From Podarcis vaucheri (Eukaryota), in the NCBI GenBank assembly GCA_965113315.1, contig OZ220372.1: a stretch of DNA of 64,000 nucleotides. One strand, given 5' to 3'. Of this stretch, positions 1 to 64,000 are shown piece by piece. How positions within the stretch are numbered: position 1 is the stretch's first letter; each line of letters begins with the position of its first letter. The position numbers and the translations under genes were made by a program. The notes beneath the pieces are model-generated. The model was not told where the DNA came from, ran no database searches, and worked only from the letters and a program-made list of their open reading frames with translations.

Positions 1-39
1 CATAAATGTCCCCTCATCCTGGCGGTTTAGCCAACTCTC

Positions 40-114
40 CATCAAATAGCTGAAGGTCTGTCACATGGAAGATGGAGCAAGCTTGTTTTTGGTTGCTCCA
101 GACTGTAGGACCCA

Positions 115-148
<34 letters not shown>

Positions 149-790
149 TTTATTTATATCCCGCCCTCCCCAGCCGAAGCCGGGCTCAGGGCGGCTAACA
201 ACAATAAAACAGTACAAAGGTACAACATAAACAACATTCTAAAATCATTCATTATAAAAATTAATTAATTCAAGCCACTAGCAACCATTGGGCCAGAGCT
301 CTGCGAAGATTGCCGAGGGAGGGAGTCAGGCTGTGCCCTGGCCAAAGGCCTGGTGGAACAGCTCTGTCTTGCAGGCCCTGCGGAAGGATGTCAAGTCCCG
401 CAGGGCCCTGGTCTCTTGTGACAGAGTGTTCCACCAGATCGGAGCCACAGCCGAAAAAGCCCTGGCTCTAGTTGAGGCCAGCCTAACTTCTCTGTGGCCT
501 GGGACCTTCAAGATGTTTTTATTTGAAGACCGTAGGTTTCTCTGTGGGGCATACCAAACTAATGGATTCAAATTACAAGAAAGAAGATTCCGACTAAACA
601 TCAGGAAGACCTGTCTGAGGGTAAGAGATGTTTGGCAGTGAAACAAACTGTCTCAAACTCTCCTTCACTAGAGGTTTTTAAGCAGAGATTGGATGGCTCT
701 CTGTCAGTGATTCTTTAAACTGAGATTCCTGCATTGTAGGCTGGGCTAGCTGACTCCTGGGGTCCCTTCCAACTCTACAGTTCAGTTATC
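40..790 (+). mobile_element. CR1 LINE 3' fragment split by an L2 insertion (pieces ~40-116 and 554-~790)
   Basis: Joining ggacccaaa|ctaatggattcaaattacaagaaagaagattccgactaaacatcagg gives the CR1 ORF2 C-terminus (NGFKLQERRFRLNIRK). Ends in the CR1 tail ggtcccttccaactctacag. Confidence 0.85.
117..553 (-). mobile_element. L2-type LINE 3' end with (TTA)n tail
   Basis: ORF 326..646(-) encodes RAFSAVAPIWWNTL...FRRACKTELFHQAF, typical of the L2 ORF2 C-terminus. The 3' end runs into (AAT)n at ~115-146. Flanked by ccaaa at 112-116 and 554-558. Confidence 0.85.
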
Positions 791-1079
791 AGTATTCCTC
801 CTTAACTCCTTTCTTTAAAATAAATAAGGGGGGTGATGTATTTGTGTGTGTTCCCCTGTTCACCATGGACGCTGTTTCGGTCTGTTACTGATTCAGAGAC
901 GTAGGGGGCAAGAGGGGGGAACTTTAAATGCATAAAAGATGCTCCTTGCATCCATAACCAAAATAAATGTGCAGTGGAAAGCTCCCTGCACCCAACTGTA
1001 TTATAGCCATTCTGAATGCATTTCTGCAGGCTTTGGCACAGCGATAGGAGGCCACTGCTTAGGAAGAGGCCTTAGACTG

Positions 1080-1210
1080 TCTCTGCATCAGAGAACTGGC
1101 TCATGTAGCACAGCATTGTCTATAATGATTGGCAAGGGCTCTCTAGGTTTTCAAGCAGGAGTCTTTCAGGCCCTCCCTGGAGATGCCAGAAATTGAAGCC
1201 GGATGGTACT
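1080..1210 (-). mobile_element. Degenerate tRNA-derived squamate SINE (Squam3-like)
   Basis: ctctctaggttttcaagcaggagtctttc...cctggagatgccag resembles the copies at 48205-48362 and 52470-52620. Confidence 0.55.
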
Positions 1211-2139
1211 GGGTTCTGATAAGTTCCCTCATCATTCTAGTCTGGTTCTGTCCTGAGGAGAACAGCAAATCTGCCACCAAATTCTGCTAGTGCCATAATA
1301 TAACAAGCTCTCTGACAGCATCTTAGCTGAGCATTTACTGAACTGGCGTCCCCTCCCCCCCACCAAGCCCCACTATCATAGTTGTAATACATTCCATCTA
1401 GCAGTGACTTCACATAAGATAGGGAACCAGAGAGTGAAACTTACCTGCACTTCCTTCTTCAGCTTCCTTTTGAGTCCTGCACAGATGTTTGCAATTGAGC
1501 TCTGTCACCAACAGTCAGGTAATCAACAGTAGCTTATCCACTTATGTCAGTGTAGAGAATCATTCTTCGTTGTTCTGCAAACACATCCCATTTTCTTTTC
1601 CTTCTCCTTCTCGGAAAGTGGTATAGTATGTTTGCAGATGAAATGCTGCTCACTGCTGTTCCCTGAAATGCAATTCCTTGTGAGGCTGTTCTATTTACTA
1701 TGGATGGTTGTGGGATGGGGTGGGAGGGGCTTTCTTTTATCAAGATGCCCTGGATGAAGCTGGGTATCTGTGTTGAGGCCCAATCTCTGCACCTCCCCTC
1801 CAGACAGACACTAAGAACGTGCCACCTGCCTCCCATGCTCCCAAACCAGGGCTCTGATGTACTAGTTCAATTCTTGCACTGTACACAGTACCTCTCCATT
1901 GTCTGTGCTGATATGTAGCAGACCGGGGAACCCCAGAATCAGTGCGAGTGGTGTGATGCACAAAGTGAATGGATGCAAAACAGCAACAAACACCCCTCAC
2001 AATGTCTTTAAGGGTGGTGTGGTTCTTTACCTCTCCCTTCCCGTTTGTGCTTTGAGATTAATGTTCCTTCTTGTGGATATATCTCTAGATAGCTCATTTT
2101 GTTTTAGTTTTGGTTCCTTTTGCCTTTCTTTGCGGGACA

Positions 2140-2272
2140 CAGGGTTTTTTCAGCCAGAACTCACCAGAACTCAGTTCCAGCACCTCTCAGGTGGGCACTA
2201 TTGCCATTCTAAGAGAACAAGGGAGGCGTTCATGCTGAGTTCTGGCACCTCTTTTTCTAGAAAAACAGCAGT
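2140..2272. mobile_element. ~130-bp MITE, copy 1 (second copy at 36580-36716)
   Basis: Shares cacctctc..gtggg...attgccattctaagagaacaagggaggc.ttcatg.tgagtt..ggcacctcttt.tctagaaaaa with the intronic copy; loosely inverted termini. Confidence 0.75.
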
Positions 2273-2343
2273 GGAAGGAAACACAATCCCACAACAATGT
2301 ATATGCCAGATGTTCCACATTTCTGCCGTCACACACAGTGGAA

Positions 2344-2386
2344 GTGCAAAGTTTGATAATGGGTGCAAAGTTTGATAATGGGTGCA
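2344..2386. repeat. 19-bp tandem duplication (gtgcaaagtttgataatgg x2.3)
   Basis: Exact direct repeat at 2344-2362 and 2363-2381. Confidence 0.9.
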
Positions 2387-2744
2387 TTGTATAAGAACCT
2401 TGGCTTCCTTTCTCTTCCTTTCTTAAAAAAAACAACAAAACTTTCTAGCCCTTAAGGCTGGAAAAAGTGTGGGAAGTGCCTACTAAAATCTCAGAAGCAT
2501 AGCAGGGAAGTCTGAACAAGGTTTCAAGAGAGGATCAGGCAAGGCACATGCTACACTTTGCCGCCTTCCAATGATTGGCAGGTGCTGCATAAATTATGGG
2601 AAAGTAGGAAACATGAATATTTGCCCCTATGCAATGTTTGCTCCTACCTCTCTGGGTGTAACATCTGTGGATGTCTTGGGGAAGGGGTTTTCAGTTCTTC
2701 CCGTGCTTGCAATATGGGCTGCACCTGGCTGCCTACAGGAAGTA

Positions 2745-3282
2745 CCGTATTTTTCGCTCTATAGGACACACCGGACCATAGGAGGGGGAGAACGGGGGGG
2801 GGGGATATCCCCGTCTCTGCTCAGCACCCCTTCAGTGAAGCAGTAGGAGAAACAGAGCCCCTTTCATTTCTCCTCCCGCTTTGCTGAAGGGGCGCTGCAC
2901 AGAGAGGGAAAACTGTGCATCGCCTCTCCAGCGAAGCGAAGCCTGGAGAGCAAGAGGGATCGGTGTGCACCGACCCCTCTTGCTCTCCAGGCTTCAGGCA
3001 GCTATCCGCAAGCCTTTGGAGCACAGCGGGAACTCCTGCTGTGCTCCGAAGGCTTGCAGATAGCTGCCTGAAGCCCCCGGAGCGCAGCCTTTGAGCCTTT
3101 GAGTGCAGCGGAGGCTTTGCGCAGCCATCCCCAAGCTAGAACAGCGAGACGGAGCGCTGCGCAGCGCTCCGTCTCCCTGTTCTGGCTTTGGGCTTAGCCT
3201 GCATTCACTCTATAGGACGCGCACACATTTCCCCTTAATTTTTGGAGGGGAAAAAGTGCATCCCATAGAGCGAAAAATACGG
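2745..3282. mobile_element. Non-autonomous Tc1/mariner (pogo/Tigger-like) DNA transposon, 538 bp
   Basis: TIRs CCGTATTTTTCGCTCTATAGGACACAC and (rc) CCGTATTTTTCGCTCTATGGGATGCAC, with TA duplications at 2743-2744 and 3283-3284. CpG-rich interior. Confidence 0.9.
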
Positions 3283-6255
3283 TAAGTATGAGGATTTCTA
3301 ATCATGTCACCTCACAGAGTATAAGCAGAACTAAGAAACAAACAAGAAAAACCAAGAAGCAGCCACAAACCCAGAAGAACTCTCAGGAGAGACATCACAG
3401 GGCAACATATGATGACATTCATGGAGGGCAACTGCTGGGCAAATGTTATAACTGTGATTCAATTTCTAGTATTCTCCCCATCCAAAGGGTGGAGACTTTG
3501 GACCTTGTGATTTATTGGACCTACTTCCAACCTAGGGATTGACACACAGAACCAGTTTAAGAGTATCCAGGACAAAGAAATGATGTGTGAATGCACCCGT
3601 AGAGAAATTTGCTGCAGCTGCTGCTCTGAGTAATCAATAGCAATTGAGAATCCTGCTATACAGATCAGAATGGGAGGAACTGTCCATTTTGATTCTCTCC
3701 GTTTCTCCCTTTTCCAGTCTTAAATTCAGTTCTCCACATTTCTCCAGCAACTTGTGAATAATATCCTCTTGATAATTCACCAGCACCAGCATTTCAGTGT
3801 GAATTAATCCTAATAAACACATTTTCATATGCAGTTTTGACTTCTGTACACATTTTGGCAATTTTCCCCAATATAATGCATTTTGTATGCAATTTTCACT
3901 CATGTATTCATTTTTTTATGCATGTACAGATGTACCCATATCAAGATCCATGCAAGTAGTGATTGGGCCAGGTACCATCTCAGTGGTAGAGCATTATGCA
4001 TGGACATGAGAGCGCACATAGTGCCCTTTCTTATGCCAGTCAACCACACCAATAGTGATTTGTTCCCTTTGGAATAACGGGTGGCAGAAGGCATGGTTGC
4101 AATGTTTGCCCCCCATGCATTAAACTTGTGTGGGCCTACTGGGACCCTTCCCCCCAGCATACATGTGACCACATAGCAAGTTTCTCAGCTGAATAATCCT
4201 GCCAAGTAATGATGAAAACTGTACCATACATTCAAATCCAGGGAATTGGGGAGGGGGCCTGAGAAAATCCTCTTCAGACATGGTTCATTGCTTCGTGGGG
4301 AAATGGTGATCAGCCTCCGACCTCCATTTCCTAAGTATTTGGGAAACACACAGCAACCCCAGAGAAATGGTTGGTTCAGCTTGTTTAGGAAAACATGGAC
4401 AATTTGTGATGCTTTGAAGGCATCATTCATAGTGAAGGCAAACGAAAGATGTGCCCATGGTTGAAAAAGCCAACCTCTACTTCAAAATGGCAACTAAATT
4501 GGCAGGTGAGGGTAGTGATGGATATCCACCTGCCTCATCGATCTGACTTAAAAAAAAAAAAGTACCTACTCTTGTTTATAGAATATACATCCACATCAGT
4601 TTAAATAATAACTGCAGACAGTAGTTTTTCTCTACTCATTCTCACATCCAACATTCACTTACCCGGAGCAACCAGCCCACACACATAATCCTCATTCTCT
4701 AGAAACACATATCTTTAAACTCATTCAAATCATTCTTACACACACACACACACCTTTCATTCCCCATTTCAAACACTGAAAAAGAGGGTGCCACAAAATG
4801 AGAATGGGCGTGTATGGCCTTTTCAAACGTGAAAGCTTTTTGTGTGATTGGGATTCTTCCTCCCCCTTGAACCTGTAGCAGACTAGCATAGCCAACAGGT
4901 ATTTTATGTGAGTGATAGAAATGTGGCTATTTCAGCAAAAAGTTGAAATAGAGAGCACATCTTTCCAATGCTTAGTTTTACAGACATGGTCCTATAAGAT
5001 CTGTGTTATAATTTTTTTGTATTTAAAAATAAACTTCTGGGGGAAGGAGTGTGTCATTTTCTTTCATCTCCTCTTTTAATTTGTTAAGAATAGAGGGTGT
5101 TTGTTTGTTTGTTTGTTTGTTCTTCCTTTAATAATCAGGAAGCATTTCTTCCTGGTCTTTGTTCATTGTGGCATAAGACTAATTCACACATTACACCAAA
5201 CAGAGGTGCAATCTGGGCAAGTGTTTGTGTGACAGAGTGTACGCCTGTTGATTTGCACAGCTCAGCTATTTGTTTACACAGGTTAACAAACTGCACACTC
5301 AGTGAACGTTACCTGTGAATAGCAGTATGGGTTTACAGCTCAACTATTTGTGCACACAAATAGTACACTTGCTAAATGCAATAGGCTAACAGCCCCTCTA
5401 CTGTGATCTAGATCAGAGAATAAGCAGTTGGAGAACTGTAGGCTAGAATCTGGCCTCAGGAGGAAGCCCTACCCAATTTTAATCAGGGTATAATGAAAAG
5501 TTGGCCGACAGCATCACTCCTAAGAAAGGGTGGGGCTTTCAAGGTGTAGATGCCATGTGCTTAATTATTCAGGTTTCTATTTAATTGATATTTATGTATT
5601 TAGATGTTCATGTTGAGTTGCTCTTTGGATTTTGGAAGCAATGCTCCAGCTACGCCTGAGGGCATGTGCAGTGTCTGTAACAGAGGCACCCCTGCTGAGA
5701 GACAGTGCATTCCGTCTGTGTTGCAATACACACTTCTGGCCATCAGATTGCTGCCTGAAGCAGGTCCCGCAGAAACTGGGCACTGGATTATAGAGATCTT
5801 CAGGGGAAGGGAGGGGATTGTGGGGAATTCTGCCTTGGTGAATGGAGTCTGAACTTGCTGATCTTTTCCCTCATCAATCTGTGAAAAGCTGAAGAGGGAG
5901 ACAATGTGAAATATATTTAAATAGCCTCTTTCCAACTACACACACCGCAACATTAATTTCAGAACCATGACAGATAGCTTCCCGTAGCTTCCTCCATATT
6001 TTGAAAGGGGAGGCGAAAGAGATGGCTTTCCATATCCCTACAAACATTTATAGAACAATTTAAAGATTCAGGTTATCATGTTTTGAGTCACACACAATAT
6101 CCATCCTCTCACACAACTTCCGGTGCTTCAGGCTTTTAAATCATTTCTACCAAACAACACACTTTGGCACTCGTCACCACATACAAGAAAAGACTCTGAT
6201 TCTTGGGCTTTGTGGTTTTTTGTTTTTTTTACCCTGATATTTTGTGGTAGGTTTC

Positions 6256-6365
6256 TTTATTTTTGAATATAAAGTGACAGAAATAATTTGCTGTTAGAAA
6301 AGAGAAAGAATCTTTGACTATTTACAGATTCTGTACATCACAAAGTTTTCTCATTTTGTTTTATT
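6256..6365 (-). terminator. Candidate distal polyadenylation signals (two AATAAA) with flanking UGUA motifs
   Basis: Plus-strand tttatt at 6256-6261 and 6360-6365; tatttaca (UGUAAAUA on minus) at 6319-6326; tgtaca at 6332-6337. Confidence 0.45.
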
Positions 6366-6546
6366 TTTGTTGTTGTTCCTTCCCCCCTTTCTTTTAAAGT
6401 TTTTTTCCCTGCATTGTTTGAGCAATGCTGTACTGAAAATCTATACATTTCACCCACCCACCCCCCCAAAAAACCATCTGCTCCCAAAACAACTCCCAGT
6501 GAGAAACAAGATAAATCAATGGGGGGGAAATCAACGACTTTCTTTT

Positions 6547-6676
6547 NNNNNNNNNNNNNNNNNNNNNNNNNNNNNNNNNNNNNNNNNNNNNNNNNNNNNN
6601 NNNNNNNNNNNNNNNNNNNNNNNNNNNNNNNNNNNNNNNNNNNNNNNNNNNNNNNNNNNNNNNNNNNNNNNNNNNN
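6547..6676. other. Run of 130 N (gap or masked sequence)
   Basis: Seen directly. Confidence 1.
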
Positions 6677-9600
6677 AGTTCAAACACCAAAAATCATTAA
6701 GAGAAAGGGAAAAAGTAAAACAATTGTCCTCCCCCCTCCAGAATCTATCGATCCCTGCTTGTCCGAAATCAGAAATAGCTATTTACAGAAAAAAGAATTG
6801 GAGAGGGGGAGGTGTTGGGGATAGGAGGATTGGGAGAAAGAAGAGTAGTGATTGGTGGGGGTAGTGGGATTTGGGCCTCAGAGAGACGAGGCAAGCCTGA
6901 GTTCGACGGCGCTTTCCCTTGGGAAGGCGCTACGCTGGGAAAGTAATAATGATGTCTCCTTCCCCCATTTTAGTTGTGTGAGGAAATTGCATTTCCAAGT
7001 CTCTGCCTGAACCCCACACTGGATGCCTTTGTGTCGTCAAGCTTGCATTCAGAATGCTTTGTCCTCCTGCCCCACCCCCAACTAGGATCCATAGCAGTGT
7101 TCCCTTGATATATGCTGAAATAGCACCAGCGGCCATTTTGAAAATAATCTGGGCCAACATGGCCATTTGGTAACAAAGCTGTGATTGGACACTAAGCTAG
7201 TAAACCCTTTCCCTGACTCTCAACCCTCCCTACCTCAGCTCCTGCCCACAAAGAATGTCATGCCCTGAACTAACTAGGAGTCCAGAGAACCCAACCAAGA
7301 GAGAAAAGTTTAAACCAAAACCACCCCAGGCCCCGTCCACCCCATCTCATTTGGCTCAGGCATTGAATTTAGGAGTGTTGCCCATCAACCACACCTACCA
7401 CTTTCAAAGCTCCAAGGAAGTGGAAAAAAATAGGCAGCCATTGTGGCACCAAGACCATTCTTCTGTGAGTCCCTTTGCCCCCCCCCTTCCCCTCCACCAC
7501 CACCTGCACCAAGCATGACTTAAAATGTAAGTCTTAAATTTGGCTGTACTGCAACCAGGAGAGGAGGGAGGCTGGAGTGATGGGTGGAGGAAAGGGGCAG
7601 AAGCTTAGCTGCAGCATCTGTTCATGGTGCCTTGTCATTTTAAAAGGAAAGGCATCACCTCAAGGTTGATGGCTGGCAGCCTTAACTTAATTTCAAAAGC
7701 TCAGCAAACAGCAGGAGATGAAGGAAGAAAATGCTATGTGTTAATCTCCACGAAAGGCACCCAGTCTCCTCTGCCAGGGATTCCCAAACGTATTACTAAT
7801 AGGAGATATCCGCGGAACATCATCACTGCTCTACATTCAGTTGTGCTGATTTCCTCACAACACCCAAGAGCAGCCACCTCATTTGGGTCAAAGGCAGGTT
7901 CATACCCAACATTTGGGACTCTCAGCCTGGAAGGGTACCTCTCTGTTCTCCACCAATCTCTTCTATTTGGAACATTCTCTTCATCACATTAGACGGTTTG
8001 CATGATGAAATGGAAGAGGAAACTGCACAGATGGAGTTGCAAGCATTTCACCTCATTCCGCTGCACATGCCATGTAAACGGAACCAAAGGCAAACCAATT
8101 TAAAACAAAGAAATAAATTCTACTGTGTGTGTGCGCACACACACACACACACACACACTATACTTTCCATGCGTTTGGAAATGATAAAAAGTTAAGTTGT
8201 AACTTTCACATTAACCACTAAAATTGTGCGAACGGATGGCTGTAAAAGGGATGCTCCTGGCCTGAGAAACTAAAAACACAGCGTGGAAACACCCAATCTG
8301 TGCATTTTCCATTGGACAGTTCCATCACTATTTACTCATACATACTGCAGTGTAAACTCCATTTTGTAAATCATCCAACGAGTTCTTTTAAATACATTCT
8401 ATGCTATTAACGCTTTGGAATGCAATCCACAGGTCAACTGGAGCTTTTCAATACAAATGTCATGTGAAATATTGTTAAGTTATTTATACCCAACAGATAA
8501 ACAAAACTTTCAGATATTTAAAAATATCTAAACAACTCAGAAAAATAAAATGTTGTGAATATATATATGTAGTCATTTCAACACCATCTGGATTTGGGGT
8601 GCAGTTATGGCATTACTTAACCTGTACCATTCCACAGTATTTAAAAACAAGAGAAACAAATCCAAATATTGATACTTTTTAAAAAAAGTCCCCAAGTGTC
8701 TGAAATATTAACCCCCAAAGTCAATATGTCGTCTTTGAAACCAGAATGCCCCCTGCCACCGTCAAAGTACTGATGGATCCAGACAACAAAATGATTTTTC
8801 TTACTCAAACAAGTTGTTAAATTCACTTGCAAAATCCTAACTGGATTTCAGCCACTTGCCTTTGAGACCTCCCACTGAAACTGATCAACTGAGCTGATAC
8901 TGAGGAAGAACTATACCAGATAAAGGACATAAACCAAGAATTACAGGTTCCTTGTTGGATGTTTGCAGATGAAGTCATCCAAATGAGGTTGAGAGAAGCA
9001 AATTTATTTTGAACATAGTGTGCTGCTGAGACTTTCCTTTTGAATCTAAATAGAGGTATACACGGCAGGTCAGTTACAAGTGGGAAAAAGCTTTTCTTCT
9101 AATAAACAGCACATCTTTCCATTATATCCTCATCGCTGAGGCCTATTCAGCTCCCAAAGAAAGCTAACTGCATGATTTCCTACATATTGTAACAAAGTCC
9201 CTCAACTGCACTAACAGAAATGATAGGGATGGTGACCAGTCCTTGCTCTTTTTGGAATTGTTCAGCCATCCTCCACCATTTGCATCAAAAGGCCAAGCCA
9301 ATTAATCACATAAAAGCAACTTTTCAAGCCGGTAAAGTCCTACCCTGATACAGCTGGATATTCCTCAAGGCCCGTATCTTTAGGACTAGAGTCCGGTGAC
9401 CATGTTGAGAGAATGAAGCATATGATTATGAAATTGAATTAAGTCTTACTGTCACAAGCACATCTTTGTAAATAACACAGTTTGCTTCTTTTGCGATGGG
9501 GAGGAGAAAATATGCAGTCAGTGTTGTAGTAGTATTCAGAGAGAACACCTTACCCCATGGGGAAGACAATACAAGCCAGTGGCTGGGGGGAAATCAAATC

Positions 9601-10119
9601 TGAAGATCCCATACAGAAGAGCCCCCCTGGAAGCTTAGCTACAGAAGCAGAGCTTATCCAAACCTCTTGATATCAAGTTGAGAAATCTCCCAAGAATTCT
9701 GCTTTCTTTGCAGGATTTCTGGAGCTTACGGGGATAAGAAATGTCTATAAGCAGAGGTTTTGTTTGCAGGCTTATTTAGGTATTGGCACTTCTTGTTCCA
9801 ACCCAACTGGCAAGGAAAACATAGTATAAAGTAAGAGAGATTCTCACACTCAAGGACTAGCTAGACTCTCAAGCATGCTTCACCAACATCATGTGTGCAA
9901 ATTGCACACACGCTGGTCCTAATCCAGCTCAGCGTTATGCATTCACAAACCTACTGAAATAAAGAGGCTTGCACAGGCCTCACCACACTGGCTTGTGGCC
10001 ATTTCCTATTGACCCATCCCCATCCCTACTGTTTTGACCCTCGGTGACCCATGTTTAGCTGATTGCGTGAAGGTAAGTCAGGGCTGATCAGCTCGTGGCT
10101 AGGCAATTCACCAGCAGGA

Positions 10120-10280
10120 TGGAACTTAAACCTCTTGGATGCTCACATTGTACCGGTTATATTCCAACGCTGAGGGACTTCGATGGACAGACAACATAAT
10201 AGCACATTGTGTGCCTTCTTGATGGGCAAAAGGATGATGCTACAGCACTGGAAGGAATGTATGTCCCCTGTAAACTCCTC
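10120..10280 (+). mobile_element. Possible L1/Tx1-type LINE ORF2 C-terminal remnant
   Basis: ORF 10183..10365 contains AFLMGKRMMLQHWKE, resembling the AK(R/K)xIxxxWK motif at the end of vertebrate L1/Tx1 ORF2. Confidence 0.4.
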
Positions 10281-10381
10281 CTCTCATTGCTCAGTGGTCA
10301 GAAGACTCATGTACCCTTACACCATAGGAGAAGTCACCTTCAGCAGACAGCACAACGGAAATTAGCACTAGAACACTGGGG

Positions 10382-10669
10382 CAGTGGTGTAACATGGGTT
10401 GCTGGCCATCAGGGCGGGGCAAGTGTTGCAGCAGGGGTGGGGGCACATGTGAGAGGGACGCAAAGCCCACGCGGAGGGTGAACGGAGCCCGCCTCCAACA
10501 GGCCCCTCACCCACTGCTTCCACCCACCTGCCCACTAGACCAAGCCACCTGCTGCCGTGCCTCAGCTGCCAAGACTCCATGCCTATCATGCGGGCACCTG
10601 ATTGCATCCCTTCAAAGATGTGCGCCCAGGGCCATGTTCCCCCCTGCCCTTCCCCACACTACGCCTCTG
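10382..10669. mobile_element. GC-rich hAT-type MITE
   Basis: Termini cagtggtgta...tacgcctctg are imperfectly inverted. Flanks cactgggg / cacaggtg match at 6 of 8, consistent with a decayed 8-bp TSD. Confidence 0.55.
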
Positions 10670-10819
10670 CACAGGTGATCTCTCTGTGGGATTGTCTGCA
10701 TGAAGTACATGCCCAGGAGACTCTGCTGGAGCATATCCCTGCCCCTGCCTTTTTTTCCTTCCTCCCTGATCAAAGTCCCTCCTCCCTTTTAGGCTTGTTC
10801 TGATTGTATTTGCTTTAAC

Positions 10820-12240
10820 TGTATGAGACCGCACTGCAAATTACTATGAGCCATTGCTAAGCTGTCTTTTTCCTTATGCTGTTTTTATTCATTGACTGTC
10901 TTGTTGAGGATAACCAAAAAGAACAACGAAAGGAAAGATTGCAGGTAGGGAGACAAAGCTCTGCATGAGTGTGTTGGCAGTTTGACTGTGGGGGTAAAGA
11001 CAGCATGAACTAGAGAGTTTCAGCTGCAAGTTAGTAGAATTCAAGGCAGCTCAGAGGGTTGTGTAGGTCCACAGTTTTGTGCTCTGGGAATCTAATCTAG
11101 GGCTTAGTGGCTGTGCTACCTATATTATCACAGCCTGCTTGCTGTTTGTATGTTAAATAAGCAGTTTACCAAAGATACCCTAATTATCCCATGCTCTTTC
11201 TCCAAAGAAAACTAAATAGAGGGATGCTATCCCTTTGCTTCCCGCTGCTTGAGGAAGAGGGAACACTTAAGATTGGTCACAAAGAAGGAAATTACCCACC
11301 CACCCTGGAGGGAAACCGTGAGTTGGTGTGAGCCAAAAAATGAGAGCAGCAGAAATTACAGCAACTCCAAACAAGAGTCAGGAGGTGGCATATCAAGAGG
11401 TAAGAGCTTTACTGGATCGTCAGCTATAAGGAAGTCAAGACAGGCCCAGAGACCCAACAGAAGAGCTGCCATGTGGATAGCTAAGGAGTTCCCTATCAAT
11501 TCTGAATGTGTTGAAGGGTTAGTAGCTGAGAAACAACAGACTCTTGTCTGTCTTGGGTGTTTCCAGCAGTGATCCAAATGAAAAGCTAGGGGAGAGTCCT
11601 AAGAACTGAAAAAGAACTGGAGATCATGGTACAAAGGTAAAGTAGCTGAGGCCTGCAGTCAGGGGAAAGTGGTAGAGAATATGTAAAAAATGCAAGGGAA
11701 CATGCAAGGTGGCTTGGAGGATGACTGTCTGCAAGCTGTAGCCATGGATGAGGAGAAATCCCTTGCCGACTGTATTATAGCATGTGCAGCCTATGGAAGC
11801 TCAGGCCCTTACAGCTGTTGTACTCCAGGGTCACGATCCAAGAGAAGGAGTGATCCAGAAGCCCATGAATTATGAAGGCACTTCAGACCAGGAAGCCTAT
11901 CTGCCTAAGCTTGGGAAAAGGCCCAGTATAAGTGACTGGGATGGTGGAAAGAAAGGAGAATTACTAGCAGTCAGTCCGAGTGAAGTATCCTTGTTGGGCC
12001 CTCTGATAAAGACTTATTGGTTTGGACCAGGCATAAGTAAGGCACCCTGGGCCAGGAATGTCCCTGAGCAGTCATCAGTCCAGGAACAGAGCTTAAAGGA
12101 TTCATTTTCTTTAGATGAAAGAGGAGCAGGGTCATATGGTGGCTTCACAATAGCTCAAGTATACACAAGTATTCGTGGAAGCAAAGTAACTCCTGAAGCA
12201 GGCAGCAAAACCACTGATCCTATACTAGATTCCTAGAGAG
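10820..12240 (+). mobile_element. Possible decayed LTR retroelement (LTR plus start of internal region)
   Basis: Purine-rich block with a TG start at 10820, an AATAA-like signal near 11156 and a ggtggcatatca end near 11395, followed by broken ORFs (11249, 11690, 11784). No diagnostic gag/pol motif seen. Confidence 0.3.
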
Positions 12241-12799
12241 CTACTGTGTGGACCTTCACAATCCTCCAGACTTCTTACATTCCCTCTGAAATCTAATATA
12301 AAGTATATAACAGGCACCATTCACCAACAGGTTTTGTTGTGCAAGCCCCGTTGAAAAGAGTAGCAATGGAATCACATAGCTCCCATTGATGTCATACAGT
12401 TTGTGCAGATTTCCTGGCAGGTGGTGCTCCCAAAGTATGATCCAGTCATACTTAATCACTGAAATTTAAATGTGAGGCATTGAAAGATAAACTTAAATTT
12501 TCTCACTGAAATCAACTGGCCCTAAAAGTGATGGAACAGGGGCAGGATCGTGCCCATAGCCTACAGTCTCTGATTGCTTTTTGTATTATTTGTAAATACC
12601 CAATTTATTCATCAGCAAATACTATGTACAAGGCAAGATTATGCAAAACAATTTGCATAATGTATATAAATGATAGCATCTGTCAATTTACCAGTTAATG
12701 TAAACTCTTAACATAAACACATTTAAGGTTAATGTCTAGATAGTCAGTGAATCAAAGGAGAGGTCTTAATCTTCACACCTGTCTAGAAACCATTTAGAT

Positions 12800-12935
12800 C
12801 AGGCATAGGCAAACTCGGCCCTCCAGATGTTTTGGGAATACAACTCCTATCATCCCTAGCTAATAGGACCAGTGGTCAGGGATGATGGCAGTTGTAGTCC
12901 CAAAACATTTGGAGGGCCGATTTTGCCTATGCCTG
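12800..12935. mobile_element. Palindromic hAT MITE (136 bp) with perfect 8-bp TSD
   Basis: caggcataggcaaa...tttgcctatgcctg, nearly fully self-complementary. TSD atttagat at 12792-12799 and 12936-12943. Confidence 0.92.
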
Positions 12936-13644
12936 ATTTAGATAGTGTGCAAATCCATGATAAAACATGACACTCAGAAGTAGGTATCAATGGCGAGGTG
13001 TTTCAAGACTTACTTCAAAATGACCTGATATAGTCTTCACTCCAAGCTCCATGAGGTTTTAGTCTACATATGGAGCTGAGAGGGGAACCTCTGGCCCAGA
13101 AGCTGAATGTGACCCTTCAGATCTCTCTATACAGTTCTCAGGACTTTTCCAAGGTAATTTCCTTCTCCGCAGGCCTCACCCCTCACCACCTCTATAACAC
13201 ACCCTCCTTGAGATGGGCGGGGTATAAATTATAAATTATTATTATTATGAGCTTGGCCGGAATGTGTCCTTGCAGTGGCAGACTTTGGATTTTCAAATTT
13301 CAGTGGTGCCCTGTGCAACGACAAAATTCAGCACCCTCCGCTGAATTATTTCAAATGTATTTACAAATAAATTACTTGTAGTTTTCAAAATGGTCTCTGA
13401 CAAACAAACAAACAAAATCTGTTGAAGTGGCTAGAGTGCATGACTGTCCCAAATGCCCCTGGGGGAGTGATGGCATGTGGTGAGGTGACATTCCTCACAG
13501 GGACATGGTACAGAAAAAAAGATGGCTGCCTAAACGAGGGCAGCCATTTTCCTCTCATACAGTAGCCCTGTGAGGGACCTGCAGCCACATATAACATGCA
13601 GCAGATATTGCCTGTTAAACAAATGGGATTTTAAAAGAAAAGAA

Positions 13645-13697
13645 GAAGGAAGGAAGGAAGGAAGGAAGGAAGGAAGGAAGGAAGGAAGGAAGGAAGG
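13645..13697. repeat. (GAAG)n microsatellite
   Basis: Seen directly. Confidence 0.95.
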
Positions 13698-16600
13698 CCA
13701 CCTCATAGAATTAGTGGAAGCCTGGATTCTGTAGAGGGCTATGTTCTAATCCACACATTAGTCCCGAAGAAAAAGTCCACTTCAGATTTCAGCCTGCCAA
13801 ATTCCTCGAGCATCCTCCCTTTGAAATCCCCCTTCTCAGCTGTCTGACTTTATGAGATTAGAAAGGATCGAATTGTTTTAAATTCGGCCACATTATTTAA
13901 ATGTGTCTCTATCAATTGAATTATGGCTTAATCTAATGAAATCTAGCACTGCTTTTCTTTCTCATGGTTGAAAGCTGCTTGATACTTCCCTGTTTAGGAA
14001 TAATTTGTTTTTGCCACCATAGAAACTGGAAAGGGCACGTTTGCTAAGAGAGAAAGGTTTGCCTTTGGGCCACAACTTTGTAGACACAAAGATAATTTAA
14101 AATAATTTAGATAATTACCTACTTATAAACAGGGTCTGTCACTACATGTTGGCCCTTAATACTCAATGGGCATATCTGTGCCAAACATGGTTATCCCTTC
14201 CTTCTCCCCAGGGAAATATAGTTGAGCGGGTTTAGGAATCTCTTACAAAGAATGCTCACAAATCTGTGGGAGAAATCATGGCAGTAAAAGTAACACAAAC
14301 TAGTATAGACAGAGCAATGATGACCCACCCACCCCGTACTCTGAGCCTTCTGTGTGCTGTATACCAGTCACCTCGCCTCTGCCCCTCAGTGGCTGTCAGA
14401 CAGTTGTTCTCCCTCTTTCAAACCACACCGTTAGATATTTGCAAATGTGTTGTCATGACCCCCATTAACCTGCTTTTATGACATGCATCAGTCTTCACTC
14501 TCCTGGGCTGCCTATATGGGCATGTGACAGACATTACAGAAAAATTGACACAACATCCCAAACCAGCATGTTGGATTTGGCCGTGGGTGGGAGATGCATT
14601 AGAGCACCCAAAATGGCAACCTCATTGTTTGCACTGTGTAGGGAAGATTTGGCTTGAGTTTTAAGGGGAATTTCTCCTTGAAAAAAGTACTGAAACTATC
14701 CACAGTCCCTCTGCATGCAGGCACACGTACACAATCTCCCACATTACTTATCTTCAGAGAGTTCCACTCACACAGAGAAACTCACTTAACATTCTGCAGT
14801 GTCCACCACAGCTAATAGAAAGAGAGCAAACTGCTGAAGGGCAATTGCATAGCCCGTACTTAACCTTGAGCAAGAGGATTTGATGTCCAGGCCTCAGTTT
14901 CGCACCTCCTTGGCAAAGGCTGGCTAATCGGAGAGAACAGCAGAAAATGCTTCATGGCATTCAGCTTAACAGTTCAGATAAGGAAGCAGCCCAGGAAGCC
15001 ATTCTTTTCTGGATATAGGAGGGATATATAGCTAGCAGTTAAGATAGGGCAGAGAAAGTCACAAAATGCCTGGAATTTCTGCTTGTGTGATGGAAGGTGA
15101 TTTTCCACACAGCGGCTCAGAGGCGATAATATCTGTTCCTCTTTGGTCTAAGATCTTACCGACCAAGAAGAATAAGGGAAGAAGGGAAGACGTGAACTCA
15201 GTAGAGGCTACCTGGAACAACATTCAAACCCTTATTGTGTGCTGGCATTCTAGGGAAAATAGCCCGGTCTACTTAACCACCGCAAGAGCACACTTATCCA
15301 TCATCAAAAAAGAGGAGAAAAGGGTATTTATCTGCATAAAATTGGCCTATGCTAATTTATATGTAGAGATACAAAATTAGAAACAATTTCCATAATTTAT
15401 GCAAAAATGCAGTACATCTCATTTGGGTAAGACTGTGACGAGATTGGCTTGTGTGGCAGCTGATTCTACCGCCTAGTGTTATTGATGGGCAACTTCCAAA
15501 CTCCTTTTCTCCCTCCTTCAAGGCCTTTGCTGTGCTCCCTTCTTAGGCTCCTTTTCTTTAAAATGGACATGGGCCAGACAGATGTTCAAACCAAAGAGAC
15601 CTTCATATGGAAGGCTGTGCTCTGTAAAGTAGAACCTATCATCTGCCCTACACCTGATTAAAGAATGGATGGAAGGGGGAAGTTTTACCACATTTCCATT
15701 TTTACTTTGAAGTAATAAGACAACCTGTTTCAGAAAACTACCAACCAATTTTTGCTGTACCACTAAAGCCTAATAGAAACTGCCTGGGCAGTATATGCAG
15801 AGTGGAATAATAGATTTGCTTCCAGTGATTCAATATTAAGATCTTGGCCAGTGGTCCATTTGGGTATGAAGATCAAATTATTTCTGGAATTAGACAGATC
15901 AGGAGGGACGCCAGAAATTATGGGATTACTTTGAGGGCTAGGTTTAAAGAGGGCAAGGGAACATATGTACACAGAAAAACCACAGGGATGCACAATACAA
16001 AAGCCATACAAGGAGTGCTAGCTGGTGCTTCAAAATATGCTTCTGCTAATGGAATGCTTGCAAGATGGTAAACACCAAAACAGATGCAACCAAAAGTCTA
16101 GTTATACATCAAAAACTAAACTGGGGCACAACACTCGAGTAAAGTTCTCCTGCACAAACTCCACTGAAGTGAATGGGAGATGTGTAAGCAGCTCTCCCAG
16201 ATTGTTCCTCAGATGTTTGTTTGTTTTTAAAGGGAAAATTGGAATGGTTACAGGGTTGTAGAATTTTAATGTTAATGTTTTCACAACCCAATACTGTTCA
16301 GCCTTGACAGTGTCTGTATTATGTATTGTGTTACAAACTGTGGTCATGTTAAGGACACTGGGAGTATATAAATTTAATAAATAGCAAAAAACAAAATTTA
16401 AACCACAGAAGATAAGTGCAGCGTATGAACTTGCAAAATATCTAATGAGAGTTCACATGTTTAAGGAGTTGACGAGAACAGTGGGTCTTTTTACTCATTG
16501 CAGTCAAAGAAAACAGACCCTTTGCTTTTTACACATTTCACCAGTTGGGCGTGTCATTTTAGGGGTGAAATTTAATTTCTGCAAATTTCTTCAGTGAAGA

Positions 16601-19572
16601 GCCTTGAAAATAAGTTTTGGGGTATAAGGAATTCAAACCTGCTATTATTTTTTGTGACTGGACAACATTAAGCTTGGCAAATCTATGTTTGATTAGAAAA
16701 CACATAAAATGCTTTTGGAAAACCAAATAATTTTAATTTTACCTTCTGGTCAGGTAATACAAGTCTCCTGCCAATCACCAAGCAATACAATGATATCAGG
16801 CCCACACAGATCAACAATCCAGAGAAAATCTGGGAACTCTATGTGCAGAACAGATTCCTCCAGAAACTGAGCCAAACCACAAGCCACAAGTCAAGACACA
16901 CATGAGATTGATTATATGATCAAGATACTGAGGGTGGAGAAAACTTTCTGGAACACATATTCAGGTAAGGGAAACAGGATGCAAAGCATAAGAAATGAAC
17001 AGACAATGCCATTACCTTCATGCCCTGCTTATAAATTTTGCAGAGGCATTTGGGAGGCCACTGCTGTAAACAGTGCTGGACCAGTTGGAGACAATCAATT
17101 TGTTCAAGGCCACACACCCAATACAAGGCAGAAGTGGGATTTGAGCCCTTAAGTACAATTTCTTTGACACTACATACTGCTGCATCACAACAGCAACTTT
17201 ACACAAGGCCAACCAGTTAACTTACTATACAGATCCCAACCCATATCGTTCCCCTTGAAGAGATCCACTCCCTAAAAGAATTTCACCTGCATTTCCATAT
17301 ATTTACCCCCTCTCCTTCCTCCCACCCAACCCCAAAGAAAATATCCTCTCCCTTTTACCCATCTCCATGGCAAAGTCAGGTAGACAAACGATCAGCTTCC
17401 TATCCCCTTAAATCTCTCAACTCTCTCTGACAGGGAGAAGAGGTGGTTGACGGGGAGCTCCTGGGGTAGGAAAATTACGGTACAATAATTTGGAGAAAGC
17501 AGTGGACCAATCAAGCAGCCAACCTCCAAGGAATGCCACCAATGAGGAGCCAGACTTCTCACATCACCCACTGGCCCCAAACCACAGGAAGCAGACATGC
17601 ACAACTGCCAGCAACCCACAGGGGCAGGCGGGGAGCAAGTTCTCTGAACAACATTTGCATTCCCTCAGGAAATTTCCCCTTGAGGTGGCAACATGATATG
17701 CTGTGCATTGGCCAAATCCCAGCCTATTATTTCCCCAAATTGTTGACAATTTTTGCCCAAAAGTGCCCCAAAATGGTGTACAGTATTCATGCACCCAGTT
17801 TGGCAGAAGCCATGGTTGTATACATATTATCGAGTGCCAGTCTGGGAAGCCACCCCATGGGATGTCCTACAAGTACCACAATTGCCTTCCCTAGTAAGAG
17901 ATGACCTTCACTTCAAGGTGCTTCATGTTTCAACAACACATGAACATTCATTACTGCCATTAACCCCACCCCACTCCCCACCATGCATTGCAACTCCCCT
18001 CCCTTCCACACAAACATTTTCCCCACAACCTCCCCTTTTCCCATCACCGCCCCCCATCAACAAAACTTCACGCCACAACTTCCGTTCTTGATCATTTTAT
18101 TTTGGTGACTTTCATGCTACATAAAAATTAGCTTTTCTATAAAAAAGTATTCACAATTTTCCCCCAAAATATTTCAAGGGTATTTTTTTAAAAATATTTG
18201 TAAGTTTTCTTTTTTCAAGGGGGTTACTGGTCATCCCATATCCTCCTGCTGCCATCATCTTTGTTCTCTTTACATTAAAAATAAATATATGAGATGACAA
18301 GATTCAACACAGGAGGGATTTATTGACTCTAACCAAAAGACTGGGAAAATCCAGGTTTTCCCGAGTGGCTGGAGATACCCAGAAGAACATGGCACAGAGT
18401 GCCAATGGAATTTCACTGGGGAGGAACATTTATTTCTCTCCTGATTTCTGAGTCGCCCTTTTCTGTGAATGGGTGTGATTTCATAATGCAGAATAGCTGG
18501 AACGATTGGAGGAAGCTCCAAGAATTATGGACAAAGGTATCTGGGCAAATGTGAATTATTTTAAAACTTGAAACACAATCTCCCATCTCTCATACTAGAA
18601 TTTCATAGAAATTTCTCAACTCTACCAGATTTAAATCTAAAACCTGAAAAAAGACTATCCATACTATAACCAACAGATCAACTAACGGACTTCTAACCAG
18701 AAGTCTTGACTGTCAATTCTCTTTGACAGACATATTTTGGAACTGTTTATGGCACTTTGGAGGTTGTTGATTGTGATAAATGCATTGTTTGATCCAAAGT
18801 TTACAATTACCCACCTAAACTGGAGTGAATTTGTTTCCAATGTGGGTCTTATTCACCCAAATGCCATTTGCATGCATCTGGTTCCATACATGGGAGATTA
18901 AGGAATAATATATTGTTTTCATCTGTCTCTTCATCTTGTTCCGTATGAATTCCATACTCCCTTTAAGTGACTACAGATGTTCATGGACCAACTGGTAACT
19001 TACCAGGTACATATTTATTGCTTGGTACGCCAGTCAACTGAAACATCCTGCCAAGTGATGAATTTTATTACTACAGTTTCTAAATATTTCTGAGCAGATT
19101 AAGAAGTGTGGTAAATGTCTCATCACTTGACAGTCTGTTTCAGATGACCAACATTCCAAGTGTTGGAATGTACCGGTATATGATGTCCTCAGTAACTTGC
19201 ATAGGCTTCAGAAAACTGTCTTCCCCCTCTTCCCCAGTAATGTTAGCTCCAGAAAACACTGGAAGAAAGACCAATGGAGGTAAAGAGAAGGGCAAGACTG
19301 AGCTGTAATATATGTTACAATGCTTTCAAAGAGAATGTGGCTCTGATTTACACAAGTCACTATGTGAATACCTATATGCATAGCTCCTGCTTCCTCCAAT
19401 CCTTTCAACTATCACTCCATTCCCTATTATGAGATGACACCCACCCACATAAAAAGGTGACTAAGAAATACTGTATATAAGTAAATAGCACAATATAATA
19501 CGCAGGACCGTCAGCAATCCATGTTTGATTAACAGTACTCTATATAATCAATCATAGTGATTCTATGTATCT

Positions 19573-19573
<1 letters not shown>

Positions 19574-19604
<31 letters not shown>

Positions 19605-19629
19605 CATACAAACACACACACACACACAC
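19574..19629. repeat. (ATCA)n followed by (AC)n microsatellites
   Basis: Seen directly. Confidence 0.9.
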
Positions 19630-22600
19630 TGTACGGACGCACTAGCTGAAGTAAATGTACAGAAATTAGATTCTGAATGAGACAACCTGGTGGATTTAGC
19701 CATTCATTATGGATGAGGATAGGGAAGTTGTGAAAACCCATAAAAGAGAAAAGATGAAGAAGAGCATTGGGTCTTTGAACAGCAGTAAGCCTAGAATCAT
19801 ACAGTAATGTGGTTCATGCTGACGTTCCTTGCTGTTTTGGGAAATGTTGCTTGAAATTGTTATTTCTGTCAATTGTAAATTGTGTTCTCTCTCTATAATA
19901 CAGACAAAAGAAGGAAATCTACATTTTTAGTTACATTCATTTTCAGAATCTCTTTTGTTTCAGATGAATCATTCTAACTTGGTCTCACCATTCACTCCAC
20001 ATACACAAAACATTCATTTTAGTCAGTTTAAATTGTCAATTAAGCTCCATTTCAGTCTGGAGATTTTTCTTTTCTTTTACTAGTGGCCAAATGTTGGCAA
20101 AGTGCTTTTTCCCCACTAGGAAAGTTTTGTTAGAAATTTCCCAGTTAGTTTTTAAAAGGGAGGGAGCTTTCCAGATGATCAGTTTGTTAAAGCACATTCA
20201 CAGTCCAGTTCTACACCAAGTTTGACATGCTTAATCCCACAAAATTCAGTGGCTTTAGGGGCCTAACTACACATTACATTAATGATGTGATTAGCAATCA
20301 CATTGTGTGTTGTTAAAAATTAAATATCAAGTGCAGCGGAAACAACTGTTATCAGGATCCTTCCTGCTGTTGGCACAGTCTCCATAAAATGCCCCCCCCC
20401 AACACAGAAATTAACATTAGGGAGGGAGAATCCCCACTAATGCCAATGGGAGCTTGGTATGTAATGCAAGTAGCTGTGCTGGGCAGGGAGGGGAATTTCA
20501 TGCAAATTGCATCTGAGTAGAGCTTAACCCTTCTCATCCTGTGCACCCTGATCTTATTGACACTCACATCCCTGCACCTGTATTATTTTTCAAAAAATAG
20601 CATGCAATGTGATTGTAAATCATACTGTTAATATTATATGTAGTTAGGCTCCTGGATGCACAGAGTGCTTCACAGAACTGGACTGTAAGTGTGTTGTCAT
20701 TACTCATTTGTGATATGGGATCTACATTTCTAGCAGTGTCTCTATTGCAGCATAGGCAATGACTGCAGAGTACCTGCAATACCACCAGTGAGAAATGTGC
20801 TCACTCACCACCACAGCTCGTGACATTCTTGCATTTACAATTTTCAACTATTTATTTTATAGAATGCCCTTGTTTACTGTGCACTGTATCAGCTGTCTAC
20901 TGCAGTGATGGTGGAGCCATTCTGTACTAGTTCTAAACAAAATTTCAGTAAGCAAGGCAAACACATGTTGCCAATGAGGATGTTTTACGAGATTTCCCTT
21001 AAAGACATCTTTGCTGGCCGCACCCTTTTCAGCTGTGCTTTTTGAAAGCTGTGAACAACAAAACTGCTGTCTCCCACAATATGGTGACTCCCTCATCAGT
21101 GATTTTGGAAGAAGATGCTTCTGGAATCAGGGCTAGCATCGCTATATAACTAGAATAGGAGCCAGGGTTTCTGCCCCCTAATCATTGGAAAAGCCCCCAC
21201 CCCACCCCAATGAGAGAGCATGAGACAGAACAGCACAAAAGACCAGAGAGGTATATTGCAAAGCTCTGCTCTCTAACAATGACATCTCAGAACTGTCCTA
21301 CCATCAAACACATTACAAACACAGATTACACAGCCTCCCATCTGAACAACACAGACCGGAAACTATCTTAACGCTGCATTGCAGGCTACGCCTCCTTTAC
21401 CCCCCACCCAAGCTCCCCCAACTTACCTAAAAGTATGCATACAGCATGCACACACATTTCACAGTGGTTTGTGTGTGCCTGCCTGCCTGTTTGAATAAAC
21501 ACAGTAATTGATTCAGGCTTCCAAAGCCAATGATTTATACTAGGAACTAAATATTTGACTGTGAAATGTTATGGACAATAAGGAGACTTTGCTCCTGTCC
21601 TTCCCATGCCTCTTATACCTCCTTTATGCTTTCCCTTCCCCAACTCTCTTCTGTATCTCTGGGCTAAGCTGAATCTTAATACCGGAGACCTATGATTGAA
21701 CCTCTCAAGTGTTTCTTGCTTAGGCTTAAAGCAGCCATGGGAAGGAGGAATTTGATCATGGCTGCAGGAGGGTGGAGGTTCAACCCTTTCCTGCTGCTGC
21801 CTTCCAAATATGTATATCCCCACCGAAAGCTTCTTTTTAGGCATGAAGGGGGGAAATCGGTCCCTGCAGTGCTTCATGCTGAAGATTGATCTCCACCCAT
21901 ACAGCTCTCCTATCAATCCACAAACTGGCTTTGGAAAATGAGAGGATTGCAGTAAATGCACCTTCCCACTTTCCCCCCATGACCCTGCCAGAGTCTTGCA
22001 ACAAGACAGGATGTCAAGTACTGGCTGCAATATGCCTTTTAGCAATTGCACTATTCAGCAAAGAAGCACATTAGCCTAAATCCAAATCAGTTATCTGCTA
22101 GCTAGCAAGACTTAGCTTATGGCTCAAAGTCTAAATTTCATCCTGTTAAAGAGTAAAAGTGGCCATGATAATAGTGCAAATTGAACCAACAGAGTATGAA
22201 CAATTAATTAAAGGGTGTTGATGGGCTTGCCATAGTCTCAGGAGTCACCCAAAGGGCATTCCAAGCAATGTTTCCTCTGAGATGTATGAGAGGTTACTCA
22301 GTGATGTATGCACCACAGCAGTTGGTAGCAAGGCAGAAAGAAGCTTGGCACCAAGTGAAAGACGCCTGGCACCCAGCTGTGAATAAGGAGGACATGGCAG
22401 AAAAGCAAGGCGCTGTGCTGCAGACAGTGCAGCCCTTGGCTGCAAAGCAAAAGAGCCTGGCACACTAACAAGGATGATGATGCAGTCGATAGCAGAAACA
22501 GAAGCAGCACAGAGGGGAAATGTTGCACATAAGAGCAATAGGCAGTCATCAGTGACAATCGGAGGCATCTGTGACATACTGTCCACATACTGAATAACAC

Positions 22601-24394
22601 ATTGCCCTACATCTAACAGCACCATCCACTAAGAACATAAGGGAGTTGGTGGGTTGTGGGAATAACAGAATCCAAGTTGCAGAGGGGCAAATTCTCCCAC
22701 TTCTATGGAATGATGTTTGGCTAGCAAGGAATCCTTCAAATCGGTTCTTAATCTCTTCTGCCTATCATGAATTGCACAGAAAAATAGGCCACACATTAGT
22801 CCTTCCTGTCTACAAATCTAGCTATATGTACACTGTAAAGCTACTCTCAGTCCACTTTATTCAGGTGGCAAATGTGCACCACCTTTGAGCTATAAAGTCA
22901 ACCTTTCAGAGGGAGCCAAAGTCCTTTGCCACACCCACTGAGCCCCCAACCAAGAGTAGTTTTATACTTGGCAAAATAATAACTCATTCCACAAGGCTTT
23001 ACTTTTGATCTCTGCTTACAGCAAATCACAAAAACTAACACCTGCCTTTAAGATAAAACTATATATACTCTCAGCTTCCCTCTCACAAACCACAATGCAA
23101 GTGGAGCTTACAACATAGTAGAGAGAAACATCAGCATCCTCTCTGGCTTTAGTCATGGCTCTTCATGATATTCTACACATTCTTTATCCAGAACAGAACT
23201 CCCCATGCCCAGATCTTACACAGATGCTCATATGGTTAGATGGAAGGGTCACAGAGTCAATAAAAGGGCATGGCTTGTTCCACAACCCTGTATATATTCT
23301 GGGACGTGATCTCTATAAAGGCAGCTGCCCCTGCCTTTGTTGTAGAACAGTTAGGTCACACAAGAGTAGTTATATGGTCCAGAGGGAGGGGTGCAAGATT
23401 CCCCCTGCCCCTAGGCAGCACCCTGCAATTGGGGCTTGTAGAAAGGGCGAATTGAACTTGAGCTAGGAAAATTGCAAATCATTGTTTCAGATGCTGCTAC
23501 TAAAACAAACAGATTGGATTGACCTGCAAACTGCTACATAAATAAAAGGCACACAATAAGCATTACATAACATTATGGTAAAAATCAGTACAAATAAAGC
23601 TAGTTAACTGGCTAGAGAACTGGTCAACCAATAGATTTCAATTACCAGTTTTCTATGGGAAGATATTATTAAGCAAAGTTATTTCCAGATCAGTAAGAAT
23701 AATACAAAGGCACAATGCAAATCCAGATGCTTTTAACTGAAAAGGCAAATTGTTGGGCTGAAAGGCTACCCTGAACCCCACTTTACTTTAAAAGATGGTC
23801 AGGCTGGCATGCTCCCATATCCCCACCCCAATACACAGTTCAGAAAGCCAAACAAAACATTAATATCCTTATTCTGCATGTGACAGAAGGGTGAGGGCAG
23901 CTCCTTGGGTAACCTGCAGCTGCTGAAGAAAACGCCAACTACCACGAGCCCTTTCTTTCTATTTTGTTTTCTCAGGGAAAACATTCTAAGGCCATTATTT
24001 TCCACACCACTATTGGTAGCCTAAAACACATGAACTTGATGCTAAGAACATTTGAAAATGACCAAAATAAAAGGAGCAGGTGAGGATTATGTAACGCAGG
24101 AACATCCCTTAATGCAGTGAAGGGGGGGTGAGGGGGCACCTCTCTACAAACAATGGGCGGAATCCAGCACAAGGAGTGCTCAATGGAGCTTGTGCGAGAG
24201 AATATTCTGGTAGGTTGTACTCGGCATAAACCGTACCTCCCAAATGGAAACCAAACCCTCAGACACCGAGCCTTTGGAAATAAAAGACGGTCTGTTTCCT
24301 TCACCAGGGATAAGGAGATATGAGTCAGGCTGGCTCAGTGAAGAGGGGAGTGAACATTGGCCACTTTGTGGGAGGAGCTCATTATTCTGGCATG

Positions 24395-24570
24395 GTTCTG
24401 CCTCCACTGTTGAAGGCAGTAGGTGTCTGAATACCAACCACTGGGAATCAAGGGTGGGGAGAGGGCTGCTGTGGTCAAGTCCTGCTTTCAGGCTTCCCAT
24501 AGGCATCCCATTGGCCCCTGTGAGATGCTGGACTAGCTGGGCCACTGGCCTGATCCAGCAGGCTCGCCTT
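24395..24570 (+). mobile_element. CR1-family 3' UTR fragment
   Basis: ggcttcccataggcatc...gctggactagctgggccactggcctgatccagcaggctc tail. A related decayed copy lies at ~52250-52465. Confidence 0.65.
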
Positions 24571-27500
24571 GTGTTTTTGGATAACAAGATCAGGGTGTCA
24601 AAAGGGCTGATGTTAGACAACAAGGGCAGTAGCAAGAAGGATCAGGGGAGGGTAAGCGTACTAGATATACTTTTGATTTTATTTTGCACTTTTACAAAAG
24701 GGTGTTGAGAAAATTAGAGAGGACATAACGATGAGCAACCAACCATATAAAGACTTATGAACAAGATTTCTTGTAATAAGAAGGCAATTTTAAGGTAATA
24801 CAATGTTAGATGGTTGAAATGAAGGCTGATAAAGTGCATTTGATGGGATTTATGAGAACCCTCATGAAAGAAAGCATGGTGAAAAGGCTTTGTGTCCATG
24901 CCTCAATTGTCAAATCATGCCAACTGTTTATTAGAGTCAAAAGAACTTTTCCAAGGAGATCACAGATGGTACACTGCTCTGCCACTACCTGACTAGCTGA
25001 AGAGCAATACCAGGTTATTTCAGAAATGTACCTATTAGCATGTGGGTGGCTGGGTAACAACATCTGTCAATTATTTCTATTTTAATCATATTAAATAATT
25101 AAAATCCTGCCCTTCCTTCAAATAGTGCAGGGTGGCATATCTAGGATAATCCCAATTTCATCTCTCCAAGAGTAGGCCATCTAGCAAGCTTCATGGCTGA
25201 GTAAGGATGTGAAGTACAAATCTAACACTCAACTCATTCTACCACACTAGCTTTACTACCCACAATGAAAGGGTTCTGCTTGGAAAAGAGATGCCATCTT
25301 TAGATGCCCAAAATCACACATGCACAGCAAGAGAGCAGGAGGGGGTGAGGTGACAGCCAAAGAAGCAGAGTAGTCTGAACAAAAAAATGAGGTACAAAAC
25401 CTCAGAAGAGATCTGAACACACTTCAGTAAGGTGGGGTTATGGTCAGATTTGAACATGGGGAGTGAGGCTCTGGCATGGGTTTTACGTAGAAGATCCAGA
25501 ATAACAACCTGCTGTGTAGGAGGGATGTTAGAAAATGGCTTTTCCTTGCAGAAGAAGTGGGTGAAGAAGACCCTTGAACAATGTCAGAGAAAGACACACA
25601 TATCAAAATGGTGGATGTTACTAACATCCCAGGAGAAGGAAGGGAGAGAAACATGGGACAGTTTTCAGAGGAGAGAGAGGAAAAAAAATAAAGACAGACA
25701 ATCTAAGGAAAGGGGTAGCCTGGTGTTTCAAACATATAATCTCAAACATGTAATCTCTAGCTATCAATACATGTTCTAATTAAGGAAACTATTAACACCC
25801 TTTTCCTCCCCACCCACCACCAGCCCCCAAACCTCCCCCAACATGAGTCCCTTTCTTAGCACACACATAGAACATCCAGATAAACTTCCCAAACTGGCAA
25901 AAGCAACCACTGAAACAACTTCAAACACCACAGACCAAGGAAAACCACAACTCATAAGTCAATTCCCCCTTCCCCATGCCTTTGCTTAATATGGAAATAC
26001 TGTACATATAAAAAAATTACCCTCTTCCCCCAACCTGAATATAGCTGCTGTAATTAGCTCCTGTACATATGTACACTTATATTTACATATAACCGCAATC
26101 AAATAAGCGGATGATATATATGGCACAACATGAATACATAACATTAAAAACAATGTCAGGAAATGTTGCATTGTTTCTGCTTTGATAAAATGCTTTATTG
26201 TGACTAAAAAGAGTCAAAAATGTTTGCTGAAATATATTGATTTTGATGTTTGAGATGTGTCCATACATACTCAAGCTTTTTGCTGAAGTTATGTGAGACC
26301 TACATATATATTATTCAGCTTTTTAGTATGTGGTATGTGTGTGTGTACACACAAACACCAGTGTTTATGAAAAAAATGCAGTTAACTCAGTATGGAATAG
26401 GTCGGACCTTCCAAGAACTTAACTGTGGTATTCATTACAACCACTTGTGATAGGTTAAATAAATTAAATTATGAATAACTGATAACACAGATTTTATCTT
26501 GAGCCCAGTTCAGATGATTGAATTGGCATGATGGGCTTGCTGACCAAATGGATCCAGCTCAGTCTGACATGTGGTCAAATTGTTGCATACCCCACAGCTT
26601 CGCAGATGACATGACATGTGAGCTGGGTATGGTATTAAGCTTTACCATGGGCAGACCAGAGCCTGGATCCACTCACTCCACCAACTCATCACGGAGGAGG
26701 GCAATTTAATTTGAAGCTTATGGGGGTGCCCTTTGTCTATGCCCCTCCTTGGCTCACTGGTCTATCACCAAGCTGGTCTGGTTGTGTGAAGTGATCTTCA
26801 ATCTTCATAGCACTGCTTTGTTGTTTTTAACTGGACTTTGCTAACAGAGAATATTCTAATTTTGTCAAGATGTACTCTACACTAATTCACATTATTGTCA
26901 GCAATAAAGGGAATTTGGTAACATTCAGAGGCTGGAAAGGGCGGGCCTTCAAAGCATTTAAAATAAAAGTTTTTAAAATGTGGTGGTTTAGTTTGAAGTT
27001 TGTCTGGATGGGTGCCAGAAATGAAAACCCATCCATAATGAAAATGATGCTATATGTCTGGATCTATAACTGGCGGTTATAACCCTAACCAACTTTTCCA
27101 GTGGTGAGGGTGTAGGGAATATTAAGAACAGAATTATGGCTTGGAAGCCTATTTGGCTACAAACTGGAAATAAGCCCTTGGGGGACAAAGCTAGTGTCCC
27201 ACTAATTACTTTCTTCATATTCGAGCAGCGTCCAGAAGTAGAGTGGACGTTTTCCACTTGGACAGACCTGGTATGTTCAGTATGTAATTGTAGGGAAGCA
27301 CTTATGGAAGAGGATGCAAAATGCAAGCTTGAGGGGTTGAGGTCCTCTTCTATTGTTGCCAGGAACTTCAGGGCCCGATCTTTCAGGTAGCTTCATGCGC
27401 ATATATCTGATGGATGTGATGGAATGAAACCAACACAAGCCCCATTTGGGAGCAGGTGGGCAATATGGAGTACAATCATGAATATGGGCTGCCAGCTCTT

Positions 27501-28576
27501 TTGGACAAGAAGGGATACGGCCATGCTTCATCTAAGCAAACTCATGAGGCATACATGTTTGTTCTGACAACATCCTGGAACAAAATAGTTCCTCTGTGCA
27601 ACTAGCCTCTGATTATCCTAACTATGACTGTATTTAGGAATGATGTAGATTTTTATTAAAGGAATTTGAAGAAGAATTCCCAGTGGCAGGAAGTGAGTTG
27701 TAAGAAACTGCCGGAATACCTGTGCCCAAATTGGGATTGTGTTGGATTTTGGCAAGTATGAGAGATACTAGTTGATTTACATGTGCAAGGGAGTATGGGG
27801 TGGGGATGGAGAGGGACAGTATACTTTTAAAAACCTGTAGATTAGTGCTGATGCAGGGACAACCCATTTTCTTTGATATGTTTGTGTCATGCATAATACC
27901 CCACTCACCAAATTTATGGAGCACCACACATTATGGCAGGATATAACATAACATAACATGGTGTATTGCTACATTGGCAGACATACCACCTCCATTAAAG
28001 AATGCCAGAATAAGTGGTCCGGCAGCATGCCATACTAATGTCTAACAGCATGGGAAGTCTGCCATTCCTCCACCCCACCCCATCTTTTCCTCCTTTATAC
28101 CATAACATTTATTACATACATATTGCCATGGCTCCAGAAGTATGAGCATTTAGAAAGTATTTCAATATATCCTCCCAAAAGACATTAATGGCAAGATATG
28201 CCAGACTGAAAAAAAACCATACCAGTTACATTATGTATGTTCAGGTACAGAACCACTCACCCATGCAAAACAAACACCCTTAGTTCATGGTGGGGGGGGG
28301 GAATCAATGTTATGAAATGACAGAAATATTAGGAACATACCCCATTTTTCTAAGAGGAAGAAGAAACTGGGTTTCTGAGCTGATAAACATTCACTTTTGT
28401 TGGCCTCTCGTACAAAGTCTCATGTATTTTTTGGCAAGTTAAGCAACCAACATCACAGCCTCCATTCTAGCATAAACAGCACCTGCTGCTAAAATTTCCT
28501 GTTATGTTCACTCGATTATTTTTAGTGAAATAACACTCAGAATTTTAAATTACAAAATTGTAATCAGTGTTCCAAG

Positions 28577-28578
<2 letters not shown>

Positions 28579-28620
<42 letters not shown>
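28579..28620. repeat. (GT)n microsatellite in the putative 3' UTR
   Basis: Seen directly. Confidence 0.95.
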
Positions 28621-28621
<1 letters not shown>

Positions 28622-31600
28622 CCAACCAACCCTTTCCCTCTTGGTCAAATTTCAAGGGAAAGAAAAATGTATGTTTCAAATGAAAGAGAAGGGGAAAGAA
28701 AGCCAGAGGCTCATTTCATGTGTCAAGGCAATACACAAGACACCTGCAAATGTATTGTTGTTGAAAGTCCTCCAACATTTCCTGTTATCCTTAAGCAGAC
28801 AATTTTCACACTCTGTGCACACAAATTAAAATTTGTAAAGCACTTTAATATTATCAAACCTAAACACTATAAATGTAAACATGTCATTCAACGTTTAAAT
28901 TGAGCTAGGGTCAGAGAAAAAGGTTATAAGAAAATGTGAACCATAGTGAACCGTCATCCAAAACAAAGATCTGGAATCATTCTGAGAGTTCAGTTAGCAT
29001 CTTTTTGGTTTGTTTTTCAGTTTAATTTTCTCCGAAGTACCATTCTCAACTGCATTTGGTTTCAGCTGAGGGATGGGAATACTGACATAGCTGCCAAAGG
29101 CAGGCTTAATCAGTAGGATCAAACCCAGCTGCTTAATAAACCTTAAGAAGTACTAGTAAACTGAGATTTCCCAGTCCCAAGGTTTCCAAGCCAACATTAA
29201 CTTTGGAGAAGTCCCTGTAGTGTTGGGTGATGATCTAAACTGAACATTCAAAATGATGGTTTGCTTCATCACCAAGGGAAAACAGCACAATGCCCAGGAC
29301 CCAGGTTCCAGAGAAGGGTTATGGTATGGAGTTTAGAATCAAGCAAGGGAGATATAGTGTGCTTCCATTAGAACATGAAAGCCCTGCTAGCAAGGCTAGA
29401 GGTGATCTAATATATTTTCGAACCATGAAGAAAAAAGGTGGCAGGTGTGTAGATAGAGGTATTCAATGCATGCAGTTTTCTCTCCTTCTCCCCCATTTTT
29501 AACAGCCTGGGCCCACATCAAACAACTTCCAGACACATCGCCTGAAAGTTGCAGGGGTGGGAGGACAACCTAAAATCCCTCTTCTCTCCAAACCTGAATA
29601 TTCACAAGAAGAGAAGCACTTGTTTGTACAAAATGTAATAGAAAAGAAAACCATATTTACAAATGAAATGAATGCCTTCTCAACTGCTCTTGTCAGAGGG
29701 TTCACTCCATGTTCTGCAGACTGCTAAGCAAGCATTACTTTCTTTACAGGAGAAAGAAGAGAGGAACAAAAAGGCGTTCTACTCCTCCAACCATAGAGAG
29801 GGCATCCCTCCTTCCATAACTTGCTTAGTAAATCCAGAGGAGGTGGGGGAATCCGATTTCACAAAATGTTCAGGCCCTTCCTCCTGGCCTCTGCCTACCA
29901 AAAAAACAAGGCCTTCAGTTGGCTTAAATGCAAGAAAGGTATTAAGATAGAGCCAAGTAGGGTATGGTTGGAAGGATACACGAGAAGAGAATTAGCTGCA
30001 GGAAATGTGGCTCGAAAAAGAATGGCTGCTTCCAAAGCTCAGGGCCTGTGCCTGTCCATGCGTTCAGTTCTACTGCAATGTGCCCAAGATAGCCGAAGAG
30101 CACTTTTCACAGTCCTTTCCAGTTAGGAAAGCAGAACAACAGACCCATGAAAAAGTGAGGTGCTTTGCCACATTTTTGGGAAGCAACAATGGACCTGTTG
30201 CCCTTACCTGAGGGTTCCTGCTGTAAACGAAACAATATCGCTTCTAACAAGTGTCTCATTTTAACTTGCATTTACAGTTATTCCTCCTTGGTAGCCAAAC
30301 TGCTGTTATCAGTACTATATGCACTGAGGACAGGGCCAGAACAACTCTCAAGATGCTAAGTGATACCGCTTTTGCACTTTTGAACCTGCCGGTCCCCTTC
30401 ACAACAATATTCCCCACATCTTTCCAACTCTGCTCTCCAGTCGTCACCACAGCATCTGTACGATCTGATGATTCATCTCCTCATGCCCTGTGGAAGACAA
30501 GCTGTGTATTTCCACAACACTATAATTATCAAATATAAGAATATATTCAATAAATACACATATACACATGTCTGAGTTGTGCTGGCCCTATTCCCACCAC
30601 CACCACCGCCGCCTTCTTCCACTTTCTACTCAGAGGAAATACAACATCAGCAGAGAAAGCCTTTCCATTATTCATCTTGCTCGTGTTGCATGATATGCTA
30701 GAGGAGGGAGCAATGGCTGAGCCTTCTCCCTGCCAAATTAAATTCATCAGAACAACTGTGGAGCTTGAGTTGCCAGCCCTGCTCATCTTTTCATTCACTG
30801 ACCTTTATGTTCCCTTGCATTGGAAAGGTTTGCTCTGCTGGGTTTGTCTACTAAATATCGTAGCGATAAGAAACTCATGTTGTTACGATGGTTCATGTCA
30901 ATTAATTTTCACATTTAAGCTTGTGCATAAACCAACCCATATTTGATATTTCACCATTTCAAAATTAACAAGTTGTTCATGAGTAGCACAAAACCTGCAA
31001 CCAAACCTCCCCTGGGACCCCAACATTTGAATTTTCCCAAGACTTTTGCTGAAAGTTTCACTGGCATTCGCTTTTATCATTCCAATTCGTCTTTCAGAAG
31101 TGACCTCACTGGGTTACTGTTGACTGGACCACTGGCTAGATCTGCATACATATCAAACATCCCCTCCCCCTGGTAAATATACCAAGATTTCAATACATTT
31201 TTATCTTCAGTATATATATATATGTATATGTATATATGCAACTCCATATTTCAGCCTTTAACCCACAGAGTCTTCACAAAAGAACTGAATGATTTTTTTG
31301 CATGTAATCAACATAAAATGCATTAAGTTGATCCCACACTATTCACGTCCCATCAATTTTGCTTAAAAGTACATATGTAAGAAGACCTGTATCTTCTTCA
31401 TGCCCATTCTATCTCTTCCATTCTCCGCCTCAGGCCACCTTCTCGTATCTGTACTAACCATCACAGTTTGGCGCCGAGAAAACCCCAAACTCTGCGGCTA
31501 TTGCTCCCACTCGTATGCTGGCCTCTCCTCAACCATGCCTTTGCCTTTCCCAACTGTGAAAACACAAGCTAAGCTACTAAGCTCTGACATGTGATGGCCA

Positions 31601-31831
31601 GGAATGGAACTGTGAGTGGAGAAATGAAAAGAGATCATCGGGGATGGGGGATCTGGGGAAAGAAAGAGGTGGCACTTCGCATCAGCGCTGCCTAAGCAGA
31701 ACTCCAATACTCCACAAAGAAAAAAAGAGTAGCAGAAGAGTAGCAAATGGGAACTAGGTCTGAACCCACCACCTGCCCCTCCCACACGTTGCATTTCCAG
31801 CACCATCCCCTCCCATGCTTTTCCCCATCAC

Positions 31832-33730
31832 TCAGACATCAGACTCAATACTGGAAAGTTTCTCATAAACNNNNNNNNNNNNNNNNNNNNNNNNNNNNNN
31901 NNNNNNNNNNNNNNNNNNNNNNNNNNNNNNNNNNNNNNNNNNNNNNNNNNNNNNNNNNNNNNNNNNNNNNNNNNNNNNNNNNNNNNNNNNNNNNNNNNNN
32001 NNNNNNNNNNNNNNNNNNNNNNNNNNGAAGTCTGGCCTGGCCTTGGGCCCTCCTGCCACCACAGGCTGCCTGAAGAAATAGGATTTGCTGCCGTGGAGCA
32101 AGCACTGGTCATCCCCAAAAGTGGGGATGAAAGGGTTTTGAGTGACCCGGTCGGGGTAGAGCGACTTGCTGAGCATATAACCACCACTAATGCCAGGATT
32201 GTTGTGGTGGTGGTGGCTGGTGGCGGGCACTGAGGACTTGTTGTTGGCAAAAGTGGACTCGCTGGCTGGCATCTCAAACATGTGGGCATAGGGGCTTCCC
32301 TCCAAAAAGCGGCCCTTGTCCTTCAGGCTGACGCTGCGAGGGGCCAGGGCGGCGTCTTCCTTCTGCAGATCCACAAAGGTGTCGTAGGAGTGCTGCCGGC
32401 GTAGCTTGTTGCGATTCTTCTTCTGCACCTTGGAGGCAGAGTTGGAAGGGCTCTGAGGATACTTGGTAGTGGAGGTGCTGGTTGCCACGGGCACAGGAGC
32501 AGATGGCTGATCCAGCTCTTGGAGGGAGTTGTCCTCACTGATGTCGTAGAGGTTTCCGGCCTTCTTGCAGGCTTCACACCGGATGCATGGCTGGCGGGTG
32601 GAATTCTGCCCCACCACGGTCGGAGTGTAGTTATGCAGCTTCGATGGGCAACTGCGGCAATAGTTAGCGCCAGGGCGTTCCTCCCAATCGAGATTGGTGA
32701 GGTTTTTCTCCCATGGCGCTGGTACCCCACTCACAACACTGTGCTTGTGCTCATTGTTTGCTCCAAACTCCCCCGACCCGTGTTTGTGGTGGGTCCTGTT
32801 AGTACATGTCCCTGCTCCCCCTATAGTGTCACGCTTGAAGTCATCTCCCCGCTCTTTATAAATATCCGTCAGATCCACATGTTCCCAGTGCGGTGAGTTC
32901 TCCTTAGCCCGGAACTGGTCCAAATAGAAATCCCGTAGCCCTTCCTTGTCCCTAAAGTAGCGCTTGTGGTCAGGGGAACGGGGACGCCGGCGATAGGCCA
33001 GTTCAATCTCATCAAACTCTCTCCGTGACTTGGCCGAGGCTGGCCGCTTCTTTAGACTATCTTTATACTGCTGTTTTCGCCGCTTTGCAGCGTTGCCCTC
33101 AATGTTGCCATAAGTCACGGTATGAGTCGATATGTCCGAGACATCTGAACGGATCAAATCGTCGTGTGCCCCTCCACCGCTGTATCGGTCACTCTTGAAA
33201 GACAACTTGCCATAAAGGTCACCTAACTGGCCATGTTTGGCCGGCGGCAAACCGATATCTAATGGCTTCTTACTGAGAGATCGAGGCTGTGCGGAGAAGG
33301 GGGGATTATCACAGTCATATAGTCCATCGATGGAGCTGGCGCTCCCTATGCTATGGGGGCGATGGTGGTGATGATAATGGTCTTGGTAAACATTGCTTTC
33401 TTTCAGCTGCAGATTACCAAAGGTCCTTTCCACCTCACTAATATAATCACTGAAGAGGTTTTCCTCGCAGGGGGGGTTGTTATAAGACTTGCAGTCGGAG
33501 TGAGTGAAGCTACGGCGGTGCTCAGAGATATCGTAGACAGAGGATTCGCGACGGATAAAATCCAGGGCACTTTGTGGTGAGCCATTGACACCTGAAAGGT
33601 TTGCCATGTTCTTTGCTGTTCGGAGCAGGCGCAAAATGTTGGAATGGGTATTGTTCATGGTGGCAGTGGGGGAGTTCATGGAAGAATGGCGGTCCTCGAT
33701 AGCCACTCCATGGATGCAGCTGTAAATACC
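31832..33730 (-). CDS. GRIN2B: GRIN2B last coding exon (1899 nt including stop), intracellular C-terminal domain GIYSCIHG...[11 protein letters not shown]
   Basis: Lies in ORF 31832..33736(-). Acceptor ttgcag|GGT at 33730 and TGA at 31834-31832. Contains the RRQHSYD CaMKII site, the YEKL AP-2 motif and the ESDV PDZ ligand. 156 N at 31871-32026 keep the frame. Confidence 0.98.
31871..32026. other. Run of 156 N inside the GRIN2B last exon (52 codons, frame preserved)
   Basis: Seen directly, between codons for ARPDF and VYEKL. Confidence 1.
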
Positions 33731-34743
33731 CTGCAATGGGGGAAAGCAAAGGGAGGTTAGCAGAGGAGCCTTCCAGCAGGGGAGCGGCAGAGCTTGGAGG
33801 ACTGAGACAAAAAACCTTGTCCTTTGCTAAATAGGATCCTCAGTGGGATATCGTTGGGAGATGAGACAATCTAGACACTCTCATAATGGTTCTTCCACTT
33901 TTAATCTTCCTCCACCTTTGCCCCTCTATCCCTTGCCCTTTCATTATTAAACTGAAATAAATCTAAAAATTTATTCAGACCTTTATTGAAGTGGGGGTTT
34001 TTAAAGACATGGTTGCAGATGTTTCTTACAGATCAGATGCTCAGCAGTGCTGTGGTCAGGAGTACCGTCTTAAGGGTTACACCTTATGCACTAGCTGCAG
34101 GATTTGATCACTGTTTTCCAATGCTCTGGTAAGCGCTTCAGACAGTTTGTAATCATGCACATGAGATTATTCTGAATCTCCAAATACTGCAGATAGGCCA
34201 TTAGACAAGCCTTTGATCCACAGCACCTGTTTACATTTAGTTTCTAGGCGTGATTCAAGGTGATACTTCTTACTTAGAATACGCTAAAAGAGTTGCAAAT
34301 ATTCTTTAGTTTGCAGATCTTGGAAACAGGTTTGAGTAAACATATAACCAGTCTGATATTTGAGACTGTCAGGACATGACTTTTAGAGGTACAACATATT
34401 GGTTCACTTGGCACAGTTTCCTGACCCTCTGCATAGCCTCTAGCCATTGTTATTCATCTTGATTACAGACTCTGACCCACAATTGCTGTATGAGTTCCAG
34501 CTCTTTCTCCCTAGTCCTGATAAAGAATTGTATAAATTAGGAAGTTATACAAAATAGATTTTTCCAACCAGAATTATGCTGTCTTAATACTTTGTCTGAG
34601 TTTGACTTTTCTGGTCAAAGAATTCCACATTTTAAAAGCATCCTAAAAATGGATCAGAGTTTTACAATCAAGAGCCTAGTCTGTTAAGCAAAGAAAGTAA
34701 TGATGAAAAAATCCACATTTTAACAATGAACATTTACATTGTT

Positions 34744-34959
34744 ATTCCACCTAAACATTAGGAAGAACTTCCTGACAGTAAGAGCTGTTCGACAATGGAA
34801 TTTGCTGCCAAGGAGTGTGGTGGAGTCTCCTCCTTTGGAGGTCTTTAAGCAGAGGCTTGACAACCATATGTCAGGAGTGCTCTGATGGTGTTTCCTGCTT
34901 GGCAGGGGGTTGGACTCGATGGCCCTTGTGGTCTCTTCCAACTCTATGATTCTATGATT
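34744..34959 (+). mobile_element. Well-preserved CR1 LINE 3' end
   Basis: FHLNIRKNFLTVRAVRQWN...SPPLEVFKQRLD ORF2 end, plus the tail ggtctcttccaactctatgattctatgatt. Confidence 0.9.
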
Positions 34960-35366
34960 GTCACCTCCAAATCATATTTAATCCTAGGAAGACTCAAACT
35001 GATGAATTTATTAAGTGAAAGTCAGCTTATGCAGGAGCATCTGATTCCTTAGTGCAGCATCACACAATGTAATAATATTGGCTGGGATCTGTCAATGCAG
35101 CCTTGTGCAGTTCATAATCTCTAACTGGACAGAGAAATGAACTTTCTTGTATGTTTTCCACAGCTCACAAATTGGAGTGATAACTAGTAGCAGGGTGCCC
35201 TGGCTATGGAATGGCACCCCCCAGGAAGTGCTGCTTGCCCCTTGATTGTTTAGTTTTTGCTAGTTTGAAGACTCATCTCTTTCAGCAAGCATTTGGAAAT
35301 AATTGGATTTTTCAGGCTCTGATCTAATGATAGCTGCTGTTTTAATGTTTTTAATGTAGTAATATA

Positions 35367-35368
<2 letters not shown>

Positions 35369-35442
<74 letters not shown>
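35369..35442. repeat. (TG)n(AG)n compound microsatellite
   Basis: Seen directly. Confidence 0.95.
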
Positions 35443-35445
<3 letters not shown>

Positions 35446-36144
35446 ATTTGTTGTGTAGCTATTGTATGCTGCCCTGAGATTGGTACTGCTGAAGGGGGGA
35501 TTAAAAAAACTACTAAATAAATAATAATATTTGAAATAATGAAAGGGAAAGAATTTTGGAATTCAAGGAAATTCATACAGAAATTATTTGCGAGAGAGAA
35601 AGCTTCTGATCTAAGTGTCCTTTGTTTCCGTCAGTAAAATCTGCTCAGAAACATGGGGGGGAGGGGAGTTACCTAAAAGTCAGAGTTCTACACAATGTTC
35701 TGCTCAAAAAACAACAAAAAACCCTTCTTGTTTTGAGTCTTTCATTAAGCTTCTCCAAGACATTTACTCTGAAGCAAAGGCCACTCCCCCACCCCTGAAC
35801 CAACACTTTAAAAAGTCTTGCTGTACCATTCAGAGACCAGGTCCTGCCTTCATCCAAGCACCTCTTATAGTGCTGCTTCAAACAGGTGGCTTCCACCTGC
35901 TGTATAGCAAGGATGCTCTTGTTCTTTCAGATAAATTACCAAGAATTACAGAAAACGTATTCACACCTTGTTAAAGAAGAGGCTGAGGCCACTGTCCCAA
36001 GAATTTAGATTCTCCCAACCTTTCAAAGTTCCATTTTCCTTTCCCATATTTTCTCTCTTAAGGCCAAATGCCTCTTACATAGAGGCCAGAAATGACAGCC
36101 ATAGGCACAAGGGGAAGTAATGAGAAAGGCTAGTTTAAGGTCTA

Positions 36145-36525
<381 letters not shown>

Positions 36526-36579
36526 TTAAGCGCAGCTTTTCCTCTTATGATCTACTATTTAGAAATGAAAGATCCTCCC

Positions 36580-36716
36580 CAGGGCTTGTTTTTCAGCTGA
36601 AACTCACTGGAGCTCAGTTCCCGCACCTCTCTGGTGGGTGTCATTGCCATTCTAAGAGAACAAGGGAGGCATTCATGGTGAGTTCCGGCACCTCTTTCTC
36701 TAGAAAAATAGAACTG
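36580..36716. mobile_element. ~130-bp MITE, copy 2, in the 526-nt GRIN2B intron
   Basis: Same family and orientation as 2140-2272. Confidence 0.75.
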
Positions 36717-37015
36717 ATCCTCCCTAACCCTCCAGTCCTCAAATTTCATTTCCACTTATGTTGGATTAACCTAGCCTGAAAACTATACTGGGGCAGTGGG
36801 GTGATGGGTCCACATATAAACTTATTTTTAATAAATAAATAATAGCTACAAAATAGAATAGCCGCTATACACCAGAAGTTCATAGTACAGGTGAGTAACA
36901 AAAAAACGATAGCATTGCTGCTGACTAGTTGTTGTTGTTGTTGTTGTCTTAGAATTAAAAAGGGGATAATAGCTTCACTCAATGGAGGCGCATTCCTAGT
37001 TCCTCATCCAGATCA

Positions 37016-37297
<282 letters not shown>

Positions 37298-39440
37298 TTA
37301 AGAACTCCCATGTGACCTCAGGTAACCAACCACAGAGGAAGCCAGGCTGAACAATTTCTTGGGCACAATAAACATTGAGATATAGGCAGGTTGTAGCATC
37401 ACCACACAAATCCGTAGCATCCTCCAATGGATCTAAACAGGGTGCTAAACTGTAGCTCTCCAGACATTGGTGGATTGCAGCTCCCATTAGGCGCAGGCAG
37501 TATGGCGAATGGTCAGAGATGATGGGAGTCTAGCAACATTTGGAGGGCCACAATTTAGTTAACTTTGATTTAAAGATCCCTATGCAGCCCATGTAAACCA
37601 TTTCATTTATGACTGAACAATGCTTTCTTCTTCAGCTTGTGAACTCAGCAGCATTCCTACCACAACTATGTCGTGAATTAAGAAAGCAAAGCAGACCATT
37701 TCCCCAACCAAGCAGCTGGAAAGATAGCATTAGCCAAAATGTAATTGCTCAAATTAGCTTCAGCCAGGACCCCTGCTTATGGGAAGAATCCCAAAGGCAT
37801 CTTTAAAGATGACAAGTGGTTAGGAGATCAAGTTATGTCTCCCTATGAGGGCAGTAACTTCAGCTTTATGGGGTCCCACTAACCTCAAAAGAAAGAAAGA
37901 AGAAAAAGAATCAGTGCCCAATTGGAAAAATAAATTACTAGTCCCAGCAATAAGGGTGTGTTTGCACCAACTACATTTTGAAGCATTCAGAGATAGAATT
38001 CCTGCCTTGTTCTGTTTGCACCATGAAGCATTTCCTGTCTTCATTGCTCAAATATTTCCACATGGATTTACATAATGTGTAGTTTGTCTTTATATGAGTA
38101 GAAAGGGTGGCATAGTGATATTCCCTCCCCCCCAACAAGAAAAATAGACCCAAAGCTGCCCTGTCTGGTCACCTGGAAATTATCCTTATTTGTTACAGGT
38201 TATCAGGTGAGTAGCAGCCTAGCATGACAAATAAAAACTTTAATTTGCATTCTCCAGGGAACAAACTGCGTATAGGCAGTCCTCCCTCCACCAGTAGAAT
38301 AATCTGATTTCTGGGCAATGTAGAGGAGAAAGGAATTAATAACCTCAAATGTAATGGAAAAATCATAGCTCGCCAGGTGGGTCAGAAGGTTTCTGGGACA
38401 GCAGCAGCTGCACCCAAAAAGAAATTTGTTGAGAAATAACTCACATGGCAAACCAGTTACATAGGTGCAGAAGTTGTATGGAGCCTTTGCAAAATGGTTC
38501 AGTCATGGTTCCCTGGCACCCAAGAATTTAAAAGTTCTATTCAGGCAACCTGAATCATGCCTTGCAGCAAAGCATAAGTGGGGCCCTTACCCTCTCCCAT
38601 TATAAAATGTGCACCAACTAGCTGTACCCTAGTATCCACATCTGCAGGGAGGAAGCCTTTGAGGCACAGCATGACATGTGAAGGCCTCTTCCTTGCAGAC
38701 ATTTGTGCTTTATGTGCAGATGCCAAAGCCATAATGGAAATATATTCGTTGTATGCAAAAATGACAGCTATTGAGCACAGAAGACCCCAAAGAGGTGCTG
38801 TAATTCTCCTCAACTGGTTTTTCCTCATAAGATTGCTATTCTGTCACTGATGATCTAGGCTCCTTCATAAAACACCTGTGACATCAAGAGCAAGGTTAGT
38901 CAGTGTAGTTCTGCTCCCAGTTCATACGCTGATACAGAACATGAGCTGAATCAATGGAATAGGGCTACCTGTGAGTTTACACAAGTATAGTATGTGTGTG
39001 TTTACCATGGAAAAGATGCAGCCCTCATTTAAAAGTGGTTAGGATCCCCAACTTACTAATATTTTTATATAGCAATTAACATTAGGGATTAAGATAATAT
39101 CATAGTTATTTCAATAATAAAGAATTTTAGGTGATGTCTAGCCACAACTATTGCATTGCAGCTTACGGCAATATTTCCACCAGCTAATCTGCTTTTCAGA
39201 AAGTCTGCATTGATGCAAGAAGGGGAAGAATCATTGCTATATTACTTGCACATACGGTATCTAGCCAAAAAGAACAAACAATAATAATAATGGATGAGAT
39301 AAATTGTTCTTGACAACGTTGTGGTACATGGATTACATGCAATGTTTTAGCAGCAGGAATATTAGGGAGAAGGTTCTTCAAATCCCAAGAGAATTACACA
39401 CACAGGTTTACATTAGCAACCTTAGTAGAGGCAATCTTAC

Positions 39441-39601
39441 CCTGTCTTTAATGAGGATAGCGCATCTCCCACCGATCTTTGGTTGAACTTCACCATGTAG
39501 GCGTGCATCAGTTCGTAATTGTTGCGAATGTTCCTCTCTGTACTGCCATTAGGAACTGTCCCAAAGCGGAAAGGTGGTGAGAAAGCATTTGGGTTTTGGA
39601 A
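39441..39601 (-). CDS. GRIN2B: GRIN2B coding exon (161 nt), S2 ligand-binding lobe: [54 protein letters not shown]
   Basis: Manual translation (not in the ORF track) shows the GTVPNGSTE motif. Acceptor ctccag|TTC and donor GG|gtaaga. Confidence 0.97.
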
Positions 39602-40192
39602 CTGGAGAAAAAGAGAGAAAGAAAAGCTCTCAAGTTGTTTTCTCAGTGGTTATTTGAGAGAGAACCAGATTTTCTGGGATATCAAGTTGGTAGTTATTTC
39701 AGAGCTTTAATGGCATGTTGGCAACCAGGCCACAGCATGCCATGCATAAGGACTGTAATCCAAGAAAGCTATACATGTTCATGAAGGAGAACCATGCACG
39801 ATGCAGTAGCTTTATTTGATATTTTCACTGCAACACTTTATACTGCCAAAGAGACAAGAGGCTGAGTTAAAAAGCGGTACAGTGATTCCACTATTAAAAC
39901 CAAAGCAGGGGAAACAGTGAAATCACCTGCTGCATTTGCAACTACATACAATGTATTTCAACTGTAATATTTGTTTTAAAGCTGACACAGAACAAAATAT
40001 TTCCCTAAATAGAAGAATATTTTCTACTTCACTGTTGAAATTATCTTCAAATGTGATTGCCAATCCTGAGATGGCGGATGGAATGACTAGCCATTTTTAA
40101 AAAATCTACACACAAAAGAACATTCTAACTTATAATAGTGGTATGTAGATGAAGAGATGCAGCTATGCAAGTATAATTAGGCTTAGACATCC

Positions 40193-40341
40193 TGGATAGC
40201 TCAGTTGTTTAGAGAGTATGATAATGTCAAGGTTGCAGGTTTGGTCCCCATATGGAACAGCTGTATATTCCTGCATTGCAGAGAGTTGGACTGAAATGAT
40301 CCTTAGGGTCCTTTCCAACTCTACAATTCTATGATTCTATG
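40193..40341 (+). mobile_element. tRNA(Ile)-like-headed SINE with CR1 tail
   Basis: ggatagctcagttg...caaggttgcaggtt head and ggtcctttccaactctacaattctatgattctatg tail. Confidence 0.8.
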
Positions 40342-40870
40342 TAGAATGCTCATGATTCCCATTGGTTGAGTCCACTGGCGTTACCAGTGTCAGGAAGCAA
40401 GTTTAGACATGCATAACAATATCCATTAGTCTACCTTTTTACTTTCTCCTATATAAATTGATTGCTGCCATTTTTTTTCTAGGGAGGAAAGTAAACAGCT
40501 GCATTTGAGGATATTGGTACAGTGAGCGGGGGAAACTCTTTCCCAAAACTGAATAGCCTGGCTCATACTTGTTGGGGTCTCATTGTGTGTGCAGTGGGGA
40601 GTGCAATGCATGTTTGTAAACATAAGTACACTATATTACATACAACCTCATGAGTCTTTAGCATATACAAACTCCCTTCCACTCATGATCATGACCGACA
40701 TTTTACTTGCAATTCTCTTCTGGGACCCAAAGGTAATAATAAATAAAGAATATAGAAAAATACAGCTGATACAGAAGGAGCACCATAATTACACTGGAAC
40801 TAAAACTAGCAACATCATCTGAAAGCCTACTTGGTCTTAATGATTCTCTGAATAGCTGGCATGGTCTGAA

Positions 40871-41002
40871 ACAGGTGTAGGAAACTTTTGCGCCCCCCCC
40901 AGATGTTGCTGAACTTCAAGTCCCAACAAGCAGAGCTGGTGACCAGGAATGATCGGAGTTGAACTTCAGCAACATCTGGAACTCCAAAAGTTCCCTACAT
41001 CT
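40871..41002. mobile_element. Palindromic hAT MITE related to 12800-12935 (further decayed copies near 37438-37560, 49066-49203, 53383-53500)
   Basis: ccagatgttgctgaa...ttcagcaacatctgg inverted core. Confidence 0.75.
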
Positions 41003-44000
41003 GGTCTACAATCTAAATCAGTGAGATCCACATGTATCATCCATTTTAATTCATGTAAATTTAAAATTGCCTGGCATTGAAGTGGAATTGAAAAAATACA
41101 GTGACTCGTCTTCCTACTAAACATTGTAGCATTTTATGGAAATAATTTCTCAAAGAAAGAGTATGCTCTATTGCAAGAGTTTCAAGTTATAAGTTCATGA
41201 ATCAAAAATGTTAATGCAAGATAATGATTTCTTAAGAATGTTTTGCACATTTTCCTAAAGACGAAGACAGAAGTTTACAAATACTTCTGGGAAGTATTTT
41301 CCATATCCACGAGCCCCCTGCAGAATAAGTATGTCTGCGTTAATTCCCTCTGCTGCCTTCACTTTCTTCACATAATGGATTTTGAGTAAAGGGGATTCTA
41401 ATCCCCGTCTTAATTTGATATGTTGAATAGTTTCCATACATCATCCAGGCAAAAGCACTGCTGTGAGTATTCACGTTGTTTAATAATATGCTCTGTGGCT
41501 GATTCAGAACAACACTTCTTCAAGCTTCTGTACCCTCCTCTTCATTGAGGACATCATTATCTAGACCCAGTCAGAAGACCCTTGAGAAATTTCACTTCAA
41601 TAAGTTTTGACCCCACCATCGAGATGAGACAAGAGCATTCCATGCACCAGGTTCACTATGGGCAAATACTGTGTCCGGTAATGGTCATATACATAATCAC
41701 CACTGTATACTGAAAAAATGCTGAACACCTCTCATATATCTACATTGTCCTGGTTCCTACCCAGAACATACCACAATGTGAAATTTAATCTGTTTTAGTG
41801 ATTCAAATTATTGTATGTTCTAATGTATTGCAATTTTTTCCTGACCTTATGGAAAAACTGCAAGAAAGAAAGAGATCTTCAGGGTCCTTGCTTACTGTGG
41901 ACATTCTCAAGCAGATGATTACAGAGCAAACAAAAGTCATTTAATGAAAAATAGAAGTATTAGAGGAAAAATAGATACAAAATTGACAAGATTAGAAGGA
42001 ACTGACAATGAAATGAAGAATGAAACTAAACCCGAGATGATTGAAATGGAAAATGGGAACAGAAATTGCCTAGAGGATCTAGTTGCTTTGGTCCTGTCTC
42101 ATTTCTCAGATATCCCAACAATACTTGCATGGAATTTAATCATTTTCATTGGGACGGCAAAGTTTTAATCCTTCCCCATCCATGAGTCTGACAAAAATGG
42201 CCCTCCACCACAATTAACATTATAAAAAGGTTCCCATTGGCACTAATGGAGCTTGCTTCCAATGCTGATTGCAGTTTAATGGTGGTGTTCTGTGATTGGG
42301 GAGGAAATAGTTAATTGTCCTCTCTTTGTGCATTGTGGTTCCAATAAAACACACACCCTCCTTCCATGCTGGGTGGCAATTTTTCAAAAATTTGTAATCC
42401 ATGCAATTATTGTCTGTTTTGGCTATGAGACAATAATTTCTACCTTCCAGGCCTACAACAGGTGTTAATTAAAATAGCAAAGCTAGGGTGATTGTGTTAT
42501 CCCCAATTACTTGTGTTATGAATGGTCACTTATCTTATCTTAAGCTTCACACAGAATTTTCACAGACCGCACTTTTTGCAGCTCATGGGAATATGGCTCC
42601 ATCTATAACCTCTACCCACATGTGCATGTGTGGCCACACAACTGAATATAACACTTCATGCATCTGTCAAAGTGAATTCTAGTCCATTAAGACTTATGCC
42701 ATAATACACCTTTTAATCTTTCAGGTACCGCAAGACACTTGGTTACTTTTTTCAGTAGCAGACTCACAAAGCTATTTGTTTCGAAGATGCTTCCAAATCT
42801 TTTCTAGGACTGCTGGCATCTCCCTTCATTTGAAGTGATGCTCCTCATTCCACAATGTATTGAACAGACCATATCTAAAGGCAGCAAAGTTTAACTGATG
42901 GCTACAGTACAGAGAACATCTCACTCTCACTCCTCTTATTTTATTTTGGCAGAAAAGGGTAGAAAATGGGATGGCAGCCATCTTGCAGGCCCCTTGCTGC
43001 TCCGGGTAAATTCATCCCTCATAAAACTCTTTTCAGGCTGAACTGCTGTAAGATTTTATATGCTACTTGGTTTACCCAAGTCACAATCAATGCTTTCTGG
43101 GGTTTTATGAGCAGTAAACTTTAGCACTGACAATTACGAAAACTCCTTAAAATCCATACACAGAGAAGTAGTGGTGGGAAAAGTGAGTCGAGATGTAAGC
43201 CAGGGGCCCAAAATCAGCATTAAGAGGTGGAAATTATGCCAAGGGCTTTCAAGTAAATGGAAAATTCCCTCCTCACTGCTGCAGAGAGGCATTTTGCGTG
43301 GCTTAGTAGCTACTTTTGCCAATCTAATAACGGGCACAATGAAGGAGACAGTGAAAGTTGCTTAACAGTCAAACCTGATATTGATATTGTAGCAAAAATA
43401 TCACACCACCCCAATCTCTGAGCAGTGCGAGATTCCAGGGGTCAGGCACTTACCCGGGGTTTGTGTTTCCTTTAGGAATGAGGCATGGTGGAGAGTGTGG
43501 TGTCTTTATGATAATATGGTTTATTGACAAATATATACCACCTGAGCTATGATATAATGGTTTGACTTGTTTTGGGGGAGCCAGAATTGTTGAGCTTTTC
43601 TGGAGAATGCTTTGGCAGCAGGAAGCCTACACACGCAAAAGTCACACCGTCTCTCACAGACGTTGAGTGCCGCACAGCATTTTGTCACCCCCCTCAGAGA
43701 TGGCACCTGAGGCAGACAGCACCCAACACACCCACCTTGCGACGCCTCTGCTTGTAACCATATAAACTATGGACCTATGCGGTGCACACACAGTAAACTT
43801 CTCTTACATGGACACAGCAGTTATATGAAAAGTATACTAGGGTTGCCATATTTCAAACAGTGAAAATCTGGACAGAAAAGTATTCCGTATATGTCTGGGG
43901 AAATCCAGACGTATGGCATCCCTAAGTATACACCATCACTTCCTACTGTAAAAAAATCAGACTGCCAATGTGTACATATAGTTCAAAACTTAGAGCTCTT

Positions 44001-46967
44001 TGAAAATAGCTGTGATCCTTACCAGCAGGGGTGGTACCTTTTTCTGTGGTAATACCAATACCTTCTGCTGGCAGAATAGGTATAATCCCCACCAGTACTG
44101 TGCAGAAATGTGCATTAAGGAATACTAAGGATGGCACGAGGGTTTCTGTGCTGCTAATAGATGGATGGGGAAAAAACATTTACTGGAATACAGGACATTA
44201 AAAAAACTTAGACATGAGAAGCCTGATAAGGTACATTGCACAGAACACAAGAATCCATTCCAAAGGGACAAAATAAAAACCTTTTAGAAAGGCAAAGAAG
44301 GCTTTGTACCTGTAAGCCATTCCAAAATCAATAGTACTTAGATGTGCTTTACTCTGCACAGTAGTGGGTAGGTGGGTGTGGGAAGGGGTGTGGGATCACA
44401 TGTGTTTCAAAGTATCATGCCACATTTTATTACCATATATAAAGTGCAGACTAAATCCATGATCCCAGCACTCTCAGCCCGAGCTGCGTCGCTACACTAG
44501 GAATAACCAACAATAGGCTACAGGTATGTTTGCCAATACACTGAGCCACCTCATGTTCCTAGGGCTGTAGAGTCCAAATCTTGACGATATGACTTCCAGC
44601 ATCTTTTTAAAGAATTGCTAATTGTTCAATCAATGTCAATTGCACCTCTGCGACTTGCAACCACTCCCATCCCCCAGGCACCAGATCCAGCTCTGCAGTC
44701 CAGTGCAGAGAAATCTTGAAAATTAAATGCAAAGATCCATATGATACCAAAACCCTGAGATCTTTGGCTGCAAACTTGACAGGAACACACATAAATATTC
44801 ATCCCCAGTCTGCAGGTTTTGTGTTTGTAACATTGAAGGGAACCAGCTGCCACTCACGTACCCATGGGGCCTAGAGGAGTGAAGGAAGAGACTGGAGAAA
44901 ATGCCTTATTTTTGCACAGAAATTATTCTATCAGAAAACACCCCCCCCCCTCAAGAATAGCCTCATTTCTGCCCCTAATAACTAGTGATTTGGACCAATT
45001 CATTTTGAGCCTGTAATACATGCAAGTGCAATAAGCCTTAAAGGGCCAGGAAAAGGGCTGGCTATGAAAAGAATTTGTGACTCTGCTGCAGCAGAACTGG
45101 GAAAATTAGTGAAAAAGCAGGAAAGCGGCTTCCTCTTCCCCCCAGAAAGCCTTAGCTACCTATCAGGGCCTGGTGCATACCAGGTCATCATAGTACTTTT
45201 GCCAGGCCAGGGAACTAGAGGCTGGAGGGAAGGCTGGGCATGGTGAGGCAGAGACAATTCCGTGGCAGAAACAGCAGGAAGACCCCAAATAGGGAAGCTT
45301 TTAGGGGGTGTTGCATCTTGTCACATAGTGCCATTATGAAAGTTCACAAGGCTTCTCTGCTGGTGGCGTCCTCTTTTGTGCCAGAGTTTGATGATGACAT
45401 AAAGCAAGGAGGCAGAATCTTTTTCCACCCAAAGGCTGCATTTCCTTCTGGACAATCGTCCAGAAACCACGCGCCAGAGATGAGCAGGGCCAGAGGGGAA
45501 AGTGTGCAGGGCAATAAATGTAAAATTTCCTTTGCCTAGTGGGTTAATTTCTACCGATGCTCATACCCCACCACCCACCCACCCTCCAGGCACGAACGAG
45601 GCATCACCAGAGTTCAACAACACATTCTACCGAGGCAAAAACACTCAATGAGGGTGTGGAGCAGGGCCAGTGAGGTGTGTGGCCTGTGAAGAGGGTATGT
45701 GGCCAGGGAGTGGGTGTGGCTTAGGGAGAGTCCTGTGAATCTGGAAGACCGCACATGGCTCCTAGGCCTGAGGTTCTTCACCTCTGACACAAAGGGTGAA
45801 TGCCTCAGGACCCATTGCAGGTTTGAGTACCTTAACACTTTCAAATGGAACAACATGGGAAAGCAAGTATGTCCTCTTGCTAATAGGTCATACGTACAGG
45901 GTGGGTTTTTAGGAACTCTCAGATGTTCTGAACTCGGAATGCTTAAGAATTCTGTTTCATTTGCATTTTTTAAGCAAAGCAACCAGATGTACAAATTGAA
46001 ACAAAGTTATCCTTTGATTGTCACACACCTCCAAACATTGTGGTACTGTTCTCAGCTCAAAGAACTACCAAAAAGCCTATTAAATTGTGTTGTTTAGGCC
46101 AAAGTCTACACAAAATTGTATATTTTAGGATAAAAAGTATATTTTATCTAAAGATAAGTCAAAAAATGTGCGTCCTGTGAGGAAATAAGTAACAAAGAAT
46201 GCAGATTTCCATGCAGATTTATTAAGAACAAGAGAGAAGGCACTTATGAATGCAAAACATGCAAAACTGCTTCTGGGAACATGGCCAACTCCACCACTGG
46301 GCGGCAGATGCTGGAATTAGAGTAATGGGAGCCACCACCATCCAACCATTCCTTCTCAACACCCTTCTCTCTCCTCTGTTGGAAGACAGAACTGGGTGTG
46401 TCATGTGGCTTGTCATGCAACCCCTGCACTTAGGCCTGTTATCCTCAGGTGCAGTGGAGGATGCCAATATTGAAGTAGAATTCCGCTGCTAGTCCAGTCC
46501 ACTTCTGAACACAGAATCAGGAACAGATCATAATTCTATGCATTTACCTGACAGGGTGATGCTGCAAAGATAGCTTCCAGATAGCAGCATCACTGCTGCT
46601 TACAGGGATGGGAAGGGGCAAGATGGCAGCAAGGTTGGGGCTGTGCAGGCACACTGGCAGAGCCAATCCAGTGTTCCCACCTATGCATCCACATAGCCCC
46701 AGCCTTGCTGGTCCCTCACCCCTACCAGTGTGTGGCAAGTGATACTGCTACCCAGAAGCTATTGTGGCAGCTCTGCTCCACTGTGCAAGCCACACCTGCC
46801 TGCAGTTGGTGTGTGTGGATCATCTTTTTTGCCTCAGGCAGCAAAATGTCTTGGGCCAATTTAACCATCAATTATTATTCTGAACTCACTTTAAAAAGTA
46901 AGAACAAATGTGTTCTAAAGAAACATCAAAGTGTAACATTCCAAAGAATAAACATATATAAAAAAAT

Positions 46968-47046
46968 GTCCAGTGGCACCTTAGAGATCAACTAAGTTTG
47001 TTCTTGGTATAGGCTTTCATGTGCTTGCACACTTCTTCAGATACAC
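46968..47046. mobile_element. Penelope-like retroelement fragment
   Basis: ccagtggcaccttagagatcaactaagtttgttcttggtat..gctttc...cacacttcttcagatacac; near-identical to 63008-63089. Confidence 0.7.
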
Positions 47047-48204
47047 AAAGGATACTTTTACGTTCAATGTCTTGGAAAAAACAGAATCAGTTTACATTAT
47101 TTGGTAAGTTATTTGTGAGGCCAAATAGAAAAGATGCAGCATTATTTAGCTATAGCTGCTCTTCTAGACACAGAGGGGAAGCAGCTTTTTAAAATGAAAG
47201 TGTCGCTTTTTAAAGTTTGTCTTTAAACAGTGAACAGAATTTTACATGGCAATTTAACAAGGAAGTTTGCATCTGGGGGATATTCAGCAGGGGTAAATGT
47301 TTGGTGCAGGAGGTGTTTATGTTGCAGTTTTGTCTAGTTTTATCATATCTGCTGTGGACTAAATTAGTGCTGACTTAAGCTCTAGTACAAGGCTGTGGTT
47401 TTGAGTTTCCATAAAGCAGTACTACTGTTTTGCTAGGTGCAGATAATCTCAGGGCTTATTCAAACTCCTGGAAGGAACATGATAGGCAATATTTGATTTC
47501 AACAGCTAAATATAATATTATTGATTTCTGATGTTCATGGTGCCATCAGCAATATCTAAATAAAACAACAAAATTGGCAACAATATGATTGCCGGGAAGG
47601 AATGTGACTATGATAAGTTTTGAAAATACAGCTTTACAAAATACAAAAAATAAACAAACACAGGCATTCTGCAATTATCAGAATGCCAGAGCTCCCAATT
47701 CAATCGTTTTCCAAACACCCTAGAAATTTGAAGTTTGGTTACTCCCCCCCCCCCCGACCTATGAAAAAACAGTTGGTTAATATTTCATCTACCATTTTGG
47801 TTATTATTATTGTCTCTATAAATCCCTCACTAAAGTCCTGTTTAGTGTGAGTTAATGAAAGTCATTGTGGCTAAGATATCTGGAGTTATTTTCTTTTGCT
47901 CACTCACCTGCCTGATAGATGCCACGGCTGCCCAACTGTAGCATGTTACTTACATCTCAATCAATCCTACAACCCAATCCCCAAATACTCTTATTCAGGA
48001 GAAGGTCCCAGTGTGTTCTGTAAAATGTACTCTCTGGTAAATAAGTAAGTTTAGGGGTTCAATCGAAAGACTACTGCCTTTGTGAGAAGAAAAGAAGCTT
48101 TCCTTTACTTTTGTTTGTTTGCCACTTGATCTGCTCCTCATTTCTTTCATTATTGTCTTCTAATGAGCAGTTTGTTGTTATTAGGAACTTACAAAGCTAC
48201 CTTA

Positions 48205-48362
48205 GACGAGTCTGCCCAATGGACCATCTAGCTCAGTATTATCTATGATGGTTGTGGCTCTCCAGGGTTTCAGAGTCTCTTTCCCAGCCCTACCTGAGGG
48301 AGCTGAGGAGCAAACCTGGCCCTGTCTGCACACAAAACAGATGCTCTACCACTGAGCTACGG
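48205..48362 (-). mobile_element. tRNA-derived squamate SINE (Squam3-like)
   Basis: Reverse complement starts ccgtagctcagtggtagagcatctg (Pol III box A) and ends ...tactgagctagatggtcc. Confidence 0.7.
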
Positions 48363-49907
48363 CTGGAGGGCACCAAGAAATCCAGTGAGGGGTGTTTTCC
48401 TTCTACACTGATGCATCGCACACTCAAATGGTGCACCTGTTGCTTCTCTACCTATCACAAAGCTCTGAAACACACAAGAGCCAGTAAGCAAAACAGGCAG
48501 AAACTCCCTTCATCTGTAATTTAGCTTAGTAAGTTCTCATACGTTTTTGCCCTATTGTGAGCTTAAATGGGAATTGCTATAGCTACGGGTGGCACTAAAT
48601 GGCCAAGGGGAAGGGGATCCACCCATTTCCTTGCAGCCAAGGGCCCAAACAAACTTGGAGTCGAGCCTGTCTATACAAAAGTCTATATGAAGGAGGAATA
48701 TTTCATCTTCCAAATGTTGACATGCGTAACTCATGTTGCCTCCAGTGTGCTGAATGTCCCAAGATATGCAACCACATTGCTCAGTGAACTAGAAGCCATT
48801 GTGTGTCCACAATACCCCCTTTTGATATATTCCTTCTGACAGGAATTTGAGATGGAGAGGATCCACCATGTCCTCATCATGAATCTCTGACAACGAATTT
48901 CAACTAAACTGTCACTCCACTTTTTATGTTCTACATAATGATGTTGATAGTGTGCTATCTATTATCACTGATGCTTGTTTCCTGTCTGGATTAGAAAACA
49001 CTTCCCAAATTCAGTGTTCATTTATCTTGTAGGAGTTTTAAACTAGTTTCATGATGTAATGCATTGCAGAGGTGGAGAACCTGTGCTACTTCAGGCCTTG
49101 TTGACTCTTAACTTTCATTAGCCCCAGCCAGGATCTTGGATTGTCAGAGATAATGGGAATTGTAGTCCAACAGCATCTGGAGAGTCATAGGTTCCCATCC
49201 CTGCTATAGCACCTCAAGGCTGTAAGAAAACACTGCATTAAAAAAAACCAACCAAACTTGATTTCCCTTATTTTCCCCGACCTTGCATAACCCCTGCAGT
49301 TTCAAAGTGTTACCCCCTGTATTGTTTTCAACATACATTAACTATGAAGTATGGATTACTGCAGAGGGTGCCAATGTTGGGGGGCAGCGGCCATATCTGG
49401 AATTTTGAGGAAGTTCCGTGGGTGTGTCCCAAAAAGGCTGCTATGGAGTGTGGCACAACAAAAAATGGCTGCCACATCTAAAAGAGTAGAAAAAGTGAAA
49501 GGACCACAAAATTACTTAGGCATCTCTCCCCCCCCCCCCCAGTCAAGAGGTAGAAGGGCACCTGCATCAGTCACCACCACATTCAGTCACAGAGGAAAGC
49601 TCTTTGCACCTCTCCTCTGTTCAGATTTTTCTATTATTGTCTCTTGCAGTTGTTATTATTGTGAATTGCTTTGGTATTCACTGAATGAAAAGTGGCATGA
49701 TGATGATGGTGATGCCTGGACCTCCATTGTAACCTATCAAGGAAGCTAGACTGGATTACCTTTGAAGTCCCTTCCTGTTCTATGATTCTATAATTCAGGA
49801 AGGAGGAAGCTTTCTGACTCCAAGGTCCACACTCCTTCACTGCTAACCATCCAGAGTCCATGTGTCAGCAGAGGGCAGGGCCATACCCTCATACATAACC
49901 CACGTTT

Positions 49908-49911
<4 letters not shown>

Positions 49912-49977
<66 letters not shown>
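49912..49977. repeat. (TC)n(AC)n compound microsatellite
   Basis: Seen directly. Confidence 0.95.
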
Positions 49978-49978
<1 letters not shown>

Positions 49979-52469
49979 ATTTCCCCACAATTAAAAGTAA
50001 AAATTGGTCAGAAGGTAGATTTTGAATAATTGCCCACATCAATGGAGTGCAATATCCAAATTGGAAATTGAATCTGCCCGAGTGCCACACAATCCCTAAT
50101 CAAGATATATGTGGGTGACTCTCTAAATCTGATCCCTGGAAGAAACCCCATGCAAAGGTGTATTCTAAGAACTTTTCCAGAAGATTTCCTTAAGAAGCCA
50201 ATGTTAGGCAGAATCCTGATTTGAGACCTCATGAGTCCCAAGCTGGCTGAGTTTTCTTAGGGCATCTCCACACCATACATAATGCACATCTAAAGTGCAT
50301 GGCTTCCCTGGAAACTATAGTTTACCTCTCACAGAGCTATCATTCCCAACACCCACAAAACTACAGTTTCCAGGAGTCTTTGAGGGAAGCCATGTGCTTT
50401 AAATATACACATCAACTTTTGTCACTATTTCCCTCAGAAATGCAGATTCTGAAACATCCTCTCAGATATACCTTTACCAGATCCTAAGTGAGGAATCAAA
50501 GCCAGGAACTCAAAGCAGACTCTGAGACCTTCACTTCTTCCCTGTTAACGGTGAAACATATAACCAAAGTGCTTCCTGAGTAATGTTGGTGCACTGGTGT
50601 TCTCAAATATGACTTGTGCTTGGCACCAAGATTTTAATAGTTGTCACTGTAAATTGTAGTCAGTGATATCACTGAGTTGGGAATAAGAAAAGAAATAATT
50701 AGCAAGGAACTCTGAGATTAAAAGAACATAAAAGGAAGTTAAAAATAGCAAGTTTAAAGAAGGTTGTTCTTCTAAAATGAATAAAATCATAGCAGGGATC
50801 TAATTAGCAAAGAAATCTTCCATCACATTTCGTCACATGCAGTAAAGTGCACATAGTAGGTTCAGTAGCTTGACTGAACCTCCATGCAGAATCCAAATTT
50901 ATGCAATCTCTGCGTTAACTAGACTGTTTAGTAATTCAGAACAACACAACCTCTTCTCTGACTGTATTGAATCTCTGATCAGAGCAGCTTCTTGCAACCA
51001 AGTTACTACATAGGCTCTACATTGACCTTGTTGCTAGGCTACATCATCCCTTCACTGCATAAAAATTGGAAGACTTATAAAATCATAGAATTGTAGAGTT
51101 TGAAGGGATCCTGAGGATCATCTAGTCTAACCCAATGCAAAGCAGGAAGCTCAACTAAAGCATCCAAACTCCAAACTTCTCCATGCTGGCAGAGATAAGG
51201 GATCACATAAGCCCTCATTGTTACATCTGAAGCAGCACCCCAATTCTACAAGTTGTATCCTGAATTGAAAAGTTCGTTTTGAGTGATGTTTTCCATGTAA
51301 CTTCATTGTAATAATTCAAAGGCAGGTATCTGGGTGTCTGCCATTCAATAAATTTTCTATTGGTGATAAATTCTGGCAAGAGGTTTTTTTATACAGATGC
51401 ATTTATGGGAACAATGTCAGGAGATAAAATATGGATGCAAAATGTTAATGCTAAATTTGGTCACCAGTCTCCTCAGCACAAATATGCACACCAGAAATAT
51501 ACAGCATTTTACCAAATGCTACCAATATCTGAAGCACGTAAATCCCTCTGTGGAGGAAACATGTGAAGCCACTCTTTGCACTATGCACCAATGTGAAAAG
51601 AGGATAAGCAAAGCAGTCAGTCACACATTTCTTCTTTTGCTGTTTCCAACTGATCCAATTAATATAAATGACCAATTTGCTGCATCTCCAATGGATTAAA
51701 ATACTGGGGATAAAATACTGAGCGTGAGTGAGCTCCAGTAACAAAGTATTGAGGAGAAAATAAGGGGGCAGATATGTTAAACACTTGTGCAATCATGGCA
51801 ACAGGGTGAGGAGGTCAGGCCAGTGAAGTCTTACTGCAACTGCCTACCTGGTACCCAGGCTGTGGATGTCATGTGCCATGTAGATCATGTGAGAGAGGAA
51901 TGAATGGTTTTTGCACATCAGCACCAGAGATACTGGGAAATATAGTTGTGAGCAAATATATATGTTACAATGATTCTCCAGTGCACAAAATTTCTATGCA
52001 CAGAGCCTGCTACACAGAGTGTCAGAGTCTCAATGCATTGACATCTGTATGTTAGCCCAGCAGAGAAAATAGCAGCTTTGAGGGGATTTTAAATGGACAA
52101 ACAACATGGTAGAAAATAATTAACATCCCTCCTCCCTGGCCGTGGTCCTGATCAAATTTGCACATGCTTGGCTGCTTTTAAAAGAGACAGGACATCTGAT
52201 TTTGGGCCACCAATGTCTCGTTTAATCCGGCCCTTAGGGAAGGGGGTTAAACAAATGCATGGAAGACAGGTCTATCAACAGCTGTTAACTAAGATAGTTA
52301 AATGGAATCTCCAGGCTCAGAGACAGAGACAGTGTGCCTCTGAATATCAGCTATGAGCAAAAGAAAAGAATTCATGTTGACTGCTCTAGTTACACAGGCT
52401 TCCTGGAAGCATCTGACTAGATGGACTGGGTGGACTCTTGGTCTGACCTAGAAGGGCTCTTCTTATTTA

Positions 52470-52620
52470 AATCAGTGGTAGATCACAGTCGCTGGCATCT
52501 CCAGGCAGAAAATCCCTTAGCTAAAACCCTGGAGAGCCATAGCTAGTCAACACAAACAATACTGGGCTAAATGGACCAATATTCTGACTCAGGATAATGG
52601 AGCTTCACATTTTCCTATTT
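52470..52620 (+). mobile_element. tRNA-derived squamate SINE (Squam3-like), decayed
   Basis: ctggcatctccagg...aaaccctggagagcc...caatactgggctaaatggaccaat..tctgactcag. Confidence 0.65.
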
Positions 52621-54499
52621 TCTTATGGGCAGCTTCAAAGGGAACAAGAGCAGAAATATAATGTCCAAAACCCATCATGTAATATTGCAGCGAGATAAGA
52701 GGAAAAGACAGCACAGAATTACTGTTAGCCGCACCTTGAAACTGTAATCTTTTAAATCATGTGCTGATTATTTCTTTCCATCTTGCCTCAAGTGTAGCCT
52801 ATTGGGAGATTTTCACACATGCCCCTCTTCCAGCATGAGTGAAATCCAAGTCCAAAAGTCAGCATGCCTATACTCTGCATGTCTTTAGGCTTTATCTGCT
52901 TAAGGTACTGAGAAAAAACACATTTGTACTCCCATTAATCCTGAAGAGTCCCATTACAAGTTTTTACCACCATTAATCCCTGCAGCGTTGAGGAAGAGAG
53001 AAGATCCTATGAGGAATGAGTCAAAGCTAAAGCACATCACAGTCATACCAGTGTTTTAAGCCGTTCCACTTTGAGCTGAGATTTAAAGGGGGGCAGGAAA
53101 GACAAAAAATATATCACATGTTGGTGTATTTAAACATTCATAACTTTATAACTAACCAGTCTATTTTCTTCCAATGAAGAAGCTTCTATTGAAGGGCACA
53201 AGAAACTTAAAAAGGCCAAATCTGTAAACTCAATGGTACATCTTGATTTGAGACTCTTTGTCCACAGACCTCATAAATCACTTCTATTCTTCCTACTTCC
53301 TAACGGTCGCAGCAGCCCTTAAACACTGTGTAAAATTGAAGCATCCAGCTAATGTGAAAAGTATTCAATGAAGAATTCAGATCTGGGGTAGGAAACCTGT
53401 TGCTCTCCAGATGTTGTTAGACTCCAGTCCCCCCCACACACACACCCATCTAACATGGTAATTGGTCAGTGATGATGGCAGTCACAGGTTCCCCACCCAT
53501 GTGCTAGGTGAGATCTCTTCCTGTAACAAGTGTTCCATAGCTTAAGAACTGGAAAGTGCTGCCTGGCACCTCAATCCTGAATATATTTACTCAAAAGCAG
53601 GCCTAATTGATTTGAAAGGAGCTTAGTTTCACAGAAAGTATGCTTAGGATCCCAGTCTATAACAATGAGGATGTACTTATCTTTAAGTAAAATCCTACTG
53701 ATTTTTAAACTAGGCTGTTCAAGTGTTTAAAGGTAAGAATATGTTTTGCTAGATTATGTTTCATATCCAGGGGCCTAGCCGAATAATAAGATTTATGTGC
53801 CTTGGATTTTAAGATTAAAATGTTGAAAAGAATAACACTAAAAACCAGTAACATGGACAAATCAACTGAACCAAAAAGCACAGAATCATAGAAATAAACT
53901 GCAATCCTATTTCTATTGTGAAAAATAACCCCTTTATTTCAAATAAGTTCAGCATCTTCTATGAATGTATACATTCAGAGATATGAACACCTGCCTGTTA
54001 CGCTATCACCAATTTGTCCTTTAACCTTTGGCCCTTTCCTTTGATCTTAAAGAATAAGGAACTGGGAAATGAATATTTAAGGAACAATTATCTGAAGGGG
54101 GAAATAATTGGAGGCATGTATACATGGGAATTTGTTTGGAGGGATCTGCTAGAGGAAGAAAATAGGTTCAGCAAAAATGAGCCATGAGAATGATGAAACT
54201 GGGTTTAGCTATGGCATCAGAACATTGGAAGATCCCTGCTAGACTCACAAAAAATCCCAACGAATTCTACATTGTGTTTCAGCATAAGCAAGATGTGAAG
54301 GTGAGACCAACACTGCCTTTTTCGTTCTCAAGAATCATTTGATATTCAGAGGTATACTGCCCCATCACTATTCACTGTCACAGGTAAAAGTTTCTGATTA
54401 ACCTACCCCCCTATAAATAGTTTAATTGTTTCAAAAGTAACAGAGCTAATGGCCTCCATTATGCCTGCCACAAGAAAAGCATTGTATGAAGAGTGAGCT

Positions 54500-54815
54500 G
54501 CATTCTGGGAGCTGTTGTTGGCGAAAGGTGGTGAGAATTGTTAGGAGGTCACCAATTCCTCTCACAGAACTACAATTTCCAAAGTTCCCTGGGAACAGGG
54601 ATTGATTGTTAAATGTAGCTCTGGGAATTGTAGCTCCGGGAGGAAACAGGGTATCTATAATTATCCAGAGCTACATTTATTAAGAGTGCGGGGAACAGGA
54701 ATCTCCTAACAACTCCCAGTACCTTTCAAAAGCTATAGCTCTCAGAATTGCCTGCAGGAAGCCATGGCTGTTTATAGTGGTATCATAGCGCTGTAAATAT
54801 ATAGTGTGAATGTGA
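54500..54815. mobile_element. Internally inverted MITE-like element (related fragment near 50262-50410)
   Basis: ttgttaggag / ctcctaacaa and aaatgtagctctgg / ccagagctacattt inverted pairs. Confidence 0.55.
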
Positions 54816-55144
54816 CCACAGACAAACAATTCCAGAGTTGGCCTTACCATTAGAAAGAGTGAGGCAGCCACCTGAGTCAATCTATTTTTGGTATCTTTAA
54901 ATGGTGCCAAATAATTCAATAGCTATTACCATTGTACTTCTCTAGTAGTTAGAGAAGGGGAGAGATGCATGTTTTTGCCTCCGATGCCAAAATAATTTGA
55001 CTGGCCTTAGGTACTATGGATCCTAACTGGGTGTGGGGCAGGGAGAGCAATACCATTCTCTGCTCCACCACAGGCAGCAAAATGTCTTGGACTGGTACAC
55101 ACACAAGCACACAGAGAATACTGTCACTAAGCTGGACACTCAAG

Positions 55145-55288
55145 TGGCAGTTAGCTCAGTTGGTTAGAGTGTGGTGCTGATAATGCCAAGGTTACGGGTT
55201 AGATTCCCATACAAGCCACATGCACGGCAGAGGATTTGCCTTGATGACCCTTGAGGTACCCTTCCAACTCTACAGTTCTATGATTCTA
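55145..55288 (+). mobile_element. tRNA(Ile)-like-headed SINE with CR1 tail
   Basis: gttagctcagttggttagagtgtggtgctgataatgccaaggtt head and cccttccaactctacagttctatgattcta tail. Confidence 0.8.
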
Positions 55289-55300
55289 AGCAAGATACTA

Positions 55301-55525
55301 CAGTGGTACCTCAGGTTAAGTACTTAATTCGTTCCGGAGGTCTGTTCTTAACCTGAAACTGTTCTTAGCCTGAAGCACCACTTTAGCTGCTGCCACGCCG
55401 CCGAGCCCAATTTCTGTTCTTCTCCTGAAGCAAAGTTCTTAACCCAAGGTACTATTTCTGGGTTAGCGGAGTCTGTAACCTGAAGTGTATGTAACCTGAA
55501 GCGTCTGTAACCCAGGGTACCACTG
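55301..55525. mobile_element. Tigger/TcMar-type MITE (225 bp)
   Basis: TIRs cagtggtacc...ggtaccactg with TA duplications at 55299-55300 and 55526-55527; internal repeated taacctgaa motif. Confidence 0.9.
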
Positions 55526-57829
55526 TATACTGTTACTCTGAGACACAGAGGTCTTTAAGCATTTAACACTGGATTTAAATCAATCACACCAAAGGCTAGA
55601 ATTTAGGGGCCGGGGGTGAAGGGACAAGACTTACCTCATAACTAACACCCAAGACAGACACAAGACACTCAACTAACACTCAAGACAGACACAAACAACA
55701 GCAAGAGAAATCAAAATTAGGATGCAAGGGATTTTAGGAAAGTAATGTTCTAGATTGGAATAAGAAGGCCACACCTGCAGACTACAAGCCCCAACACCTC
55801 TAACAATGTCAATGTTGCTGCTCCCAGCAGGAAAGGATTTATAGGTGTCTGCAGCATTAGGGCCACATGGGGCTGAGGGGCCTCCAAGTTATCTGAGAGG
55901 ATAGCTTTGAAATGTGACTACAAGCAGTGAATTGAGATGGTTGAATTCTAGCATTTTAGTTGTTTTGTTTCTACTGTTTGCTTCTCCTTCTTCCCAATTA
56001 AAATCAGTGGAGGCTGGTCCGTTAGGACAGAGGTCACCAACCTGGTGCCCATGAAGGCCTTCATTGGCATCCCTGAAGGGGGTTACCAGACTCAGAGCTT
56101 TCATTAAAAAAAGAAGTTTCCAGCCCTTCTAATAAGAAATTTTTCAATCATAACATGCAGGCACCATTCTGAATAATTTCTTTCAAATGAGCCAGCCTGG
56201 CTGTTCCTGCCTCTCAATGTTTTTAGCCAATAAGTGAGGTCAGAGCTGTGACTGATATAGTAAGTTGTTTGGACCCCAGGCAATAGGAATCCATGCAGTC
56301 CTAACAGAGATGGATTTATAATGGTACAGTTGCAGCAATTGCACCAGGGCTCATGGCAGCAGAAGACCCAAACACTGAGTTTTTAATTTTTTAAACAGTA
56401 TGTCTTCAGCCCTTCTAGAAATAAAGCTTACAAAGTGTAATGTGCAGGCAGCCTTCAAAGCTGTGGGTTGCCAACCTGATGCAAGCAGAGGGATGACTAT
56501 AATCTATCTTCAAGCTCCGCAGCATGGAGCATTTGCTGGAGTTGGAAGGACTCACCAACTTCCAACTCCCATTGGCTATGAGACTAACTCCTCCCCTACT
56601 TTCTAGAAGGATTTGCCTGGGCGGCTACTGTGGGACAAAATGAGAGGAGAGGAGAGGAGTGATAGTTGCTACACCTCTGGTGTTGGGGGTGGGGGAAAGT
56701 GCTGAGACCAATTCACCTCCTCTTCTTTGGCTGCCCAGGGAAGGACTTTCTGAAAAGATGGGGACCTAAGAAGTGTGGATGCAACACATACATTAAAAAA
56801 TTGTTAAACTCCCTCTTCCAAATCAGGCAGATCTTTTTGTAATGGGAAAAGACAACAGGAATTCCAGCCACAGAACCCTTACATTACATGAAGTTTGGCC
56901 ATCTATCCAAGAACCTGAAATCCAGAATACACCTTAAGGTAAAGAATAGTCCATGGTTTGGTACAAATTGCATTTAATATCTCAAAAGGGAGGGGGAGGG
57001 ACATAGGAAGAAAGGCCCTTTCCCCTAGGATTTGAATCTACCAACAATAATCCTGTGCTTCTTATATATGCTAATTCATCCATCAGCAACCACTGAAGAC
57101 TCATCATCTTTGATGGTTTGTGAGGTTAAAATGGGACAGAATGAATAATAAAAAAGGCACTGAGAAGGTCACAAATATTACGGACATCTGTCTTGATGAC
57201 ATCTAATCTAGGAGACTGTGGTGCCACCCTTGCAGCATATCAGACATGCCTGGTTTGAACAAAGTATGATAAGATAATATTGTACTAATACATATTATTA
57301 TTGTTAAAAAATAAAACAATGCACTAATGATAAACTAGAGCTTACAACACTATATTCATCAATAGCTATGACCCATAAGCACAAGGAGTCCACCTCTGTG
57401 ACCACAAGCCAGTGACCTCTGTCTGATGCTGCTGCACAGCCCAGCCTAAAATAAAACATCTGCATCTATAATTCACACAATTGCAAAAAAAATCAGGAAA
57501 TGAGCGCAAGGAAGAAAAAAAAATTAAGAAAACGGGTGAGGGAAATTTCCTTTCAGGGTTGCATCCCCATCCCTCATTCACCAATAACAGCAGAGCCCCA
57601 AATTATCAACTACATTGTAACTACATTAATTCGCATGGGGGTATTTTTTCTCTCCAGCCTAAGTACTTCCAAATATAGCTATTTAGCTGATATTCTTCCA
57701 TTTTCTTAAGCTTCATGCTAAAATATATAACCTATCGCTGCAATCCTGTGCACACTTATTTGGGAGTAAAGCCAATTGAATATAGCGGGATTTCCATATA
57801 ACTATGCATAGGAGTGGACTATTGTGTAT

Positions 57830-57831
<2 letters not shown>

Positions 57832-57873
<42 letters not shown>
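57832..57873. repeat. (GT)n microsatellite
   Basis: Seen directly. Confidence 0.95.
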
Positions 57874-57875
<2 letters not shown>

Positions 57876-58477
57876 TAAATCCTATTTCTGCCATGGACTT
57901 AAGCATATCAGTGTCGGTTCCTCCTCTTTACAGGGAAGATAATAATAACCTCTCAGAGCATTGCTGTGCAGCACTTCTCAGCTTGTGAGAAATTCCTACA
58001 GAAACTGGAAAGCAGGAGAACAAAATCAGCCAAAGACAAAATGTTGTATTTGTCATACTTGCCCCAAGCAGAGTTCAAGTGGATTAAAGGGTAGCAGAAG
58101 GAATGGGAGGCAGAGCACTAGTTTATTAGTTCACAGTTGCTAAGAAGAGAGCAGGCACATTCTATTTCTTTGCCCAGTCAAGATATATACAAAATCTGGG
58201 TTTATCAGGGAAGTCGTTTCAGTTCTCCTGGCAACTGTTCATACAGTTATAGGATGCCAACACATAGGGATGCTCACTTTATACTTTGAGAAACTTGGGT
58301 TTAGATATTCACAAATCAATTAAAAAACACCCACAAAATAAAATTAAAAAGTTTTCTTATTATTTGAATTATCATGTTATTTATTACTAACATCATAAAT
58401 TAAATTATGGCTGCATTATTGCTAACCAAGCTCAGGGTGCACTCAATTAAAATCAGAGAAGAAACAAAAGGTTTTCA

Positions 58478-58780
<303 letters not shown>

Positions 58781-59144
58781 TCAGACTGGCAAAGTCCATC
58801 ATTCCAAGTAGTTAGTACAAAATCCTGACCCTTTTCTCTTACACATCACTTTGTCTGATTGCACAAACATAGGTTGGTATATTGGAAGAATCCCATAAAT
58901 TTACACACTTTTCTTCCTCTCTTTCTCTGTTCTTCCTGGTTAATATGAACTAATTTACAGCAGAATTCTAACCATGTCTGCTCAGAAGTAAGCGCCAACA
59001 GGACCTACTCCCAGGTAAGTGTCCATAGAATTGCAGTGTTAAATCTGAAAAGGTAAAATAGCAGTTGGCTTCTAAAACAGAGACTGAAACCAGGGTTAGA
59101 AGTTTACTTCAATCTCTGGTTTAGAAGCTAACTATGGTCAGAAC

Positions 59145-59510
59145 GGGACGCGGGTGGCGCTGTGGGTTAAAGCCTCAGCGCCTAGGGCTTGCCGATCGAA
59201 AGGTCGGCAGTTCGAATCCCCGCGGCGGGGTGCGCTCCCGTCGTTCGGTCCCAGCGCCTGCCAACCTAGCAGTTCGAAAGCACCCCCGGGTGCAAGTAGA
59301 TAAATAGGTACCGCTTACCAGCGGGAAGGTAAACGGCGTTCCGTGTGCTGCGCTGGCTCGCCAGATGCAGCTTTGTCACGCTGGCCACGTGACCCGGAAG
59401 TGTCTCCGGACAGCGCTGGCCCCCGGCCAATAGATGTGAGATGGGCGCACAAACCCCAGAGTCTGTCAAGACTGGCCCGTTCGGGCAGGGGTACCTTTAC
59501 CTTTTACCTT
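59145..59510 (+). mobile_element. Full-length Sauria-type SINE, young copy
   Basis: gggacgcgggtggcgctgtggg head, box B gttcgaatccc and acctttaccttttacctt tail. TSD tatggtcag at 59133-59141 and 59511-59519. CpGs intact. Confidence 0.9.
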
Positions 59511-62500
59511 TATGGTCAGTGGTAACTGTTCTTATGCCAGGTCAGATGTAGCAATGAAACCTTGCAGTTAACACTAACTAGAGAAAGAAAGGGAAATTCA
59601 TACAGCTGGAGGAAGTTGGGAGATGGCAGAACCTTGTTGGATGTTCCCAGTTATCAAAGCATGCTTTGGGAGTGTGATGGGTCGCTGGTAGGCTTCAGTT
59701 TTAATGGCAGAGCCAATCAGTTATCAACCAATAGGCTTCCCAGTCCTCCATATAACTGAAGAAAGCAGTCATGTTTGGGGAGAGCCTCACTAGTGGGGGA
59801 ACTCCTCTTTACTACTCTAAAACAAAACAAAACAAAAAACAAAACAAAAAGGATGTGCTCTCCAACTCTAGAAAGGGAAAGCACATGAAAAATAATAAAA
59901 ATTATTGAAAAACACTTGGCATTGCTGATGTTCACCTGTTGTCTTTTGAGGGCTACATGAGTGTTCTTGGGATTGAATGATCCTCTAACAAAAAATAAAA
60001 ACAGTCCCCAAGAAAGCACAACTCTAAGAGCTGAACTTTAAAAAGTATAGAAAATTGTGTTAACATAGTAAATGAGTGAGGGTGGGGTATTTGTTGTGAC
60101 ACTGACATTTAGGTGGGTACAACGGAATTCCAGCAGCCACATTCTGCACAAAGGACAACAATTTGCATTTCCCATCCACAAAATGCTGTAGGTGGAACAC
60201 AGGGGAAATGTGACAGTCCTGCAGCAGAAAAGTGTCTTAAATAAATATGCCTGAATCCCACAAAATAATTGAGTGAAAGGACCCTAACGTTCTGTGGGAA
60301 ACCCAGAAACAAATCTACCCTTGGCTGCTCAGCTCAATGGGTGACCTTGGGCAACTCACCTAGTCATCATCTTCTGGTTGCTGTGAAGCTAAAAGGTCAT
60401 TTTGAGTACCTCAAATGAAGGGTGAGGTATAACAAAATGCCATCTGCCTTAACAATATATGCATGCTTTTTTTTTATCCAAACATTATCGTAAATAGAGT
60501 CACTGAAGCAACTAACTCCGCAAGCTACTCCTGCAACCTAAACTGCAACAGGGAGGAAGTGATACAGGCACCTCCCCGTAAGATGAAAGTATGCAGTGCT
60601 GCACTCTGAGTCTTGGCATACTTATGTATGACTTGCAAACAGAGGCACACATAAATCTTTTTCATGTCACGAGTTTTAGACATTCAGGAGCACTCCCATG
60701 AGTAGAACAGAAATTTCATGATGCCTCTAGCTCTATAACAAATTGTGGCATTTGGTATCATAGCTATTGTTGTTCTGTTAAGTAAGTGTGAGCACAGGTT
60801 TTCAAAAGTTCTTTAAGTCCTACAAGGTCACTGTGATCTAAACAACTAGAAACATCCATGCAATGAAGTACAAGGCCAAGAGTGTTCCTTCACACAGCTG
60901 CTCTTTTTCCGTCTGCATTTTAATGGAACTAACTCAAACCAAGTTCACAGAGTCTATTAGTTATGCTTATTAATGCAGGCTTATGTGCCACAACTCCAGC
61001 TGACTTTCAATAAGAATTGAATGAATGTATCTGATGGCAAATCTGGCTCCCACATATGCAATGCAGATGAGATAAGTTATTATGAGAAACATTCATTTTG
61101 CATTTTTTGGCTTTTTGAATACTTAACAGTGAAGCATTTCATCAACATTTATTTTTGCATGCAAATTAATTTATCTCTGTATTGATGTTTATAATTTGCA
61201 TTTTTAAAATTTGAGGAAGCGAGTAAGGAACTTTTAAAGGAAACTTTTAAAGGGAAAATGGATAAATAAAATAAAACTTTAAACTAGCTCCACTGCATAA
61301 TTGCAAAGAAACACTGTTGAACATTGCATATTTTCAGTTTTGCATGGTCTATATTTGCTGCTGCTTCTTCCAGAATCACCACAGATTTATAAAGCAAGAG
61401 TACCTTTTTAGGATACCTTAACAATTAAGATATGACGATCATCCTCAATGACTGCACATAAGTAAATCCCATTGAGTTGCATGGGCTAACATCATGTGGA
61501 CTATACAAACAGCTGCAAACACACAGTGAACTCTGTGTAGCATTTGGTATCCAGAAAAAACACACATGAACATATCCATATTGGCCTTGTGCAATGCGTG
61601 TTTCTCATAACAATGTATGTCATCATTTCACATATAGAATCCAGTTTTGCCCCAAATAATTCATTCAAGCTATTCACCATTCACATCTGTTCTGCTACCT
61701 GTACTAAAAATATGTGCATGGTGTGTATACAGAAATTTCAGCATGAGCATCTTCATGAATATTCACAACTCTGCATACATCTCCTTAGATATGTGCATTG
61801 GTCCATGTATGCTGTCCACAGCTTGTGGACAACAGCTCCCTTTGGCATGACTATACATAAAGCTCTGACTAAATTTCCATTTCAAAATATCTTTTCTTCA
61901 GGGCTCAGAAACTTGGTGGCATAGATACGTTCAGGGCAAATTTGAGAAGCGGGTAAAACGATTTTCACACAAATATCTCAGTTCAAGCATCTTCATATTT
62001 TCAGCCTGTGGGTAAACCAGAAGGTCTTACGTAGGGGGCCATTTCACAGCTCAACGAAGCCAAGGGAATATACCAGTATCTTACCAGCATCCAAGTGCTT
62101 TCACTTATTTTCTGTATTCTGCCTTTGCCCTTCACTCATAAATCAACTCTCTAATCAGACAGCTTTGCATCTTTTGCTCCCTGTCCCCCCACAACTACTC
62201 CATCTACATCCCCCACCCACCCGAGGATATTAAATCAATGGTTAATATGTCTCAAATTTATGGAGGCAGTAGAGTATGACAGTGGAGATGGTTTGTCATT
62301 TCTGCTGCTTCAAGGACCCCTAGATTGCTGTAACTTCCTTATCCCTGTCCTCCTTCTGACACACAATCTAGATGTGAATTAATTTGCAAGGGGTTAATGT
62401 GCAGAGGTTCTCCATTAGGCACTTTGGGTGAATCTCTGAAAGGAAATAATTCCATTAATGCAATTAGTGTAATGAGAGATAGATGAATGTAACATTACAT

Positions 62501-63007
62501 AGCTTTGTAATATCATCATCATCATCATTGTCGTCATGTAAATTTCCAGTTATACAGCCAAGGCAAGCAGAACCAAAGTAGGAAAAGCAATCAAGGGTTG
62601 CAAATTTATTACGTTAAAATTCATATGCATGACAAAATTTGCAAAATTTTGCACATTTGCTGGGTACCAATTCAAATGTGAACAGTTGTCCAAGGGAATA
62701 TATATTTCAGTTTAACAAAGTAGCATGTTTACTTTGGAGAAATTATGAGCAAACACACATAGGGTCAGGCAGATAATTTCAGGTCAGCTGGAAATCAGTG
62801 GCTCTGTATTGTGAGCCATGCAAATGCCCAATCACCCAAAGAGATCCATTTAAATTTTCTGCTGTTTGTGAATCTATTGATTCAACTTCTTTTCTTGTTT
62901 ACCCAGAGAAAATACAAAATCTGTAAATGGTTGACATATATGCAGGAGGAGGATAAAATGAAGCCAAGCTAAACAAGCAAGACCATAGTCAAAATAAAAA
63001 AAATCCT

Positions 63008-63291
<284 letters not shown>

Positions 63292-63739
63292 CTATCCTAC
63301 CCCAAAATACAGGCCAGCCCCATCAGTGGAAGCCAAGTGCAAGGACTTCTACTTATGGAAAGGGCCTTTCCCCCTCATCTCCTCACGCTGCCCCCTAGGG
63401 AGGAGAGCTGGTATTGTTCCATCTGGCAGGCAGAAATGATTATGTGGGCGGAAAGATTGGAAGAGCCCATCATTAAATTCCACCCAGAACTGATTTGGTT
63501 ACTGTTTCTATACAGTTACTGTTATTCTAAACGGCAGTTGCTTTCAGGTACAGAACTTACACAGAAGTGAGTTTTTGCCAGCACCTTACGGTATATAATG
63601 AAGGTGTCAGGTGAGCTTCCCTGGAGAGAGCATTCCACAAGCGAGAAACTACTGCAGAAAAGGCCAGTTCTTGTATTGTCACCCCCCAGACCTCACACGA
63701 AGAACGGCCTCAGGCCTTTCTTGCAAGCTCTGGGTGGGT

Positions 63740-63910
63740 TAGTATGGGGAGAGGTGGTAATATGCAATTGCAATACTTTGCAATATGTTCTAGTGGTTCT
63801 GGCTTTGAAATGTGTTCAAAATACTGCTTTCAGGCTGATGCTGGGATCCTGTTGTCTGGAGCATGTGACTCCATTGTTATTCACTTTGCTTTGACTCTCA
63901 GTCTGGTTTA
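63740..63910 (+). mobile_element. Decayed L2 LINE ORF2 fragment
   Basis: ORF 63598..63894 ends CNTL...VQNTAFRLMLG...EHVTPLLFTL, resembling the L2 motif YCN...VQNAAARL..G...HITP.L..LHWLP. Confidence 0.6.
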
Positions 63911-64000
63911 ACCCAGGCTCTGGAACTCTCTGCCCTAGAAAGCCAGCCTAGTCCTTTCCCTTTCTGTAGACTGGCACAAAGCACCATATTGATGTAGATC

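Follow-up and report, generated by a model that had tools for sequence, protein, structure and literature searches.

Long-range duplexes in 3' UTRs form an already known class of RNA structure. In the available parts of the reports drawn on here, Staufen-bound long-range duplexes are linked to dendritic transport (PMC8657808), and A:U-rich long-range 3' UTR duplexes bound by STAU1 are linked to compaction and slower decay, with STAU1 preferring symmetric stems (PMC10164587). The long double-stranded RNAs found with dsRNAscan (Andrews and Bass, PMC11838218) are imperfect duplexes with long loops, also in neuronal genes; their conserved neuronal subset is defined by phastCons of at least 0.9 in both arms across vertebrates, and the SON duplex of the same report combines vertebrate-wide conservation, covariation and editing. 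The PCCR catalogue records long-range complementarity among conserved intronic regions of human genes and links it to editing and 3'-end processing. Outside the RNA field, terminal inverted arms around approximately 1 kb of non-coding DNA with an internal inverted repeat are a property of MITEs and other non-autonomous DNA transposons.

We analyzed a window of 64,000 nucleotides from the lizard Podarcis vaucheri (contig OZ220372.1, assembly GCA_965113315.1) that contains an imperfect inverted repeat, S1, likely in the 3' UTR of GRIN2B. Like the Rgs4 duplex bound by Stau2 (PMC8657808) and the duplexes of the STAU1 hiCLIP atlas (PMC10164587), insofar as the available parts of these reports describe them, S1 has long-range arms, likely in the 3' UTR of a neuronal, dendritically localized mRNA, is A:U-rich and, together with its nested hairpin, holds predicted uninterrupted helices of 13-15 bp, where Staufen-bound duplexes have stems of at least 12 bp with few bulges. 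Its span of 825 nt is longer than that of the Rgs4 duplex (167 nt) and than the mean for long-range STAU1 duplexes (252 nt), and its fold carries a large asymmetric bulge mid-duplex, unlike the symmetric stems that STAU1 favors. S1 shares the long imperfect duplex, the long loop and the neuronal gene with the dsRNAscan class, and its comparison extends to close lizards whereas that of the SON duplex spans the vertebrates. With the PCCRs it shares long-range complementarity, but it likely lies in a 3' UTR and not in an intron.

We put the probability at about one half (0.5) that S1 is an old repeat forming a GRIN2B 3' UTR long-range duplex, probably weakly selected, and a likely Staufen-type docking and compaction site. 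As modeled, the old imperfect inverted repeat, carried in the very long GRIN2B 3' UTR, would form a long-range RNA duplex of 84 bp enclosing a nested hairpin (S2), and this duplex would be kept by weak selection. It would dock Staufen-type double-stranded-RNA-binding proteins and compact the UTR, and so contribute to dendritic transport or to stability of the mRNA; a certain amount of ADAR editing would then accompany it as a by-product. The Staufen binding and the transport or stability role are proposed by analogy with the systems above.

The Grin2b 3' UTR is needed for synaptic mRNA localization, and deletion of all of it in mouse impairs synaptic mRNA localization, translation and learning; the available part of that report names no element (PMC12933152). 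If kept across species, the S1 duplex would be a small, testable candidate element for this localization function; should it turn out to be neutral or restricted to closely related lizards, it would be an ordinary long hairpin like many others. No description of the S1 structure was found in the literature searched, although dsRNAscan Table S7 and the Stau2 hiCLIP duplex lists may include it. Grin2b/GRIN2B is absent from one supplement each of PMC8657808 (Stau2 hiCLIP) and PMC11838218. We regard S1 itself as new, a probably weakly selected example of the known class.

Position of S1 in the GRIN2B transcription unit

The minus strand of the window encodes a GRIN2B-type protein (Pfam NMDAR2_C, E 1e-174, and Lig_chan), in agreement with the original prediction, made from the letters of the window, which had treated this strand as the GRIN2B mRNA strand. 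The GRIN2B-type last coding exon (31832-33826, minus strand, with a 156-nt N gap inside) ends with a stop codon at 31832-31834, and S1 is located 12.4-13.4 kb beyond this stop.

According to the available parts of the published reports, the Grin2b 3' UTR is 19 kb long in mouse and the GRIN2B 3' UTR 25 kb in human (PMC12933152), and the GRIN2B 3' UTR extends over more than 22 kb without splice junctions (PMC8257547). The distal end of the Grin2b 3' UTR was formerly called lincRNA AK043754 (PMC3638137), and its conservation reaches as far as lizard and chicken (PMC2926783). A likely orthologue of this amniote-conserved end (mouse AK043754) lies at 6256-6365 on the minus strand, with AAUAAA at 6360 and at 6256. 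A mouse/chicken primer (PMC2926783, supplement 2) matches 6317-6344 in 25 of 28 letters (0 of 100 shuffles); no match was obtained with its forward partner. Since the conserved distal end maps to approximately 6.3 kb, the lizard UTR could be approximately 25.6 kb long, near the human length. From these positions S1 likely sits midway along a GRIN2B 3' UTR of about 25 kb. An AAUAAA at 18096, considered as the only 3' end of the gene, was dropped once the distal end had been mapped.

RNA coverage was drawn from 24 runs, none recorded as RNA; six were guessed to be RNA, and four of these were compared as contigs. Single contigs of X15 (18084-19560) and X17 (18109-19560) cross both S1 arms, X18 covers the S1 region in four pieces and X19 covers 18104-19359. 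The region is therefore represented in contigs of four probable RNA runs, which speaks against the objection, raised with the original prediction, that it might not be transcribed. Contigs cannot show strand and none of these joins the coding exon, so we infer that the RNA containing S1 is GRIN2B mRNA. Two raw RNA runs (X23 and X21) have 0 reads at the locus and are uninformative for editing, strand and ends.

Further inverted structures were noted elsewhere in the window. A 1.2-kb element in the distal half of the UTR (11054-12266) has 68-nt inverted ends (11054-11121/12200-12266) and two internal ORFs without a Pfam match, and is likely a transposon relic. A 31-nt inverted pair (57738-57768/59006-59036) surrounds a GRIN2B channel-domain exon at approximately 58475-58780 (E 0.28); it could be a circularization aid or due to chance.

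Geometry and predicted fold of S1

In the orientation of the mRNA (minus strand), self-BLAST, alignment and fold place the 5' arm of S1 at 19367-19469 and the 3' arm at 18444-18541 (the right and left arms on the plus strand, respectively), enclosing 825 nt (18542-19366). Self-BLAST of the whole window aligned 18444-18540 with 19368-19469 over 105 columns at 71% identity (E 1e-6). The best inverted score, 56, was reached in 0 of 300 dinucleotide shuffles of 18000-19560 (maximum 33) and in 0 of 100 shuffles of 18085-31830 (maximum 38). S1 is a real inverted repeat, beyond chance. A global alignment gave 76 Watson-Crick columns out of 106, with 11 gap columns; of 95 aligned positions, 19 are mismatched between the arms (8 G-U, 4 A-C and 7 others on the minus strand), for a likeness of only about 80%. 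The perfect 13-bp core helix (18504-18516 with 19389-19401) is evident in sequence and fold, and the fold contains a second uninterrupted 13-bp helix (18464-18476 with 19437-19449), 2 G-U pairs included. The arm coordinates, core and spacer were as originally described, and the inward pairing of 18520-18541 with 19367-19388 matches the sequence.

The two-strand fold of S1 contains 84 pairs (48 A-U, 27 G-C and 9 G-U), with an energy of -96.4 kcal/mol on the minus strand versus -87.3 kcal/mol on the plus strand. Folding of 3.1 kb of the minus strand, a longer stretch than the fold proposed with the original prediction, robustly predicts the long duplex on the GRIN2B mRNA strand, with 83 arm-to-arm pairs of S1 retained together with 37 pairs of S2 and 86 of a neighboring stem, S3. 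The z-score of the minus-strand fold is -10.9 (25 shuffles), and that of the plus strand is nearly equal at -10.3.

The nested S2 hairpin (arms 19021-19061/19120-19160, minus strand) has approximately 37 bp and a 58-nt loop, holds a 15-bp helix and folds with z = -9.6 on the minus strand and -6.2 on the plus strand. A further 13-bp helix (19191-19203/19349-19361, minus strand) is predicted, less certainly, inside the S1 loop; position 19191 differs in all four relatives, which breaks the end pair of this helix. Six bases of the window at 19170-19175, by which a short helix below S2 gains in length, are missing from all five other organisms and are therefore a recent insertion. S3 is a long imperfect stem adjoining S1 (20193-20336/20572-20693, found by self-BLAST, 86 pairs predicted on the minus strand); it is more stable on the plus strand, and its G-U:A-C ratio leans 5:9. 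Three of the five strongest spaced imperfect repeats of the window fall within 2.3 kb here. Neither S2 nor S3 figured in the original prediction.

Under a re-implemented dsRNAscan-like scoring with G-U counted as a match, S1 scores 115 on the minus strand and 100 on the plus strand, above the threshold of 75 for arms within 10 kb. The S1 block ranks first of 80 tiled blocks in minus-strand duplex score (119); 19 of the 80 score at least 75 on the minus strand, so this bar is low. At least four further imperfect inverted repeats of S1-like strength are present in the window, one of them intronic. The intronic repeat (61017-61097/61593-61668) has a score of 112, nearly that of S1, and a G-U ratio of 6:2; its fold on the GRIN2B strand is favored by 17 kcal/mol.

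At the gathering score, the sole Rfam match in the whole window was a tRNA-like stretch (55146-55218), probably the head of a tRNA-derived SINE, with none at S1. Six sub-threshold matches were obtained in 17900-20800, the best at 27 bits against a cut-off of 195; a miRNA or other Rfam family at S1 was rejected, as none reaches threshold. There is no ORF of at least 100 aa in 18444-19469, and six ORFs of the non-coding region have no Pfam match.

The original prediction had drawn attention to a 9:4 excess of G-U wobbles over A-C mismatches on the mRNA strand. The fold contains 9 G-U pairs and 4 A-C 1x1 mismatches, so this count stands (8:4 in the global alignment). As evidence of selection it fared less well: p=0.13 for 9:4 and 0.19 for 8:4 in the same binomial test, and G-U accounts for 8 of the 19 mismatches where the local substitution spectrum predicts 34% (p=0.30). 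In 25.5% of 400 neutral-decay simulations the energy was at least as minus-favored as in S1. With boundaries picked afterwards, S2 alone gives 5:0 (p=0.03) and S1 and S2 together 13:4 (p=0.025); S3 leans the opposite way, and its inclusion gives 18:13 (p=0.24). Among 12 distinct non-palindrome or control pairs, 5 were stabler on the minus strand and 7 on the plus strand. The G-U bias was rejected as proof of selection on S1, because neutral decay yields comparable asymmetry.

Origin of S1 and its conservation in relatives

The principal alternative, which we regard as less likely, is that S1 is a passive passenger of the 3' UTR that may pair but is not under selection. It would then be what decay has left of the terminal inverted repeats of a non-autonomous DNA transposon, or an inverted duplication that arose by chance. 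The inverted ends of approximately 100 nt, the length of about 1 kb, the nested inner repeat and the lack of a long ORF all fit such a relic, and the spectrum of mismatches, like the asymmetry in energy, is what neutral decay would give. The presence in the window of the four or more comparable repeats, one intronic, also fits. A third, weakly matching copy of an S2 arm lies at approximately 4130-4225, outside the UTR (nhmmer E 0.0023), which by sequence likeness points to a putative repeat origin for the S2 part.

As for S1 itself, the original prediction had named multicopy arms as an argument for a transposon, and one whole-genome contig set (X4) contains no extra copy of either arm at 80% likeness or above; its five matching pieces comprise three from the area of the locus and two short unrelated ones, chance matches of 33 and 38 nt (18539-18571 and 19089-19126). 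An nhmmer arm profile detected no other copy in the window (best other match E 0.53); as a positive control, the copy search returned 7 further matches for a MITE at 12789. This control is a palindromic MITE-like repeat (12789-12946) with degraded copies at about 37.5, 40.9, 49.1 and 53.4 kb. The arms of S1, S2, S3 and the other repeats show no kinship except each with its own partner. No direct repeat of 4-10 nt flanks S1, a duplication that age would erase. No empty site was found in the relatives: S1 is present in organisms B, C, D and E, and the sequence of organism F covers the left arm and loop only, all of these organisms being within about 5% of the window. S1 has the terminal inverted repeats of a MITE. 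Unlike MITEs, it lacks dispersed copies (in the search at 80% or above) and an empty site, its location being shared by all five other organisms, and no target-site duplication of at least 4 nt was found.

The lack of copies at 80% or above, of an arm match in the window and of a 4-10-nt duplication makes a young transposon family unlikely. Because the arms are themselves only about 80% alike, an equally old family could fall below the 80% threshold. Organism D lies at a distance of 3.2%, roughly a sixth of the divergence between the arms (19/95), and the repeat therefore long predates that split. S1 likely originated as a local inverted duplication or as a very old, low-copy DNA-transposon relic. 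Elsewhere in the window, 2743-3284 contains nested near-perfect palindromes (2811-2908, 2938-2995, 2990-3075 and 3129-3192) with inverted ends, and looks like a foldback-type mobile element.

Conservation of the arms bears on whether the old repeat is kept as a duplex. For organism D, substitutions were taken over 18425-19490 (30, or 31 in the table of pieces): there are 2 over the 201 nt of the S1 arms, 3 over the 82 nt of the S2 arms and 25 over the remaining 783 unpaired positions (p=0.06 for S1 in a Fisher test), and the enclosed region (18542-19366) outside S2 diverges by approximately 3.2%. Both arms are kept in organism D, contrary to the possibility, raised at the outset, that only one is conserved. 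For indels the arms of organism D show no deficit (1 in 201 positions versus 6 in 783), as expected of an unselected relic. The 5' arm of organism D has one substitution (19439, pair lost) and one deletion (19465); read by hand, this deletion could be absorbed by the S1 outer helix, and the organism D change at 18542 would extend S1 inward by one C-G pair. For the other relatives, 40 of 92 substitutions are listed; they include every change of organism C as far as 19282, and organism C has 5 others beyond that point. Depending on these 5, the arm-versus-loop p ranges from 0.014 to 0.33 (0.33 if all are in the right arm).

Among the listed changes at paired sites of S1 and S2, 4 of 6 keep pairing on the mRNA strand versus 32% expected (p=0.09): 18461, common to organisms C, D, E and F, and 19120 (both A-U to G-U), 19137 (C-G to U-G) and 19153 (U-G to C-G). 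All 3 paired-site changes seen in S2 are of this kind. The other two listed changes break helices, at 19439 and, in the 3' arm of S1 in organism C, at 18523 (pair lost); 7.4 such changes were expected (P=0.023), and the corresponding numbers are 1 versus 5.1 for organism D alone (P=0.036) and 2 versus 4.7 for S1 alone (P=0.15, not significant). This deficit of helix-breaking changes argues against a passive relic. Compensatory, two-sided changes, which the original prediction had looked to, are absent from the listed changes of the relatives in S1 and S2. With P of about 0.02-0.04 over the listed changes, the data are suggestive, not decisive, of selection on pairing, and the lower arm rates could instead reflect selection on the primary sequence. 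Two pattern scans of metagenome contigs for deep orthologues gave 0 matches, which is no test of vertebrate conservation.

Internal 3'-end formation, editing and allelic variation

A candidate internal poly(A) signal, AAUAAA at 18096-18101 on the minus strand, is positioned 343 nt past the base of S1 and is followed by a GU-rich and then a G-rich tract. Its downstream GU and G scores are the highest among 17 minus-strand hexamers between 5 and 32 kb, and an upstream UGUA is present at the candidate site (18030-18140, minus strand). The contigs of four probable RNA runs, from three studies, all stop at 18084-18138 with no loose ends; the DNA contig of X4 runs approximately 1.67 kb beyond 18425, past the candidate poly(A) point. 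These contig ends hint weakly at an internal poly(A) site, which, if real, would add an isoform switch. A more far-reaching proposal, that lizards nearly halve the 25-kb amniote GRIN2B UTR at such a site and that a selected cluster of nested duplexes upstream both sets the choice and recruits transport proteins, is in our estimate unlikely; if true, the cluster would be a defined cis-element for localization by one of the longest neuronal 3' UTRs.

Slightly less likely still is that S1 has been kept specifically as an ADAR substrate, with A-to-I editing tuning the GRIN2B 3' UTR. The stems contain four A-C mismatches and several UAG/AAG contexts, and the dsRNAscan-like score of 115 is well over 75. 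ADAR disfavors 3' C or 5' G contexts, and two of the four A-C adenosines are in such contexts; the G-U bias is also not significant. A T>C change at 18461 on the plus strand (A>G on the mRNA) is present in all four probable RNA runs and not in the DNA run; the contigs compared here come from other species. This position is one of 15 changes common to the four relatives, only 4 of which are T>C, and a lineage substitution therefore explains it. Conserved double-stranded RNAs are rarely edited, according to the available part of the dsRNAscan report (PMC11838218).

Least probable of all is that the nested structure governs 3'-end choice by hiding or looping out AAUAAA signals and so favoring 18096, for a 13.7-kb instead of a 25.6-kb UTR: five minus-strand AAUAAA are found in 18096-19069, including the 3' foot of S1 (18429), the 3' foot of S2 (19014) and the S2 loop (19064), and the contigs of the four probable RNA runs end near 18096, but S1 covers no hexamer, a low-complexity C-rich tract comes next at the contig ends, and mouse brain has a single long band in the available part of the report (PMC3638137).

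The left arm of S1 also appears to vary within species. From its contig ends, organism E appears to have two further allelic variants in the left arm of S1, uncounted in the tests above. In run X18, two parallel 112-nt contigs cover 18461-18572, whereas the flanking contigs of 357 and 1051 nt are unbroken. We rejected editing as the cause of this split, since the contigs first branch at a G of the plus strand (C in the mRNA). The split implies a cluster of three or more linked allelic variants in 52 nt (18491, 18512-18521 and 18542), and the left arm holds two of these.
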